NCBI RefSeq assembly: GCF_048388525.1
Contig: NZ_DBGCTQ010000092.1
Span: forward strand, 442-64,441
Length of the DNA: 64,000 nucleotides
Direction: 5' to 3'
Source: Allofournierella sp.
Lineage (GTDB): Bacteria > Bacillota > Clostridia > Oscillospirales > Ruminococcaceae
How positions within the stretch are numbered: position 1 is the first letter of the stretch; each line of letters begins with the position of its first letter. The notes beneath the pieces are model-generated. The model did no database searches and had not been told where the DNA came from. It worked only from the letters and a program-made list of their open reading frames with translations. A program made the translations under genes and the position numbers. Of this stretch, positions 1-64,000 are shown in pieces.

Positions 1-2
1 TG

Positions 3-590
3 GTGGGCAACCGCGCCATGATGCAAAAGCAGGGGGTCGAGATCCCCAGCCTGGATTACGAGCAGCGCTATACCAAGGGCAGCAAGGAGCCCATTTACCT
101 TGCGGTGAGCGGCCGCCTGTTCGCCATGTTCCTGGTGAGCTACCGGGCGGACCCCCAGGCGGCCGAGGTGCTGGACACCCTGCGGCGGCAGGGCGTTTCG
201 GTGCTGGTGCACAGCGACGACTTCTCGCTGACCGGCGCGCTGGTGGCGGGGGTGTATGGCCTGCCCGAGGACAGCGTGAAGGTTCTGACCGGCGCCGACC
301 GCAAGGCACTGGATCCCGCGAGCGCCTACCTGCGCGAGAGCGAGGGCTGCATGACCCACCTGGGCACCTTCTCGTCTTTTGTGGGGGGGCTGACCGCCGC
401 GGCGGGCGCCGCCTGGGGCGAGCGCGCCGCCAGCCTGGTGCAGGCGGCTGGGGTGGCGTTCAGCTGCGCTTTGGCCCTGCTGCTGGCGTTTACCGGCGGT
501 TTTGCACAGCTGGCGCTGCCGGCCCTGCTGCTGTATCAGGCGGCCTGGGGCGTGCTGGCGCTGGCCATGCCTCTGCTGAAAAAATATTAA
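3..590 (+). CDS. P-type (heavy-metal type) ATPase-like membrane protein, C-terminal fragment cut by the window edge
   Basis: ORF 3..590. LAVSGRLFAMFLV...VSVLVHSDDFSLTG...LPEDSVKVL matches by eye the P-domain/hinge layout of CopA-type pumps, followed by two hydrophobic helices. The positions of the canonical TGD and GDGxND motifs are substituted. Confidence 0.45.
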   Translation: MGNRAMMQKQGVEIPSLDYEQRYTKGSKEPIYLAVSGRLFAMFLVSYRADPQAAEVLDTLRRQGVSVLVHSDDFSLTGALVAGVYGLPEDSVKVLTGADRKALDPASAYLRESEGCMTHLGTFSSFVGGLTAAAGAAWGERAASLVQAAGVAFSCALALLLAFTGGFAQLALPALLLYQAAWGVLALAMPLLKKY

Positions 591-610
591 AAGCGGCCGC
601 GTGCCGCGCG

Positions 611-641
611 GGCGGCCCCGATGTTCGGGGCCGCCTTTTTT
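611..641 (+). terminator. Rho-independent terminator
   Basis: GGCGGCCCCG-ATGTT-CGGGGCCGCC stem-loop followed by TTTTTT. Confidence 0.6.
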
Positions 642-881
642 GACGCCGGCACGGCAAAAAATGGCCGCAGGGGCGCCGGCTCAGCGCTGTTTGTGCAAAC
701 GGAGGAATGTCAATGGGCAATTTGTACAAAGCTGGACGGGGATTTTCTGTGAGGGCAAAGGGGAAATTTGATTGGACAGTTCTTTTAAAAAGCCCTCCTT
801 TGTGGTAGTATTTTTGTATAGGTTGCTGCCGCTGCGGCACAAGGGCAAAAACAAGCGGCAGAAGAGAGGTTGTTTACGATC

Positions 882-2963
882 ATGAATTACGCCAACACAG
901 ACATCCGCAACATATTGGTGGCCGGTCACGCCGGCTGCGGCAAAACCACCCTGGTGGAAGCGCTGCTCTATACCACCGGCGCCATGGAGCGCATGGGGCG
1001 TGTGGAAGATGGCAATACCACATGCGATTACGACCCCGAAGAGGCAAAGCGCCAGGCTTCGCTGAACCTGGCGGTGGCCCCGGTGGAGTATGCCGGGACC
1101 AAGCTGAATTTTTTGGACGTTCCCGGCCTGTTCGATTTTGAGCTGGGCGAATATGAGGGCATTCAGGCCGCCGGCAGCGTGCTGATCACGGTGTCGGCCC
1201 GGTCGGGTGTGACCGTTGGCGCCGAGAAGGCGTACCATCTGGCCGAGAAAAAAGGCCGCAGCCGGGTGGTCTTTGTGAGCAAGATGGATCTGGAAAACGC
1301 GAACTTTTACAAGATCCTGGAAGAGCTTAAGAGCAAGTTCGGCCCGTCGGTCTGTCCCTGCGTGGTGCCCTTCCGCACGCCGGACGGCACGGTGCTGTAC
1401 ATCAACCTGTTCAGCCAGAAGGCCTTTAAGTATGAGGGCGGCAAGCAGGTGCAGGTGGCCATGCCGGACATGGCCCACCGGCTGGACGGCCTGGTGGAGG
1501 CCATGAGCGAGGCGGTGGCCGAGACCGACGACGCGCTGATGGAGAAGTTTTTCTCGGGCGAGCCCTTTACCACCGAGGAGATCGTGCAGGGGCTGGCCAA
1601 GGGCTGCAAGAGCGGCATGATCACCCCGGTGTTCTGCGGCAGCGCCGTGAACCTGCAGGCGCTGGATATGCTGCTGTATAACCTGAAAGTGCTGCTGCCG
1701 AGCCCTGCCGAGGTGACGCCCCCGGTGGCCCGCACAAAAGAGGGCACCGAGGTGGAGCTGGCCTGCGACCCGGCGGCCCCGGCGGCGGCCTATGTGTTCC
1801 GCACGGTGGCCGACCCGTTTGTTGGCAAGCTGAGCTACGTGAAGGTGTTCAGCGGCACCCTGAAGGCGGACACCGCCCTGGTGAATGCCCGCACGGGCGA
1901 GACCGAGCGCTTTGGCAAGCTGCTGGCGCTGCGCGGCAAGCGCCAGACCGACGCAGGCAGCATTGGCGCGGGCGACATTGGCGCGGTGACCAAGCTGCCC
2001 GCCGCCCAGACCGGCGATACCCTGTGCGACCCCGCCCGGGTGGCCGCGCTGCCGGCCGCCGCTTTCCCGAACCCCACCCTGGCCATGGCGCTGCGGGTGG
2101 TGAAAAAGGGAGACGAGGGTAAGATCGGCGCGGCGCTGGCCCGCCTGATGGAAGAGGACCGTACCCTGAGCTACCGGGTGGACCCCGAGACCGCGCAGCA
2201 GATCATCAGCGGCCTGGGCGAACAGCACCTGGACGTGGTGGTAGCCAAGCTCAAGGCGAAGTTCGGCGTGGAGGTGGAGCTGAGCGCCCCCCGTGTGGCT
2301 TACCGCGAGTCGGTGCGTAAAAAGTGCAAGGCGCAGGGCCGCCACAAAAAACAGACCGGCGGCCATGGCCAGTTCGGCGATGTGTGGATCGAGTTCGAGC
2401 CCTGCGACAGCGAGGAACTGGTATTTGAGGAAAAGGTGTTCGGTGGCAGCGTGCCCCGGAACTACTTCCCGGCGGTGGAAAAAGGCCTGCGGCAGGCCGC
2501 GCAGCACGGGGTGCTGGCCGGTTATCCGGTGGTGGGCCTGAAAGCCACCCTGCTGGACGGCAGCTATCACCCGGTGGATTCCAGCGAGATGGCGTTTGTG
2601 ATGGCTGCCAAGATCGCCTACAAGGCGGCCCTGCCCGAGGCGGGCCCGGTGCTGCTGGAGCCTTTCGGCACCCTGAAAGCCCACGTTCCCGGCGACAACA
2701 CCGGCGATATTATGGGCGATGTGACCAAGCGGCGCGGCCGCGTGCTGGGCATGAGCCCGGACGAGGACGGCCAGCAGGTGGTGGAGGCCGAGGTCCCCAT
2801 GGCCGAAATGCAGGACTTCACCACCTTTATGCGGCAGCTCACCCAAGGCCGCGGGCATTTTACCCTGGAATTCGTGCGCTACGAGCCCCTGCCCGCCAAC
2901 CTGGAGGGCAAGGTGATCGAGGAAGCAAAGAAACTGGGCAATGGCGCGGAGGAGGAGGAATAA
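882..2963 (+). CDS. EF-G family translational GTPase paralogue with a divergent G domain
   Basis: The ATG at 882 follows GAAGAGAGG. MNYANTDIRNILVAGHAGCGKTTL (G1), FLDVPGLFDF (G3), VSKMD (G4), KKQTGGHGQFGDVWIEFEP and GSYHPVDSSEMAF are EF-G domain III-V hallmarks. Length is about 693 aa. Confidence 0.85.
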   Translation: MNYANTDIRNILVAGHAGCGKTTLVEALLYTTGAMERMGRVEDGNTTCDYDPEEAKRQASLNLAVAPVEYAGTKLNFLDVPGLFDFELGEYEGIQAAGSVLITVSARSGVTVGAEKAYHLAEKKGRSRVVFVSKMDLENANFYKILEELKSKFGPSVCPCVVPFRTPDGTVLYINLFSQKAFKYEGGKQVQVAMPDMAHRLDGLVEAMSEAVAETDDALMEKFFSGEPFTTEEIVQGLAKGCKSGMITPVFCGSAVNLQALDMLLYNLKVLLPSPAEVTPPVARTKEGTEVELACDPAAPAAAYVFRTVADPFVGKLSYVKVFSGTLKADTALVNARTGETERFGKLLALRGKRQTDAGSIGAGDIGAVTKLPAAQTGDTLCDPARVAALPAAAFPNPTLAMALRVVKKGDEGKIGAALARLMEEDRTLSYRVDPETAQQIISGLGEQHLDVVVAKLKAKFGVEVELSAPRVAYRESVRKKCKAQGRHKKQTGGHGQFGDVWIEFEPCDSEELVFEEKVFGGSVPRNYFPAVEKGLRQAAQHGVLAGYPVVGLKATLLDGSYHPVDSSEMAFVMAAKIAYKAALPEAGPVLLEPFGTLKAHVPGDNTGDIMGDVTKRRGRVLGMSPDEDGQQVVEAEVPMAEMQDFTTFMRQLTQGRGHFTLEFVRYEPLPANLEGKVIEEAKKLGNGAEEEE

Positions 2964-3107
2964 AAGAACCCCCCGCGGCATAAACTGAATTAACGCAGGC
3001 GGACCCACAGGCAGGGCACGGCGCCCCGCCTGTGGGCCCAAATTTTGGGCGGGTGCCAAAAAAAGCGGTGCTCTTTTGGCGAATCAGCCGAAAAAACGGC
3101 GCTTATA

Positions 3108-3136
3108 TTGACAAGCAAAGTGGAATCCGATATACT
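3108..3136 (+). promoter_or_regulatory. sigma70-type promoter upstream of greA
   Basis: TTGACA (3108-3113), 17-nt spacer, TATACT (3131-3136). Confidence 0.4.
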
Positions 3137-3219
3137 ATCGAAATTAAGTGGATGACCCACACATGGTTCCAAGCGCGCGCGTGCGCGCGTATTATTATAT
3201 TGGGGAGAATTGCAGTATC

Positions 3220-3705
3220 ATGAGCAACAAAGAAGTCGTCATGACCCGCGCGGGCCTCAAGGCCCTGGAGGACGAACTGGAAGAACTCAAGACCGTCCGC
3301 CGCAAGGATGTGGCGGAAAAAATAAAGGTGGCCCGCGGCTTTGGCGACCTGTCGGAAAACAGCGAGTACGACGAGGCCAAGAACGAGCAGGGCTTTATCG
3401 AGAGCCGTATCGTGCAGCTGGAGGCCACCCTGAAGCACGCCCGCGTGATCGACGACGACGATCTGGACCTGAGCGTGGTTTCGGTGGGCACCCATATAAA
3501 GATTGTGGACGAGGACGGCGAAGCCGAGGAATACGATATGACCGGATCCACCGAGGCAGACCCCCTGAACGGCAAGATCAGCGACGAAAGCCCGGTGGGC
3601 GCCGCGCTGATCGGCAAAAAGGTGGGCGAAACGGCTGAGGTGGTGCTGCCCAACGGCGGGACGGTTCAGTACAAAATCCTGGAGATCGGCCGCGCGGCGC
3701 TGTAA
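3220..3705 (+). CDS. greA: transcription elongation factor GreA
   Basis: Internal ATG at 3220 preceded by [63 protein letters not shown] is the classic GreA coiled-coil, followed by the C-terminal globular domain. Confidence 0.9.
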
Positions 3706-3743
3706 AAACGCTGTAAAACGGCGTAAATACGAAGTTTTCATGC

Positions 3744-3771
3744 AAAAACAGGTGCCATGGCACCTGTTTTT
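3744..3771 (+). terminator. Rho-independent terminator after greA
   Basis: AAAAACAGGTG-CCATGG-CACCTGTTTTT. Confidence 0.6.
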
Positions 3772-3772
3772 G

Positions 3773-3781
3773 TGCTATAAT
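3773..3781 (+). promoter_or_regulatory. extended -10 element upstream of lysS
   Basis: TGcTATAAT lies directly after the greA terminator, about 75 nt upstream of the lysS start. Confidence 0.35.
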
Positions 3782-3854
3782 AGCAAGGCGTAAGCCGCCC
3801 CGGCGGCTGGAACAGAAAATCGGCGCCCCGGTGGGCGCGCGGGAGGATAAAACG

Positions 3855-5390
3855 ATGGAGCCAAATGAAGTGAAGAACAAGGCGGCCGAAGTGGCTGAGG
3901 AGCTCACCGAAAAGGCCTATAACGAGCTGGTGACCGTGCGCCGTGACAAGCTCAAATGTTTGCAGGAAGCGGGGTGCGACCCTTTCCAGCGCACAAAATA
4001 CCCCCAGGATTCCTATGCGGCCGACATTAAGGCAGAGTTTGCGCACCTGGAGCCGGAGCAGGAAACCGGCAAGGCCGTGTGCCTGGCGGGCCGCATGATG
4101 AGCAAGCGGGTGATGGGCAAGGCCAGCTTTGCCGACCTGCGCGACCACTCGGGCGATATCCAGCTGTATGTGCGCCGGGACGTGGTGGGCGAGGAGGAGT
4201 ACGCCGCCTTTAAAAAGTGCGATATCGGCGACGTGATCGGCGTGAAGGGCGAGGTGTTCCGCACCAAGATGGGCGAGATCAGCGTGCGGTGCACCGAGGT
4301 GCTGCTGCTGGCCAAGAGCCTTTTGCCCCTGCCCGAGAAATTTCACGGCCTGAAGGACCAGGAGATGCGCTACCGCCAGCGGTATGTGGACCTGATCGTG
4401 AACCCCGAGGTGAAAGACACCTTTGTGCGGCGCAGCCAGATTTTGCGGGAGATCCGCGACTACCTGGACGGCAGAGGCTTTTTGGAGGTGGACACCCCCA
4501 TCCTGCTGCCGCTGGAGATCGGGGCCGCGGCCCGGCCCTTTGTGACCCACCACAACACCCTGGATATTGATATGTACCTGCGGGTGGAGACCGAGCTGGC
4601 CCTGAAGCGCCTGATCGTGGGCGGCTTTGACCGGGTATACGAGGTGGGGCGCATTTTCCGCAACGAGGGCATGGATACCCGCCACAACCCCGAGTTCACC
4701 AGCATCGAGCTGTATCAGGCCTATACGGATTATAAGGGGATCATGGACCTGGTGGAGGATCTGTACAAGCACCTGGCACAGACCGTGTGCGGCAGCCTGG
4801 TGATCCCTTACCAGGGCAAGCAGATCGATATGGGCCATTGGGAGCGGCTGACCATGGCGGAGGCCGTGAAAAAGTACGCCGGGGTGGACTATTATGCCTG
4901 GGAAAGCGACGAGGCCGCCCGCGCCGCCGCCAAAGAACACCATGTGGAGGTGCCGGCCGGCGCCACCAGAGGCGCGGTGCTGGTGGAATTCTTCGACGCC
5001 TATGTGGAGGAGCATCTGATCCAGCCCACCTTTATTTACGACTACCCGGTGGAGAACAGCCCCCTTGCCAAGCGCAAGGCGGACGACCCGGCTTTTACCG
5101 AGCGGTTTGAGTATTTCATCAACGCCACCGAGTTCGGCAACGCCTTCAGCGAGCTGAACGATCCCATCGACCAGAAGGAGCGGTTCGAGCGGCAGGTGGC
5201 GGCCCGCAAGGCCGCGAACCCCGCCGACACCTGCCAGGTGGACTACGATTATGTGAACGCGCTGGAATACGGCCTGCCCCCCACGGGCGGCCTGGGCTTT
5301 GGCGTGGACCGGCTGATCATGCTGCTCACCGACTCGGCCTCGATCCGGGACGTGCTGCTGTTCCCCACGATGAAACCGCTGGACAAGTAA
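3855..5390 (+). CDS. lysS: lysine--tRNA ligase (class II)
   Basis: ATG at 3855 after GGAGG. Has an N-terminal OB domain (GRMMSKRVMGKASFADLRD..G.IQLY), class II motifs (FRNEGMDTRHNPEFTSIE, GGLGFGVDRLIML) and the conserved greA-lysS adjacency. Confidence 0.93.
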   Translation: MEPNEVKNKAAEVAEELTEKAYNELVTVRRDKLKCLQEAGCDPFQRTKYPQDSYAADIKAEFAHLEPEQETGKAVCLAGRMMSKRVMGKASFADLRDHSGDIQLYVRRDVVGEEEYAAFKKCDIGDVIGVKGEVFRTKMGEISVRCTEVLLLAKSLLPLPEKFHGLKDQEMRYRQRYVDLIVNPEVKDTFVRRSQILREIRDYLDGRGFLEVDTPILLPLEIGAAARPFVTHHNTLDIDMYLRVETELALKRLIVGGFDRVYEVGRIFRNEGMDTRHNPEFTSIELYQAYTDYKGIMDLVEDLYKHLAQTVCGSLVIPYQGKQIDMGHWERLTMAEAVKKYAGVDYYAWESDEAARAAAKEHHVEVPAGATRGAVLVEFFDAYVEEHLIQPTFIYDYPVENSPLAKRKADDPAFTERFEYFINATEFGNAFSELNDPIDQKERFERQVAARKAANPADTCQVDYDYVNALEYGLPPTGGLGFGVDRLIMLLTDSASIRDVLLFPTMKPLDK

Positions 5391-5810
5391 ACACCCCAAA
5401 AAGCACAATATGTAGCGGTTGTGGAACAAGACGGGGCTGAATATGGGATTCACCCGCTGCAACTACAACTTTTACTACAACTTTTGCGCCGAACCCTGCG
5501 AAACAGGACGGCTGGGTACGAAGGGCTGGCCCGACAAGGATCTGTCGTGGTCAGCCCTTTGACTATTTACGGTCCTGCTTATTTACAGCAGCTTGAATTG
5601 CCCGCTGATGTTTTTGACCTTGCTCTGCATAGTTTCTTCTCTGAACTGAACCGGAAGGGTTTGTGAAAACATGGATGTTTACGCATGGTACAGCAACGAT
5701 TGTTTCTACGAACACAACGAACATTGCACCCGAAGAAATAAGGTAGTTACTTATAGAAGCATGTGCCGGTTTCAAATTATATCACAATGAAAACAAGGGA
5801 GGTTCGGCAC

Positions 5811-6095
5811 ATGAAACATAAGAATATGTGCTACGATAACCGCTATAAATACAAACTGAATATGCTTGAACCGGGGCTTATCATGATGAAACTCATGGGA
5901 ATAGTATTTGTAACTGGTATTCTATTTTGGGCGGCAGGGTGGCATTGGCTTTCTTCAATTGCTTTGTTTTTGGCAGGAGCCGTATTTGCTGTTTTGCTAA
6001 TCTTGTTAGCCATTGAAGCACATCAGGACAAGGTGTTGAATGATATTGCTATGCGGGAAAATAATGAATGGGAGAAAAAATATGGAAGCGGTTAA
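5811..6095 (+). CDS. small two-helix membrane protein, hypothetical
   Basis: ATG at 5811 lies 8 nt after AGGGAGG. Two hydrophobic helices (LMGIVFVTGILFWAAGW, IALFLAGAVFAVLLILLAI). I do not recognise a family. Confidence 0.4.
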   Translation: MKHKNMCYDNRYKYKLNMLEPGLIMMKLMGIVFVTGILFWAAGWHWLSSIALFLAGAVFAVLLILLAIEAHQDKVLNDIAMRENNEWEKKYGSG

Positions 6096-6318
6096 AAATT
6101 ATATGTATACAGAACGTGCGCATTTTATGTGCCCTAATATGCACTTTGGAATTATGGCAAAAATAGAAAGTAATTATGATGAAGGGCAGCTCAGACAAAG
6201 CATAGACACCCTTCAAAAAGCGCACCCGTTTCTGCAAAGTTTAATTGCTGAGGAAACGGACACTGGCAGATTTTATTATCAGAGACAAGATTGTTTGAAT
6301 ATTCCTGTAAATATCTGA
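6082..6318 (+). pseudogene. 78-aa N-terminal fragment resembling condensation/acyltransferase-like proteins, probably truncated
   Basis: ATG at 6082 after GGGAGA. ...GQLRQSIDTLQKAHPFLQSLIAEE... looks like the N-terminal helix region of condensation-type domains. The ORF stops after 78 aa and is followed by non-coding hairpins. Confidence 0.3.
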
Positions 6319-6485
6319 ATAGATTTTTGATTATCTCTTTATTTCTTTTTAAATGCCGGGAAAGCCCGTAACCCCGGGCTTTCCCGGCTTACTGTGTATT
6401 GGAAGAACCTCACATATACCCCCATAACCGCTTATGTCTTTGCTCTGAAAAGTAGTAGATTGAGTAGTAAAATACAATCTTACTA

Positions 6486-6990
6486 CTATGCCGCAATGTT
6501 CATTCCAGTGTCCAGGCGGTCCATTTCTGCCTTGGCCGAATCGAAATTGGCGTGGGCATAATAGTTGAGCGTCATGACGATGTTTGCGTGGCCCATGATG
6601 TATTGCAATGCCTTGGGGTTCATGCCTGCATTGGCCTTCTTCGTGCAGAATGTATGCCTCATGGTGTGAGGGGTCATTACCTTTGGCAGAGGTGCCTCAT
6701 GGCACTTGTTGTGCTTTTTCAACAGGCACTTGAACATGGCATCGTAGTTTGCCGCCGTTTTTGGCAGGCCGTCCCGGTTCAGGAACAGGAAATGCGCATA
6801 TCCATCAATGATGATAGGTTTGGCACCCTTGCGGTTCTTCAGGACACGCTTGAACGCTTCGCTGGCGGCTGCGGTCATTGGTATCTGCCTGATGCCGCTT
6901 TCCGTCTTGGGTGTCTCAATGTAGAAACCGTCCTCTGCGCTCCGTAAAAGCTGATGATCTACTTTGACATAGCTTTTTTCAAAATCAAAC
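6486..6990 (-). pseudogene. tyrosine recombinase (phage integrase family), C-terminal catalytic fragment only
   Basis: The frame reads FDFEKSYVKVDHQLLRSAEDGFYIETPKTESGIRQIP...HTMRHTFCT...GHANIVMTLNYYAH, covering the R..HxxR..H..Y catalytic set. The N-terminal core-binding part is absent. Upstream, the frame runs into the truncated hydrolase gene. Confidence 0.75.
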
Positions 6991-7395
6991 CTTTGTCCAT
7001 GGCTCCGACCTGTATTTATACGGCGCGGTCATGGTCAGCAGGTGCCTGATTGTCACCTGCTGTATGGTCTTTTCTCCCCGTTTTATAGTGTAGTCCGGGA
7101 AAAAGTCCAGTACTGACTGATCGATACTTTTTATGAAACCTTTGTCAAGCGCAATCCCAAGCAGCAGAGAAACAACGCTTTTTGTTGCCGACATGACGTG
7201 TACGGTATCAGTCGTTTTGTGATCATGCCATGTGTCATTGATGAGCGTAACGCCGTTTTTCAGCGCGGTGATCTGGCAGATGTTGTCTTGTGTCGTGGAA
7301 ATAAAGTTATGAAATTCTTTATCACTCATATTCTTACTCGCTTTCATGTGCTTATTTTCTGGTACGCATTTTCCGCCAAAGGCGCCCTTGTCCAA
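6985..7395 (-). pseudogene. serine hydrolase / beta-lactamase-family protein, N-terminal 136 aa only
   Basis: An SxxK motif in VMSATKSVVSLLLGIALDKG is typical of class C beta-lactamase/PBP-like hydrolases. The ORF ends at the junction with the integrase fragment, well short of full length. Confidence 0.6.
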
Positions 7396-7430
7396 TAAGG
7401 CGCAGCAATACCAGCCCTACAAATCTGGAT

Positions 7431-7580
7431 TTATCTGCTGATTATGCTCTTTAACCCTGTTGTCTTTCTTTCACAGGGTCTTTGCCTTTTAGAATCAGCA
7501 TGATGTTTTCTGCATTCTTCACATTTGCCGTGAAACTCACATTTTGTTTTTTTACAAGGGCACTTTTTGTTTATTATCAT
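7431..7580 (-). CDS. 49-aa cysteine/histidine-rich small protein, below the ORF-track cutoff
   Basis: My own translation is MIINKKCPCKKTKCEFHGKCEECRKHHADSKRQRPCERKTTGLKSIISR. The pattern is CxC-x4-C-x5-C-x2-C-x2-HH-x8-C. GGTGA lies 6 nt upstream of the ATG. Confidence 0.45.
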   Translation of the reverse strand: MIINKKCPCKKTKCEFHGKCEECRKHHADSKRQRPCERKTTGLKSIISR

Positions 7581-7662
7581 TTTCTATCACCATAAAATTG
7601 GTCGTTGTTCACCTTATTCCAATAAGACGTAGTGAAACAGGCCAAGTACCAATAAACAGGTA

Positions 7663-7962
7663 CTAATCTACATTGCTCTGTTTAACACTGTCATATGCCA
7701 CAGATGTCGGGAAATACTTTGAGCTTAATCTGAAATTATAAGTAGTCCCCGATTCATCGGAAAAGCCAACAATATAATCATCATATACGGTTGAAAACTC
7801 AATGTTTTTATATGTCAGGCCAATTCCACTGTAATTTTCGTTCACATAACTTATCGCAGTCTGTTTTCCAATCATTTTTGGAATTACACCAGTAATCCAT
7901 AACGCTATAATCAATATGATGATGGCTACAATTCCGACGAATACATATTTGCTTTTATTCAC
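7663..7962 (-). CDS. small N-terminally membrane-anchored protein, hypothetical
   Basis: 99 aa with a single N-terminal helix (FVGIVAIIILIIALWITGVI) and then a soluble beta-rich region. The upstream sequence includes GGAGGAAAG. Confidence 0.5.
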   Translation of the reverse strand: MNKSKYVFVGIVAIIILIIALWITGVIPKMIGKQTAISYVNENYSGIGLTYKNIEFSTVYDDYIVGFSDESGTTYNFRLSSKYFPTSVAYDSVKQSNVD

Positions 7963-8050
7963 AGGTCTTTCCTCCGTAAACTAAGATGTGTTGGTGTGCC
8001 TTTTCCGCCTAAGATGCGCTTTTCCAACAAGGCCGTTTTTTTGCAAATCG

Positions 8051-8890
8051 TTACCATTTATCATAATGGATCTTCCCCGGTTCCCAGCGGTGGCATAATT
8101 CCTTTTCCTCATCCGGCCAGCCAAACGCGATCACCGAGGCAGGCTCCAGCTTGGAGGGAAGTTCCAATAGATCAATCAGCAGCTTCCGCCAATCAGAGCT
8201 TGACGCCACACCGCACCAGACGCCTCCCAGGCCCAGGCCATGAATGCCCAGCAGGATATTCTGCGTGGTAGCGGCGCAGTCCGCATACAAAAACTCCTTT
8301 ATGCCCTCTATATTTTTATCACCACAAACGACGATGGCACCCGCGGCCTCCGCAAGCATAGCCGCATGTGAATTTCGTGAGGCAAGTTCTGCCAGAAGCT
8401 GTCTGTTCCTGATCACGATAAAATGATAAGGCCGCTTATTTTGGGCCGTAGGCGCATACAACCCGCAGCACAGCATTGCCGTGACCAACTCGTCTCCGAC
8501 TGGCCTGGAGGTAAATTTTCGTATGCTTTGACGCGTCTTGATTGCGGTCAGTACATCCATCCCACTGCTGACGGAGGCAGGTTCTTCCTGTTTGTTACCG
8601 GCAGGCTCTATATCTTCGAGTGCCATGACAACCCGCGCGGTCATGGCCTGCCCGTCAAATCCGATGGACTTTTGCAGCCCCTTATCTATGACCATCAGAA
8701 ATTTTCCGCCGCCACGGGATAGTAATTTGCTGCGGTACTTGACACCATTGATCGTACCGCTGACATAGATCGTGCCCTTCGGTTTACAAAACCGCTCCCT
8801 TGCATGGAACGGAATTTCAAAAAAGGTCAGTCTGCCTGCATTGTCCTTTTGAATAAGCGCCTCAAATATTTCCATTGCGATTCCCTCCAT
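8051..8890 (-). CDS. DUF1905-like domain fused to a nitroreductase-family domain
   Basis: The N-terminal part (...FFEIPFHARERFCKPKGTIYVSGTINGVKYRSKLLSRGGGKFLMV) is YdeI/DUF1905-like. The C-terminal part (IKTRQSIRKFTSRPV...APTAQNKRPYHFIVI...) is nitroreductase-like. Confidence 0.7.
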   Translation of the reverse strand: MEGIAMEIFEALIQKDNAGRLTFFEIPFHARERFCKPKGTIYVSGTINGVKYRSKLLSRGGGKFLMVIDKGLQKSIGFDGQAMTARVVMALEDIEPAGNKQEEPASVSSGMDVLTAIKTRQSIRKFTSRPVGDELVTAMLCCGLYAPTAQNKRPYHFIVIRNRQLLAELASRNSHAAMLAEAAGAIVVCGDKNIEGIKEFLYADCAATTQNILLGIHGLGLGGVWCGVASSSDWRKLLIDLLELPSKLEPASVIAFGWPDEEKELCHRWEPGKIHYDKW

Positions 8891-8900
8891 CCTGGCCGGC

Positions 8901-9311
8901 CTATGTGCATTTGACCGTTAAAAGCGTTTGAATATCATCAAGCTGCTCCCTGCATGTGACGCGGTAGTGAAGCCACCCGCCGTCGCCGCAGGGATACTTA
9001 TGGTCGATCTGTTCCCGCGTCCCCGTTTGCACCTTGCCATAGATGGAATCAAACTGCTTGTTTGACAGCCTCACCATCACGGTAAACGCGCTCTCCTCGG
9101 CGAAAACATGACAGATCAGCTTTTTGTTTTTCCGATGGACGACTCCCCAGCCATATCCGTTCCCATAGGGAAATGTGACCGCCTGCGTTGTTCCAAATGT
9201 GCCGGACAGCCACTCATTCAACTGTGTAAACAACTCCGCACAGGCCCCGCAGTACGCCATCATCTGCGCAATGGTCGGTTCTTCTTGTTTGTTCAACATT
9301 CTCTCGTACAT
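8901..9311 (-). CDS. DUF3788-like protein; family name from memory, unverified
   Basis: ATG at 9311 lies 5 nt after GGAGA. MYERMLNKQEEPTIAQMMAYCG...FPYGNGYGWGVVHRKNKKLICHVFAEESAFTVMVRL. The track ORF extends to 9377, but that start lacks an RBS. Confidence 0.55.
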   Translation of the reverse strand: MYERMLNKQEEPTIAQMMAYCGACAELFTQLNEWLSGTFGTTQAVTFPYGNGYGWGVVHRKNKKLICHVFAEESAFTVMVRLSNKQFDSIYGKVQTGTREQIDHKYPCGDGGWLHYRVTCREQLDDIQTLLTVKCT

Positions 9312-9403
9312 ACAATTCTCCACTTGTTTCCATAGCCACAATCGTTCCTCCAAATTGGGATTTGCCGCTCCGTTCAATTCCCCTACAAACTGGAAGTTCC
9401 CGG

Positions 9404-10162
9404 CTAAATAAATTGTGTAAATGCGTCTGCTTTCGTTACACCATCCACATGAATATATACGTCCATATAGGTCACTTCACCTTTTTTATATACATGCTCA
9501 AAGCAGCTAAGAATATTTTCCTGCTGTTTCCCCTTAAAGTTGTTTGCCTGAAGATATTCCATTATCCTCTTATACGCAGTCGGAATTCTTTCAAAAGCCT
9601 GAACAAAAGGTTCTTTAATTGTTATTACCGCATAATCCGCTTCAATATTTTCTGAATACTGTACTCCCGGACATTCCGTTTCAAATCTCTCCGGGATCAC
9701 ATAAGCAGCTGCATATCCGCGCATTCCGAATCTGTTTTGTTGTTCCGGAGATACATAAGGAAAATCCCATCCAATAAGCTTTGCCTCCGGACAAGCAGCT
9801 CTAAGCCCACTGTTTATGGCCCATGTTTCCATATATCCGTTTACGTCAGTTTCCGGATTCGGAGAAATAATAACGTAACTTGCCATCTTAAAGGCGGCCA
9901 CTCTTTTTATCTGTATGTCTGAATATATCTCACTTTGTGCAGAAAGCTTCTCTTTCACAAGTGTATCCAATTTACAGGAAAAGACTGAACACATATCAAC
10001 CAGCTTCGCAAGCTCCGGAATCACTTCATCCGTTTCCCATCTTGATACCGTCTGTCTGGTAACACCCATTCTTTCTGCAAGCTGTTCCTGGGTTAATTTT
10101 TTTTGTTTTCTCAAATAACTGATGTTTGTCCCTAAGCTCATATTTTTCATCTCCACATGCAT
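9404..10162 (-). CDS. XRE-family HTH regulator with a GyrI-like effector-binding domain
   Basis: LGTNISYLRKQKKLTQEQLAERMGVTRQTVSRWE is an HTH_3 motif. The C-terminal approximately 170 aa look like a GyrI/SOUL-type small-molecule-binding fold. The true start may be the internal ATG at 10150 or 10141. Confidence 0.8.
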   Translation of the reverse strand: MHVEMKNMSLGTNISYLRKQKKLTQEQLAERMGVTRQTVSRWETDEVIPELAKLVDMCSVFSCKLDTLVKEKLSAQSEIYSDIQIKRVAAFKMASYVIISPNPETDVNGYMETWAINSGLRAACPEAKLIGWDFPYVSPEQQNRFGMRGYAAAYVIPERFETECPGVQYSENIEADYAVITIKEPFVQAFERIPTAYKRIMEYLQANNFKGKQQENILSCFEHVYKKGEVTYMDVYIHVDGVTKADAFTQFI

Positions 10163-10597
10163 TTTTTCAGCATTCTAACATGCTTATTTTCAGTCAGTAC
10201 ACTGTCCTTTCTGTATGTAATTATGACATACGGAGCGTTGCAAAACCACCAACCCATGTGCGCTTTTTCACATTTTAATGCAACGCCGCATGTTGCATTA
10301 AAATAAAAATTCCCACAACCACAGCTTCCGCATTCTTCGTCCGCCTGCTTGAATGCTGATACTAAAACGTCTTTATCAGCTTTTCCGTCACTGCCCCAAT
10401 GCCTCCGTACAAAAACACTGTTCCGCAAAGCCGGTGGGATTCCCATTGTCAAAAATCCATTCCGATACGGTTTCCATCGTCAGCTCAAAGAACACTTCAT
10501 CCGACTGAATAAATCCATCGTCTTTTCCGAACGAATACGGGTAACGCGCCATATAAGCCGCTTTGATTTCTGTGTTTCCATCGTCCACGAAACACAA
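10147..10597 (-). pseudogene. hypothetical Cys-rich protein, apparently split by a frameshift in a homopolymer
   Basis: ORFs 10388..10597 and 10147..10452 overlap in different frames around an A5/T5 run at 10411..10415. Removing one base joins them into one ORF of about 160 aa. Confidence 0.3.
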
Positions 10598-10599
10598 AT

Positions 10600-11085
10600 T
10601 TAACGCATATATGCTTTCACTGCCTTGAGCGGTATTCCCATCCTCTCAGAAATCTCTTCCATTGTCATTCCTTCATCCGAAAACCGCTTGCAAACGGCTT
10701 TCATATTTTCGCCAACCTCTATGATGTGATGATCGGGATCATAAAAGCGCACGACTCTTTGTCCCCATGCGTGCTCCATAACCGGATGGACATATTCAAC
10801 CGTGTTGATAGAACTAAGTTTATCCAGAAATTGATCAAAATCACCTTCTTCAAAATAGACTTCAACATCATTCCCTTGATAGGAGATTTCTTTGCCCACA
10901 ACCCCTTTCCAGCTTTCCTCAGTTTTATATTCCGCCTTTCTGTAAAAGGTGCCCATACCCGTGTATAAGTTTTCTTTACGAATGGAGAGATGTGATTTCT
11001 CCGTGGGCCGCCCATCGTAAAGACTATTGTAGCAATGTTTCAATAGCAACGCTACCTCCGCGGACAATTTCAATGCGGTTTGCAT
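10600..11085 (-). CDS. VOC (glyoxalase/bleomycin-resistance) family protein with a short helical tail
   Basis: ...VEVYFEEGDFDQFLDKL...VHPVMEHAWGQRVVRFYDPDHHIIEVGE is typical of the VOC beta-alpha-beta-beta-beta module. Confidence 0.65.
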   Translation of the reverse strand: MQTALKLSAEVALLLKHCYNSLYDGRPTEKSHLSIRKENLYTGMGTFYRKAEYKTEESWKGVVGKEISYQGNDVEVYFEEGDFDQFLDKLSSINTVEYVHPVMEHAWGQRVVRFYDPDHHIIEVGENMKAVCKRFSDEGMTMEEISERMGIPLKAVKAYMR

Positions 11086-11211
11086 AGTATTTTCCCAATA
11101 AGGTGATTAAGTCATTGTTACGGTTTTCTGTTTGGACGCTTTCAATCATCACTGTTGCCGGAGAATAATCAATAACAGAAACATGAAATGTCAATAAAAT
11201 TATGTGATAAG

Positions 11212-11251
11212 GCGAACCCCCGCCGCTGGTTTTTCAGCGGCGGGGGTTCGC
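11212..11251. terminator. GC-rich hairpin marking the right edge of the island, downstream of the GH65 gene
   Basis: GCGAACCCCCGCCGCTG-GTTTTT-CAGCGGCGGGGGTTCGC, a perfect 17-bp stem. Confidence 0.55.
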
Positions 11252-11291
11252 TGCGTAAGAGCGCGGGGTGGGGGCTTTTAAAAAGCGCGGG

Positions 11292-13454
11292 TCAAAAAGC
11301 GGCCCCGGTTTGCCGGGGACGACAATCGCCCCCTTCGGGGGTGACGCGGGCCTCGTACTGGACCCCGTGCCAATAAAACCGGAAGCGAAGGCACTTCCAC
11401 CCCTGGGGCAGATGCGGCGCCAGGCGGGGGCCATCGGGGGTGAAGTGCAGCCCCGCAAAGCCGAACACCACGGCCTGCCAGCTTTCGCCCAGGCACGCCA
11501 GATGCAGGCCTTCCTTGCCGGTGTTGCCCATGATATCGCGCAGGTCCAGGTATAAAGCCTTTTCAAAATAGCTCCACGCCGCGGCGGCCAGGCCGTTTTG
11601 CGCGGCAAACAGGGCATGGGTGGCGAAGCTGAGGGTGGAATCGTGCAGGCACAGGGGCTCGAACTCCTGCCAGGCGGCCAGCTTTTCCTGCGGGGTGAAA
11701 TCCTGCGGCAGGCGGGTCATGAGCAGCAGCACGTCGGCCTGCTTGATGACCCGGTAACGCTGCAGCCGGTCGAAGCACACCCGGTGATAGCTGGCCTCGG
11801 ATCCCTGCTTTAAGCCGGCCGGGTCCACCGGCTCCAGCAGATGGAAGGTGTCGTCGGTGCGCCAGTGGCCGGTGAGGGGGTCCTTGGGCAGCTTGAGCCC
11901 GTCGTGCAGGGCCTGCCAGCCTTGCAGCTCCTGTTCCGAGAGGCTGAGGGCCTGCCAGCGGGCGGGCTCTTGCGATTGCAGGTATCGCGCGGCGGCCAGC
12001 GCAAGGCGCAGGTTGTGCCGCACCAGCCAGCCGGTGAACAGGTTGTTGCTGGTGATGCCGCAGTATTCGTCGGGCCCTTTGCAGAACAGCAGGTTGTACC
12101 CCCCGGCGGGGTCGGGGGTGCAGCGGCTGGCCCAAAAGCGGGCGGTCTCCACATAGACCTCCCGGGCGGCGGGGGCCAGCGCCTGGTCGCCCGAGATCTG
12201 CAGGTATTGCTCCAGCGCGAACACCACGTCCGCCGTGATGTGAACTTCGCTTGCCCCGATGTCCCAGCTTTCGCACTGTTCGCTGCCGTCGAAGGCGGCC
12301 ATCCAGGGGTAACGCGCGCCGGCGCCGTTCATTTTTTGTGCGTGGGCCCGGGCCGCCGGCAGGCAGCCCACCCGGTAGCGCTCCAGGCTTTGGGCGGCCT
12401 GGGGGTGGGTGAGCAGGTAAAAAGGCATCATAAACAGGTCGGTGTCCCAGAAATAGCAGCCCTTATAGCGGGTGTGAGTGAGGCCACGGGCCCCGATGCT
12501 GACGGTGTCGTCGCGCGGGCTGCAGTTGGCCATGAGCTGGTAGACGCAGTAGCGCAGGGCCGCCTCGCTGGCCTTGTCGCCCTCGATGCGCAGGTCGCTC
12601 TCCTGCCAGCGGGCCTGCCAGGCGGACCGGGCCTGGGCCAGAAGCTCGTCGAACCCGGCCCGGGCGGGGAGCGGCGCGAGGAGGGGGTCTTTATCGCGGC
12701 TGGTGTAAACACCGCACAGCTTGTCAAAGCAGGCGGCCCTGCCGGGGCGCAGCTCGCCCGTAAAGGTGTAACCCCACGCCTCGCCGGGGCGGCGCAGCTC
12801 TTCCGCCTGCCAAGCCGCGGGCTGCCGTAACAGCAGCTGCTGGACAAGCTCCAGCCCGGTGGCGCGGGCCCGGTAGCGGGCGGTCAGGCCGCCCGGCACA
12901 AATTCCGCGCCGAGCGCGGCCATCAGCTGCACCGTTTCGGTGCTTTCCTTCACCTGGTCGTCCGGCACCGGGCGGTTGCAGCTGGCACTGAAGAGGCCGG
13001 TGATCACGACCGCGGTGATCGCCCTGTCGCTGCACAGGGTGAGGCGCTGGGCCAGCAGGGCGGGGCGGTCAGGGTCGAAAAAGCGCTGTTCGGTGACCGC
13101 CACCCGCGCGCCACCCGCCAGCAGGGTATATTGCTGGGTGAGCAAACCGCAGGCCAGATCCAGCGTGTAGGTCACCCCGCCCTCCGGAATACCGGGCTCG
13201 CCGCCCAACAGGAGGCGGTGCCAGGCCGGGGTGGGCAGGTTGACGAGATCGGTGATGCCGGGCTTGATGCCGGCGAACATGCCCGCCACAAACAGGCCTT
13301 TTTCCGCCGGGCGGGCGGCGGGCTCGCCCGCCACATAGCCCCGCAGACCCATGCGGCCGTTGCCGGTGAAAAACAGGCTTTCGAAAAAGGGGTCGCCAAA
13401 CCCGGAACTTTTGCCACGCACCAGCCAGCCGTTCAAAACAATGTCGTCACGCAT
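11292..13454 (-). CDS. glycoside hydrolase family 65 alpha-glucoside phosphorylase (kojibiose/nigerose/maltose/trehalose-phosphorylase type)
   Basis: 720 aa. ...GLTHTRYKGCYFWDTDLFMMPFYLL...ARYPWMAAFDGSEQC...HITADVVFAL... are GH65 catalytic-domain hallmarks. A beta-phosphoglucomutase gene lies in the same locus. Confidence 0.88.
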   Translation of the reverse strand: MRDDIVLNGWLVRGKSSGFGDPFFESLFFTGNGRMGLRGYVAGEPAARPAEKGLFVAGMFAGIKPGITDLVNLPTPAWHRLLLGGEPGIPEGGVTYTLDLACGLLTQQYTLLAGGARVAVTEQRFFDPDRPALLAQRLTLCSDRAITAVVITGLFSASCNRPVPDDQVKESTETVQLMAALGAEFVPGGLTARYRARATGLELVQQLLLRQPAAWQAEELRRPGEAWGYTFTGELRPGRAACFDKLCGVYTSRDKDPLLAPLPARAGFDELLAQARSAWQARWQESDLRIEGDKASEAALRYCVYQLMANCSPRDDTVSIGARGLTHTRYKGCYFWDTDLFMMPFYLLTHPQAAQSLERYRVGCLPAARAHAQKMNGAGARYPWMAAFDGSEQCESWDIGASEVHITADVVFALEQYLQISGDQALAPAAREVYVETARFWASRCTPDPAGGYNLLFCKGPDEYCGITSNNLFTGWLVRHNLRLALAAARYLQSQEPARWQALSLSEQELQGWQALHDGLKLPKDPLTGHWRTDDTFHLLEPVDPAGLKQGSEASYHRVCFDRLQRYRVIKQADVLLLMTRLPQDFTPQEKLAAWQEFEPLCLHDSTLSFATHALFAAQNGLAAAAWSYFEKALYLDLRDIMGNTGKEGLHLACLGESWQAVVFGFAGLHFTPDGPRLAPHLPQGWKCLRFRFYWHGVQYEARVTPEGGDCRPRQTGAAF

Positions 13455-15243
13455 GAGGGGCAGCCCCTTTCAGCGCGGTGCGCAGGCTGTGGCACAAAAA
13501 GCCCGCGCAGGTGGCGAAGGCCTGGCCGGTGGCGGCCTCGCCGGTCACCTCGTGGATGCTTTCGCAGACGATGCCGTTGTCCATGGAGGCTTTGCGCAGG
13601 ATGGCAAGGCTGTGCCCGACCCGGCCGCACAGCAGGCTGTTGGCCACGCTGAGGATCCAGGGATGGGGCGCGTGGGGGCAGCCGATCTCGGCAATGGGGC
13701 TGGCGGCAAAGCTGTATTTGTATTCCGGCGAGCGGATCATGGCCACGGTGTTCTGGTAGACCTCATCCTGCGGGCTGCAAAAGCCCAGATACGGCAGCAG
13801 CTGCAGGCTGCCCGGGGGCTCGTCGTACACATCGTGGCCGCCGGAAAGATCCACCGACCAGGCGTAATAGGGCCTGCCCGCCGCATCGGTTTTTACGCAG
13901 TGGGCCCCGATGGCGGCGCGCACCTGCCCGGCCTGGCACGCGAGGTCCTGCCGGCCGGGCAGCAGCTTGGCCAGGGCGCGCAGGCCGCGCCACACCAGCA
14001 CGTTATCGTAGGTGAGGTAGGGGTGGACCCGCTCGTCGTCGGTGGGCTGCAAAAAGGTCTCGTACAGGTCGGCCTGCGAGGCCTTTTTGGTGGCCAGCTT
14101 TTGCAGCACCTCCCCGAGCCCCTTCTGCACCTGGGGCTCGGCGGCAAAGGCCGTGTCTCCGGTGGCGCCGACATACCGCTCCAGCGCCAGCACAGGGGCC
14201 ATCAGCTCATCCAGCTCAAACCCGGGTTCCAGCACCGTGCCGTCGATAAAGCGGGAGTGAACCCCCAGGTTGCGCCGCTGGCGGCCGAACACATATTCCA
14301 GCATGCGGCGGGCGAGCGGCGGGTCGGCGTCCAGAATGGCGGGAAAGCTCCAAAACAGGCTGTCCCGGTCCCAATAGGCGGCGCTCACGTAGTAGCGGGG
14401 GCTGCGGCTGGTGACGAGCACCAGCTCCTCGGTGTCCAGCGTGACGCCGGTGGAGTAAAAAATGCAGAAGAACAGGTTTAAATTGTAAAGCCGGGTGAGA
14501 GCCTCGTCGCCCAAATCGAGAGTGCGCGCCCCCAGCCAGGCCAGGGTGCGGGCCAGCTCGGCCTCGTAGCCCTGGCGCAGCATCTCCTTGGCACTGGTGG
14601 CGGCGGCCACCTCCTCAAAGCCGAGCCCCCAATACAGGGTGAGCGCGGCCTCTTGGCCCGGGGCGAGGGTGAGATCGCACCCGATCTCATATTGCACCGC
14701 GCCGTTTTCCGCTGTATGGGTGGAACGGCAGGGCCGGTCGGCCATGGGGGCAAAGCAGAACATGGGCACGCCGCAGCGCAGATCGAACACGAGCCCCCCG
14801 TTCCAGGGGCTCTGGAAGCAGTGCTTGACGCCGTCGATGGGCTTGTCCTCGTTGACGCAGTGCCAGCTTTCGGCCCATTCCCCTTTTACACCGAGGGTGA
14901 GAGAGAGGGGAGCGGCGGTGGGATTGTGAATTTCCAGCCGGAGGGCGAAGCCGCGCTCCTCCACCGGGGCGAGATATGTTCCGGTGAGCGCCGCGGCCCC
15001 CGCCCGGGCATGAAATTGGGGCACCCAATGGCCCAGCCTCTGCCAGCGCAGCCCGCACAGGGGCGCCTGCCCGCCCTCTGTTTCCACGAAGGGCAGGATC
15101 AGCGGCAGGCCGCCGCCCCGCACGTCCACAAGGCCCTTGTAATTCATGTGCAGAAAGGTAAAATCTTCGATGCCGGCGGTGGCCTGGTCGATGCGGGGCA
15201 GGGAGACCATCTCGTTGCCGGTGGGCAGATATCGCTCTGTCAT
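13447..15243 (-). CDS. (alpha/alpha)6-barrel glycoside-hydrolase-like protein, family unassigned (distantly GH125/GH63-like by eye)
   Basis: 598 aa with ATG after AGAGGAA. SAAYWDRDSLFWSFPAIL, FELDELMAPVLALERY, TYDNVLVWRGL and YDEPPGSLQLLPYLGF resemble six-hairpin glycosidases. Its stop overlaps the GH65 start by 8 nt. Confidence 0.55.
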   Translation of the reverse strand: MTERYLPTGNEMVSLPRIDQATAGIEDFTFLHMNYKGLVDVRGGGLPLILPFVETEGGQAPLCGLRWQRLGHWVPQFHARAGAAALTGTYLAPVEERGFALRLEIHNPTAAPLSLTLGVKGEWAESWHCVNEDKPIDGVKHCFQSPWNGGLVFDLRCGVPMFCFAPMADRPCRSTHTAENGAVQYEIGCDLTLAPGQEAALTLYWGLGFEEVAAATSAKEMLRQGYEAELARTLAWLGARTLDLGDEALTRLYNLNLFFCIFYSTGVTLDTEELVLVTSRSPRYYVSAAYWDRDSLFWSFPAILDADPPLARRMLEYVFGRQRRNLGVHSRFIDGTVLEPGFELDELMAPVLALERYVGATGDTAFAAEPQVQKGLGEVLQKLATKKASQADLYETFLQPTDDERVHPYLTYDNVLVWRGLRALAKLLPGRQDLACQAGQVRAAIGAHCVKTDAAGRPYYAWSVDLSGGHDVYDEPPGSLQLLPYLGFCSPQDEVYQNTVAMIRSPEYKYSFAASPIAEIGCPHAPHPWILSVANSLLCGRVGHSLAILRKASMDNGIVCESIHEVTGEAATGQAFATCAGFLCHSLRTALKGAAPHA

Positions 15244-15274
15244 AGCATTTCCTCTTCTTTAAATTGTATAAGTG

Positions 15275-15290
15275 AAACGATTAAACGATT
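15275..15290. promoter_or_regulatory. tandem AAACGATT AAACGATT motif, a candidate LacI-family operator for the minus-strand GH operon
   Basis: Two direct copies of the 8-mer that forms the palindrome at 15406..15421. They lie just downstream of the minus-strand promoter. Confidence 0.35.
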
Positions 15291-15299
15291 TATAAGTCA

Positions 15300-15327
15300 A
15301 ATATAACATAAAAATCGTGAGTGTCAA
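15300..15327 (-). promoter_or_regulatory. sigma70-type promoter for the 598-aa hydrolase/GH65 operon
   Basis: On the minus strand: TTGACA (15322..15327), 16-nt spacer, TATATT (15300..15305). Confidence 0.4.
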
Positions 15328-15357
15328 CACTATTTTGCACAAAATTTTAAAAATGTG

Positions 15358-15386
15358 TTGACATATACTGCTGTTATGAGTATGAT
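15358..15386 (+). promoter_or_regulatory. sigma70-type promoter for the LacI-family gene
   Basis: TTGACA (15358..15363), 17-nt spacer, TATGAT (15381..15386). Confidence 0.45.
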
Positions 15387-15405
15387 AAAACTGTAATCAT
15401 GAGTT

Positions 15406-15421
15406 AATCGTTTAAACGATT
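15406..15421. promoter_or_regulatory. perfect 16-bp palindrome, a candidate LacI-family operator
   Basis: AATCGTTTAAACGATT is its own reverse complement. It sits between the -10 element and the RBS of the LacI-family gene. Confidence 0.45.
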
Positions 15422-15452
15422 TAAGCCCTCCCGAGGAAAGGAAGTCAGCGCG

Positions 15453-16475
15453 ATGTCCAAGCGAGCGACCTTAAAAGACGTAGCCGCCAAAGCGAGGGTG
15501 AGCCCGGCCACGGTCTCCTACGTTTTAAACGGCAAGCGCACCATTTCACGGCAGACCAAGGAGCGGGTGCGCCAGGCGATCGAGGAGCTGGGCTATGTGC
15601 CCGACCTGAGCGCCCGCAGCCTTTCCAGCCGCGACTCCAAGCTTATCGGGGTGGTGGTGCCCCAAACCGAGCCGGGCAGCAAGCTGATGCTGCAGAACAA
15701 TTTTTACAGCGAGATTGTGGGCAGCATCGAGTATCATGCGCGCCAGCACGGGTACCACGTGATCATCTCGGCCACCGATGTGAGCGAGAGCTACCTTACC
15801 CTGGCAAAGGAGCGCAACCTGGACGGGATCATTGTGATTGGCATGTACCCGGACGAGTTTTACCAGCAGATGAAAAAGACCCAGATCCCCATCGTGCTGA
15901 TCGACAGCTACTGCAACGACCACTATTACCACAGCGTGCGCATCGACGACGCCTATGGCAGCTACCTTGCCACCCGCCATGTTTTGGAATACGGCCACAA
16001 GCGCATCGCCTTTTTCTGCGGCCTCATCAAGGAGAACGGCGTGATCAAAAAGCGGCTGACCGGCTACCGGCAGGCGCTGGAGGAGCGGGGGATCGCCTAC
16101 GACCCGGCGCTGGTGTTTGAGGGCAAGATCGACTACGAGAGCGGGGTGCAGCTGGCCCGCCAGCTGGCGCGTTCGGCCACAGAGGCCACCGCCGTGGTGG
16201 CCACCGCCGACATTTTGGCGGTTGGCGCGATGAAGGGCTTTTACGACGAGGGACTGCACGTGCCCGACGACATCTCGATCATAGGCTTTGACGACCTGGA
16301 GCTGGCCCAATATATGACGCCCGGGCTTTCCACCATCAAACAGGAGATCCCGCTGAAGGGCGAGCGCGCGGTGGAGCTGCTGCTGGACAGCATCAACGAC
16401 GAGACCCTCACAAAGCACGAGCTGGTTTTGCCGGTGAGCCTGATCACACGCGGGTCGGTAAAACGCCTTGGGTAA
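15453..16475 (+). CDS. LacI-family transcriptional regulator
   Basis: MSKRATLKDVAAKARVSPATVSYVLNG is the LacI HTH. The rest is a periplasmic-binding-protein-like sugar-binding core. 340 aa. Confidence 0.92.
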   Translation: MSKRATLKDVAAKARVSPATVSYVLNGKRTISRQTKERVRQAIEELGYVPDLSARSLSSRDSKLIGVVVPQTEPGSKLMLQNNFYSEIVGSIEYHARQHGYHVIISATDVSESYLTLAKERNLDGIIVIGMYPDEFYQQMKKTQIPIVLIDSYCNDHYYHSVRIDDAYGSYLATRHVLEYGHKRIAFFCGLIKENGVIKKRLTGYRQALEERGIAYDPALVFEGKIDYESGVQLARQLARSATEATAVVATADILAVGAMKGFYDEGLHVPDDISIIGFDDLELAQYMTPGLSTIKQEIPLKGERAVELLLDSINDETLTKHELVLPVSLITRGSVKRLG

Positions 16476-16630
16476 AAAATAAAAGGGGGAATGAAAAAAG
16501 CGGCCCACACCCGCCTGGACAGCACGGTGAGCCGCGGCAAAAAACGCCACTGGAAGCAGCCTTTTTTGCTTAAATTAAGTGTAAGCGAAAAAGGCCGAAA
16601 AAGCAACCACTGAATATAAGGAGGACGACC

Positions 16631-17950
16631 ATGAAAAAACGCTTTTCCATTCTCGCAGCGATTTTGGCCTTTTCGCTTGTGTTTACCGCCTGCGGCGGCG
16701 CTCCTGCCAGCGCGCCCGCCGGCACGGCCGGCAGCTCCGGCAGCCAGACTGCTGCGCAGGCGGCCCAGGCGGAGCCGGTCACCATCACCTTTGAGCAGTT
16801 CTCCGGCTCGGGCGACAACGAAGCCTACTTACAGCAGATGATCGACGCATACACCGCCCAAAACCCGCATGTGACCATCAAGCTGCAATCTTATGGTTAC
16901 GACGATTATTTTCAGCAGCTCACCGCCAAGGTATCGGGCGGGCAGGCCCCGGACGTGTTTGAACTGAACTACGAAAACTTTGTTTCCTACGCCAAAAAGG
17001 GCGCGCTGATGCCGCTGGACGAGATCATTGCCAGTCAGGGCATCGATACCGGGCGCTACAACAAAATGGCCCTTGCGGCCTTCAACGCCGACGGCAAGCA
17101 ATACGGCGTACCCAACAGCTTTTCCAACGTGGTGCTGATCTACAACAAGGACCTGTTCGACCAGGCCAAGGCAGACTACCCCACCGACGATTGGACCTGG
17201 GAGGACGCCATGGCCGCCGCCGAAAAGATCCGCGCGTTGGGCGACGACATCTTTGGCTACTACCACCCCATCTCCTTCAATGAGTTTTATAAAACGGTAA
17301 AACAGAACGGCGGCAGCCTGTTCAATGGGGACTACACCGAATTTACCATGACCGACCCCAAAAATGTGGAGACCCTGCAATATCTGGTGGATATGCAGCT
17401 GAAAACCAACGTGATGCCCACCCCCGCGCAGATGGGCGGCATGGGCGACTGGGATTTGTTCAAGTCCGGCCGGCTGGGCATGATCGTGACCGGCATTTGG
17501 GCCTTCCCCGATTACACCGCCAACTGCGACTTTAACTGGGACATCGCGGTGGAGCCCGGCCACACCCAAAAGGCCACCCACTTCTTCTCCAACGGCTATG
17601 TGATCTCCAAGGACAGCAAGGCAGCCGAGGAGGCGGCCAAGTTCATCGCCTTTATCTCGTCCGACAAGGAGGCCACTCAGATCCGCCTGGACGCCGCCTG
17701 GGAGCTGCCCCCGGTGATCGATGAAGCCATCATCAGCCAGTACAAGGCCGTTACCCCACCCGACAACCGGGAGGCCGTGTTCAAGAGCCTGGACTACCTG
17801 GTGACCCCGCCGGTGATCACCCAATTTGCCGAATTGCAGGACATTGTGGGCCGCCATTTGAGCGAGGCGGCCGCGGGCACCGTGACCCCCGAAGAGGCCC
17901 TGCAGAACATGCAGGCCGAGTGCGAGAGCAAGATCGATCTGAGCAAATAA
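16631..17950 (+). CDS. ABC sugar transporter, extracellular solute-binding lipoprotein
   Basis: Signal peptide with lipobox LVFTAC-GG and the SBP family 1 layout. AGGAGG RBS. 439 aa. Confidence 0.9.
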   Translation: MKKRFSILAAILAFSLVFTACGGAPASAPAGTAGSSGSQTAAQAAQAEPVTITFEQFSGSGDNEAYLQQMIDAYTAQNPHVTIKLQSYGYDDYFQQLTAKVSGGQAPDVFELNYENFVSYAKKGALMPLDEIIASQGIDTGRYNKMALAAFNADGKQYGVPNSFSNVVLIYNKDLFDQAKADYPTDDWTWEDAMAAAEKIRALGDDIFGYYHPISFNEFYKTVKQNGGSLFNGDYTEFTMTDPKNVETLQYLVDMQLKTNVMPTPAQMGGMGDWDLFKSGRLGMIVTGIWAFPDYTANCDFNWDIAVEPGHTQKATHFFSNGYVISKDSKAAEEAAKFIAFISSDKEATQIRLDAAWELPPVIDEAIISQYKAVTPPDNREAVFKSLDYLVTPPVITQFAELQDIVGRHLSEAAAGTVTPEEALQNMQAECESKIDLSK

Positions 17951-17962
17951 GCGACCCACAGG

Positions 17963-17991
17963 GGAGGGCAGGCGGCGCCTGCCCTCCTTTT
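17963..17991 (+). terminator. intra-operon hairpin with a T-run after the binding-protein gene
   Basis: GGAGGGCAGG-CGGCG-CCTGCCCTCC followed by TTTT, immediately before the permease RBS. Confidence 0.5.
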
Positions 17992-18009
17992 AAGAAGGAG
18001 GAACCGCCG

Positions 18010-18930
18010 GTGAAACATTCCCGCCAGGCAGGCTGGAAAATCGCCCTGCCCTTTTTGGCTCCCAGCCTTGTCGGCTTTGCGGTGTTCAGCATTCTGCCCA
18101 TGATCACCCTGTTGGGCATCAGCGTTACCGATTGGGACGGCCTCAGTGAGCTTACCCTGTTTTCGGATTTTTCCGGTTTTATGGGGCGGTTTTTCGTGGG
18201 GCTGAAAAACTATATGGAAATATTTACCACAAAAGAATTGTATCAGGTGCTGGGAAACACCCTGGGCTTTGTGGCGCTTTACATACCCCTTATGCTTTTG
18301 GCCGCCCTGGCAGTGGCCCTGGTGCTGAGCAGCAAGGTGCGGGGCGTGGGCTTTTTCCGGGTGGTGTATTACATCCCGGTGATCACCTCCTGGGTGGCGG
18401 GTTCGCTGATCTGGAAATGGGTCCTCAGCCCGGAATACGGCATCATCAACGAAATTTTGCGGGTCTTTGGCATCCAGGGGCCCAGCTGGCTGCAAAGCCC
18501 GGTGTGGGCCATGCCGGCCATCGTGCTGGCCTCGGTGTGGAAGGACATGGGCTATTTTGGCCTGATGCTGATGGCCGGCCTGCAAAGCATCGACCAGGGG
18601 TACTACGAGGCCGCCCAGATCGACGGGGCGGGCAAGCTGAAGCAGTTTTTCCGCATCACCCTGCCGCTGCTCACCCCCACCCTGTTCTTTGTAATGATTA
18701 TCAGCCTGATCTCCTCGTTCCAGCTGTTTCCCCAGGTGATGATCATGACGCCGGACGGCGGCCCCTCCGGGGCCACCATGGTGATGGTGGAGCGCATTTA
18801 CAAATACGGCTTCAAATATTACGAGATGGGCTACGCCTCGGCCTACAGCTGGGTGCTGTTCGTGATCCTGCTGGCGCTTACCGGCGTGCAGATGAAGCTT
18901 CAAAACAAGTGGGTGAACTATGATGAATGA
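18010..18930 (+). CDS. ABC sugar transporter permease (MalF/UgpA-like)
   Basis: GTG at 18010 follows AAGGAGG. Six predicted helices and the EAA loop EAAQIDGAGKLKQFFRITLP. The track ORF start at 17920 overlaps the upstream gene and is less likely. Confidence 0.85.
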   Translation: MKHSRQAGWKIALPFLAPSLVGFAVFSILPMITLLGISVTDWDGLSELTLFSDFSGFMGRFFVGLKNYMEIFTTKELYQVLGNTLGFVALYIPLMLLAALAVALVLSSKVRGVGFFRVVYYIPVITSWVAGSLIWKWVLSPEYGIINEILRVFGIQGPSWLQSPVWAMPAIVLASVWKDMGYFGLMLMAGLQSIDQGYYEAAQIDGAGKLKQFFRITLPLLTPTLFFVMIISLISSFQLFPQVMIMTPDGGPSGATMVMVERIYKYGFKYYEMGYASAYSWVLFVILLALTGVQMKLQNKWVNYDE

Positions 18931-19762
18931 AAGCTTGAAGGCCCGCAGGATCGCGGGAAAGGCGTGCTTTTACCTGTTTGCGCTGCTGATCGCCTTTGTT
19001 GTGTGCGTGCCGTTTTTCTGGATGCTGGTGACCAGCCTCAAGAGCCGGGGCGCGATCATGAGCGTCCCGGTGGAGTGGCTGCCCAAAGAGCCCACGCTGG
19101 AAGCTTACAGAAAGCTTTTTTCGCTGCCGGGGTTTGCCGGCTCGGTGTTCAACAGCTTTTATCTTTCGGTAGTGTGCACTGTGGTGCGGCTGGTCTGCGC
19201 CGCCATGGCCGCCTTTGCACTGACCAAGATCAGCTTTAAGGGGCGGGAGCTCACCTTCAAAATCTATGTGACGGCCCTGATGATCCCGGTGCAGATCACC
19301 TTTATCCCCCTGTTCATCGTGATGACCAAGCTGCACCTGACCAACAGCCTCAACGCTTTTTTGATGCTGCAGCTGTTCAACGCCTTTGCCATTTTTATGC
19401 TGCGCCAGCGCATGATGACCATCAACAATGCCTACATTGAGGCGGCGGTGATCGACGGGGCCAGCATGTGGAAGATCTTTTACAGGATCATGATGCCCCT
19501 GTGCTCGGGCACCCTGGCCACCCTGGCCATTCTGGCCTTTATGGACCTGTGGAACGACTACCTGCTGCCGCTGGTGCTGCTGACCGACCGGGCCAAATAC
19601 ACCCTGCCACTGCTGTTGAGCACCCTTTCCGGCCAATACAAAAACCAGTACAACCTGATGATGGCCGGATCGCTGGTGTCGATCCTGCCCATCCTGGCGG
19701 TGTATATCTGCGCGCAGAAATATTTTAAGGAGGGCCTCACCGTGGGCGGTGTAAAGGGCTGA
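18920..19762 (+). CDS. ABC sugar transporter permease (MalG/UgpE-like)
   Basis: 280 aa with EAA loop EAAVIDGASMWKIFYRIMMP. The start overlaps the upstream stop. Confidence 0.9.
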   Translation: MMNESLKARRIAGKACFYLFALLIAFVVCVPFFWMLVTSLKSRGAIMSVPVEWLPKEPTLEAYRKLFSLPGFAGSVFNSFYLSVVCTVVRLVCAAMAAFALTKISFKGRELTFKIYVTALMIPVQITFIPLFIVMTKLHLTNSLNAFLMLQLFNAFAIFMLRQRMMTINNAYIEAAVIDGASMWKIFYRIMMPLCSGTLATLAILAFMDLWNDYLLPLVLLTDRAKYTLPLLLSTLSGQYKNQYNLMMAGSLVSILPILAVYICAQKYFKEGLTVGGVKG

Positions 19763-19767
19763 GGAGT

Positions 19768-21762
19768 ATGATGCAAGTGATCGATTTCAGCAGCACAAAC
19801 GACCGGTTTGAACTGCCGCTGGCCGGGCAGACCGCCCGGTTTTTGTGGCGGCGGAACGGGGAAGAGGCGCAGCTTACGGTGCGGCTTGCCTACGCCGCAG
19901 CCTACGGCATGGGCGAAAAATTCAACGCCCTGAACCAGAAGGGCCGGGTGGCGGTGAACCAGGTGGAGGAAAAATTCTGCTGCCAGGGCGGGAAAACCTA
20001 TTGCCCCGCGCCCTTTTTCTTTACCGACAGCGGCCTTGGCCTGTACGTGGCCACCGACCGGCGCACCGTGTTCGACTTCAGCGGCGGGGAGATCGTGATC
20101 ACCCTGCCCGCCGGCGCGCCGGTGTATGTGGGGGCGGGCAGCCCCCGGCAGCTGGTGGGCGAGTACATGCGCCTGTTCGGGCCGGCAAAGCTGCCCCCGA
20201 AGTGGGCCTTTGGCCCCTGGATCTCGGCCAACCACTGGAGCACCCAGAGCCAGGTGGAGGAGCAGATCGGCAGGCTGGCAGAGCACGGTTACCCCGCCAC
20301 CGTTCTGGTGGTGGAGGCATGGAGCGACGAGGCGACCTTTTATGCGTGGAACGGGGCGCGGTACGCCGCCGTGCCGGGCGGCGGGGCTCTGCGCTGTGAG
20401 GATATGGACTTCAGCCAGAGCCGCCAGTGGCCGGACCCCAAAGCCATGATCCGGCGGCTGCACGGCGCGGGGCTGCACCTGGTGCTGTGGCAGATCCCGG
20501 TGTACAAAAAGCAGGGGCCGGACCAGGCGCCCTGCCCCCAGAACGAGCTGGACCGGGCCGACGCGGCCGCCCGGGGCCTGTGTGTGAAAAATGCCGACGG
20601 CACGCCCTACACCATCCCCGAGGGCAACTGGTTTGCCGGCTCGATGATCCCGGACTTCACAAACCCCGACACCGTGAAAAGCTGGTTTGGCAAGCGGCAG
20701 TATCTCTTGGACATGGGCGTGGACGGCTTTAAGACCGACGGGGGCGAGTTTATCTACCGGCCGGACCTGACCTTTGCCGACGGCGCCACCGGCCGGGAGG
20801 GCAAAAACCGCTACGCCCGCGACTACACCGCGGCCTACAGCCGCTTTTTGGGCGGGCAGCGGGTGCTGTTCAGCCGGGCGGGCTGGGCGGGCCAGCACAC
20901 CGTGCCCTGCCACTGGGGCGGCGACCAGCAATCCACAAACGAGGAGCTGGCGCACGCCCTGACCGCCGGGCTTTCGGCGGCCATGAGCGGCATCCCCTTT
21001 TGGGGCTTTGACATCGCGGGGTTTGCCGGGCCGCTGCCCACCCCCGACCTTTACCGCCGGGCCACCCAGCTGGCCTGCTTTTGCCCCATCATGCAGTGGC
21101 ACTCGGAGCCGGACGGGGGGCAGTTCAAGGAGCTGATGCCCGGCGCCGAGGGCAACAACGAGCGCAGCCCCTGGAACCTGGCCGCCGCCTGGGGCGAGCC
21201 GGATTTGGTGGACGAGCTGCGCTTTTGGCACCGCCTGCGCATGAACCTGATCCCCTATTTATACAGTACGGCCTTGGACTGCGCAGTGCAAAACCAGCCC
21301 ATGCTGCGGCCGCTGGCCTACCTGTGGCCCCAAAGGCCCGAGGCGGTGGCCCACTGGGACGAGTTCATGCTGGGGGAGAGCCTGCTGGTGGCGCCGCTGC
21401 TGGGGGAAAACCAGACCCGGCGCCCCGTGTGGCTGCCGGAGGGGGACTGGTACGAGCTGTTTAGCGGCGGGCGCTTTGCGGGGCTGCAAACCATCCTGGC
21501 GGGCAGCGCCGAGCGGCTGCCGGTGTTTGTAAAAGGCGGGCAGGGCGTGGCGTTAAACCTGGATGAGAGCCTTTCGCTGGGAAGCCCGGTGGGCAACCGG
21601 GTGGAGGGGTATGATCACCTGTGCTTTTTGCTGGCGGGCCCCGAGGGCAGTTGCCATTTTGCCGACGAGACGGGCGGTGCGCTCACCCTGCGCTGGCAGG
21701 ACGGCCGGGTGACCGCCGAGGGGAGCGCAGGCACCCCTTACACCTTTAAAATACTTGGGTAA
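19768..21762 (+). CDS. glycoside hydrolase family 31 (YicI-like alpha-glucosidase/alpha-xylosidase type)
   Basis: 664 aa. GVDGFKTDGGEF (nucleophile region) and HWGGDQQST are GH31 signatures. Confidence 0.85.
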   Translation: MMQVIDFSSTNDRFELPLAGQTARFLWRRNGEEAQLTVRLAYAAAYGMGEKFNALNQKGRVAVNQVEEKFCCQGGKTYCPAPFFFTDSGLGLYVATDRRTVFDFSGGEIVITLPAGAPVYVGAGSPRQLVGEYMRLFGPAKLPPKWAFGPWISANHWSTQSQVEEQIGRLAEHGYPATVLVVEAWSDEATFYAWNGARYAAVPGGGALRCEDMDFSQSRQWPDPKAMIRRLHGAGLHLVLWQIPVYKKQGPDQAPCPQNELDRADAAARGLCVKNADGTPYTIPEGNWFAGSMIPDFTNPDTVKSWFGKRQYLLDMGVDGFKTDGGEFIYRPDLTFADGATGREGKNRYARDYTAAYSRFLGGQRVLFSRAGWAGQHTVPCHWGGDQQSTNEELAHALTAGLSAAMSGIPFWGFDIAGFAGPLPTPDLYRRATQLACFCPIMQWHSEPDGGQFKELMPGAEGNNERSPWNLAAAWGEPDLVDELRFWHRLRMNLIPYLYSTALDCAVQNQPMLRPLAYLWPQRPEAVAHWDEFMLGESLLVAPLLGENQTRRPVWLPEGDWYELFSGGRFAGLQTILAGSAERLPVFVKGGQGVALNLDESLSLGSPVGNRVEGYDHLCFLLAGPEGSCHFADETGGALTLRWQDGRVTAEGSAGTPYTFKILG

Positions 21763-21770
21763 CACAAAAA

Positions 21771-21796
21771 AAGGCCGCCCGCAGGCGGCCTTTTTT
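21771..21796 (+). terminator. Rho-independent terminator after the GH31 gene
   Basis: AAGGCCGCC-CGCA-GGCGGCCTT followed by TTTT. Confidence 0.65.
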
Positions 21797-21812
21797 ACGG
21801 GAGGGAGTTTTT

Positions 21813-22478
21813 ATGAAAGGGATCATTTTTGATCTGGACGGTGTGATCTGCCGCACCGACGAATATCACTACCAGGCCTGGAAACAGCTGGCCGACCGAC
21901 TGGGCATCCCCTTTGACGCGGCGGTGAACCACCGGCTGCGGGGGGTGAGCCGGGCCGAGAGCCTGAACATCCTGCTGGAAAGGAGTAGCGCGGCCTACAG
22001 CGAGCCGGAAAAACAGGCCCTGGCCGACCAAAAAAACCGGGCTTACTGCAAGCTGCTGCAAGCGATGAGCCCGGCCGATCTGCCCCAAGAGGTAAAACAA
22101 ACGCTGCAGGCCCTGCGGGCCCGGGGCCTGCGGCTGGCGATCGGTTCCTCCAGCAAAAACGCGCCGCTTATTTTACAGCGGCTGGGGCTGGAGCGCTTTT
22201 TTGACGCGGTGGCGGACGGCGCCCAGATCGCCCGCTCGAAGCCCGACCCGGAGGTGTTTTTGCTGGCGGCCCGAAAGCTTGGGCTCGCCCCCGCCGACTG
22301 CCTGGTGGTGGAGGACGCCCAGACCGGCATCCGGGCCGCAAAGGCCGGGGGATTTGCTGCCGCGGCCCTGGGCGACGCCTGCAAAAGCCCGGAGGCCGAT
22401 TTTGCGCTGACGGATTTCCGGGAGCTGCTGGCGCTGGTGGGGGAGGCGCAGGGGCCGGCGACGGCGCACTTGAATTGA
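21813..22478 (+). CDS. pgmB: beta-phosphoglucomutase (HAD family)
   Basis: MKGIIFDLDGVICRTDEYHYQAWKQLA, RGVSRAESL, GSSSKNA and VVEDAQTGIRAAKAGG are typical PgmB motifs. A GH65 phosphorylase gene lies in the same locus. Confidence 0.86.
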   Translation: MKGIIFDLDGVICRTDEYHYQAWKQLADRLGIPFDAAVNHRLRGVSRAESLNILLERSSAAYSEPEKQALADQKNRAYCKLLQAMSPADLPQEVKQTLQALRARGLRLAIGSSSKNAPLILQRLGLERFFDAVADGAQIARSKPDPEVFLLAARKLGLAPADCLVVEDAQTGIRAAKAGGFAAAALGDACKSPEADFALTDFRELLALVGEAQGPATAHLN

Positions 22479-22498
22479 AAGGCGGCGTGTGATATACT
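22470..22498 (+). promoter_or_regulatory. sigma70-type promoter upstream of ruvX
   Basis: TTGAAT, 17-nt spacer, TATACT, overlapping the pgmB stop codon. Confidence 0.35.
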
Positions 22499-22568
22499 CA
22501 ACCACACAGAGAAAGTGGGCCGCCGCGGCGCGCGGAGCCCGCTTGGCACAGGTGGAGGAGCAGGCGAT

Positions 22569-22997
22569 ATGAAGATCATGGCAGTGGATTACGGCGACGC
22601 GCGCACGGGCCTGGCGGTGTGTGACCGCACGGAATTTTTGGCCAGCCCGGTGGGCCAGATCGAGGAGAAAAGCATGGCCAAGGTGGCGGAAAAGATCATC
22701 TACGCCAGCCGGGAATTCGAGGTGGGGATGATCGTGATCGGGCTGCCCAGAAATATGGACGGCACCGAGGGCGCCCGCGCGGAAAAGACCCGCAAGCTGG
22801 GGAAGCTGGTGGAGCTGGGGGCCAGCGTGCCCATCCGCTTTTGGGACGAACGCCGCAGCACCGTTACGGCGGCGGCGCAGTTGACCGAGGCGGGCACCTT
22901 TGGCAAAAAGCGCAAACAAAAGCTGGACGCGGTGAGCGCGGCGGTGATTTTGGAAAGCTTTTTGGCCTGGCGCAAGAACCACCCGGAGGAAAACTAA
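22569..22997 (+). CDS. ruvX: Holliday-junction-resolvase-like nuclease YqgF/RuvX
   Basis: Internal ATG at 22569. MKIMAVDYGDARTGLAVCD...IVIGLPRNMDGTEG...DERRST... Confidence 0.85.
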   Translation: MKIMAVDYGDARTGLAVCDRTEFLASPVGQIEEKSMAKVAEKIIYASREFEVGMIVIGLPRNMDGTEGARAEKTRKLGKLVELGASVPIRFWDERRSTVTAAAQLTEAGTFGKKRKQKLDAVSAAVILESFLAWRKNHPEEN

Positions 22998-23001
22998 AAA
23001 A

Positions 23002-23045
23002 GCAGGGAGGGCCGCCCCATCCGGGGCGGCCCTCCCTGCTTTTTT
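23002..23045. terminator. bidirectional terminator between ruvX and the ClC gene
   Basis: GCAGGGAGGGCCGCCCC-ATCC-GGGGCGGCCCTCCCTGC, a 17-bp stem flanked by an A-run and a T-run. Confidence 0.7.
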
Positions 23046-23056
23046 GCCGCGAAAGC

Positions 23057-24337
23057 TCAGCTTTCCCGCGGCCGATGGTCCAGCTTGGAGAACATGATGG
23101 TCTGGCTGGAATAAAGGCTGGAATAGCCGCTGAGCAGGTAGCTCACCGCGCACACCAACAGGTAGAGCAGAAGAGGCTCTGCGCCGAACAGCTCGATGCC
23201 CAGGGCAATGCTGGCAAAGGGGCAGTTGGTGACCGCGCAGAAGGTGGCCACCAGAGCCAGGGCGGCGGCAAGGCCCGGGTCGAGGCCCAGCAGAGGGCCC
23301 ACCAGGCAGCCGAAGGTGGAGCCGATAAAGAAGGTGGGCACGATCTCGCCGCCGCGGAAGCCGCACCCCAGGGTCACGCCGGTGAGCAGCAGCTTGAACA
23401 CAAACGCCAGGGGGTGGGCCAGCACACCTTCGGTAATGGCGGCTTCGATCACGCTCATGCCCGCGCCGTTGTAATCCCGGGTGCCGAACACAAGGGTGAG
23501 CAGAATGATGAGCCCCGCGCCCACCAGAATGCGGGCGTACTGATTTTTCAGGTGGGTCTGGTACAGGTGGCTCGACAGGTGCATCACCGTGCAGAACAGG
23601 ATCCCCACCAGCGCGCAGCCCACGCCCAGCAGCATGGCCCGCCAGGAGTTGCCCCAGCTCAGGGCGGCCGGGGCATGGATCACAAAGCGCTCGGGCGTGG
23701 TGCCCAGCAAAAGGGCCGTGCCGTAGGCCACCAGGCTTGAAAGGGTGCAGGGCAGCAGGGCCGCGTGATAGATCACCCCCACGCAGATGACCTCGATGCT
23801 GAAGATGGAGGCGGTGAGGGGGGTGCCGAACAGCGCGCTGAACACGCCGCTCATGCCTGCCAGCACCATGAAATGCTGGCTCGCCTGGTTGAGACGCAGC
23901 TTTTCGCCCAGCCAGCCGCCCATGCTGCCGCCGATCTGCAGGGCCGCGCCCTCGCGGCCCGCGCTGCCGCCCAGCAGGTGTGTGATAAACGTGGCCATAA
24001 TGATCAGGGGGGTGAGGCGCAGCGGCGCGCGCTTGCCCTCGCGGGCGCTCTCGATCACCGCGTTGGTGCCGCGATCGGTGCTCATGCGGCAGATCTCGTA
24101 TACGAAAACGATCACTACGCCGCCCACCGGCAGCAGGTATAAAAGCCAGGGGTGGGCCAGGCGCGTGTCGGTGGCCCAGCGCACCATGTGGAAAAACACG
24201 GCCCCCACCAGGCCGCACAAAAAGCCCATCAGGCTGGAACAGACGACCCAGCGCAGGAACGTTTCGCTGTAGGGGAACAGCGCCTCGGCAAAATTCTGCC
24301 GTATCTTGTTGCGATACTCTGTCAAAACAGGTTGCAC
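23057..24337 (-). CDS. ClC-family voltage-gated chloride channel / H+-Cl- antiporter
   Basis: 426 aa, polytopic. GSAGREGAALQIGG and GFRGGEIVPTFFIG correspond to the ClC selectivity-filter motifs. Confidence 0.87.
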   Translation of the reverse strand: MQPVLTEYRNKIRQNFAEALFPYSETFLRWVVCSSLMGFLCGLVGAVFFHMVRWATDTRLAHPWLLYLLPVGGVVIVFVYEICRMSTDRGTNAVIESAREGKRAPLRLTPLIIMATFITHLLGGSAGREGAALQIGGSMGGWLGEKLRLNQASQHFMVLAGMSGVFSALFGTPLTASIFSIEVICVGVIYHAALLPCTLSSLVAYGTALLLGTTPERFVIHAPAALSWGNSWRAMLLGVGCALVGILFCTVMHLSSHLYQTHLKNQYARILVGAGLIILLTLVFGTRDYNGAGMSVIEAAITEGVLAHPLAFVFKLLLTGVTLGCGFRGGEIVPTFFIGSTFGCLVGPLLGLDPGLAAALALVATFCAVTNCPFASIALGIELFGAEPLLLYLLVCAVSYLLSGYSSLYSSQTIMFSKLDHRPRES

Positions 24338-24482
24338 TCCTTAGAATATGAAGTTTCCGTGAACACACGTATAGCATTATAGCACGCGGGGCGGGGCAGT
24401 CAAGGAATTTGAAATAAAAAGGAAAACGTGGTACAATTACGGCATCCAATGTGCAAAACGAACCATTGAGGTATGACACACG

Positions 24483-25040
24483 ATGAAACAAGGCTTTCAA
24501 AACAGCGAGCAGGCCCGGCAGGCGCGGGCGTTTCACTGCCCCCGCTGGGCGCAGCTGCCCGGCATCGAGCTGTATATGGATCAGGTGACGGGCTATATCA
24601 ACGAGATATTCGCCCCCCTGTGCCCCGACCCGCAGGAGAAGATGCTCACCAAGGCGATGGTGAACAACTATGTGAAGCAGCGGGTGATGGGGCCGCCGCA
24701 AAACAAAAAATACAGCAAGGCGCATGTGGCGTACCTGGTGGCGATCTGCGCGCTCAAGCAGGTGTTCAGCATCCCTGAGATCGCGCAGCTCATCCGCAGC
24801 CAGGTCGACCACTGCCCGGTGGAGCAGGCCTACGACTATTTTTGCGAGCAGCTGGAACGCGCGCTGCGCCTGGCCATTGAGGGCGCGCCCGCCCAGCAGG
24901 CCCCGCAGGACGACGGCGCGCTGCTGGTGATGCGGGTGGCCCAGGCCTACGCGGACAAGGTGTATATTCAAAAACGGCTGGCGTACGAGGCACAGCGGGA
25001 AGAAGCGGCCCGCCCGCAAAAAAGGGAGAGCGAGCCATGA
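24483..25040 (+). CDS. DUF1836 domain protein
   Basis: ...LYMDQVTGYINEIF...MLTKAMVNNYVKQRVMGPPQNKKYSKAHVAYLVAICALKQVFSI... is characteristic of DUF1836. Confidence 0.7.
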   Translation: MKQGFQNSEQARQARAFHCPRWAQLPGIELYMDQVTGYINEIFAPLCPDPQEKMLTKAMVNNYVKQRVMGPPQNKKYSKAHVAYLVAICALKQVFSIPEIAQLIRSQVDHCPVEQAYDYFCEQLERALRLAIEGAPAQQAPQDDGALLVMRVAQAYADKVYIQKRLAYEAQREEAARPQKRESEP

Positions 25041-25612
25041 GTGGTTTTGGGCAGCCCGCGCCCATTCTAAGCGCGGCGGCGGGGGGGACCTTTGGCATCG
25101 CGCTTGCCTTGCTTAATTGTTTTTTGGGCTATCAATTAAAAAAGGTGTGGATCGCCCTGGGGTGTTTTGCACTGGGCGGCGCGCTTGGGGCCGGTTTGGG
25201 GGCGCTGCTGTTCCAAGAAAATCCGCTGGCTTGGGCGGGTGTGGCCTTGCTGCTGGGTGTAGTGTTCGCCTGCCTTTCTTTTAAGTTGTATCTGGGCGGC
25301 ATTTTTGTGCTGTGCTTTATGCTGGGCTGGGTCATCACCCTGCCGTTTTTCAAATTGTACGGAGGGTGGGGCGCCCTGGTATGTGTGGCTGCCGGTCTGA
25401 CGCTGGGAATGCTGGGAATCAAATTTGCCAGGCCGGTGCTGATTCTGGCAACAGCCGTGGGCGGTGGCCTTTCGGCGGGGCGCGCGCTGGCAGAGATAGC
25501 GGCCGCGCTTTTGCCGGAAATCGCTTTGGGTGCGGCATGGCTGGCAGTGAGCCTTGTGCTGACAGCCCTTGGCGCGGCCTACCAGTTTAAGCACACAAAG
25601 CCTGGCGGCTGA
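25037..25612 (+). CDS. polytopic membrane protein, hypothetical
   Basis: 191 aa with about six Gly/Ala/Leu-rich helices. The ATGA start/stop overlap with the DUF1836 gene suggests translational coupling. Confidence 0.55.
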   Translation: MSGFGQPAPILSAAAGGTFGIALALLNCFLGYQLKKVWIALGCFALGGALGAGLGALLFQENPLAWAGVALLLGVVFACLSFKLYLGGIFVLCFMLGWVITLPFFKLYGGWGALVCVAAGLTLGMLGIKFARPVLILATAVGGGLSAGRALAEIAAALLPEIALGAAWLAVSLVLTALGAAYQFKHTKPGG

Positions 25613-25793
25613 GCCGGGAAGTATGCCTTACAGAGAAACCCCCGGGCCATGCGGCCCGGGGGTTTTGCCGTGGAAAGGGAATTGAAACGCAAAAAGAGGC
25701 CGCCAGCGGCAAAAAGCTCCTTATGGACAGCGGAATAGACAGAGGCCTGGGCCTGTGCTAAGATAGAGGCATATAAAGCGAAGGGGGCGCAGC

Positions 25794-26459
25794 ATGCAAA
25801 AGATCATGATCATTGAGGACGACCCCGCCATCCGCGACGAGCTGGCCCTGCTGCTGGGCAACGAGGGCTACCAGACCATGCCGGTCACTGAGTTTGCCGG
25901 GGTCCCGGATCAGGTGCGGCGCGCCGGGCCGGACCTGATCCTGCTGGATCTGGGGCTGCCCGGGCGTGACGGCTTTTCGCTGTGCGCCGAGATCCGCCGG
26001 GCCTGCGGCGCGCCGATCATTTTTGTGACCAGCCGGGACGGCGCGATGGACGAGCTGAGGGCGCTGAGCCTGGGCGGCGACGACTATATCACCAAGCCCT
26101 ATAACATCCCCGTGCTGCTGGCCCGGGTGAAGGCGGTGCTGCGGCGGGCCGGCAGCGCCCCGGAGCCGGACACGCTGCAGGTGGGCGGCCTTTCGCTGCA
26201 CCTGGCCGAGGGGACCGTTTCCTGCGGCGGGGGCACGGCCGAGCTGAGCCGCAACGAGATCAGGATCCTGGCGTACCTGATGAACCACGCGGGCAGGATC
26301 GTGCCGCGGGAGGATCTGATCGAGGCTTTGTGGAACAGCCGCATTTACATCGACGACAACACCCTGAGCGTCAACATGACCCGACTGCGGGCAAAGCTCG
26401 GGGGGCTGGGGCTGCCCGACTACATCAAGACCCGACGCGGAATGGGGTATCAGATATGA
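25794..26459 (+). CDS. OmpR-family response regulator (BceR-like)
   Basis: The receiver is MQKIMIIEDDP...DLILLDLGLPGRDG. The winged helix ends ...YIKTRRGMGYQI. Confidence 0.9.
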   Translation: MQKIMIIEDDPAIRDELALLLGNEGYQTMPVTEFAGVPDQVRRAGPDLILLDLGLPGRDGFSLCAEIRRACGAPIIFVTSRDGAMDELRALSLGGDDYITKPYNIPVLLARVKAVLRRAGSAPEPDTLQVGGLSLHLAEGTVSCGGGTAELSRNEIRILAYLMNHAGRIVPREDLIEALWNSRIYIDDNTLSVNMTRLRAKLGGLGLPDYIKTRRGMGYQI

Positions 26460-27466
26460 CGTTTGGCGAATTTTTGGCCGACCGGCTGGGGAGCATGGTC
26501 GCCGGGGCGGCGGCGCTGGCGGTCACCGTGGCCTTTCTGTTTGCGACCGGCACGGCGCCGGGCGTGCTGGCGATCCTGGCGATCGCCTGGTGCGCGGGCT
26601 TGGGGGGCGTGCAGGTGCTTATTTATCACCGCCGCCGCGCCCACCTGGAGGAGCTGGAGGCCATTATGGAGGGCCTGGATCAAAAACACCTGTTTTTCGA
26701 GTGCGTGCCAAAGCCCCAGGGGCTGTATGAGCGCAGGCTCCTTGCGCTGATGCGCCGCTCCGGCCGGGCCATGGTCGAACAGGTGTCGGACGCGCGGGCC
26801 GCCCAGCAGGAATACCGGGAATACATTGAGAGCTGGGTGCACGAGATCAAGACCCCCATCACCGCGGCCCAGCTGGTCTGCCGCAGCGCCGACGGGAAGA
26901 CCCGGCGCAAGCTGGCCCAGGAGCTGGCCCAGATCGAAAACCAGGTGGAGCGGGCCCTGTTTTACGCCCGGGCCGGTAGCCCGGAAAAGGATTTTATCAT
27001 CCGGCAGACCGACCTGGCGGAGCTTGCGGCCGGGGTGATCGCGCGCCACCAGACGCTGCTGATCCAGAGCGGCGTGCGCATCCGCACACAGGATCTCGAT
27101 CACACCGTTTATACCGACGAAAAATGGGTGTGCTTTATGCTGGGGCAGCTTTTGCAGAACGCGGTGCGCTACCGGGGCGAGGCGCCGGAGCTTGTTTTAA
27201 GCGGCCGGCAGCTGGGCCGCCGGGTGCAGCTGACCGTGCAGGACAATGGCATCGGCATCCCCGCGCAGGAGCTGCCGCGCATTTTTGAACGGGGCTTCAC
27301 CGGAAGCAACGGCCGCCGGCGCGGCGGCTCAACGGGCATGGGGCTGTATCTCTGCCGCCGGCTGGCCGGCTTTTTGCAGATCGAGGTACAGGTGAAGTCC
27401 GAGGTGGAGCGGGGCACGGCCGTGACCCTGACCTTCCCCGCGAAGGAAAACCTTACAAAACTGTAA
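26456..27466 (+). CDS. intramembrane-sensing histidine kinase (BceS-like)
   Basis: ATG at 26456 overlaps the regulator stop (ATGA). Two N-terminal helices with almost no external loop. H-box WVHEIKTPITA and ATP lid GGSTGMGLYLCRRL. Confidence 0.87.
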   Translation: MTFGEFLADRLGSMVAGAAALAVTVAFLFATGTAPGVLAILAIAWCAGLGGVQVLIYHRRRAHLEELEAIMEGLDQKHLFFECVPKPQGLYERRLLALMRRSGRAMVEQVSDARAAQQEYREYIESWVHEIKTPITAAQLVCRSADGKTRRKLAQELAQIENQVERALFYARAGSPEKDFIIRQTDLAELAAGVIARHQTLLIQSGVRIRTQDLDHTVYTDEKWVCFMLGQLLQNAVRYRGEAPELVLSGRQLGRRVQLTVQDNGIGIPAQELPRIFERGFTGSNGRRRGGSTGMGLYLCRRLAGFLQIEVQVKSEVERGTAVTLTFPAKENLTKL

Positions 27467-27468
27467 GG
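27451..27468. promoter_or_regulatory. inverted repeat CCTTACA-AAAC-TGTAAGG, a candidate BceR-type binding site
   Basis: Perfect 7-4-7 palindrome spanning the kinase stop codon, centred about 50 bp upstream of the putative -10 of the ABC genes. Confidence 0.4.
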
Positions 27469-27473
27469 CAGAC

Positions 27474-27516
27474 CGATACCGCTTCGATACCGCCGGCTTT
27501 GCTTTTGGTGTATCAT
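27474..27516 (+). promoter_or_regulatory. direct repeat CGATACCGC (x2, 11-bp period) plus a TATCAT -10 upstream of the ABC ATPase gene
   Basis: Repeats at 27474..27482 and 27485..27493. TATCAT is at 27511..27516, 17 nt after repeat 2. Confidence 0.35.
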
Positions 27517-27543
27517 GGAGTCATAAGCAAAGGAGGCTGCAAT

Positions 27544-28302
27544 ATGCTGCAGGTACAGAACGTCGAGAAATACTACGGAAACAGAAATAACGTGACAAAA
27601 GCGCTGGATCGGATCAGCTTTGAGGTGCAGGACGGGGAGTTTATCGCCATTATGGGCGCCTCGGGCAGCGGCAAGACCACGCTGCTGAACTGCATTTCCA
27701 CCATCGACTCGCCCAGCGCAGGGAATATTTTGCTGAACGGCGAAAACATTGCCGAACTGCCCCCCAAGGAGCTGGCGCGTTTTCGCCGTGAGAAGCTGGG
27801 GTTTGTGTTTCAGGATTTCAATTTGCTGGACACCCTGACCCTGGAAGAAAACATCGGCCTTGCGCTCACCATCAACCACGCCGACCCCGGCACGGTGCAG
27901 AGCAGGGTGCGGAAGGTGGCAGGGCAGCTGGGCATCGGGGAAGTGCTGGAAAAGTTCCCCTACCAGGTCTCGGGCGGCCAAAAGCAGCGGGCGGCCTGCG
28001 CCCGGGCGATGGTGGCCGGCCAGTCGATGATTTTGGCGGATGAGCCCACCGGGGCGCTGGACTCGAAGGCGTCGAAAAACCTGCTGGAGATCATGACAAG
28101 CATGAACCGGGAGATGGGCGCCACCATTTTGATGGTGACCCACGACGCCTACAGTGCCAGCTATGCCTCCCGGGTGCTGTTTCTCAAGGACGGGCGTTTG
28201 TTCAACGAGCTGATCCGCGGGGAGCGCACGCGGCCTGTGATCTACCACGAGATCCTGGACGTGCTGGCGCTGTTGGGGGGTGACGTGAGTGACGTTATCT
28301 GA
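27544..28302 (+). CDS. ABC transporter ATP-binding protein (BceA/MacB-type)
   Basis: ATG at 27544 after AGGAGG. Walker A GASGSGKTTLLN, signature VSGGQKQRAACARA, Walker B ILADEPTGALD. Confidence 0.9.
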   Translation: MLQVQNVEKYYGNRNNVTKALDRISFEVQDGEFIAIMGASGSGKTTLLNCISTIDSPSAGNILLNGENIAELPPKELARFRREKLGFVFQDFNLLDTLTLEENIGLALTINHADPGTVQSRVRKVAGQLGIGEVLEKFPYQVSGGQKQRAACARAMVAGQSMILADEPTGALDSKASKNLLEIMTSMNREMGATILMVTHDAYSASYASRVLFLKDGRLFNELIRGERTRPVIYHEILDVLALLGGDVSDVI

Positions 28303-30238
28303 GCTTTCCATGCGCAACGCCCGGCGCCAGGCGCGGGATTATCTGGTCTACTTTGTGACCATTGTGATGGCGGCGGCGCTGATGTATGCCTTCAACGGCC
28401 TGGTCTTCTCGCAGGAGATCCGCGAGCTGTCCACCCTGATGGAAAGCCTGCCGCTGGTGATCGTGCTGGCCAGCGCGGTGGTGGTGTGCATCATCGGCTG
28501 GCTGGTGCACTACACCACCGGCTTTATGCTGGCGCGGCGCAGCCGGGAACTGGGCACTTATGTGCTGATCGGCCTGGAAAACGGGCAGGTGGCCCGGCTT
28601 TTCTTTCTGGAGAACCTGGCCGTGGGCGGGGTCGCCCTGGTGCTGGGAACGCTGCTGGGCAACCTGATCTTCCAGGCGCTGCGGGCCGTGCTGCTGGCCT
28701 TGTTCCACACGCCCTATACCTTCCGCTTCGCTTTTTCGCTGCCGGCGGTGGGGCTGACATTGCTGTATTTTGCGCTGATCTATCTGTTTGCGCTGTTGAA
28801 AAGCCGCGGCCGGATCCGCAAAATGAAGATCTGCGAGCTTTTGCAGTACGACCGGAAGAACGAGCGGGAGATACTGACCAAAAGCCGCAGCCGCAAAAAG
28901 ATCTTTACCGGCTCCATCGTGTGCGGCGTGGCGGGCACCGCGCTGCTGCTCTTGCGCAGCCTGCCCACGGGCATCCTGGGCGCGGCGCTCATCATTGTGT
29001 TCCTGTTCGGCTTTTTCATCAGCTTTTCCTCCGGGGTGCCCGCCTACTTTGAAAAGCGGGCGGAAAAAAAGTATGCGGGGAACACCCTGCTGATCTTCCG
29101 CACCCTCTCGGCAAAGCTGGCCACCATGGGGGTGGTGATGGCCACCATCGCCCTGCTGTTCACGGCCACGCTTTTGAGCGAGGGCACGGGGCTGCTGTTC
29201 CACACCATGTTCCAGAGCAGGAATGAGCAGACCACCTGTTATGACCTGTTCATCGGCTCCACCGCCGACGAGGAGGGGTATTTTGACGAGTATCTGGCTT
29301 GCATCGACGAAAACGTTCCGGTGCGCGAAGCCAGGCTCTACCAGGTCTACCAGGGGGAAAACCTGCAGGTGGCCGATTTTGTTGCCGCGAACGCCGAGTA
29401 CTGGAGCGATTTTGAATACGATACCCTGATGAAAGCCAGCGATTACGCGGCCCTGCGGGCCATGCTGGGCTACCCGGAAGTGCCCGCGCCGGGCCCCGGG
29501 CAGTACCGAATCCACTGCATGGCATACCTGGAAAAGCTGCTGCAGGGCTACGCCGAACCCGTGCAGGTGGGAGGCCGGACCCTCGCGCCGGCGGGCGTGT
29601 GCACCGAGAATTTTACCCAATCCCTTTGGGACGGCAACGGCCGTGGGTTCATCCTGGTGGTGCCGGACGAGGTGGCTGAGAGCCGGCCCGTGAGCCACAG
29701 GATCTATGCCGCCATGACCGCGGAGCCCGTGGCGCGGGAGGCCTACGACGGGCTGCGCGCCATCCGGGACGAAAGGGACAAGTCGATCGACGGCTACGAC
29801 ACGATCTTTACCAAGGCCGCCGTTGAGGCCGAGAACGCCTCCCAGTACGCCATACTGGTATTCCCGCTGTTTTATCTGGCGCTGGTGCTCACCATGGTGG
29901 CCGCCACCATTCTGACCATCCAGCAGCTCAGCGAGAGCGGGCGCTACCGCCGCCAGTTCGAGCTTTTGCAAAAGCTGGGCACGGACCGGTGCGAGATGAA
30001 GCGGACGCTGCGCCGGCAGTTCGCGATCTTTTACACCATGCCCTCCCTGCCCCCGGTGCTCATCACCATTCCCTTCATCCTGGCGCTGGGAAGCGCGTTT
30101 GACCCGGGCACGCTGGCCGGCCCGTGGCACCTTTTGGCCGTGCTGGGAACGACCCTTGGGCTGTTCTTTTTTATCTATCTGGTATATATCCTGATGGCGT
30201 ATATTACCCTGCAGCGCAATGTACTGCCTGAAGAATAA
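28289..30238 (+). CDS. FtsX-domain ABC permease (BceB-like, 10 TM with a large extracellular loop)
   Basis: 649 aa. The start overlaps the ATPase stop. LSMRNARRQARDYLVYFVT is typical of a BceB N-terminus. There is a soluble loop of about 200 aa between helices 7 and 8. Confidence 0.87.
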   Translation: MTLSELSMRNARRQARDYLVYFVTIVMAAALMYAFNGLVFSQEIRELSTLMESLPLVIVLASAVVVCIIGWLVHYTTGFMLARRSRELGTYVLIGLENGQVARLFFLENLAVGGVALVLGTLLGNLIFQALRAVLLALFHTPYTFRFAFSLPAVGLTLLYFALIYLFALLKSRGRIRKMKICELLQYDRKNEREILTKSRSRKKIFTGSIVCGVAGTALLLLRSLPTGILGAALIIVFLFGFFISFSSGVPAYFEKRAEKKYAGNTLLIFRTLSAKLATMGVVMATIALLFTATLLSEGTGLLFHTMFQSRNEQTTCYDLFIGSTADEEGYFDEYLACIDENVPVREARLYQVYQGENLQVADFVAANAEYWSDFEYDTLMKASDYAALRAMLGYPEVPAPGPGQYRIHCMAYLEKLLQGYAEPVQVGGRTLAPAGVCTENFTQSLWDGNGRGFILVVPDEVAESRPVSHRIYAAMTAEPVAREAYDGLRAIRDERDKSIDGYDTIFTKAAVEAENASQYAILVFPLFYLALVLTMVAATILTIQQLSESGRYRRQFELLQKLGTDRCEMKRTLRRQFAIFYTMPSLPPVLITIPFILALGSAFDPGTLAGPWHLLAVLGTTLGLFFFIYLVYILMAYITLQRNVLPEE

Positions 30239-30266
30239 GAAAAAGGCGCGGAGAGACTGCACACAC

Positions 30267-30308
30267 AAACGGAAGGCCGGCCCCTGAAAAGGGGCCGGCC
30301 TTCCGTTT
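30267..30308. terminator. bidirectional terminator between the Bce-like and YesN-like genes
   Basis: AAACGGAAGGCCGGCCCC-TGAAAA-GGGGCCGGCCTTCCGTTT, an 18-bp stem. Confidence 0.7.
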
Positions 30309-30337
30309 GTGATAGAAAAAGCGGAGAGGGGAAGCGT

Positions 30338-31723
30338 TCAGGGCAGGTATTTGCCGGGGGTCACGCCCACTTCCTTTTTGAACTTTTTGATGAAGTAGAA
30401 ATAATCGTTGAAGCCCACCGCTTCGCTGATCTCGGCAAGGCTGAGGGAGGTGGTCTTGAGTAGCTCTTTGGCCTTGTTGATGCGCAATTCGGTGACGTAT
30501 TGGGTATAGGTGAGGCCGGTTTCGCCGCGGATGAGCTGGCTGACGTAAGAGGCGTTCAGATGAAAGTGTTCCGCGATTTTTTTCAGCGAGAGATCCTTCT
30601 CGTAATTTTCCTCGAGATACCGCAGGATGGGCAGAAAGCTGCCGGAGGCACCGGAGGGGGCCGGTTCCGCGCGGGGCAGCGCCGCGGGGGAGATCTCGGC
30701 CGCAAGACTTTGCAGCAGGCAGGAGAGGTTTTCGTGGTCGGCCGCCAGCTGTTCAAAGCCGTAGAGCATGCGCTCGCCGTGCTCGGCCGCGCCGCCGAAG
30801 GCGGGGCAGGCGGCCACCCGGTTGCAGAAAACGAACGCAGACTGGATGTTGAAAATCAGGCTGCAATCGGCATGGGCAAGCTCTTCCAGCAGGGCTTTGA
30901 GCTGCCCCGGGTGCTGGGAAGCGCTTTCAAGCCGGGCAAAAGCCTCGGCCGCCAGGGGGCCGGCGACCAGGGCGCCGCACAGAGTGGGGCGCCCGCTGAC
31001 AAAAAACTGAAAGGCCATGGCCAGCGCATTTTCCACCGCGCCGTTCAGGCGCTCAAACCCGCAGGGCTCCGGAAGCATGCCGATCCCGCCGCGCCCCTCG
31101 GCATAGGCGATGATGCGCTCGGCGGCTGCCTGGTCGAAGGGGCGGGAGGAAAAATAGAGGTACTTGTGCTTGCCGAGCTTGTAGCTCAGCTGGGCGGCAA
31201 GCGGTTTTTCGATGTTGTGCACCCCCACCGAGGCGGCCACATGGATCCCGGCAGAGCAGAGCCCCAGCTCACGGAACGCGGCGCGGATCTCGTGCGGGGC
31301 ACCGTCCTCGATCAGGTCCAGCAGCGCGTCGCCGTCCGAAGCTTTGCTTTGCAGCGCGCTGCGCACCGCGGCACGCAAAAGGCCGATCAGGTCGCCGGTG
31401 TCGATGGGCTTTAAACAGTAGCCCAGCACCTGGAGCTCAATGGCCTTTTTGGCATAGGCGAAATCCTGGTAGCCGCTGAGAATGATAAGCTGGGTGCGGG
31501 GGTTTTGTTCGCGCAGCTTTTGGCAGAGGGCCAGGCCGTCCATGCCGGGCATGCGGATATCGGTGATGACCACGTCCACCGGAAGGCGGCGGGCAAGGCT
31601 GAGGGCCTCGGCCCCGGTTTGAGCGGTGCCCGCAATCTCGAGCCCCAGCTGCAGCCAGGGAATCGCCGTTTGCAGGTGGCGCAGCACCTTGGCCTCGTCG
31701 TCGGCAAGCAATACTTTCAGCAT
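30338..31723 (-). CDS. response regulator with an AraC-type HTH output (YesN-like)
   Basis: The receiver is MLKVLLADDE...VITDIRMPGMDG. The C-terminus has LSLKKIAEHFHLNASYVSQLIRGETGLTYTQYV... (AraC HTH). Confidence 0.87.
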   Translation of the reverse strand: MLKVLLADDEAKVLRHLQTAIPWLQLGLEIAGTAQTGAEALSLARRLPVDVVITDIRMPGMDGLALCQKLREQNPRTQLIILSGYQDFAYAKKAIELQVLGYCLKPIDTGDLIGLLRAAVRSALQSKASDGDALLDLIEDGAPHEIRAAFRELGLCSAGIHVAASVGVHNIEKPLAAQLSYKLGKHKYLYFSSRPFDQAAAERIIAYAEGRGGIGMLPEPCGFERLNGAVENALAMAFQFFVSGRPTLCGALVAGPLAAEAFARLESASQHPGQLKALLEELAHADCSLIFNIQSAFVFCNRVAACPAFGGAAEHGERMLYGFEQLAADHENLSCLLQSLAAEISPAALPRAEPAPSGASGSFLPILRYLEENYEKDLSLKKIAEHFHLNASYVSQLIRGETGLTYTQYVTELRINKAKELLKTTSLSLAEISEAVGFNDYFYFIKKFKKEVGVTPGKYLP

Positions 31724-33504
31724 GGTGGTTCCTCCTTTTCCGGCAGGGCCGCGGGCAGGGTGAGGATCTGCCGCGTACCCCCGCCCGGTCCGCTCTCGAT
31801 CTGCAGCCCGTAGCCCGCGCCATAGCGAAGCCGAACCCGGCAGGCCACGTTCAAAAGGCCGATGTGATCGCCCTGGGCGCCGGCGGGCGGGCTTTGCAGG
31901 AGCGCCTGCAGCCGGGCCAGCTCGGCCGGGGGGATGCCCACGCCGTCGTCGTATACGCTTACCACCAGGGCGGCCCCCTGGATGCGGGCGCCGATGTACA
32001 GGGTGCCGGCACCGGCTTTTGGCTCGATGCCGTGGCGGACTGCATTTTCCACAAGCGGCTGCACCAACAGCTTCATGACCGGCACGGCCAGGGCGTTTTC
32101 ACGGGCGCTGCAGATCACGTTCAGCCGGTCGGCAAAGCGCAGCTGCTGCACCGTGAGGTAGGCTTTTACCGTTTCCAGTTCCTGGCCCAGCGGCACAATG
32201 GCGCCGCCCTTTACGTTGTACCGGAACAGCTTGCCCAGGGCGTTCACCGCGTCGCTGATCTCGCCGACGCCCCGCTCGGCGGCCAGGGCGTTGATGGATT
32301 CCAGTGCGTTGTACAAAAAGTGGGGGTTGATCTGGCTGCGCAGAAAATCCAGTTCGGCCTGCTTTTTGCCCAGCTCGGTTTCGTACAGGGTCACGGTGGT
32401 TTCGTGCAGCTCCTGGGAAAGCTGGGCCTGGCGCTGGAGCAGCTCGTAAAACGAGCGGTTGAGGTTCTGCACTTCCTCGCAGCCCTGCAGCGCAAGCGCC
32501 TGTTTGGGGGCGGCGGGGGGGCTGTTACGGATGCGCACGATGTAATCGGCCAGCTTTTGAAGCGGGGTGACCATGCTTTTGAGCAGAAAGCGCATGAGCA
32601 GCGCCAGCAAAAGGAACACCGCGGCGGAGATGGCAAGAAACACGGTGATGGCCCGGTTCACATCGCGGGTGAGCAGGGCCTGGTCCAGCGCGCTGATGAT
32701 GTACAGGTCGGTGCCCTCGATGCGGGTGGTGTATACGTCGTAGCCCTGGAGCTTTTGCAGGTAGGCGCCGCCTGCGGCGGGGCCGCCGTCATGCCATTGG
32801 GACAGGATCTCCCGGCACTGGGCCTGCGGGCAGTTGAAGGAAAAGGAAGCGCCGCTGGCGCTTTTCAGGATAAAGTATGTGCCCAGCGTTTCATCTGTGG
32901 GCAGGGTGACCGGGGATTTGCGCAGGTCCAGCGAAAGAAAGATTGTGCCCAGAAAGCGCCCGTAGGAGCGGTTGTTGTGCATGCCGTACATGTTGCGGGC
33001 AAAGACCAGGCGCACCTCGTCGTTTCTTTTCAGCGAGGTAAGGGGCGAGGGCTGCAGCCCGAAGCAGCGGGTGTCGTAGGTGTTTTCCATCTGGGCGCAG
33101 AAACCGCGCAGGGTGGCGGGGTCAAAGTAGTTGGACCAGCTGATCTCGGGCGAGACGAGGGCGATGTCGGCAATGTCCTCGTTCATGATGGAATAGGAGG
33201 AAAACTGAACCAGCAGGGAGTTGATGTATTCGGGCGTGTTCTCGGAATAGGGCGAGAGCAGCAGCCGCTCGATGTTGGGATCGAACATGAGATTTACAAA
33301 AATAGAGTCGGCCCGGCGCAGGATGTACTGGATCTCGGACTCAAAGCGGCCTGCGGTGTCCTGCGCGTAGGCGGCGGCGCTTTTGGTCATGAGCCGGTAG
33401 ATGAAGCCGTAGCAGATCACCGCGAGCACCAGGGTAAGGGTGAGCAGGCAATACAGCACCAGCTTGAACTGCTTGAGGATGGATTGCTGAAAGATTTTTT
33501 TCAT
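31717..33504 (-). CDS. sensor histidine kinase (YesM-like: two TM, HAMP, LytS/YesM-type H-box, HATPase)
   Basis: ATG at 33504 (MKKIFQQSILKQFKLVLYCLL...). FLRSQINPHFLYNALESI H-box. LVENAVRHG...DDGVGIP. The track ORF extends further upstream without support. Confidence 0.85.
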   Translation of the reverse strand: MKKIFQQSILKQFKLVLYCLLTLTLVLAVICYGFIYRLMTKSAAAYAQDTAGRFESEIQYILRRADSIFVNLMFDPNIERLLLSPYSENTPEYINSLLVQFSSYSIMNEDIADIALVSPEISWSNYFDPATLRGFCAQMENTYDTRCFGLQPSPLTSLKRNDEVRLVFARNMYGMHNNRSYGRFLGTIFLSLDLRKSPVTLPTDETLGTYFILKSASGASFSFNCPQAQCREILSQWHDGGPAAGGAYLQKLQGYDVYTTRIEGTDLYIISALDQALLTRDVNRAITVFLAISAAVFLLLALLMRFLLKSMVTPLQKLADYIVRIRNSPPAAPKQALALQGCEEVQNLNRSFYELLQRQAQLSQELHETTVTLYETELGKKQAELDFLRSQINPHFLYNALESINALAAERGVGEISDAVNALGKLFRYNVKGGAIVPLGQELETVKAYLTVQQLRFADRLNVICSARENALAVPVMKLLVQPLVENAVRHGIEPKAGAGTLYIGARIQGAALVVSVYDDGVGIPPAELARLQALLQSPPAGAQGDHIGLLNVACRVRLRYGAGYGLQIESGPGGGTRQILTLPAALPEKEEPPC

Positions 33505-33741
33505 GGGCACACCCCTTTCGCTCTGGTAAAAAGTATAACACAGGACTGAGGCCGGGAATATGGAAAAAGCCGGTCCGCCACCTAAAAATTCTCCATAAAT
33601 GCAGGAGAAATATAAGTTTTGAACATAAATTGTGCTCAAAATGAAAAATAAACAGGGAAAAGTGTTTGGTTTCGTCCATACCAATTCTGCGGCCGGGCAG
33701 GTATACTGCAATTGTGAGAACAACGAAAGGGCCGGGTCGCA

Positions 33742-34683
33742 ATGAGAGAACAGACACTGGAAAGAAAGCTGCGCCGCGCACAGCTGTGGAAGCGGATCAA
33801 AAACGATCGACTGCTGTATTTGATGCTGATCCCCATACTGGCGTGGTACCTGATCTTTTGTTATCTGCCCATGGGGGGCATTACCCTGGCGTTCCGCAAC
33901 TACCGCTACGACACCGGCCTGTGGCACAGCCCCTGGGTGGGCTTTGACCATTTTAAAACCATGTTCGGCGACGCGGAGTTCTGGCAGGCCTTCAAGAATA
34001 CCATTGTTTTCAGCCTAGGCAAGCTGGCGTTCCACTTTCCGGTGCCCATTATTGTGGCGATTTTGCTGAACGAGATCCGCCACCCGCGGGTGAAGAGGTT
34101 TTTTCAGACGGTGTTTACCTTTCCGCACTTTATCTCCTGGGTAGTGCTGTCCGGCATTTTAATCAACATGTTTGCCAGCAACGGCATTGTGAACCAGCTT
34201 TTGGGCACGCTGGGGCTGGAGCAGGTGGCGCCGCTGATGAGCCTGAGCTCCTTCCGGCCGTTCATCTGGGTGTCGAATATCTGGAAGGAGTTCGGCTGGG
34301 ACTCGATCATCTACATGGCGGCGCTCACCGGCATTGACCCCCAGCTTTACGAGGCGGCGGGCATCGACGGCGCGAACCGGCTGCAAAAAATGCTGCACAT
34401 CACCTGGCCGGGCATCCGCAGCACCGTGTGCATCATGCTGATCCTGCAGGTCGGCGGCATTATGAGCGGGGCCTCGTTTGACCAGGTGTTCAACCTTTAC
34501 AGCGCGCCGGTATACCCGGTGGCCGACACCATCGACACCTTTGTGTACCGCAAGTCGTTTATGCTGGGTACAAACTTTGGCTACACCACCGCGGTGGGGC
34601 TGCTGAAGTCGGTGATCGGGGTGGGCATGATCTGGGGCGCCAACAAAATCACCACCAAAATGGGCGAGGACGGGTTGTTCTGA
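33742..34683 (+). CDS. ABC sugar transporter permease (LplB/YesP-like)
   Basis: 313 aa with EAA loop EAAGIDGANRLQKMLHITWP. Divergent from the YesM-like kinase gene. Confidence 0.87.
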   Translation: MREQTLERKLRRAQLWKRIKNDRLLYLMLIPILAWYLIFCYLPMGGITLAFRNYRYDTGLWHSPWVGFDHFKTMFGDAEFWQAFKNTIVFSLGKLAFHFPVPIIVAILLNEIRHPRVKRFFQTVFTFPHFISWVVLSGILINMFASNGIVNQLLGTLGLEQVAPLMSLSSFRPFIWVSNIWKEFGWDSIIYMAALTGIDPQLYEAAGIDGANRLQKMLHITWPGIRSTVCIMLILQVGGIMSGASFDQVFNLYSAPVYPVADTIDTFVYRKSFMLGTNFGYTTAVGLLKSVIGVGMIWGANKITTKMGEDGLF

Positions 34684-34702
34684 AAGGAGGCCGCAAAGAT
34701 CC

Positions 34703-35581
34703 ATGATAAAAAAGAAGAAAAAGCTTTCGGCCTTTGAGGTCGTGTTATACGCGGTGTTTGGGGTGCTGGCCCTTGTGACCCTGTACCCGTTTTACAACGT
34801 GCTGATCGTGTCGCTTTCCAACACGGTAACCAGCGCCCGGTATTCCCCCTACTTATACCCCCATGTGCTCGACTTTACCGGCTACAAGGCCATTGTGAAA
34901 GACATGTACTTTTTCAAATCGCTGGGCACCACCGTGTTCGTGACCGTTGTGGGCGTTGCGCTGAACATGACCTTTTCGGTGGTGGCCGCCTATGTGCTGA
35001 GCAAAAAGCGGCTGGCGGGGCGAAACTTCTTTTTAAGCATGATCCTGTTTACCATGCTGTTCTCGGGCGGGCTGATCCCCACCTACCTGGTGGTGTGCCA
35101 GCTGCATCTGGACAACACGGTGTGGTGCATGATCCTGCCCACCATGATCAGCACCTATTACCTGATTATTATGAAAAACTACTTCGCAAGCCTGCCCCCC
35201 AGCCTGGAGGAGGCGGCCCGCATTGACGGGGCCAACGAATTCACGGTGCTGGCGCGCATTTATGTGCCCATTTCGAAGCCTTTCATGGCCACCTTTGCGC
35301 TGTTTTACGCGGTGGAGCGGTGGAACGGCTGGTGGGAGGCCTTCCTTTACATCAACGACAAGAACATCAAGCCCCTGCAAATTTATCTGCGGGATGTGCT
35401 GGTGAGCTTTAATACCCAGCTGGGCAGCCAGGCGCAGTCCATGCTGAGCGGCACCAAAGTGTTCGTGCAGTCGGTGCAGATGGCAGCCATTATTGTGACC
35501 ATGGTGCCCATCATCTGCGTGTACCCCTTCCTGCAGAAATATTTTGTAAAAGGGGTAATGATCGGCTCGGTGAAGGAGTAA
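34703..35581 (+). CDS. ABC sugar transporter permease (LplC/YesQ-like)
   Basis: 292 aa with EAA loop EAARIDGANEFTVLARIYVP. Confidence 0.87.
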   Translation: MIKKKKKLSAFEVVLYAVFGVLALVTLYPFYNVLIVSLSNTVTSARYSPYLYPHVLDFTGYKAIVKDMYFFKSLGTTVFVTVVGVALNMTFSVVAAYVLSKKRLAGRNFFLSMILFTMLFSGGLIPTYLVVCQLHLDNTVWCMILPTMISTYYLIIMKNYFASLPPSLEEAARIDGANEFTVLARIYVPISKPFMATFALFYAVERWNGWWEAFLYINDKNIKPLQIYLRDVLVSFNTQLGSQAQSMLSGTKVFVQSVQMAAIIVTMVPIICVYPFLQKYFVKGVMIGSVKE

Positions 35582-35669
35582 CGCCCGGTGCGGGCGGTTT
35601 TCAACGGCTTTCGCCGCGCACACCAGCGCGGTGGTGTGATATACTGACCATAAGAAAAGGAGAAGAACC

Positions 35670-37283
35670 ATGAAAAAAGCAAATCGTTTTCTTGCGCTTG
35701 GCCTGAGCGTAGCCATGGCTGCCGGGCTGCTGGCCGGCTGCGGCGGCGCCGGCCCGACCCCCGCAGGGTCTGCGGCAGACCCTGCTTCCGGCACAGATGC
35801 CGGAAGCAAAGCGCCTGTTGAGGTGTCCATCGCCATTTGGGGCGTGGAGGAAGCACTTTCCAACCCGGACGACCCCGTGCTCAAGCAGATCGAGGAGAAG
35901 ACCGGCGTGAAGCTGGTGCCCCAGAACGTTACCTGGGACGACTCGGAACAAAAGATCCAGCTGTGGGCCACCAACGGCCAGCTGCCCGACATTTTTGCCG
36001 GCGACTTTGTGGCAAAATCCTTCTATGGCAACTGGATCGAGCAGGGCGTGATCCGCGCGCTGCCGGAGGATCTTTCGGCCTACCCCAACCTGGCCGAGCA
36101 CATGCAGATGGAGCGCGCCCAGGCCGCCGCCCGTGACGGCAAGCTGTACATGATCCCCCGCACCACCTACGGCGACATCAGCTACAGCGTGCTGGACCGC
36201 AACGTGGTGTATCGCTGGGACCTGGCCCAGGCCGCCGGCGTGACCAAGGAGCCCGAGACCTATGAGGAGTTTGCCGACATGATCAAACGGATCGTGGCCG
36301 CCGACCCCGAGGGCAAGCACATTTCCGGCATGACCCAGGCACTGCCCGAACTGATCGGCGGGTTTGTGTATCCGTATGCCGGCATCATCGACAAAAAATG
36401 GGTGGCCGACGCGAGCGGCAAATTTGCCCCCAGCTATTTTGCAGACCGGGACGCTTTGGTGAGCGCCATGCAGTTTGCCCGTGATATGTACACCGAGGGC
36501 GTGATCGAGAAAGACATCGCCCTGGCGAAGCTGGAAACCAGCAAGGAGAAGTACCTGCAGGGCCAAAGCGCCGCCATGGTGTTCGCCTGGTCCGGCCCCG
36601 CCGGCCTGGAGAGCAACATCGGCCGCGATTACGATGAGCTTTACGGCGCGGGCAGCTTTTTGGAAAACAACCGCATTGCCAAGCTGTATCCCTCGGCCGA
36701 CGGCAACCGCTACTACTTTGTGGACACCGAATCCTGGTCCGAGAGCTATATCTCCGCCAAGGTGGACGACGAAAAGATGGCCGCAATCTGCCGTTTGTTC
36801 GACTACCTGTACTCCGAAGAGGGGAGCCGCCTTGTGTTCTGTGGCTTTGAGGGCGAGGACTACGATGTGAAGGACGGCAAGGTGGTCATGCGCGAGGGCG
36901 TGAACCCCACCGAGAAGTATACCTACTGCAACTCGAACTCCAACCTGACCAGCCTGGCCATGTGGAACCCGGAATCCTGGGATACCAGCTTCCCCTCGGC
37001 CATTTCGCCCGCGTACCGCGCCCTGAACGAGGCGCGCCACGAAGACGCGGTGAAGAACGGCACCCTGCCCGCCTATTACGACGGCGTGCTGTTCCTTTCG
37101 ACCCCTCTGAAGGACGCTTTTACCTACAGCACCAACGACGACCTGCTGCAGATCATGATGGGCACCGACCCCGTGGAAAAGATGGTGGATGATCTGCTGG
37201 CCTCTTATGAGGGCAAGGGTCTGTCCGCCATGCTGGACGAGGTGAACGCCAAGGCCGCCGAGTTGGGGATCAAGGCGAAGTAA
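35670..37283 (+). CDS. large extracellular solute-binding lipoprotein (LplA-like)
   Basis: 537 aa with lipobox LLAGC-GG. Size and layout are typical of LplA/YesO-type oligosaccharide binders. Confidence 0.87.
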   Translation: MKKANRFLALGLSVAMAAGLLAGCGGAGPTPAGSAADPASGTDAGSKAPVEVSIAIWGVEEALSNPDDPVLKQIEEKTGVKLVPQNVTWDDSEQKIQLWATNGQLPDIFAGDFVAKSFYGNWIEQGVIRALPEDLSAYPNLAEHMQMERAQAAARDGKLYMIPRTTYGDISYSVLDRNVVYRWDLAQAAGVTKEPETYEEFADMIKRIVAADPEGKHISGMTQALPELIGGFVYPYAGIIDKKWVADASGKFAPSYFADRDALVSAMQFARDMYTEGVIEKDIALAKLETSKEKYLQGQSAAMVFAWSGPAGLESNIGRDYDELYGAGSFLENNRIAKLYPSADGNRYYFVDTESWSESYISAKVDDEKMAAICRLFDYLYSEEGSRLVFCGFEGEDYDVKDGKVVMREGVNPTEKYTYCNSNSNLTSLAMWNPESWDTSFPSAISPAYRALNEARHEDAVKNGTLPAYYDGVLFLSTPLKDAFTYSTNDDLLQIMMGTDPVEKMVDDLLASYEGKGLSAMLDEVNAKAAELGIKAK

Positions 37284-37324
37284 AAAGGATATCCTTTAAA
37301 AACCCGCCACTAAAAAAGAATGAG

Positions 37325-37357
37325 AGCGTGGGCAGGGCTGCCGGCCCTGCCCACGCT
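37325..37357 (+). terminator. intra-operon hairpin after the binding-protein gene
   Basis: AGCGTGGGCAGGG-CTGCCGG-CCCTGCCCACGCT followed by GTTTTAT. Confidence 0.5.
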
Positions 37358-37378
37358 GTTTTATGGAGAGAAACGCGT

Positions 37379-39025
37379 ATGGAACAAACCGTGTTTGAGG
37401 GCGCGATCAGCGCCCGGGAGGAGTTTTTTTACCCGGACACCGCCCGCGGCCCGCTGCCGGCCGGGCTGCGGCTGGCCATGCCCCTGAACGGCCGGCCGGG
37501 GGTGCAGCTTTTGCTGGCGGCCGGCAAGATAGCGGTGAAAGCCGCGCTGGAAAGCGACAGCTTTACGCCGGAGTTTTTTGCGATGAAGGCCGTTCCCGTG
37601 GAGTATAACACCGGCGACGGCATCCAGCAGGGGGGCGCCATGGTGCTGGCCGAACGCCCCGGCGAAAAACCGGCCTATGCCACCCGGCTGGCGCCTTTTT
37701 GGGTGTACGACTGCCTGAAACCCGCGCCAACGGGGGAGATCGAGCCTGAAAACGGGCTTGCGGCGCTGTATGTTTGCCTGTGCCCCAAGCCGGGGCTTGC
37801 GGCGGGGGAACACACGGCGGTGCTGCGCTTTGGGGAATACCGGTGCACCCTGCGCGTGCGGGTGTACGGGACGGCGATCCCGCAGGACGCGTTCCCCGTG
37901 ACCAACTGGTTCAGCCAGGAGGCGATCTGCCGCTTCCACGGGGTGGAAAAGGGCACCCCGGCCTTTTACGACATGGTGCGGCGGTACGCCCGGGCCATGC
38001 GGCGGATGCACCAAACCATGTTTTACATTGAGCTGGACGACGCCTGCGTTGCCGCACGGGAGCCGTACCGATTCGACTTTGAGTACCTGTGCCCCATGAT
38101 CGAGAGCTTTTTTGCCGAGGGGATGCAGCGCATGGAGCTGGGAACCCTGTTGAGCCGCGGCTTTTTGCCGGGCGGCGCGCCGGACATGTACACCGACTCG
38201 TTCAAATGCGCCATGGCGCCCGAGCTGCCCATCGACAGCCCCGAGGGGTATGTGGTGACTGTGCGGTTCGTGCAGGCGCTGGCGGAGTTTTTGACCCGGC
38301 ACGGCTGGCAGGACAAGGTGCTCTTTCACATCCACGACGAGCCGGACATCCACTTTAAGGATCAGCATACCCTGAACGCCCGCAAGCGGCAGTATTATCT
38401 TGCGGCAGGCATTCTGCGCAAGTATCTGCCCGGGGTGCGGGTGATCGAAGCGGTGGGCTCGGCCGAATTCCGGGGCGGCGTGGACATCTGGGTGCCGGGC
38501 ACCCCCGGCTACGAGGAGAACCAGGCCGCCTTCGACGGGCTGGCCGCGCTGGGCGAGGAGGTCTGGGGGTATGTGTGCTGCGGGCCCGAGGGGAACTGGC
38601 TGAACCGCTTTTTGGATTTTGCGCTGCTTAAGGGGCGGCTGCTGTTCTGGGGCTGCGCGGCGAACCGCCTGGGGGGCTTTCTGCACTGGGGCTTCAACCA
38701 GTTCGCCCCGGGCATGGACCCTTTCCGGGCCACCAGCTGCCCAAACCCCACGGGAATCGGCACGAATTTTCCGTGCGGGGATGCCTTTGTGGTGTATCCG
38801 GGCACGGACGGACCCTGGCCGGGCATGCGCATGGAGGCGGCCCGGCGGGGCGCAGAGGACGCAGCCCTGCTGGCGCTGCTGCGCGGGCGGGACCCGGCGG
38901 CGCACGACGCGCTGGCAGCCCGGGTGTTTGTAAACAACCACCAATACAACGACGACCCGGCGGTGTTTGAGCGGGTGTACGAGGAGCTGCTGCGGGCGCT
39001 GGAAAAGCAGGAGGCAAGGGCATGA
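37379..39025 (+). CDS. DUF4091-type glycoside-hydrolase-like protein
   Basis: ATG at 37379. ...VLFHIHDEPDIHF..., ...GGFLHWGFNQF... and ...GDAFVVYPG... recall DUF4091/GH123-like proteins. The family assignment is from memory. Confidence 0.65.
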   Translation: MEQTVFEGAISAREEFFYPDTARGPLPAGLRLAMPLNGRPGVQLLLAAGKIAVKAALESDSFTPEFFAMKAVPVEYNTGDGIQQGGAMVLAERPGEKPAYATRLAPFWVYDCLKPAPTGEIEPENGLAALYVCLCPKPGLAAGEHTAVLRFGEYRCTLRVRVYGTAIPQDAFPVTNWFSQEAICRFHGVEKGTPAFYDMVRRYARAMRRMHQTMFYIELDDACVAAREPYRFDFEYLCPMIESFFAEGMQRMELGTLLSRGFLPGGAPDMYTDSFKCAMAPELPIDSPEGYVVTVRFVQALAEFLTRHGWQDKVLFHIHDEPDIHFKDQHTLNARKRQYYLAAGILRKYLPGVRVIEAVGSAEFRGGVDIWVPGTPGYEENQAAFDGLAALGEEVWGYVCCGPEGNWLNRFLDFALLKGRLLFWGCAANRLGGFLHWGFNQFAPGMDPFRATSCPNPTGIGTNFPCGDAFVVYPGTDGPWPGMRMEAARRGAEDAALLALLRGRDPAAHDALAARVFVNNHQYNDDPAVFERVYEELLRALEKQEARA

Positions 39026-40257
39026 AGCAGGTAACGGCGGTGCTGGTCGGCGCGGGGGCGCGGGGGCAGATCTATGCCGAATATGCCCGGCAGCACCCGG
39101 AGGAGCTCAGGATCGTGGCGGTGGCCGAGCCGCGGCAGGACCGGCGGGAGCTGGCGTGCCGGGCGCACGGTGTTGGGCCGGAGCACAGCTTTTCCAGCTG
39201 GGAGCCCCTGCTGGAAAAGCCCCGCATGGCGGACGCGGCGCTGATCTGCACCCTGGACGGGCTGCACACCGCCCCGGCCCTGGCGGCGCTGGAAAAGGGC
39301 TACCACGTTTTGCTGGAAAAGCCCATGAGCAATTCTGAGGCGGAGTGCAGGGCCATTGCCGCCGCAGCCGAGCGGGCAAACCGGGTGCTGTGCGTGTGCC
39401 ATGTGCTGCGCTATACCCCGTTTTATGCCGCACTGAAACGCCTGGTGGACGAAGGGGCGGTGGGCGAGGTGGCGGCCCTGGCGCAGATCGAGAACGTGGG
39501 GTATTGGCACCACGCCCACAGCTTTGTGCGGGGCAACTGGCGCAGCGGGGCGGTCTCGCCCATGATCCTGCAAAAGAGCTGCCACGACATGGACATTCTG
39601 CTGTGGCTGGTGGGGCGGCGCTGTGAGCGGGTGGCGAGCTTTGGCAGCCTGCGGCACTTCGACGCGGCCCACGCCCCCAAGGGCGCGCCCGCCCGCTGCC
39701 TGGACGGCTGCCCGGCCAGCGGCAGCTGCCCTTATTACGCGCCGCGCATCTATTTGACCGAAAACGTGGGCTGGCCCACGGACATGCTCACCACCGACCT
39801 GAGCTGCGAGGGCAGGGAAAAGGCGCTGCGGGAGGGGCCGTACGGCCGGTGTGTGTACCGGTGCGACAACGACGTGGTGGACCGGCAGGTGGTGAACCTG
39901 GAGTTTGAGGGCGGGGCCGTGGCCAGTTTTGCCATGACCGCGTTTACCACGGACATGGCCCGCCAGCTGAAAATCACGGGCACCGGGGGGCAGATCACGG
40001 CGGACATGAACACCGGGCGGGTCAGCCTGCACCGCTTTGGGCAGGCGGAGCCACAGGTGATCCCTGTGGAAGCGCCGCCCGAGACCAACAATTACGGCCA
40101 TGGCGGCGGCGATTATTACCTGATGCGGGATTTTGTGCGGGCCGTGCGGCAGGGGGGAGCGCAGACGCTTTCTTCGGCGCAGGCCTCGCTGCAGGGGCAC
40201 CTGATCTGTTTTGCAGCCGAGCGCTCACGCCGGCAGCACACTGTGGAGGAATTGTAA
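39022..40257 (+). CDS. Gfo/Idh/MocA-family NAD(P)-dependent oxidoreductase
   Basis: Rossmann motif VLVGAGARGQIYAEY and family motif HVLLEKPMS. ATGA overlap with the upstream stop. 411 aa. Confidence 0.85.
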   Translation: MKQVTAVLVGAGARGQIYAEYARQHPEELRIVAVAEPRQDRRELACRAHGVGPEHSFSSWEPLLEKPRMADAALICTLDGLHTAPALAALEKGYHVLLEKPMSNSEAECRAIAAAAERANRVLCVCHVLRYTPFYAALKRLVDEGAVGEVAALAQIENVGYWHHAHSFVRGNWRSGAVSPMILQKSCHDMDILLWLVGRRCERVASFGSLRHFDAAHAPKGAPARCLDGCPASGSCPYYAPRIYLTENVGWPTDMLTTDLSCEGREKALREGPYGRCVYRCDNDVVDRQVVNLEFEGGAVASFAMTAFTTDMARQLKITGTGGQITADMNTGRVSLHRFGQAEPQVIPVEAPPETNNYGHGGGDYYLMRDFVRAVRQGGAQTLSSAQASLQGHLICFAAERSRRQHTVEEL

Positions 40258-40372
40258 AAGTGCGCAGAGACCTGACAGGAAAGAAAAGGCGGGAGGCTGG
40301 CGCCGCGGTTTGCAGAGCGCGGCGGCCGCCGGAGCGCCGCAGGAAGCTGTGGGAAAGGGGGAATGAGGCCTG

Positions 40373-41905
40373 ATGAAGCGTATCATGCGCCCTGCGGCGC
40401 AGACAAGCGCCGGGCCGACGGTGGAGTTTCTGCCGGGAGAGGTTTGGTTTGGCGGCGCGGTGACCGACGGTATTTGCCAGCCTTATACCGCGCAGAGCTG
40501 CCGTACCCTGGAGCTGCGCTGCAACCGCACACCGAACCAGGCCATGCCGCTGCTGGTCTCGACCAAAGGGCGGTGGCTGTGGAACGGCGCTGGGATGCTG
40601 GTGCGGATGGGCAGCGGATGCATTTGGTGCAGCGCCGGCACCCTGGCGGGGCAGGAGCAGGGGGGCCTGCGCGGGGCGTACCTTGGCGCAATGCGGCGGT
40701 TTTTCCCCTTTTGCGGGGCGGGTCCCTCGGAAAAGCTGAGGGAGGCCCCGGTATACAACACCTGGATCGAACTGACCTTTCACCAGACCCAGCAGGCGGT
40801 GCTGCGGTATGCCGGGGACATTCTGGCCCACGGCCTGCCCGCCGGGGTGCTGATGATCGACGACGGCTGGAGCGACTATTATGGAAAATGGAGCTTTTCC
40901 GCCGAAAGGTTCCCCAGCCCCGGCGCCCTGCTGGCCGAGCTGCGGCGGCTGGGGTTTGCGGTGATGCTGTGGGTATGCCCGTTTATCACGCCGGACACCC
41001 TGGAATACCGGGAGCTGGAGCAGAAGGGGCTGCTGGTAAAAAACGGCCAGGGCGAGGTACACATCGCCCACTGGTGGAACGGCTGGTCGGCCATTTTGGA
41101 TATGACCCGCCCCCAGGCATGCGCCTGGCTGAAAGAGCGGCTGGACGCCCTTGCGGCCCTGGGTGTGGAGGGCTTCAAGTTTGACGGGGGCGACAGCCTG
41201 TACTACCCCGAGGGCGGCGAGGAGAGCCCCGACGCGCACTCGCGGGCCTGGGCGCGCTTTGGAGAACAATATGCCCTGAACGAATTCCGGGTGACCGCCG
41301 GCGCGGGGGGGCGGCCGCTTTTGCAGCGGCTGTGCGACAAGGACCACAGCTGGGGCGAAACCGGGCTTGCGGCGCTGGTGCCCGATGCGCTGGTGCAGGG
41401 CCTTACCGGGCACCCGTTCCTGTGCCCGGACATGATCGGCGGAGGGGAGTACCGGAATTTTTACGGCCAGGGCGCATTGGACGGGGAGCTGTTCGTGCGG
41501 TGGGCCGAAGCGGCCTGCCTGATGCCGGTGATGCAGTTTTCGGCCGCGCCCTGGCGGGTGTTGGGGAAGCGGGACTTTGCGGCAGTGCTGCGCGCCGTGG
41601 AGACCCGCGCCCGCTTTTTGCCCGCGCTGCGCACGGCGTGGGAGCACTGTGCCCGCACAGGCGAACCCATCCTGCGGCCTATGGCGTACGAATTTCCCAA
41701 TGAGCCGTGCGATGCGGTCACGGACCAGTTCATGCTGGGGGAAGAGCTGCTGGTGGCGCCTCTGCTGCGCAAGGGCGCGGAGGAGAGAACGGTGTATCTT
41801 CCCAAGGGCGTGTGGAAGCAAAACGCGCAAAGTATTGCGAGCGGCGGCGCATGGCAGGTTTTTGATGCACAGCAGGGCCCGCTGGTGTTCGAGCGGGGAA
41901 ATTGA
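40373..41905 (+). CDS. clan GH-D glycosidase (GH31-like, lacking the usual N-terminal domain)
   Basis: GVLMIDDGWSDYYGKWSF, MLWVCPFITPDT, GVEGFKFDGGDS and DMIGGGEY fit a (beta/alpha)8 GH31/GH36-type catalytic core. Confidence 0.65.
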   Translation: MKRIMRPAAQTSAGPTVEFLPGEVWFGGAVTDGICQPYTAQSCRTLELRCNRTPNQAMPLLVSTKGRWLWNGAGMLVRMGSGCIWCSAGTLAGQEQGGLRGAYLGAMRRFFPFCGAGPSEKLREAPVYNTWIELTFHQTQQAVLRYAGDILAHGLPAGVLMIDDGWSDYYGKWSFSAERFPSPGALLAELRRLGFAVMLWVCPFITPDTLEYRELEQKGLLVKNGQGEVHIAHWWNGWSAILDMTRPQACAWLKERLDALAALGVEGFKFDGGDSLYYPEGGEESPDAHSRAWARFGEQYALNEFRVTAGAGGRPLLQRLCDKDHSWGETGLAALVPDALVQGLTGHPFLCPDMIGGGEYRNFYGQGALDGELFVRWAEAACLMPVMQFSAAPWRVLGKRDFAAVLRAVETRARFLPALRTAWEHCARTGEPILRPMAYEFPNEPCDAVTDQFMLGEELLVAPLLRKGAEERTVYLPKGVWKQNAQSIASGGAWQVFDAQQGPLVFERGN

Positions 41906-41931
41906 GCCGGAAGAAAAAATGAAAAATAAGT

Positions 41932-41981
41932 GGGCAGGGGCCCGCCGCTCGCTTAAAAAACAGCGCGGCGGGCCCCTGCCC
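41932..41981 (+). terminator. GC-rich terminator closing the sugar locus; left edge of the AT-rich island
   Basis: GGGCAGGGGCCCGCCGC, 16-nt loop, GCGGCGGGCCCCTGCCC (17-bp perfect stem), then TTATTT. Confidence 0.6.
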
Positions 41982-42182
41982 TTATTTGAGAAGCATACGG
42001 CCTTTTACCGCTGCTTTTCCGCTGGGTCTATTAAAAATTCGGGAAATTATTTCAGCTATTACTGCCCAGGAATAATTGAAGCGAATTTTTATCCTCAAAA
42101 ATGAATGTAAAATGGACTTGCAATAAAGGGGCGACACTTAGATGTCTTATTTTTGAACGCGAATCCAGCCCTCTATTGACTC

Positions 42183-45119
42183 TTACAGAGCTTTTGTGAA
42201 ACCACAGTCTGGGAAAGAGATGCAACCATAAAAATCCCCGTTCACGCCTCCCCTTTTTACCAGTAGACCCTTGCAGAATTCGCATCTCATTGCCGGATCA
42301 TCGACCATCTTAATTTTCTTATAATAATTCAGATCAAGCAGTTCGGAAACCTCTTTCTGCATCTTTTTACTTACCATACGCTGCATTTGTTCCGTTGTGG
42401 ATCTGTGACTCAACAAATTTAGGCTGCCTTGCCAAACCAGAGTGTCATCAATCAGTATTACCTTTTCGTGCATGTTTTTGCGAATCCGTACGATGACTCC
42501 GTCCCTTCGCAAATTATCGATCAAGGCTCGGGCTTTCTTTTGATAAAGCCTTACGTGTTCGCTTACCGACCGAGTATATACGACCACCTCTCCGCCTGCT
42601 TCGATGATTCCCTTAAATACAGGCAGTAAAACTTCAATCCGGCCTTCTCGGACAAAGGGACAGAAAATGATCACTCGTTTACTGGCATTTTTTAAATCCG
42701 GAATCATTTTGGCCCAGAAGCTATTTTGATTATATTGACCCAGTTCTTCAACTGGTACTCCTTTACTCAACCGCTTGATTTCGTTTTCTTCATCTGTAGT
42801 TTGGAAACCAATTCCCAATTCGGAAACGGATAAGGTTGCTCCATGTTGATGCAGAATATCCAGAAAATCCTTGAAAATATGCCCTTTGAAATTCTGTTGT
42901 ACGAATTTCACATTTGCCAATAAAATGAACTTGGATTTTGCCCGTGTGACCGCGACATTCAACATGAGCGGAGCGCTCTGGTTTTTTCTGCTACCTTCGT
43001 CAAAAAAGAACCATTTTGCATCCGTGCCTTCGCTCTCTACAGAATCGCAGATGATAACATCTTTTTCGCCACCCTGAAAACTATGTACCGTATTTACTTC
43101 GATTCGTTTTCTTTCCGGGCTGTTTTTCCCCAAAGATTCATCTAAAATATCACTGATTAATTCCTTTTGTGGACGATACGGAACGACTATTCCAACTGTG
43201 ATTTCTTTCCTGTCCTGTGTTTCGTTCGCTAAATAGTTCTGCGCCATGGCCGCTGCCAGTGCTGCATGATACAAATTGCACCGACTTTGCCCATTAGGCC
43301 CTCGATTCATCCAGGGAGCGCCCTCTGAAGTATCCACCAAAATCAACGGCTGATCCTGCACCCAACGATCGGATAAAACCCTGGTCTTCGTATTGTCCCC
43401 GCTTTGTAAAATACCTCCATAAAACAATTTGTTGGGGATCGAAGCAATGGCAGGGTTCATACGGTATTGAATGCTCAACGGTTTCACGAATTCGCTGCTT
43501 CTGGCCTTGCCGACCGAGTTCATTCCAATAATGTCGAAAAAACTTCTATTCTGCCAATTTTTCAGCAATTCAGTTTTACTTTGTGTGCCGATTGGAGGAA
43601 GCTGTAAGAAATCCCCAATGAAGGTGCAGGATGAACTGATCAGGCCCATTGCGAAAAACATAGGCAGTAATGGAGCCATACTGACCTCGTCGATGAACAA
43701 CACGTCATATTGTTGTGCCTGCAAATCGGTAGACATATACGTCATCGACAGCGTAGCGCCGATTACCACTGCCTCTTCGATCACCTGCTTGCGCACAACA
43801 GCGATCCGTCGCTCCAACTCCCTGATTTGTTGTTCAATCGCATCTGCTTTCTTGGACAGCTCTCCGATTTCTTTTTCTAAGACTGACTCAGTAAGCCCGA
43901 CAATCGTGAGTGCAGACTCGATTTTCAATGCTTCGGATTGTATAACTTTCTCCAAATCGGCAATTTCCAAAGAAAGGGCAGTTTGTTTGCTTTGCAGCAA
44001 TTTGATAGCATTTCGCCTTTCTTCACAGGAGTTTTCCACTTTATAAATCTTTTGCCTTGCTAATAAAATTTTCTTCTTTGTACGCCCGGTTTGAAACATT
44101 TTGGTTTCCAGCCGGGATAGTTCCGCTTTCAAAGATTGTAACGTCGTTTCATCCTGCCCAATCTCTGCCATATATTGCGTGAGTTCTTTCTTCTGCTGAT
44201 TGTATATTGCTTTTTTCTCTGATAAATCACCCTGCTTTTGCCGGTAGCCATCCCGCATAGATTGTATTTTCAAAAAATCGGAGAGCTTGTCCTGCATCGG
44301 CAGCAATTTTGTTTCAAGACCTTCTATTTGAACGCTAAGCTCCTCCGATCTTACCCGAACAATCTCATCCAAGGACAGCATTGGATACTTATCCAGTTGT
44401 GAAACGCCCATTCGAACCAAATGGCCTTCTGTATAAACAGGCTCATTATGGAGAAGATCTGCCAGTTCTTCCATTGCACCATCCACCGCAGTATTTGCGT
44501 GAGAAAGGAGCAGGACGCGACGCCCCCGCTTTATTTGTTCATTGATCGCTATCGCTATTGTGTGTGTTTTTCCCGTGCCCGGAGGCCCCCAAATGATGGC
44601 GTCACCCTGAAATGAACGCACTACAGCGGCTTTCTGGTATTCGTTTATCCGACTATATTCTGCTAAGTCCGGTAAAGATTTAGTCCCGGTCTGCAACTGA
44701 CCATTAAACAGTCGTGCCGCGATCGTATACCGCTGATCGGCGTTATGCAGGTTCTCCTGAAAACATTGCAGAAGTTTCTTAGGGAGAGCGGTACGGTCGA
44801 GAAAGAGTTTTATTTCTTGGCTCAAAGATAGAGTGTGAAATGTTTTTAAAAGAATTCGGCAGTTGTCAGATGAGATATACTCACAATCAAATTGGGCAGA
44901 ACTCGTTATTATTTTGTACACAACATTGTCCTGAGGGAAAAATGGCTGCTCTGTGTCAAATTGGTAGGTGTTGTACCCATTTTTGCTTTCACAGAGTATA
45001 CCATTCATCAAGATAATATTGTTATCTTTTGATTGTTTCAGCTCCTCAAGCTCGACTTTTAAGACTTCAATAAATTCCTGAATATAGTCGTTGGGAGTTA
45101 TCGGACCTTTTTCTGTCAT
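42183..45119 (-). CDS. SF1 (Upf1/DNA2-like, AAA_11/AAA_12-type) helicase fused to a single-HKD PLD-family nuclease domain and a C-terminal topoisomerase-type zinc ribbon
   Basis: 978 aa. Helicase motifs: GPPGTGKT, FIDEVSM, GDFLQLPP, QYRM, VHSFQGGEKDVII, LNVAVTRAK. PLD motif: HEKVILIDDTLVWQGSLN (HxK-x4-D-x6-GSxN). Terminal ribbon: CEFC...YGCISFPDC. AAGGTG RBS. Confidence 0.85.
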   Translation of the reverse strand: MTEKGPITPNDYIQEFIEVLKVELEELKQSKDNNIILMNGILCESKNGYNTYQFDTEQPFFPQDNVVYKIITSSAQFDCEYISSDNCRILLKTFHTLSLSQEIKLFLDRTALPKKLLQCFQENLHNADQRYTIAARLFNGQLQTGTKSLPDLAEYSRINEYQKAAVVRSFQGDAIIWGPPGTGKTHTIAIAINEQIKRGRRVLLLSHANTAVDGAMEELADLLHNEPVYTEGHLVRMGVSQLDKYPMLSLDEIVRVRSEELSVQIEGLETKLLPMQDKLSDFLKIQSMRDGYRQKQGDLSEKKAIYNQQKKELTQYMAEIGQDETTLQSLKAELSRLETKMFQTGRTKKKILLARQKIYKVENSCEERRNAIKLLQSKQTALSLEIADLEKVIQSEALKIESALTIVGLTESVLEKEIGELSKKADAIEQQIRELERRIAVVRKQVIEEAVVIGATLSMTYMSTDLQAQQYDVLFIDEVSMAPLLPMFFAMGLISSSCTFIGDFLQLPPIGTQSKTELLKNWQNRSFFDIIGMNSVGKARSSEFVKPLSIQYRMNPAIASIPNKLFYGGILQSGDNTKTRVLSDRWVQDQPLILVDTSEGAPWMNRGPNGQSRCNLYHAALAAAMAQNYLANETQDRKEITVGIVVPYRPQKELISDILDESLGKNSPERKRIEVNTVHSFQGGEKDVIICDSVESEGTDAKWFFFDEGSRKNQSAPLMLNVAVTRAKSKFILLANVKFVQQNFKGHIFKDFLDILHQHGATLSVSELGIGFQTTDEENEIKRLSKGVPVEELGQYNQNSFWAKMIPDLKNASKRVIIFCPFVREGRIEVLLPVFKGIIEAGGEVVVYTRSVSEHVRLYQKKARALIDNLRRDGVIVRIRKNMHEKVILIDDTLVWQGSLNLLSHRSTTEQMQRMVSKKMQKEVSELLDLNYYKKIKMVDDPAMRCEFCKGLLVKRGGVNGDFYGCISFPDCGFTKAL

Positions 45120-45190
45120 GCTTGGTCACCTTTTGTCGTTTGAAATGATATCGAAAGCGCAGAAATTGAACTCTTTTAGTATATATTGTA

Positions 45191-45219
45191 ATTTTACCAA
45201 ATTTTAACTGAAATTTCAA
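45191..45219 (-). promoter_or_regulatory. sigma70-type promoter of the helicase-nuclease gene
   Basis: On the minus strand: TTGAAA (45214..45219), 17-nt spacer, TAAAAT (45191..45196), about 70 nt upstream of the ATG. Confidence 0.45.
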
Positions 45220-45303
45220 CCTGTATCCGGCAGGCTTCGGATAGCGATCTCTGCTAGGATCTGGATGTACGATCAACCTAACAAAAAGAGTTGATATAAA
45301 AAC

Positions 45304-45338
45304 AAAGAATCTGTTGTGTATCGTGCAACAGATTCTTT
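45304..45338 (-). terminator. second hairpin downstream of tRNA-Leu
   Basis: AAAGAATCTGTTG, 9-nt loop, CAACAGATTCTTT (13-bp stem). Followed on the minus strand by GTTTTTAT. Confidence 0.45.
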
Positions 45339-45432
45339 GATTTGGGGGAAGCGTTGACATAAAAGATATCTCTTGGAGAAAAAAGACAAACCTTCAAAAA
45401 TGGCTTAAATGCTAGGCCTATAGCATAGAAAA

Positions 45433-45482
45433 AGAGACCGAAATTTGGATATCTCACTTTTGAGTTCCAAATTTCGGTCTCT
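45433..45482 (-). terminator. terminator immediately after tRNA-Leu
   Basis: AGAGACCGAAATTTGGA, 16-nt loop, TCCAAATTTCGGTCTCT (17-bp perfect stem), flanked by A and T runs. Confidence 0.65.
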
Positions 45483-45489
45483 TTTCACA

Positions 45490-45576
45490 TGGTGCCGCTG
45501 GCCGGGGTCGAACCGGCACGATGTTGCCACCGGCAGATTTTGAGTCTGCTGCGTCTGCCAATTCCGCCACAGCGGC
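45490..45576 (-). tRNA. tRNA-Leu (anticodon CAA), class II with a long variable arm and encoded CCA
   Basis: Manual cloverleaf: acceptor GCCGCTG/CAGCGGC, anticodon stem GCAGA/TCTGC with loop CTCAAAA, variable arm CGGTGGCAACATCGT, T arm GCCGG-TTCGACC-CCGGC, then A-CCA. Confidence 0.9.
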
Positions 45577-45591
45577 GCGTGTAACGGTATT

Positions 45592-45620
45592 ATTATAATA
45601 TGGACGCCCGGCAAAATCAA
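45592..45620 (-). promoter_or_regulatory. sigma70-type promoter of tRNA-Leu
   Basis: On the minus strand: TTGATT, 17-nt spacer, TATAAT, ending about 15 nt upstream of the mature tRNA 5' end. Confidence 0.5.
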
Positions 45621-45886
45621 GTGGGAATTTGTTTGTGGCGCGCCGCCGCCTGCAGCATTTCGCTTTTGCGGGGCGCACAGACGCCTTTTTACCCATGGGC
45701 CCGGGAGGGGCGGCGCAGGGGCGGACAGGGGCGGGCAGGGACGGACACCGTGATTTTGTCTGTTTTTTTGCGAAAGATCGGGCAAGTTTCTGTTGACAAA
45801 CCGAACTTTCGGGGGTAAACTATAAAGGAATATAAAGGTTTTGCAGCGAGCGCTGTTTTGAGGCGCCGTTTGCCGGAGTTTTCTTT

Positions 45887-46444
45887 ATGCCGCATCTCAC
45901 GCCTTTGCTTTTGCAGCAGGCCCAGGCCGGGCAGGAAACCGCCATTGCGGCGGTGCTGGCCCACATGATGCCCATGCTCCGCCGCTGTGCCGCCCAGGGA
46001 GTATGCCCTGGCCTTGAGTACGATGACGCGGTGCAGGAGGGGATCATCGGCCTGTTCAGCGCGGTCAAAATGTTCGACGCCTCCAGGGGCGCTGCTTTCG
46101 AGACCTATGCCTCCACCTGCATTCAAAACGCGGTCATTGCCGCGCAGCGGGCCGCGGGCCGCAAAAAGCACGGCCCCCTGAATCAAAGCGTGCCCCTGGA
46201 AGAAAACCATCCCGCCCCCGGTCCCGAGGAGATCGCCATCCGCAACGAGCAGATGAACGCCACCTTTCAGGCCATTCACACCCGCCTTTCCGGTTTTGAG
46301 CAGGAAGTGCTCGCCCTATTTATAGACGGCAACAGCTACGAGCAGATCGCCCGGCAGTTGGGCCGCACCCCCAAGGCGGTGGAAAACGCGCTGTTCCGTC
46401 TGCGCCGCAAGCTGCGCCAGGAACAACCTATTTCCAAGCTGTAA
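45887..46444 (+). CDS. sigma-70 family RNA polymerase sigma factor (compact, regions 2 and 4 only)
   Basis: Region 2 is DDAVQEGIIGLFSAVKMFD...FETYASTCIQN. Region 4 is SYEQIARQLGRTPKAVENALFRLRRKL. Promoter TTGACA-17-TAAACT at 45793..45821. Confidence 0.8.
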   Translation: MPHLTPLLLQQAQAGQETAIAAVLAHMMPMLRRCAAQGVCPGLEYDDAVQEGIIGLFSAVKMFDASRGAAFETYASTCIQNAVIAAQRAAGRKKHGPLNQSVPLEENHPAPGPEEIAIRNEQMNATFQAIHTRLSGFEQEVLALFIDGNSYEQIARQLGRTPKAVENALFRLRRKLRQEQPISKL

Positions 46445-46568
46445 ACCCGGTTTTGGGTTTACCATATATGCCCCTGTAGCTTAACATTTAGAGCATTGGT
46501 CCTGACCAAAGGTGACGGTTGAAATCCTTCCGCGGGCAAAAAAACAAAATGCAGAGGAGATATCTAGC

Positions 46569-46847
46569 ATGTTCGAAGACAAGACCCTGGTATGCAAAGA
46601 GTGCGGCAACGAGTTTGTGTTCACCGCCGGTGAGCAGGAATTCTACGCCAGCCGTGGCTTTGAGAATGAGCCTCAGCGCTGCAAGAGCTGCCGCGACGCC
46701 CGCAAGAACGCCACCCGCGGTACCCGTGAGATGTACGAAGCCACCTGCGCCGCCTGCGGCAAGGTTGCCCGCGTGCCCTTCCAGCCCCGTGAAGACCGTC
46801 CTGTGTATTGCAGCGAGTGCTTCGCCAAGATGAAGGAAGAGCAGTAA
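46569..46847 (+). CDS. double zinc-ribbon (CxxC-x17-CxxC type) small protein
   Basis: ATG at 46569 after GAGGAGA. CKECGNEFVFTAGEQEFYASRGFENEPQRCKSCR and CAACGKVARVPFQPREDRPVYCSECF. Confidence 0.75.
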   Translation: MFEDKTLVCKECGNEFVFTAGEQEFYASRGFENEPQRCKSCRDARKNATRGTREMYEATCAACGKVARVPFQPREDRPVYCSECFAKMKEEQ

Positions 46848-46860
46848 TCTTTGCAAGCAA

Positions 46861-46894
46861 AAAGAGCGCTCCCGCCAGGGGGCGCTCTTTTCTT
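46861..46894 (+). terminator. Rho-independent terminator
   Basis: AAAGAGCGCTCCC-GCCA-GGGGGCGCTCTTT followed by TCTT. Confidence 0.6.
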
Positions 46895-46961
46895 GTGTTT
46901 TTGTGTGCTTTGCGGTACAATAAACCAGACCAAACTCTTTCAAAAAAGGGAGCCTGACGCG

Positions 46962-49226
46962 ATGAAACAGCCTGTTCACGATTGGATCCGGGCGCACCGC
47001 CGCCTGGTTGCCGGGGCCGCTGTGACCCTGGCGGCTGCCCTGTGCCTGGCGTGGGTGGGGTACAGCCTGCACCACGCCTGCAAGAACGTGAGCCAGTATG
47101 AGATCGTGCACGACGGCTATGTGGAAAAGCAGGGCCTGTACCCCGCAGACCCGGCGGCGGGCCTTACCCAGGTGCTGCGCACCGAGCCGGGGGTGACGCT
47201 GTACGGGGTGCGGCTGATGTTCGTGACAGGGGGCCGGGTGGCGCAGGGGAGCCTGACCGTGCGGCTGCTGAGCGGAGAAACGCTGCTGGCCACGAGCGTG
47301 AGCGACATGACCGCGCTGCTGGACGGCGCGTTTGTGGATATTCTGTTTGACCGGCCGGTGGTGATGCAGCAGGGGCAGGCCTACAGCCTTGCCGTCACCG
47401 CGGCGCCCGCAGCGCCGGAGGATGCGGTGGGGCTGGTATACGGCGAGGGGAGCATGGCCGACCCGGCGCTGCCTCTTGTGGACGCGCTTTCCCCCGACCG
47501 GCCGGGCCGCACAGCGGCACTGCAGTATATCACCAACTACACCGGTACGCGCTTTGCCCTGAAAGCCTTCGCGCCCCTGGCGGCCCTGGTGCTGCTGGCG
47601 GTGGCGGGCGGCTGGTGGCTGCTGTTCGTGAAACGGGCCAAGGCCCATTGGAGCTTTGCGTACCTGGCCGCGCTGCTGGGGCTGGCCTTTGCACTGGTCA
47701 CGCCGCCGCTGGCGGGGCCGGACGAATATGTGCACGCGGCGGGAGCCTATGCTCTGGCCAGCCAGCTGACCGGCCAGCCCGGGGTGGAGAGCGCGTACGA
47801 TGAAGACGGCGTCTACCGTTCCCGGCTGGCCATGCGCGCCTGCGATGCGCCCCACATGCGCGCGGTTTCGGGCGAGATCGGCGCCATTGCCTACAAGGAA
47901 ATGGCGGACGGCCTGTTCAGCGCCGGCAACAGCGGCGCACTGACCGCCGCGGCGGCGGTGCGGGCGCCCTACAATGTGCAGCCGGTACAGTATCTGCCGC
48001 AGGCGCTGGGGATGCTGCTGGCGCGGACGCTGGGGCTGGGCTTTTATGCCATGCTGCTGCTGGGGCGGCTTGCCAACCTGGCGGCTTATGTGGCGCTGGC
48101 AGCGCTGGCCGTGCGCTTTGCCCCGGCGGGCAAGAACATTTTCTTTGCGGTGGGGCTGCTGCCCATGTGCCTGGCGCTGGCAGGCAGCCTTTCGGCGGAC
48201 ACGGCGGTGCTGGGCCTGGCGTTTTTGCTGAGCGCGCTGTGCCTGCGGGGGGCCTGTGAGCAGCGGGCGATGAGCCTTGGGGCGCAGGCGTGCGTGCTGG
48301 TGCTGGCGGCGCTGCTGGCACCGGCCAAGGCGATTTATATCCTGCTGGTGAGCCTGTGCTTTTTCATCCGGCCCGAAAACCTGGGGGGGCGGGCGCGCAG
48401 CCGGGCGTACAAGGGCCTGGTATGTGCGGCGGCCCTGGGGGGCTGGGTGTTGGCGAACGGCGCCACCGTGGCATATATGTTCCGCAGTGTGGATGTGGAG
48501 CGGCTGGCGCTGGCAGCGGCGCCCCTGGCGGTGCTGGGGGTCCTGGCGGCGGCCGCCTGGCTGCGGTGGAAAAAAAGCCCGGCCTTTCGCCGGGGCGCGG
48601 TGATCGGCGGCGCGGTGCTGGCGGCGGTGCTGGCGGCGGTGGCCGTGTGGGTCGCGGGCAACAGCGGCGAGACGCTCACCCCCGAGGAGTATGCCGCCGG
48701 CATTCAGCCCAACGGCGAATCGGTCTACGTGTTCAGCGCGGGCTACATCGTTTCACACCTGCCCCAGACCTTCAAGCTGCTGGCAAACACCCTGGGCAGG
48801 GAGCTGCCCACCTACCTTCAGGGGTTGGTGGGGGCGCTGCCGGGCGAACCCATCGTGTACGGCCTGGAGATCAGCTGGACCCTGACGCTGGGGCTGCTGC
48901 TGGTACTGCTGGCCAGCTGCCTGCGGCAACAGGGCCGGCCCCCCCGGCTGCACGGCCGGGGCCGCTGGCTGCTGGGCGGGGTGTGCCTGGGGGTGACAGC
49001 GCTGATGGTGCTGGCGAACGTGAGCTGGACCCCCATCAACAGCGCGACCGTTTTTGGGATTCAGGGGCGGTATCTGCTGCCCGTGCTGCCGCTGGCGCTG
49101 CTGCTGCTGGGCGAGTGCGACACCGTTTGCCTGAAACGGGATTCCTCGCGCGGGCTGCGCTTTTGCAGCGCGGCGCTGGCGGCGGCCACGGCGCTGGAAA
49201 GCCTGGTTTTATTTGCCACTGCGTGA
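46962..49226 (+). CDS. DUF2142-type polytopic membrane protein (GT-C-like putative glycosyltransferase)
   Basis: ATG at 46962. About 754 aa with many helices. PPLAGPDEYVHAAGAY resembles the DUF2142 signature. The family name is from memory. Confidence 0.65.
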   Translation: MKQPVHDWIRAHRRLVAGAAVTLAAALCLAWVGYSLHHACKNVSQYEIVHDGYVEKQGLYPADPAAGLTQVLRTEPGVTLYGVRLMFVTGGRVAQGSLTVRLLSGETLLATSVSDMTALLDGAFVDILFDRPVVMQQGQAYSLAVTAAPAAPEDAVGLVYGEGSMADPALPLVDALSPDRPGRTAALQYITNYTGTRFALKAFAPLAALVLLAVAGGWWLLFVKRAKAHWSFAYLAALLGLAFALVTPPLAGPDEYVHAAGAYALASQLTGQPGVESAYDEDGVYRSRLAMRACDAPHMRAVSGEIGAIAYKEMADGLFSAGNSGALTAAAAVRAPYNVQPVQYLPQALGMLLARTLGLGFYAMLLLGRLANLAAYVALAALAVRFAPAGKNIFFAVGLLPMCLALAGSLSADTAVLGLAFLLSALCLRGACEQRAMSLGAQACVLVLAALLAPAKAIYILLVSLCFFIRPENLGGRARSRAYKGLVCAAALGGWVLANGATVAYMFRSVDVERLALAAAPLAVLGVLAAAAWLRWKKSPAFRRGAVIGGAVLAAVLAAVAVWVAGNSGETLTPEEYAAGIQPNGESVYVFSAGYIVSHLPQTFKLLANTLGRELPTYLQGLVGALPGEPIVYGLEISWTLTLGLLLVLLASCLRQQGRPPRLHGRGRWLLGGVCLGVTALMVLANVSWTPINSATVFGIQGRYLLPVLPLALLLLGECDTVCLKRDSSRGLRFCSAALAAATALESLVLFATA

Positions 49227-49346
49227 GGTTGCAAAAATGGCGCAAATCGGCTATAGTAATAAGAACGGGACGCGCCTGGAACAGGCGGCCCGAGGCCCTG
49301 AAACGGGCCGCTGGATCAGCTTTTGAGAGAAAGAGAGATAAGTACC

Positions 49347-49547
49347 ATGACCATTACCAAACAGACCATCATCGGCGATATTCTGGATACCGACAATTCG
49401 GTGGCCCCGCTGTTCCTGGCCATCGGGATGCACTGCCTGGGCTGCCCTGCCAGCCGGGGCGAAACCATTGAACAGGCCTGCGCGGTGCACGGCACCGACC
49501 CGGACGAGCTGGTGGCCCGGCTGAACGCCCATTTTGGCAATGCCTGA
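49347..49547 (+). CDS. DUF1858 domain protein (hybrid-cluster-protein-associated redox disulfide type)
   Basis: MTITKQTIIGDILDTD...APLFLAIGMHCLGCPASRGETIEQACAVHG. Confidence 0.7.
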   Translation: MTITKQTIIGDILDTDNSVAPLFLAIGMHCLGCPASRGETIEQACAVHGTDPDELVARLNAHFGNA

Positions 49548-50223
49548 AGCCCCCCGGCTGGACGCGCGCCTGCTGGCGGCCGCCCGGCTGGTAAAGCCGG
49601 GGCTGCCCGCGGCGGACGTGGGCTGCGACCACGGCAAGCTGGCGGCGTGGCTGGCCTGCACCGGGACCTGCCCGAAAGTGATCGCCTGCGATTTACGCCC
49701 GGGGCCCCTTGCGGCGGCAAAAGCCACCTGCGAGGGCAGCGGCTGCGCCGACAGGGTGGAGCTGCGGCTGGGCAGCGGGCTGGAGGTGGTGCGCCCCGGC
49801 GAGGTGGGCACGGTGGTGCTGGCCGGCATCAGCGCACAGACCATCATCGAGATTCTGCAGGCGGCCCCTTGGGTGCGCAGCGCGGCCGTTCGGCTGGTGT
49901 GCGTGCCCGCCACCAAGGCGCCCGTGCTGCGCGGTTGGCTGTGGCGGCAGGGGTTCGCGCTGCGGCAGGAAACCCTGGCCCGCGCGGCGGGCCGCTGGTA
50001 CACCGCTATGTGCGCCGAATACTGCGGCACGCCCCGCGAGCCGGGCGGAATGGAATGCCTGCTGGGGCTTACATACGGCCAGCCGGGTGCGGATGAATAC
50101 CGGCGGCAGGAGACCGAAAAACTGCAGAAGTACCGCAGGGGCCTTTCGCACTACCCCGCCCGGGCGGCAGAGGTGGACGCGCTGCTGTGTGAGTTGCGGC
50201 AACAAGAGCGAGGAGAGAGATAA
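49540..50223 (+). CDS. trmK: tRNA (adenine22-N1)-methyltransferase TrmK-like
   Basis: LDARLLAAARLV...ADVGCDHGKLAAWL...IACDLRPGPL...VLAGISAQTIIEIL. The trmK-nif3 pairing is conserved. Confidence 0.78.
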   Translation: MPEAPRLDARLLAAARLVKPGLPAADVGCDHGKLAAWLACTGTCPKVIACDLRPGPLAAAKATCEGSGCADRVELRLGSGLEVVRPGEVGTVVLAGISAQTIIEILQAAPWVRSAAVRLVCVPATKAPVLRGWLWRQGFALRQETLARAAGRWYTAMCAEYCGTPREPGGMECLLGLTYGQPGADEYRRQETEKLQKYRRGLSHYPARAAEVDALLCELRQQERGER

Positions 50224-50227
50224 AGCG

Positions 50228-50977
50228 ATGGCGAAGATCGAAGAAGTGCAGCAGTTTTTGCAGCAGCTTGCCCCGGCAGGCCTTGCCGCCCCCTGGGACA
50301 ACGTGGGGGTATTGGTGGACTGCGCGGCCGACGTGACCAGCATCCTGGTCTCGCTGGACATCACCGACGAGGTGGTGGCCGAGGCCGAGATCCAGGGCTG
50401 CCAGCTGATCGTGGCGCACCACCCGGTGATCTTTAAGCCCATGAGCCGCATCGGCCGGGGCGACGTGCCCTTCCGCATGATCAAGAAGAATATTTCCGCC
50501 CTGTGCGCCCACACCAACCTGGACGCGGCCGAGGGCGGCGTGAACGACATCCTGTGCAAACTGTTCGGCGTGGGTTCCGCGCGCCCCTTTGGCGAGGGGG
50601 ATCTGGGCCGGGTGGGGCAGGTGCGCACCACCGGCGCGGCGCAGCTGGCGGCCCAGTGCAAGGCGACCCTGAACGCCCCCAGCGTAAAGCTGGTGGATAC
50701 CGGCCGGCCCATCTCCACCCTGGCGGTGGTGGGCGGCAGCGGCGGTGATATGCTGGCCGCGGCGGCGGCCGCGGGGGCCGACGCGCTGCTGACCGGCGAG
50801 GCGAAGCACCACGACGCGCTGGAGGCAAAGCGCCTGGGCGTGAGCCTGATCGCCGCCGGGCACTACTCGACGGAATTCCCCATTGTACCGGTGCTGGCCG
50901 ACAAGCTGGCCAAGCGCTTTAACGGCGTGCGGGTGCTGTGCAGCCGCCGCAACAAGGAGCCCTTTACCTATCTGTAA
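50228..50977 (+). CDS. Nif3-like dinuclear metal centre protein
   Basis: ATG at 50228. ...APWDNVGVLV..., QLIVAHHPVIFKP, HTNLDAAEGGVND and AAGHYSTE. Confidence 0.85.
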   Translation: MAKIEEVQQFLQQLAPAGLAAPWDNVGVLVDCAADVTSILVSLDITDEVVAEAEIQGCQLIVAHHPVIFKPMSRIGRGDVPFRMIKKNISALCAHTNLDAAEGGVNDILCKLFGVGSARPFGEGDLGRVGQVRTTGAAQLAAQCKATLNAPSVKLVDTGRPISTLAVVGGSGGDMLAAAAAAGADALLTGEAKHHDALEAKRLGVSLIAAGHYSTEFPIVPVLADKLAKRFNGVRVLCSRRNKEPFTYL

Positions 50978-50992
50978 ACAGGAGCGTGCCCT

Positions 50993-51628
50993 ATGCTGCG
51001 TCACAAAAAGGAAGATCAGCTTGGCTACAACCGAGAGATGTTCGGCGAACCTGCGCCGGGGCGGGGAGAGGAAGCCGCGCCGCTGCCCGGAGTGCCGGAG
51101 AGCGATCTGCTGGAGCGGCAGCTGGGGCCCGGCGAGACCGTGATCTGGCGGGGCAAACCGCAAAAGCTGCACCCGGCGGGCGGCGCCTTTGGCAGGCTGT
51201 TCGGCTGGGTCTGGCTGGGATTTGCCTGCTTTTGGGAGCTGATCGCCCTCACCGTGCTGCTGCGCACCGGGATTGTGGGCCTGCTGTTCCCACTGTTTGG
51301 GATCCCCTTTGTCCTGATTGGCCTGAAGCTGGTGTTTCCGAATCTGCTTGGCAAACGGCGCCTTGCCGGTACGGTGTATGCCGTGACCAACCGGCGGGTG
51401 CTGGTCGTTACCGAGAGCCGGGTGACCGCTTGGCCTGTGAGCAGCATTGAGGGTGTGGAGAAGCGCTACTACAGCGACGGCACCGGTGATCTGGTGCTGG
51501 ACGGCGGCCAGACCCGCACCACCTGGAACGACGGGCACGCCCACACCCGCAGCGTGACGCTGGACCTTTTGGGCCTGGCGGACGTGGACGCCGCCGAGGC
51601 CGCGCTGCGCAGCCAGCTGATGGTTTGA
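50993..51628 (+). CDS. membrane protein with two central helices, hypothetical
   Basis: 211 aa. ...VIWRGKPQK... is followed by two hydrophobic helices and a soluble C-terminal beta-rich part. Confidence 0.5.
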   Translation: MLRHKKEDQLGYNREMFGEPAPGRGEEAAPLPGVPESDLLERQLGPGETVIWRGKPQKLHPAGGAFGRLFGWVWLGFACFWELIALTVLLRTGIVGLLFPLFGIPFVLIGLKLVFPNLLGKRRLAGTVYAVTNRRVLVVTESRVTAWPVSSIEGVEKRYYSDGTGDLVLDGGQTRTTWNDGHAHTRSVTLDLLGLADVDAAEAALRSQLMV

Positions 51629-51732
51629 TCGCTTTGCGCCGTGCCCTTTGTTTCGGCACGGCGCTTTTTGTATTTTGCTGCCGGGGGGGCCGGCGGCCTG
51701 TTATACCTTATTATATAGAGAGGTGATCGTTT

Positions 51733-53472
51733 ATGGCGCTGGACGCCGCGCTTTTGGACCTGTGTGCCCGGGAACTCAAGGCCGCCCTGCGGGACTGCCG
51801 GATCGACAAGATCTTTGAGCCGACCCGCGACGAGGTGGTGCTTACCCTGCGCACCCGGACCGACACCCACCGGCTGCTGCTGTCGGCCCGCAGCGGGTCG
51901 GCCCGGGCCTGCCTGACCGGCGAGAGCTTTGAAAACCCCCAAACGCCGCCCAGCTTCTGCATGCTGCTGCGCAAGCACCTCACCGGGGGCCGCCTGATGG
52001 ACCTGTGGGTGGAGCCGGGCGACCGGCTGCTGTTTTTTCGGTTTCAGTGCACCAATGAGATGGGGGATCTGGTGCAGAATGTGCTGGCGGTGGAACTGAT
52101 GGGCCGGTATTCCAACCTGGTGCTCACCCGGGAGGGGCGAATTGTGGACGCGCTGAAACGGGTGGATTTTGAGGACTCGGAGATCCGCCAGCTGCTGCCG
52201 GGCCTGGCCTATACTCTGCCGCCAAAGCCCGCGAAGCCCGACTTCTTTTCGGTGAGCGCCGAGGAGCTGGCGGCGGCGGCCTGCCAAAAGGACCTGCCCG
52301 TGGCCGACGCGCTGATGCGCAGCTGCGCCGGGGTGGGGCCGGTGGTTTGCCGCGAGGCGGCCTACCGGGCATTGGGAGAAGGCGCGCACCTGGCCGACGC
52401 GCTGAGCGAAGGCCAGCGGGAGGCACTGATCGCGGCGCTGCGGGCCATCCGGGCCGATTACGAGGCCGGCGGCCGGCCCTGCCTTGCGGCGGATGACACC
52501 GGCCGCCCGGTGGAGTTCAGCTTTACCCCCCTGACCCAGTACGGGCAGGAGCGGCTGCACAGCTTCGATTCTTTCAGCGGCATGCTGGAGGCTTACTATT
52601 GCCAGAAGGACCGGGCAGAACGGCTGCGGCAAAAAAGCAAGGATCTGCAGAAAACCGTGAAAAACCTGCACGAGCGCGCCATCCGCAAGCAGGCCGCCCG
52701 CAAAGAAGAACTGGCCCAAAGCGGCAGAGCAGATCAGCTGCGCCTGTGCGGGGAGCTGCTGCAGGCAAACCTGTGGGCGGTGGAAAAGGGCGCGCGCAGC
52801 GTTACCGTGACCAATTATTACGACGGCCAGCCCCTGGAGATCCGGCTGGACCCGCGGCTGCCTGCCAATGCCAACGCCCAGAAATACTTTAAGGAGTACA
52901 AGAAAAAGCAGACCGCCGCAAAGATGCTGGTAAAGCTGCTGGAGCAGGGCGAGCAGGAGATCGAGTACCTGGCCACCGTGCTGTACGAGGTGGAATCGGC
53001 GCCGGGCGAGCAGGCGCTGGGCGAGATCCGGGCCGAGCTCAAGAGCCAGGGATACCTGAAATACTATAAGCTGCGGGACAAAAAGCAAAAGCCCGCCGAT
53101 TTTTACCGCTACCGCTCCACCGAAGGTTTTTTGATTCTGGTGGGCCGCAACAACCTGCAAAACGAAAAGCTCACCCTGCATACCGCGCGGGGCAGGGATT
53201 TGTGGTTTCATGTGAAGAACGCCCCCGGCAGCCACACGGTGGTGATGAGCGAGGGAAAGGAAATCCCGCTGGCCACCCGGAACGAGGCGGCGCAGCTGGC
53301 GGTGCTGCATTCCAGCCTTGCGGGCGGGGTAAAGGTGCCGGTGGACTACACGATTGTGAAGAACATCCGCAAAACCGGCGATCTGAAACCCGGCATGGTT
53401 TTGTATGACAGCTACGAGACCGCTTACGTGACCCCGGAGGAGGGCCTGCAGGAAAAGCTGCGGCTCAAATAG
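51733..53472 (+). CDS. rqcH: ribosome quality-control factor RqcH (NFACT / FbpA family)
   Basis: 579 aa. MALDAALLDLCARELKAALRDCRIDKIFEPTRDEVVLTL is NFACT-N. Central coiled coil. NFACT-R with ...DLWFHVKNAPGSHTVV... Confidence 0.87.
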   Translation: MALDAALLDLCARELKAALRDCRIDKIFEPTRDEVVLTLRTRTDTHRLLLSARSGSARACLTGESFENPQTPPSFCMLLRKHLTGGRLMDLWVEPGDRLLFFRFQCTNEMGDLVQNVLAVELMGRYSNLVLTREGRIVDALKRVDFEDSEIRQLLPGLAYTLPPKPAKPDFFSVSAEELAAAACQKDLPVADALMRSCAGVGPVVCREAAYRALGEGAHLADALSEGQREALIAALRAIRADYEAGGRPCLAADDTGRPVEFSFTPLTQYGQERLHSFDSFSGMLEAYYCQKDRAERLRQKSKDLQKTVKNLHERAIRKQAARKEELAQSGRADQLRLCGELLQANLWAVEKGARSVTVTNYYDGQPLEIRLDPRLPANANAQKYFKEYKKKQTAAKMLVKLLEQGEQEIEYLATVLYEVESAPGEQALGEIRAELKSQGYLKYYKLRDKKQKPADFYRYRSTEGFLILVGRNNLQNEKLTLHTARGRDLWFHVKNAPGSHTVVMSEGKEIPLATRNEAAQLAVLHSSLAGGVKVPVDYTIVKNIRKTGDLKPGMVLYDSYETAYVTPEEGLQEKLRLK

Positions 53473-53549
53473 CGGATGACAAACCGCCCCTTTATCTGGT
53501 ATACTGAAAAAAAGGGGAGAAAGCCGCCCCAAAAGAGGAGTGAACCAGT

Positions 53550-54146
53550 ATGTACTGTAAAAAATGCGGCGCGTACTTACCCGACGACGCCCTGGTGTGC
53601 ACCGCCTGCGGCGCACCCGTGAGCGCCCCCGCCGCGCGGCCCGGGGAGGGGGCGGCTGTGCCGCCCGCCGCCCCGCCTGCGGCTGCCCCCGGCGACCCCT
53701 TTGCGGGCCACGCGCCGGCCCCGGCAGCGCCGCCGCTGCCCACTGCGCCCGAGGCAGCGCCGCCGCCCGCCCCGCAGCCCCAGGGCGCCGGACCGGCGTA
53801 CCAGCAGCGGCCGGGCCCCGCGCCCGCCGGCCAGCCGCCGGTCTACCAGCAGGGCGCTTACCCGCCGCAGGGCTACCAGGCGCCCGCCTATGCGCGCCAC
53901 GCCTACGCGCCGCCGCCTCCAGAGGAGCCGGTGGGAACCGGGGAATGGGTGTGGACCATCCTTGTGAGCGTGATCCCGCTGGTGGGGCTGGTTTTGCTGC
54001 TCGTCTGGGCGTTTGGGGGGAACACCAAGATCGGCAAGCGCAACTGGGCGCGGGCCATGCTGATTTTCAGTGCCGCAGCCGTGGCGTTTTACATCCTAGT
54101 GTTCATTATTGCGCTGGTGGGCGTGGGCACGGGATATTATTTCTGA
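53550..54146 (+). CDS. zinc-ribbon / proline-rich / two-helix membrane protein
   Basis: MYCKKCGAYLPDDALVCTACG, then a Pro/Ala/Gln-rich linker of about 100 aa, then two helices. AAGAGGAG RBS. Confidence 0.6.
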   Translation: MYCKKCGAYLPDDALVCTACGAPVSAPAARPGEGAAVPPAAPPAAAPGDPFAGHAPAPAAPPLPTAPEAAPPPAPQPQGAGPAYQQRPGPAPAGQPPVYQQGAYPPQGYQAPAYARHAYAPPPPEEPVGTGEWVWTILVSVIPLVGLVLLLVWAFGGNTKIGKRNWARAMLIFSAAAVAFYILVFIIALVGVGTGYYF

Positions 54147-54287
54147 AAAAAACACGGACGCTGCCCCTTCCGGCCAGGGCCGGAGGGGGCGTTTGGCGCC
54201 TTGCGGCGCTGAAAAATCAGCGGACGGCGCTTTTGAGCAAAACAGAGAAAAGTGCCAAAAAAATTCTAACTTTTTTACAAAAAAGCC

Positions 54288-54316
54288 TTGCAACGCCCGG
54301 GCCTGTGTGTTACAAT
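54288..54316 (+). promoter_or_regulatory. sigma70-type promoter of the S10 operon
   Basis: TTGCAA (54288..54293), 17-nt spacer, TACAAT (54311..54316). This implies a leader of about 320 nt before rpsJ. Confidence 0.5.
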
Positions 54317-54642
54317 AGCACTTGGCTGCAAATGGCTTGTGTAGCAAGCTGCGCAAGCCGCGATATGCGTTGATGCGGGAGGTTGCCGTAGTAATACGGG
54401 TTTTTCCGCGGAGTATGTCCGATCTAGAACCGGGCGAAAGAATTACTGAGAGCAAAGGGATACGTACTCTGTCGCATTCCGCGCGGCGTACCAATGTCCA
54501 ACTTAATTTGCCACAGGTCTGTCCGGGGGAACTGCGGATGCGGTTCACCGGATTTTCTCGTGCCAAATTGTGAAACACCCGGCGCTGTGTTCAGTAATTT
54601 GTCGGCTCGCCTAGGCACCAAAAAATATAGGAGGCGAACAAA

Positions 54643-54954
54643 ATGGCAGTCAAGGAAAAAATCAGGATTCGTTTGCAGAGCTACGATCATCAGCTGGTCG
54701 ACGCCGCTGCGGAGAAGATCGTGGAGACCGCGAAGCGCACCGGCGCCCGCGTGTCCGGCCCCATTCCTCTCCCCACCGACAAGGAAGTGGTGACCATCCT
54801 GCGCGCTGTTCACAAGTATAAGGACAGCCGCGAACAGTTTGAGAACCGTACCCACAAGCGCCTGATCGACATCCTGAAGCCGTCGAACAAGACGGTCGAG
54901 GCTCTTACGAGCCTGCAGCTCCCCGCCGGCGTAGACATCGAGATCAAACTGTAA
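54643..54954 (+). CDS. rpsJ: 30S ribosomal protein S10
   Basis: [20 protein letters not shown]...; GGAGG RBS; first gene of the conserved S10-spc order. Confidence 0.97.
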
Positions 54955-55111
54955 CCCCACCTTTTAAATCAGTAAGGGCGGCCCCCGAGCCGCCAACTGC
55001 TGAGGGAGTTTGCAGAACCGATCCCGCTGCCGAAAGCTGCGGAGAGGTCATGTTGGCGCTGTAAAGTTACTCGCGGCGTCAACCAATAACCTTTTACAGG
55101 AGGAAAGAAAA

Positions 55112-55744
55112 ATGCAAAAAGGTATCATCGGCAAAAAGCTCGGTATGACCCAGCTGTTTGATGAAAACGGCAAAGTCGTGCCCGTGACCGTGATCGAGGC
55201 CGGACCCTGCACCGTGGTGCAGAAGAAGACCCTCGAGAGCGACGGCTACCAGGCCGTGCAGCTGGGCTATGGCGACATTGCGGCCAAGAAGGTCACAAAG
55301 CCTCTCAAGGGGCACTTCGACAAGGCCGACGTCGCCCCCAAGCGCACCCTGCGGGAGTTTCGCCTGGCCGACATCAGCGCCCTGAATGTGGGCGACATCC
55401 TGAAGGCCGACGTTTTCGCCACCGGCGAGCACATCGACGTGGTGGGTGTGAGCAAGGGCAAGGGTTACGCCGGCACCATCAAGCGCTGGAACGGCCATCG
55501 CCTGCGCGAATCGCACGGCACCGGCCCCGTTTCCCGTCACGCCGGCTCCATGGGCTCCTGCTCCACGCCGAGCCGCGTGTTCAAAGGCAAAAAGCTGCCC
55601 GGTCACCTGGGCGCTGAGCGGGTCACCATTCAGAACCTGACCGTCGTCAAGGTCGACCCCGAGAACAATCTGATCGCCATCAAAGGCGCGGTCCCCGGCC
55701 CCAAGGGCGCCGTGGTCTGCATCAGCGATAGCGTGAAGGCGTAA
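55112..55744 (+). CDS. rplC: 50S ribosomal protein L3
   Basis: ATG at 55112 after AGGAGG. MQKGIIGKKLGMTQLFDENGKVVPVTVIEAGPC. Confidence 0.96.
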   Translation: MQKGIIGKKLGMTQLFDENGKVVPVTVIEAGPCTVVQKKTLESDGYQAVQLGYGDIAAKKVTKPLKGHFDKADVAPKRTLREFRLADISALNVGDILKADVFATGEHIDVVGVSKGKGYAGTIKRWNGHRLRESHGTGPVSRHAGSMGSCSTPSRVFKGKKLPGHLGAERVTIQNLTVVKVDPENNLIAIKGAVPGPKGAVVCISDSVKA

Positions 55745-55758
55745 GGAGGGAAAGCACA

Positions 55759-56382
55759 ATGGCACAATTTGACGTTTTGGATATGAACGGCAAGAAAGTT
55801 TCCACCGTAGAGCTTTCCGACGCCGTATTCGGTATCACCCCCAACGAGAAGGCCGTCCACGCCGCTGTGGTGAACTTCCTGGCCAACCAGCGCCAGGGCA
55901 CCCAGAGCACCAAGACCCGCAGCGAGGTTTCCGGCGGCGGCCGCAAGCCCTGGCGCCAGAAGGGCACCGGCCATGCACGGCAGGGTTCCACCCGCGCCCC
56001 CCAGTGGACGCACGGCGGCGTTGCGCTGGGTCCCAAGCCCCGCGACTACAGCTACCGGCTGAACCGCAAGGTCAAGCGCCTGGCTATCCTGAGCGCCATC
56101 AGCGCCAAGGCCGCCGCGGGCGACATGATCCTGATCGACAGCCTGGCCGTGGCCGAGTACAAGACCAAAGCCGTGATCGGCATGCTGGCCGCCGTGGGCG
56201 CCGGCAAAAAGAACCTGATCGTCACCCCTGAGGTGGAGGCAAAGCTTGTGAAGAGCGCCGCCAACATCCCCGGCGTGGCCACCACCGTTGCCACCAGCGT
56301 GAACACCTACGACGTGGTAAACGCCGACAAGTTCATCCTGAGCGTGGACGCGGCCAAGAAACTTGAGGAGGTTCTGGGCTAA
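55759..56382 (+). CDS. rplD: 50S ribosomal protein L4
   Basis: ...NQRQGTQSTKTRSEVSGGGRKPWRQKGTGHARQGS... Confidence 0.96.
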   Translation: MAQFDVLDMNGKKVSTVELSDAVFGITPNEKAVHAAVVNFLANQRQGTQSTKTRSEVSGGGRKPWRQKGTGHARQGSTRAPQWTHGGVALGPKPRDYSYRLNRKVKRLAILSAISAKAAAGDMILIDSLAVAEYKTKAVIGMLAAVGAGKKNLIVTPEVEAKLVKSAANIPGVATTVATSVNTYDVVNADKFILSVDAAKKLEEVLG

Positions 56383-56675
56383 TGAAAACTGCACAAGACA
56401 TCATTCTGGCTCCTGTCATTACCGAGAACTCTATGACGGGCGTGGCGAACAAGAAGTACACCTTCAAGGTCGCCACCGACGCCAACAAGGTGGAGATCGC
56501 CAAAGCCGTCGAAAAGCTGTTCGGCGTGCAGGTTGCGAAGGTTAACACCATCAGCGTGCGCGGCCGTTATCGCCGCCAGGGCATGCACGGCGGCTACACC
56601 GCCGCCGCGAAGAAGGCCATTGTTACCCTGAAAGAGGGCAGCAAGGGCATCGACTTCTTCGAGAGCATGGTCTAA
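56382..56675 (+). CDS. rplW: 50S ribosomal protein L23
   Basis: ...PVITENSM...KKYTFKVATDANKVEIAKAVEKLFGVQVAKVNT... Confidence 0.95.
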   Translation: MKTAQDIILAPVITENSMTGVANKKYTFKVATDANKVEIAKAVEKLFGVQVAKVNTISVRGRYRRQGMHGGYTAAAKKAIVTLKEGSKGIDFFESMV

Positions 56676-56768
56676 GCTGCTTTTTGCAGCTCCTTAGGGC
56701 CTGAGCAAGGCCCGCGTATGGGGATATGACCCCGATAACAATTCATAAGTAAAAAAGGAGATCCGACA

Positions 56769-57599
56769 ATGGCGATCAAAAAGTATAAGCCGACTACCCC
56801 GGGCCGCCGCGGTATGACTGTGACCGATTACAGCCAGCTTTCCAAGGTCGAGCCCGAGCGCAGCCTGCTGGAGCCTATGAAAAAGGCCGCCGGCCGCAAC
56901 AACACCGGCCGCATCACCGTCCGCCATCACGGCGGCGGTAACCGCACCAAATACCGTGTGATCGACTTCAAACGCAACAAGTTTGACGTTCCCGCCACGG
57001 TAAAAACCCTGGAGTACGATCCCAACCGCTCCGCTCACATCGCCCTGATCCAGTACGAGGACGGCGAGAAGCGCTACATCCTGGCCGCCGAAGGCATGAA
57101 GGTGGGCGACGTCATCATGGCGGGCCCCAATGCCGACATCAAGCCCGGCAACGCGCTGCCCTTTGCCAACATCCCCGTGGGCACCATCATCCACAACGTT
57201 GAGCTGTATCCCGGCAAGGGCGGCCAGCTGGTGCGCAGCGCCGGCAACCAGGCTCAGCTGATGGCAAAAGAGAACGGCTACGCCCTGGTTCGCCTGCCCT
57301 CCGGCGAGATGCGCAACATCCCCCTGAACTGCATCGCCACCGTGGGCCAGGTGGGCAACGTGGATCACGAGAACGTGAACCTGGGCAAGGCCGGCCGCAG
57401 GCGCCACATGGGCTGGCGGCCCGCTGTGCGCGGCTCTGTGATGAACCCCTGCGATCACCCCCACGGCGGTGGTGAAGGCAAGAGCCCCGTGGGCCGTCCC
57501 GGCCCTGTTACCCCCTGGGGCAAGCCTACCATGGGTTACAAGACCCGCAAACACCACAACCGCTCTGACAAGTTCATTGTCAAGCGCGCCAAAGGTTAA
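56769..57599 (+). CDS. rplB: 50S ribosomal protein L2
   Basis: [17 protein letters not shown]...[11 protein letters not shown]... Confidence 0.97.
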
Positions 57600-57614
57600 G
57601 AGAGGAGAACGAAC

Positions 57615-57887
57615 ATGGGTAGAAGTGTTAAGAAGGGACCGTACGTCCTGCCTGTTCTGCTGAAGCGCGTGCAGGAAATGAACGCCGCCGGCGAGAAGCG
57701 CGTGCTGAAAACCTGGAGCCGCTCCTCCACGATTTTCCCCGACTTTGTGGGCCACACCTTCGCCGTGCACGACGGCCGCAAGCATGTGCCCGTTTACGTC
57801 ACCGAAGATATGGTCGGTCACAAGCTGGGCGAGTTCGCCCCGACCCGTACCTTCAAGGGCCATGCCGGCTCCAAGACCGGCAGGTAA
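57615..57887 (+). CDS. rpsS: 30S ribosomal protein S19
   Basis: [11 protein letters not shown]...[16 protein letters not shown]. Confidence 0.97.
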
Positions 57888-57907
57888 GGATAAGGAGGAG
57901 TAAAGCA

Positions 57908-58243
57908 ATGGAAGCTAGGGCACATCTTCGATACGCCCGCATCAGCCCCCGCAAGGTTTCGGTTGTGCTGGACCTGATCCGCAACCAGCCTTTGGACAAG
58001 GCGCTGGCGATCCTGCAGTACACCCCGAAGGCCGCTTGCGAGCCCCTTCTGAAACTGGTGAAATCTGCTGCCGCAAATGCGGAAAACAACCACAACATGG
58101 ACAAGAACAGCCTGTACGTGGCCGAGTGCTTCGTTACCCCCGGCCCCACCCTGAAGCGCATTCGTCCCCGCGCTCAGGGCCGCGCGTTCCGGGTGCTCAA
58201 GCGCACCAGCCATGTGACCGTGGTTCTGAAAGAGAAAGAGTAA
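57908..58243 (+). CDS. rplV: 50S ribosomal protein L22
   Basis: ...[29 protein letters not shown]... Confidence 0.96.
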
Positions 58244-58256
58244 GGAGGTAAACACA

Positions 58257-58979
58257 ATGGGCCAGAAAGTGAATCCCCACGGCATTCGCGTGGGCGTCAT
58301 CAAAGATTGGGACAGCCGCTGGTTTACTTCCAAAAAGGAATTCGGCGACACCCTGGTTGAGGACTACAAGATCCGCAAGCAGCTGAAAAAGCAGCTGTTC
58401 GGCGCGGGCATCCCCAAGATCGAGATCGAGCGCACGGTGGACAGCCAGTCCGGAGCGCCCCGCCTCAAGGTGAGCATCTGGTGCGCAAAGCCCGGCATGG
58501 TCATTGGCAAGGGCGGCTCTGAGATCGTGAAGCTGCAGGACCAGCTCAAGAAAATGACCGGCAAGGACGTCAATGTGAACATCATTGAAGTGCGCAATAT
58601 GGACACCAACGCCCAGCTCGTGGCCGAGAACATCGCCAGCCAGCTGGAGCGCCGCATCGGCTTCCGCCGCGCCATGAAACAGTGCATGGGCCGGGCAATG
58701 CAGCGCGGCGCCAAGGGCATCAAGACCCAGGTGTCCGGCCGTTTGGGCGGCGCGGATATCGCCCGCACCGAGAGCTACCACGAGGGGACCATCCCCCTGC
58801 AGACCCTGCGCGCCGACATTGATTACGGCTTTGCAGAGGCCGCCACCACCTACGGCCGCATCGGCGTAAAGGTGTGGATCTACAAGGGCGAAGTGCTGAA
58901 GGGCTCCAAGCCCGCCGCGGAAAGGGAGAACACCAGCAATAACTTCCGCCGCGACCGCAAGGAAGGAGGCAACCGGTAA
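58257..58979 (+). CDS. rpsC: 30S ribosomal protein S3
   Basis: [23 protein letters not shown]..., with a KH domain and a basic C-terminal tail. Confidence 0.97.
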
Positions 58980-59413
58980 TGTTACTGCCGAAACGCGTTA
59001 AGTACCGCCGCGTACAGCGTGGCCGCATGAAGGGCAAAGCCATGCGCGGCAACACCGTGAACCAGGGCCAGTACGGCCTGGTGGCGCTGGAGCCCGGCTG
59101 GATTGATTCCCGCCAGATCGAGGCCGCCCGTATCGCCATGACCCGTTACATCAAGCGTGGCGGTAAGGTTTGGATCAAGATCTTCCCCGACAAGCCCGTG
59201 ACCGAGAAGCCCGCCGAGACCCGCATGGGTTCCGGTAAAGGCAGCCCGGAGTACTGGGTGGCTGTGGTCAAGCCCGGCCGTGTGCTGTTCGAGCTGGCCG
59301 ACGTGGATGAAACCACTGCCCGCGAGGCCCTGCGCCTGGCCATGCACAAGCTGCCGGTCAAGTGCAAGTTCGCCAAGCGCGAAGACGAAGTGAAGGAGGG
59401 TGGCGACGCATGA
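58979..59413 (+). CDS. rplP: 50S ribosomal protein L16
   Basis: [21 protein letters not shown]... Confidence 0.97.
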
Positions 59414-59601
59414 AAGCTGCCGATCTGCGCGAAATGAGCGCAAAAGAGCTGAACGAAAAGCTGGTCGAGCTGAAGCAGGAGCTGTTCAACCTTCGCTTCC
59501 AGCACGCCATCAACCAACTGGACAACCCCGGCCGCATTGCAACGGTGAAGAAAGACATCGCCCGCGTGATGACCGTGCTGGCCCAGAACGAGAAAGCGTA
59601 A
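59410..59601 (+). CDS. rpmC: 50S ribosomal protein L29
   Basis: ATG at 59410 overlaps the rplP stop. [31 protein letters not shown]. Confidence 0.95.
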
Positions 59602-59614
59602 GGGAGGGTAAACG

Positions 59615-59869
59615 ATGGAACGCAATTTGAGAAAGACCCGTGTGGGCACCGTTGTGTCCGACAAGATGGATAAGACCGTCGTCGTTGCCGTGAAGGACAG
59701 CGTGCAGCACCCCCTCTACAAGAAGATCCTGAAGCGCACTGTGAAGTTCAAGGCCCACGACGAAAACAACGAGTGCGGCACTGGCGACCGTGTGAAGATC
59801 ATGGAGACCCGCCCCCTGTCCAAGGATAAGCGCTGGCGCGTGGTCGAAATTCTGGAAAAGGCGAAATAA
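59615..59869 (+). CDS. rpsQ: 30S ribosomal protein S17
   Basis: ...[21 protein letters not shown]... Confidence 0.96.
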
Positions 59870-59899
59870 CGCCTGTTACTTTGAAAGGAGGATCTGGCA

Positions 59900-60268
59900 A
59901 TGGTTCAGATGCAAACTTATCTCAAAGTAGCCGACAACACCGGTGCCAAGGAGTTAATGTGCATTCGTGTGCTGGGCGGTTCGCGCAAGAGATATGCGAA
60001 CATCGGCGACGTTGTGGTGGCTTCCGTTAAAAAGGCGGCCCCCGGCGGTACCGTGAAAAAAGGCGACGTGGTCAAGGCTGTGATCGTTCGCAGCAAGCAT
60101 GGCCTGCGCCGTGAGGACGGCAGCTACATCCGGTTCGACGAGAACGCGGCGGTGCTGATCCGTGAAGACAAGAACCCGAGAGGCACCCGTATCTTTGGAC
60201 CCGTGGCCCGCGAACTGCGCGAGAACGGTTACCTGAAGATCTTGAGCCTGGCTCCGGAATCGCTGTAA
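59900..60268 (+). CDS. rplN: 50S ribosomal protein L14
   Basis: [27 protein letters not shown]... Confidence 0.97.
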
Positions 60269-60281
60269 GGAGGTTTTAAGA

Positions 60282-60596
60282 ATGAACAATCTTCATGTTA
60301 AAACCGGCGACAACGTTATGATCATCAGCGGCAAGGACAAGGGCAAGACCGGTAAGGTGTTGGCTGTGAGCCCCAAAGAGGGCAAGGTCATCATCGAGGG
60401 TCTGAACATGGTCACCAAGCACGTGAAACCCCGCCGTCAGGGCGAACAGGGCGGTATCGTGAAGGCCGAGGGTGCGATCTACGCCTGCAAAGTTATGCCG
60501 GTTTGCCCCAAGTGCGGCAAGGCCACCCGCGTGGCCCACACCGTGAAGGAAGGCAAAAATGTGCGCGTGTGCCGCAAATGCGGCGCCGAGCTGTGA
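60282..60596 (+). CDS. rplX: 50S ribosomal protein L24 (variant with a C-terminal CxxC..CxxC ribbon)
   Basis: KOW motif [21 protein letters not shown]. The C-terminus is [28 protein letters not shown]. Confidence 0.95.
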
Positions 60597-60613
60597 AGGA
60601 GGGAAACAACACA

Positions 60614-61153
60614 ATGGCACGTTTGAAAGAAAAGTATGTCAGCGAGGTTGCTCCCGCCCTCATGAGCAAGTTTGGCTACAAGAGCGTTATGCAGATCCCC
60701 AAGCTCGATAAGGTTATCGTGAACGTGGGCTGCGGCGAAGCCAAGGACAACCAGAAAATGATCGAGGCCATTCTGGGCGACATTGCCCAGGTCACCGGCC
60801 AGAAGCCCATCGTGTGCAAGGCCAAAAAGAGCGTGGCGAACTTCAAGCTGCGCGAGGGCATGCCCGTGGGCGTGAAGGTCACCCTGCGCGGCGAGCGCAT
60901 GTACGAGTTCGTGGACCGGCTGTTCAGCGTGGCCCTGCCCCGCGTGCGCGACTTCCGCGGAATCAACGGCAACTCCTTCGATGGCCGCGGCAACTACGCC
61001 CTGGGCATCAAAGAGCAGCTGATCTTCCCGGAGATCGACTACGACAAGATCGACGCCGTGCGCGGTATGGACATCGCTTTTGTGACCACCGCCAAAACCG
61101 ACGAAGAGGCCAAGGCCCTGCTTGCGGCCATGGGCGCTCCGTTCGCTAACTAA
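60614..61153 (+). CDS. rplE: 50S ribosomal protein L5
   Basis: ATG at 60614. [37 protein letters not shown]. Confidence 0.96.
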
Positions 61154-61167
61154 GGGAGGGTACGACT

Positions 61168-61353
61168 TTGGCAAAGACTTCTATGAAGATCAAGCAGCAG
61201 CAGGAGCCCAAGTTCTCTACCCGCGGCTACAACCGCTGCAAGATCTGCGGCCGCCCCCACGCCTACCTGCGCAAGTACGGTGTATGCCGTATCTGCTTCC
61301 GTGAACTGGCCTATAAGGGCGAGATCCCCGGCGTGAAGAAGGCATCCTGGTAA
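61168..61353 (+). CDS. rpsZ: 30S ribosomal protein S14, short zinc-binding type Z
   Basis: 61 aa. ...[39 protein letters not shown]. Confidence 0.96.
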
Positions 61354-61396
61354 ACCGCAGAACAACAACGAAGAACCTTAAAAGGAGGTTAGTGGC

Positions 61397-61795
61397 ATGC
61401 AAATCACCGATCCTATCGCGGACCTGCTCACCCGCATCCGCAATGCCAGCACTGCCAAACACCCTTCTGTAGACGTTCCCGCTTCCAACCTGAAGAAGGC
61501 GGTTTGCCAGATCCTGGTTGACGAGGGCTACATCAAGAGTGTGCAGTCGATCGAAGACAACAAGCAGGGCACCCTGCGCCTGACCCTGAAATATCAGGAG
61601 AACGGCGCGCCGGTCCTGGCCGGCCTGCGGCGCGTTTCCAAGCCCGGCCTGCGCATCTACACCAACTGCGAAGACATGCCCAAGGTCATGAAGGGCCTGG
61701 GCACCGCGATCATTTCCACCTCGCAGGGCGTTATGACCGACAAAGCCGCCAGGGCCGCCCACGTGGGTGGCGAAGTGCTCGCCTTTGTGTGGTAA
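61397..61795 (+). CDS. rpsH: 30S ribosomal protein S8
   Basis: MQITDPIADLLTRIRNA... Confidence 0.97.
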   Translation: MQITDPIADLLTRIRNASTAKHPSVDVPASNLKKAVCQILVDEGYIKSVQSIEDNKQGTLRLTLKYQENGAPVLAGLRRVSKPGLRIYTNCEDMPKVMKGLGTAIISTSQGVMTDKAARAAHVGGEVLAFVW

Positions 61796-61813
61796 GAAAG
61801 GGGCAAAAAGACA

Positions 61814-62356
61814 ATGTCGAGAATTGGAAGAAAACCCATCGTCATTCCTGCGGGCGTCGAAGTTACCATAAAGGATAACGTCGTGACCGTGAAGGGCCCC
61901 AAGGGCACCCTGAATTCCAAGATCCACCCCATGATGATCGTGAAGATCGAGGGTGGTGAAGTGCTGGTGACCCGCCCCAATGACGAGAAAGAGGCCCGCA
62001 GCCTGCACGGCCTGACCCGCACCAACATCAGCAATATGGTGGAGGGCGTTGTAAACGGCTTTGAGAAAAAGCTGGAAGTGCAGGGCGTGGGCTACCGTGT
62101 GGCCAAGCAGGGCAAGAGCCTGGTGATGAACCTGGGCTTTTCCCACCAGGTGATCGTGGAGGAGACCGACGAGATCAAGATCGAAGCTCCCGACGCCAAC
62201 ACCATCATCATCAAGGGCATCGACAAGCAGAAGGTCGGCCAGTTCGCGGCTGAAGTCCGCGAGAAGCGCCCCCCCGAACCCTACAAGGGCAAGGGCATCC
62301 GCTATGCTGGTGAGCACATCATCCGCAAAGAGGGCAAGGCCGGCAAAGGCAAATAA
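61814..62356 (+). CDS. rplF: 50S ribosomal protein L6
   Basis: MSRIGRKPIVIPAGVEVT... Confidence 0.97.
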   Translation: MSRIGRKPIVIPAGVEVTIKDNVVTVKGPKGTLNSKIHPMMIVKIEGGEVLVTRPNDEKEARSLHGLTRTNISNMVEGVVNGFEKKLEVQGVGYRVAKQGKSLVMNLGFSHQVIVEETDEIKIEAPDANTIIIKGIDKQKVGQFAAEVREKRPPEPYKGKGIRYAGEHIIRKEGKAGKGK

Positions 62357-62374
62357 GGTAAGGAGTGAAAGACA

Positions 62375-62734
62375 ATGGTCAATAAACCTGACAAGAACGA
62401 AGCCCGGCTTCGTCGTCATCGCCGTGTGCGCGGCAAGATCAGCGGCACCGCTGAGCGCCCCCGCCTGGACGTGTTCCGCTCCTCCAAGCATATCTATGCC
62501 CAGATCATTGATGATGTGGCCGGCGTGACCTTGGTCAGCGCCTCCAGCATGGAAAAAGGCTTTGAGGGCTTTGGCGGCAACATTGAGGCTGCCGGCAAGG
62601 TGGGCAAAATGATTGCCGAGAAGGCCCTGGAGAAGGGCATCAAGACGGTCGTATTCGACCGCGGTGGCTTTGTTTATCACGGCCGCGTGAAAGCTTTGGC
62701 CGAGGGCGCCCGCGAGGGCGGCCTGGAGCTGTAA
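62375..62734 (+). CDS. rplR: 50S ribosomal protein L18
   Basis: ...[38 protein letters not shown]... Confidence 0.96.
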
Positions 62735-62748
62735 GGAGGAGGATACAC

Positions 62749-63252
62749 ATGGAAAGAAGAAATCGTGAAGTGGACGACGGCATGATCGAGAAGGTCGTCG
62801 CCATCAACCGCGTATCCAAAACCGTTAAGGGCGGCCGCGTGATGAAGTTCAGCGCTCTGGTTGTCGTGGGTGACGGCAAGGGCACCATCGGTTTTGGCAT
62901 GGGCAAGGCGGGCGAGGTTCCCGAGGCGATCCGCAAGGGCATCGAGAACGCCAAAAAGAACATGCACAAGATCGCCATGCGGGGCACCACCATTCCCCAC
63001 GAGATTGTGGGCGAGTTCGGGGCAGGCCGCATTCTGATGCGCCCCGCGGCCCCCGGTACCGGCGTGATCGCCGGCGGCCCCGTGCGTGCGGTGCTGGAAG
63101 CCGCCGGCATTAAGGACATCCGTACCAAGTGCCTGCGCTCCAACAACCCCTGCAACGTGGTAACCGCCACCGTGAACGGCCTGTGCAGCCTGGTCAGCGC
63201 CGAGGAAGTGGCTGCCAAGCGCGGCAAGACCGTGAAGGAAATCTTAGGTTAA
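62749..63252 (+). CDS. rpsE: 30S ribosomal protein S5
   Basis: ...[50 protein letters not shown]... Confidence 0.97.
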
Positions 63253-63266
63253 GGAGGTAGCTGATC

Positions 63267-63701
63267 ATGGCAGAAACCGAAAAGAAGGTCGCGGCCGCCG
63301 AGGCTGCCACCGAGGAAAAGGCTGCGGCTAAAAAGCCCGCCGCCAAAAAGCCCGCCGCTAAAAAGGCGGCGGACGGCGAAAAGGCTGCTGCGAAGAAGCC
63401 CGCCGCCAAAAAGCCTGCGGCTAAAAAGGCCGAAGGCGAGGCCGCTCCCAAAAAGAGCGCGGCCAAAAAGGCCGAGGGCGAAGCTGCCCCCAAGAAGGCC
63501 GCCGCTCCCAAGGCGAAGGCCGAGGGCGTTTTGACCATTAAACTGGTCAAGAGCCTGTCGGGCCGCAGCGTAAAGCAGATCGCTACCGCGAAGAGCCTGG
63601 GCCTGAGCCGCATTGGCGACGTTGCCGTTCAGCCGGATAACGCCCCCACCAGCGGCAAGATCGCTAAAATCAGCCACATGGTCGTGGTCACCAAAGCGTA
63701 A
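63267..63701 (+). CDS. rpmD: 50S ribosomal protein L30 with an 88-aa Lys/Ala/Pro-rich N-terminal extension
   Basis: The L30 core LTIKLVKSLSGRSVKQIATAKSLGLSRIGDVAVQPDNAPTSGKIAKISHMVVV occupies only the last approximately 56 aa. The in-frame upstream part has KKPAAKK repeats. A strong AAGGAGG lies 8 nt before the ATG at 63267. Confidence 0.85.
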   Translation: MAETEKKVAAAEAATEEKAAAKKPAAKKPAAKKAADGEKAAAKKPAAKKPAAKKAEGEAAPKKSAAKKAEGEAAPKKAAAPKAKAEGVLTIKLVKSLSGRSVKQIATAKSLGLSRIGDVAVQPDNAPTSGKIAKISHMVVVTKA

Positions 63702-63722
63702 CAGCAAGGAGGTGCAAGCACA

Positions 63723-64000
63723 TTGAAGCTTCATGAATTAAAGCCCGCAGAGGGTTCTACCACCGCTGCGAAACGCAAGGGCCGCGGTCACGGCAGCGGA
63801 AACGGCAAGACCGCCGGTTACGGCCACAAGGGCCAGAAAGCGCGTTCGGGCGTGAAAAAGGCCGGGTTCGAAGGCGGCCAGATGCCCCTTCAGCGCCGCC
63901 TGCCCAAGCGCGGTTTCAACAACATTTTCGCCACCGAGTATGCTACCGTTAAGGTGAGCGATCTGGAGGCAAGGTTTGAGGCCGGCGCAGTGGTGGATAC
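63723..64000 (+). CDS. rplO: 50S ribosomal protein L15, 3'-truncated by the window edge
   Basis: TTG start at 63723 after AAGGAGG. (M)[42 protein letters not shown]... Confidence 0.93.

Follow-up and report, generated by a model that had tools for sequence, protein, structure and literature searches.

The helicase-PLD gene and its genomic slot

The window, a stretch of 64,000 nucleotides from an Allofournierella sp. contig, contains a complete open reading frame whose 978-aa product is identical to WP_418667758.1, an "AAA domain-containing protein" of Allofournierella sp. (Table 1). An ORF of this length had been proposed in the earlier note and was recovered at 42183-45119; its strand, which had not been given there, is the minus strand. 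When compared with three homologous genes, the helicase-PLD gene has a dN/dS of 0.15-0.20, with purifying selection in every domain. The Walker A motif, D477-E478 (motif II), K886, D891, G898, S899 and N901 are invariant in 50 of 50 family members, and H884 is conserved in at least 90% of them. On the basis of the dN/dS values and the conserved residues, the possibility of a chance ORF was rejected in favor of a selected coding gene.

A low-GC slot of 3.6 kb, bounded on one side by a tRNA-Leu gene, holds this gene and no other cargo. Homology with conspecific contigs ends at 41912, just past the stop of the GH31 gene (41905), and resumes at 45490, and other Allofournierella strains carry unrelated cargo in the same slot. 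Apart from short overlapping ORFs, no second plausible gene is present in the slot, no integrase, replication genes or att-like direct repeats were found there, and no defence genes neighbour the window copy. The helicase gene has a GC content of 43% and a GC3 of 0.46, whereas most host genes nearby have ~65% and 0.8-0.89. Only 3-4 contigs were found to encode the identical protein; a single flanking sigma-factor variant was found on 379.

A promoter-like site lies upstream of the gene at 45219-45191, and the stretch of 90% identity to a homologue from a different context (locus L005) begins exactly at the -35 hexamer of this site. These observations are in line with the earlier suggestion that the gene has its own promoter, although the site itself is a consensus match only. 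The description of the gene as horizontally acquired-looking is likewise borne out by its low GC and GC3, by the strain-variable slot at tRNA-Leu and by the homologue in a different context. It does not behave as a syntenic core gene, since other cargo occupies the locus in conspecifics and homologues lie in variable islands. Judged from these sequence comparisons, the gene appears to be a solitary, horizontally moving one that travels alone with only its promoter-like region.

Table 1. Features of the helicase-PLD locus (window coordinates).
Feature	Position	Strand	Basis or remark
Strain-variable cargo slot	41913..45489	.	Comparison with conspecific contigs; GC profile
Perfect 17-bp GC-rich hairpin	41932..41981	.	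Likely bidirectional terminator, GH31 gene (+) / helicase gene (-)
Helicase-PLD-zinc ribbon ORF	42183..45119	-	ATG start, 978 aa plus stop codon, complete
aa 936-978, C-terminal Cys4 zinc ribbon, topoisomerase-I type	42186..42314	-	Pfam 945-977
aa 794-935, single-lobe PLD-family (HKD) nuclease domain	42315..42740	-	PLDc_2; PADLOC MkoC, MkoB; YjhR/MkoC alignment
aa 761-793, low-confidence flexible linker, helicase to nuclease	42741..42839	-	pLDDT <50 at 771-791
aa 450-760, rest of RecA1 (motifs II, III) and RecA2	42840..43772	-	Pfam, motifs, Foldseek
aa 259-449, helical coiled-coil insert between motifs Ia and II, Upf1 1C ("prong") position	43773..44345	-	AlphaFold2
aa 158-258, first part of RecA1 (Walker A, motif Ia)	44346..44648	-	Pfam, motifs, AlphaFold2
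aa 1-157, N-terminal stalk and 1B barrel (Upf1/IGHMBP2-type), before motif I	44649..45119	-	AlphaFold2, Foldseek
Shine-Dalgarno-like GGTGA, 6 nt 5' of ATG	45126..45130	-	Sequence
Promoter-like site TTGAAA-17 nt-TAAAAT with extended -10 TG	45191..45219	-	Consensus match only
Perfect 20-bp hairpin and T-run, downstream of tRNA-Leu, inside the variable segment	45430..45485	-	Likely tRNA terminator
tRNA-Leu(CAA)	45490..45576	-	3' end is the right-hand slot boundary

Domain architecture and predicted fold

All of the SF1 motifs listed in the earlier note are present, each at the residue claimed. These are GPPGTGKT (Walker A, aa 178-185, nt 44565-44588), FIDEVSM (475-481), GDFLQLPP (502-509), QYRM (551-554), VHSFQGGEKDVII (678-690) and LNVAVTRAK (720-728); VHSFQGGE belongs, with QYRM and LNVAVTRAK, to the RecA2 motifs. 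The proposed HMM scan with helicase, PLD and topoisomerase-type ribbon profiles placed four Pfam domains above their gathering cut-offs: AAA_11 (aa 158-510, 99.5 bits), AAA_12 (aa 542-737, 116 bits), PLDc_2 (aa 806-922, 30.6 bits against a cut-off of 27) and Zn_ribbon_Top1 (aa 945-977, 36.1 bits against a cut-off of 32). The scan thereby upheld both the HKD nuclease assignment and the terminal four-Cys ribbon, whose cysteines lie in CEFC (aa 946-949) and CISFPDC (966-972). In the NCBIfam scan of the protein no family scored above its cut-off, with weak matches to RecD2 and a marginal match to Hhe (E 6.5e-4).

The AlphaFold2 model of the protein has a mean pLDDT of 85.4. Its top Foldseek matches are SETX, IGHMBP2, UPF1, Dna2 and ZNFX1 (E 4e-31 to 4e-18, TMt at most 0.76), with SETX, IGHMBP2 and UPF1 at E 4e-31 to 1e-25 and Dna2 at 1e-24, and the full-length alignments to IGHMBP2, UPF1 and SETX span ~800 columns. 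The N-terminal region, which had been left unassigned in the earlier note, can be assigned in the model to an Upf1-like stalk and beta-barrel (AlphaFold2, Foldseek; PMC11090510): an N-terminal helix (9-28) is followed by a six-strand beta-barrel (34-108) and by helices at 111-138. Searched alone, this domain has IGHMBP2 (4b3g_A) as its best whole-domain match (TMq 0.52, 156 columns), and as the E value is only 8e-3 the barrel assignment is moderately supported. With a RecA pair, a stalk/barrel 1B and a 1C insert all present in the model, the predicted motor is an Upf1/IGHMBP2/SETX-like SF1B helicase.

The coiled-coil insert claimed earlier was also recovered in the model, in which it forms three long helices (aa 259-338, 345-407 and 411-449); the stretch additionally gives weak SMC/JetC-type matches. 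It is the fastest-evolving part of the protein, with an omega of 0.34-0.39, and its rate is two to three times that of the catalytic domains. The zinc ribbon, by comparison, is strongly constrained (omega 0.08-0.10). The PLD signature HxK(x)4D(x)6GSxN, in full HEKVILIDDTLVWQGSLN, occupies aa 884-901 (nt 42417-42470) and occurs once per chain, in a single lobe of the model. Matches to MkoB, MkoC and DpdK suggest that this domain would act on nucleic acid rather than on lipid.

Relation to Mokosh and other helicase-nuclease systems

Mokosh type II is a single polypeptide in which a COG1112/Upf1-like SF1 helicase lies N-terminal to a PLD-family nuclease (Millman 2022), and neither the Walker A motif nor the PLD site is dispensable for Mokosh defence (Millman 2022 preprint). 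The 978-aa protein shares this layout, with a single-HKD nuclease, and its Walker A and HKD catalytic residues are intact. When the PADLOC HMM library was scanned by profile, the best matches were MkoA (2e-54, the top match) and MkoC (9e-42). The similarity to MkoC is not full-length, however, being confined to the last 30% of the profile (PDLC03924, 1136 positions): aa 553-922 align with positions 778-1123 at 141 bits, whereas the E. coli MkoC reference (WP_000344108.1, 1171 aa) aligns with positions 1-1135 at 1685 bits. With only 30% of the profile matched, the transfer of function from E. coli MkoC rests on distant homology.

E. coli YjhR/MkoC (yjhR being a truncated K-12 pseudogene) is collinear with the protein from helicase motif V through the HKD motif, at 24-26% identity. 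In E. coli MkoC, too, motifs Ia and II are separated by a long insert rich in helices, judged from composition only, as they are in relatives of 1200-1340 aa, and MkoC is likewise a solitary gene in a tRNA-adjacent island, beside tRNA-Phe and an integrase. In contrast, its N-terminal region is ~270 aa long rather than 157 aa, with no detectable similarity; Walker A and motif II are ~400 aa apart rather than ~290 aa, 191 of which are helical insert here; and both MkoC and YjhR lack the C-terminal Top1-type zinc ribbon. When the shared RecA2-PLD region was clustered, the clade of the 978-aa protein separated from E. coli-type MkoC, with a mean identity of 22%. Mokosh type I resembles the protein in its MkoA helicase part, one MkoA profile aligning with aa 106-758 with room for the insert, and there is a weak MkoB match on the PLD domain. 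Unlike in type I, helicase and nuclease are fused, Pfam finds no serine/threonine kinase domain and there is no adjacent MkoB gene.

Collectively, these comparisons support the view that the 978-aa protein is a divergent relative of Mokosh type II and not a plain MkoC homologue, as the earlier note had proposed; the partial MkoC match and the separate clade both point this way. As a relative of a known type, it does not represent a new kind of system. The accompanying proposal that insert and ribbon lie outside the described core stands for the ribbon, which E. coli MkoC lacks, but not for the insert, since E. coli MkoC and the CnuH helicases of CoCoNuT systems each have one; the insert is therefore not a distinguishing novelty. 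In CnuH it is a large helical element after Walker A, partly predicted to form a coiled coil (Bell et al., eLife 2024, PMC11090510). CoCoNuT systems of types II and III share with the protein, in CnuH-CnuE, an Upf1-like helicase, an OB-fold/stalk before RecA1, the post-Walker A helical insert and the coupling to a nuclease; the effector is a 2xPLD protein in type III-C and is fused to the helicase in type III-B (PMC11090510). They differ in that the effector here is a single fused PLD lobe with a zinc ribbon rather than a wHTH-HEPN protein, and in their McrB/McrC (CnuB/CnuC), TerY-P and Hsp70-like partners, which are absent from the window and the homologue contexts examined. By Pfam, no McrBC-like or wHTH-HEPN genes occur beside the window gene or in nine metagenome contexts.

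The whole-motor fold, including the stalk, the barrel and the position of the 1C insert, is shared with UPF1, IGHMBP2, SETX/Sen1 and MOV10L1, and the pairing of a helicase with a single-HKD nuclease that it feeds recalls MOV10L1-PLD6/Zucchini. Unlike these eukaryotic helicases, the protein is bacterial and a single fused chain, its identity to them is 16-18%, and its 1C element is enlarged to a coiled coil of ~190 aa. The PLD signature, its fold and its single copy per chain are those of single-HKD nucleases of the Nuc and Zucchini type. Nhi and Hhe are defence proteins built on Upf1/DNA2-like helicases, each a single large protein combining an SF1 helicase with a nuclease. Their nucleases are of the PD-(D/E)xK or Vsr type, unlike the PLD domain here, and the PADLOC profile scan gave no significant Nhi match.

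In all contexts examined, homologues are single genes with differing neighbours, and homologues at 80-89% identity occupy unrelated contexts. Many adjoin known defence genes: one lies beside Hachiman, one beside a type I R-M system, a SAVED/HNH gene and Mrr, one beside GmrSD and a reverse-transcriptase gene, and another beside GmrSD; more lie beside type I R-M, and one is flanked by BrxC and PglX within a BREX locus. Two of the nine metagenome contexts have no defence neighbours, and genes resembling zeta, Fic or HipA toxins, together with a serine recombinase, occur near some homologues. The clade comprises at least 150 clusters at 50% identity, spread over several phyla, and the zinc ribbon is its majority state: 96 of the 150 top representatives of the family (about two thirds) carry it. 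Searches of 72,556 plasmids and 50,697 phage records recovered no full-length relative.

Proposed function and its alternatives

From this evidence we infer that the gene probably encodes a stand-alone anti-phage or anti-mobile-element enzyme of the Mokosh type II kind, belonging to a divergent, zinc-ribbon-bearing clade. The gene would have arrived as the sole cargo of the tRNA-Leu-adjacent hotspot and would be expressed from its own promoter. In the mechanism we envisage, the ribbon and barrel would hold single-stranded nucleic acid while the motor translocates 5'->3' along the strand using ATP; the most likely substrate would be ssDNA, either from ssDNA phages or from intermediates of replication or recombination, and phage RNA may also serve. 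The general statement that single-HKD nucleases work as dimers applies only conditionally here, since mass photometry shows E. coli Mokosh II to be monomeric in solution. Given this monomeric state of the relative and the fact that a single HKD lobe supplies only half of a PLD active site, cleavage would require two molecules to meet on the invading nucleic acid, perhaps via the coiled coil, after which the assembled site would cut the invader. Target-induced dimerization, the role of the coiled coil, the polarity and the choice of DNA or RNA are predicted features of the 978-aa protein.

The substrate is where a different reading comes closest. The same enzyme may be an RNA-surveillance device, its motor tracking phage transcripts that the PLD lobe cuts, as in MOV10L1-Zucchini/PLD6 of the piRNA pathway and as predicted for CnuH-CnuE; we consider this somewhat unlikely. 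The solved structures nearest to the model are those of the RNA helicases SETX/Sen1, IGHMBP2 and UPF1, and CoCoNuT helicases with the same OB/stalk and coiled-coil insert are predicted to target RNA. The predominance of RNA or RNA/DNA enzymes among the nearest solved helicases supports an RNA target no less than a DNA one. However, the Upf1-like Dna2 and IGHMBP2 act on ssDNA too, and the terminal ribbon is of the type that binds ssDNA in topoisomerase I, which we count in favor of a DNA target. In addition, E. coli Mokosh II protected only against an ssDNA phage, and phage evasion of Mokosh I depends on phage DNA glucosylation. This last observation indicates that DNA modification matters to relatives and, along with the presence of homologues among R-M, GmrSD and BREX genes, would also fit a modification-dependent, type IV-like restriction enzyme that uses ATP to scan dsDNA and cuts modified foreign DNA. 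SauUSI, which joins a PLD nuclease to a helicase, is a known restriction architecture of this sort. Yet no SRA, YTH, EVE or DUF262-type reader domain was found by Pfam or in the AlphaFold2 model, the motor resembles an SF1B Upf1-like single-strand translocase rather than the SF2 motor of SauUSI, and the domain order is reversed, making this reading quite improbable.

The position of the gene raises a further alternative, namely that it serves a selfish or mobile element rather than host immunity, with an addiction or exclusion function or as a helicase-nuclease for replication or processing in an integrative element, now decayed, at the tRNA-Leu gene. A tRNA 3' end is a classic integration site, the E. 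coli relative also has an integrase beside it, and the toxin-like genes and serine recombinase near some homologues would be in keeping with such an origin. We nevertheless regard it as highly doubtful, to about the same degree as type IV-like restriction: the slot in the window is devoid of integrase, replication genes and att-like repeats, the gene travels with only its promoter, the plasmid and phage records hold no full-length relative, and defence islands typically sit in hotspots of this kind. Finally, the structural similarity to Dna2 and the weak RecD2 matches could suggest a housekeeping helicase-nuclease of host DNA repair or replication. Its absence from the same locus in conspecific strains, its foreign base composition, the unrelated contexts of its close homologues and the lack of an NCBIfam family above cut-off make this extremely unlikely.

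The preferred reading of a Mokosh-type defence enzyme admits a stronger form, which we think unlikely: that the zinc-ribbon clade is a mechanistically distinct single-protein immune enzyme missed by MkoC-based annotation, in which the prong senses or pairs on foreign ssDNA and drives target-induced dimerization of HKD half-sites that are inactive alone. If true, such an enzyme would be a self-contained switch whose nuclease is assembled only on the invader, and it would give Mokosh-like immunity its first mechanistic model and MOV10L1-Zucchini a bacterial counterpart. If the protein instead works as E. coli Mokosh II does, the advance would be modest, amounting to one more subfamily of a system whose mechanism is called "incompletely characterised" in a 2026 review. 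Because the RefSeq name is generic, no NCBIfam model scores above its cut-off and the MkoC match is confined to the C-terminal 30% of that profile, the protein may be under-counted in defence inventories of gut Clostridia. The clade offers a shorter form (978 aa), confidently modelled by AlphaFold2, with a clearly delimited, fast-evolving coiled coil and a zinc ribbon of nucleic-acid-binding type that hints at the substrate. It may therefore be a convenient model for how an Upf1-type motor licenses a half-site PLD nuclease, a question that also bears on MOV10L1-Zucchini.

Domain architecture and predicted fold

The open reading frame (ORF) on the minus strand of the window (42183..45119) begins with ATG and encodes a 978-aa protein, WP_418667758.1, whose RefSeq name is "AAA domain-containing protein". 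On re-check, this ORF and all of the helicase, PLD, and cysteine motifs reported in the earlier note were found at the residues it had named. Pfam upheld its assignment of a PLD domain, with AAA_11, AAA_12, PLDc_2, and Zn_ribbon_Top1 all passing their gathering cut-offs (see the table), while no NCBIfam model scored above cut-off against the protein. Across the 50 full-length homologues aligned in A1, Walker A, D477-E478 of motif II, and the Q/R motifs are invariant, as are PLD residues K886, D891, G898, S899, and N901; H884 is conserved in at least 90%. Comparison with three homologous genes gave an overall dN/dS of 0.15-0.20 (Nei-Gojobori), with values of 0.06-0.19 for the PLD domain, 0.08-0.10 for the zinc ribbon, and 0.34-0.39 for the coiled coil. 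Judged from its sequence, the gene is functional, and every part of it is under selection.

A structural model was built with AlphaFold2 from the family alignment (mean pLDDT, 85.4). When searched against the PDB with Foldseek, this model matched Upf1-like SF1B helicases, including SETX (E, 4.5e-31) and IGHMBP2 (TMt, 0.76 over ~800 columns), followed by UPF1, Dna2, Aquarius, and ZNFX1, and a PDB sequence search with the protein was concordant. Among viral structures, Foldseek returned just generic Upf1-like and nidovirus helicases. In Upf1, domain 1B and the stalk precede motif I, and domain 1C (the "prong") lies between motifs Ia and II. The predicted topology matches this arrangement, with a barrel and flanking helices placed before motif I and long helices placed between motifs Ia and II. 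Modelled separately, the N-terminal 157 aa reached a pLDDT of 87. Their sole whole-domain match in the PDB was the N terminus of IGHMBP2 (TMq, 0.52; 156 columns; E, 8e-3); no match to this domain alone was better than E = 1e-3, and the remainder were generic beta-barrels. Assignment of the modelled domain to 1B is only moderately supported by this fold search.

The same arrangement has been described for the prokaryotic defence helicases CnuH by Bell et al. (PMC11090510), who reported "a large helical insertion" after Walker A and predicted coiled coils. In the earlier note, the N-terminal domain could not be assigned and the coiled-coil insert was placed outside the described Mokosh core. The IGHMBP2 match and the CnuH precedent instead point to an Upf1-type barrel and stalk, and inserts equivalent to the coiled coil occur in CnuH and in Escherichia coli MkoC, the single fusion protein of Mokosh type II. 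Because of the Upf1 topology and the CnuH description, both elements are regarded here as features of the family rather than novelties.

Positions of the promoter-like site (window coordinates) and of protein features (aa)
Feature	Position	Strand	Basis
Promoter-like site TTGAAA-17-TG-TAAAAT	45219-45191	minus	Consensus match
Helix	9-28		AlphaFold2
Beta-barrel	34-108		AlphaFold2
Helices	111-138		AlphaFold2
RecA1 start	160		AlphaFold2
Three very long helices	259-338, 345-407, 411-449		AlphaFold2
Remaining RecA1, then RecA2	452 to ~760		AlphaFold2
Disordered linker	771-791		AlphaFold2
Single PLD lobe	794-935		AlphaFold2
Zinc ribbon	945-978		AlphaFold2
AAA_11	158-510		Pfam
AAA_12	542-737		Pfam
PLDc_2	806-922		Pfam
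Zn_ribbon_Top1	945-977		Pfam
Walker A GPPGTGKT	178-185		
Motif FIDEVSM	475-481		
Motif GDFLQLPP	502-509		
Motif QYRM	551-554		
Motif VHSFQGGEKDVII	678-690		
Motif LNVAVTRAK	720-728		
Complete PLD signature HEKVILIDDTLVWQGSLN	884-901		
Cys4 ribbon, CEFC ... CISFPDC	946-949 ... 966-972		

Relation to Mokosh and extent of the clade

[quoted passage not shown] The helicase-PLD domain logic is already known. E. coli yjhR has been regarded as a helicase-PLD fusion of the Mokosh type (Cury et al.). The yjhR locus yielded truncated copies only, and the YjhR fragment, used as a protein query, retrieved only fragments of up to 600 aa. The full-length gene was located by searching complete E. coli genomes at the DNA level, and its product (WP_000344108.1; 1171 aa, ~132 kDa) matched the MkoC profile end to end with 1685 bits.

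Two PADLOC profiles for MkoA, the type I helicase, matched our protein over aa 151-758 (2e-54) and aa 106-758 (2.5e-43), and the MkoC profile matched only aa 553-922 (9e-42), onto profile positions 778-1123 of 1136. BLASTP aligned residues 612-904 to 850-1134 of E. coli MkoC (26% identity; E, 3e-16), plus the P-loop, and K-12 YjhR gave the same alignment. In E. coli MkoC, ~400 aa lie between Walker A (295) and motif II (694), and they include a helix-rich, Pro/Gly-poor stretch resembling our insert. In contrast to the protein studied here, E. coli MkoC terminates right after the PLD domain and has no zinc ribbon. Relatives of 1200-1340 aa also have large helix-rich inserts, and many carry a Cys4 motif after the HKD motif. 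When 129 proteins were clustered on the RecA2-PLD region common to all (~395 aa), three clean groups were obtained: E. coli-type MkoC, the 1200-1340-aa proteins, and a group of ~900-1100 aa that includes our protein. The first split set E. coli-type MkoC apart from both remaining groups, and mean identity between it and our protein's group is 22% in this region. The partial profile match and the separate cluster agree with the earlier proposal of a single-gene, Mokosh-like protein that is not a plain homologue. Since the full-length MkoC profile test failed, the protein is filed outside MkoC proper, in a zinc-ribbon clade of Mokosh-II-like helicase-PLD proteins.

The E. coli MkoC gene itself (L165:1635-7137, strain 4/0) directly adjoins tRNA-Phe and a tyrosine integrase, and 868 of the 5426 complete E. 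coli genomes carry its 3' part. K-12 yjhR (L001:7016-8032) is an N-terminally truncated remnant, ~66% identical to MkoC at the protein level; yjhR copies sampled from further strains are likewise either truncated or disrupted by insertion sequences.

An exhaustive profile search over 1.84 billion representatives returned, among the matches listed, at least 150 clusters (50% identity), all with 700 bits or more and most aligning from ~position 3 to ~970 of the profile. Walker A is present in 146 of the 150 listed clusters, the HKD signature in 138, and a Cys4 motif after it in 96. Family members occur in Bacillota, Planctomycetota, Hydrogenedentota, and Actinomycetota. Searches of plasmid and phage collections found no full-length relatives; most of the plasmid matches were SF1 helicases of other kinds, several of them bearing a serine/threonine kinase annotation (MkoA-like). 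Two sets from a GTDB scan were assigned to other helicase families: Bacillus-type proteins of ~740-770 aa, with neither insert nor PLD domain, and Frankiaceae proteins of 898 and 1067 aa, which keep the zinc ribbon and have no insert or PLD match.

Some homologues differ in their ribbons or gene layout. Four (P0031, P0036, P0038, and P0041) have an additional CxxC...CxxC ribbon at ~aa 145-190, where the N-terminal stalk/barrel domain ends; in P0038 this ribbon comes on top of C-terminal ribbons; the homologue at L017 has two C-terminal Top1-type matches and another zinc ribbon within the insert. In a Sedimentisphaerales MAG (L016:9920-13116), the homologue is present as two ORFs, a 765-aa helicase and a 276-aa PLD/zinc-ribbon protein, reflecting either a frameshift/pseudogene or a natural two-gene (type-I-like) layout.

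Genomic setting of the gene and its homologues

In its host, Allofournierella sp. (Oscillospiraceae), the gene has 43% GC and a GC3 of 0.46, compared with ~65% and 0.8-0.89 for most neighbouring genes. The slot was compared with conspecific contigs having a near-identical flanking sigma factor (same 90%-identity cluster), and it was through this sigma factor that the decisive loci were obtained. Homology ends at 41912, just beyond the GH31 gene, and restarts at precisely 45490, where tRNA-Leu(CAA) has its 3' end. In the conspecific contigs (L166-L170), the slot holds either ~4 kb with TetR and four HXXEE-family genes or ~10 kb in which the TetR/HXXEE genes are joined by a cluster of a radical-SAM enzyme, a Nif11-type peptide, and C39-peptidase ABC exporters, and by an extra sigma factor. 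The GH31-tRNA-Leu(CAA) interval is a strain-variable hotspot in Allofournierella. The gene is accordingly an island gene rather than a core gene, and together with its deviant composition this bears out the earlier description of it as horizontally acquired-looking.

The exact protein is found on three to four contigs, and one variant of the flanking sigma factor is found on 379. Homologues with 80-89% identity sit in unrelated contexts. DNA shared with the 89% homologue starts at the -35 hexamer and ends ~40 nt beyond the stop codon, so the mobile unit is essentially the promoter and the gene. No att-like direct repeats or integrase were found at the island ends or in the slot, and an empty-site attempt using metagenome GH31 neighbours showed only synteny ending at the GH31 end. 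Rfam detected only the tRNA over the slot and leader. In the leader, upstream of the helicase promoter, an AT-rich 18-bp hairpin with a T-run (45299-45343, minus strand) matched no Rfam family; it may act as a second terminator that shields the gene from transcription reading through from the tRNA.

Two other parts of the window are also notable. Between the GFO/IDH/MocA-family oxidoreductase gene and GH31 there are only 109 nt (40266-40374), where relatives with ~97% identical flanks carry a 596-aa GH16 + F5/8-type-C gene (L168:2323-4113, L082:5230-7020). The GH31 gene is only 88% identical to those relatives and the genes upstream ~97%, which suggests allele replacement by recombination. A second low-GC region (~5500-11200, 34-53% GC) contains short ORFs, including a beta-lactamase fragment, DUF1905-nitroreductase, DUF3788, an HTH_3 regulator, and a glyoxalase/sigma-r4 fragment; the region resembles accessory DNA in decay, and Pfam found no defence domains in it.

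The gene is solitary in all contexts examined, with differing neighbours. In the metagenome contexts, homologues lie near Hachiman HamA/HamB (P0004, 80% identity), type I R-M, a SAVED/HNH gene, Mrr, and Fic (P0025, 33%), a ResIII helicase gene with a GmrSD_C gene, a serine recombinase, and a reverse transcriptase (P0014, 50%), GmrSD (P0021, 33%), or zeta, Fic, or HipA toxin-like genes (P0001, P0003, and P0026; 89%, 81%, and 32%); the window copy and P0015 (44%) have no defence neighbours. PADLOC, run on 110 ORFs lying no more than 8 kb from ten GTDB relatives, detected type I R-M, BrxC/PglX/BrxD, and a DRT-type reverse transcriptase, among others. A homologue with ~25% identity in Streptomyces flavochromogenes NRRL B-2684 lies inside a BREX locus (L059:5365-18262), between BrxC (5365-9804, 1327 bits) and PglX (14543-18262, 1672 bits), and a Nanopelagicales homologue lies ~1 kb downstream of HsdR. 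By raw count, bona fide defence genes neighbour homologues in at least 6 of 19 contexts, which is supportive of the defence role put forward in the earlier note. In the P0003 lineage (81% identical; L075:4477-12957, L076:1-5840), the gene is accompanied by two ORFs, one of 38 aa upstream and one of 144 aa downstream. Its island, which also holds an ATPase_2/DUF234 gene and a Fic gene, extends between tRNA-Ser(CGA) and tRNA-Leu(TAG).

Proposed mode of action

A housekeeping role of the Dna2 or RecD2 kind was considered and rejected. Membership in CoCoNuT was rejected because McrBC partners are absent from the window and from the nine metagenome contexts examined. Its motifs and model show that the protein comprises a Upf1-like, ATP-driven motor and a single HKD lobe, both intact, along with a flexible tether and a ribbon of the Top1 type. 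Upf1-like SF1B enzymes translocate 5'->3' on single strands, and single-HKD PLD nucleases (Nuc, Zucchini, BfiI) require two lobes per active site; PLD nucleases do not depend on metal. In the proposed model, the enzyme would patrol as an inactive monomer and would use its ribbon and barrel to load on foreign single-stranded nucleic acid, probably ssDNA but possibly RNA; cleavage would occur only when two molecules meet. E. coli Mokosh II has been described as a 132-kDa monomer in solution that protected only against an ssDNA phage, and T-even phage evasion of Mokosh I depends on DNA glucosylation. The coiled coil, the fastest-evolving part, stands out as the candidate to mediate pairing or the recognition of a target or partner, as proposed for the CnuH coiled coils by Bell et al. 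(PMC11090510). This large clade lacks a family-level name, and its short, confidently modelled member could serve mechanistic work on the Mokosh defence family.
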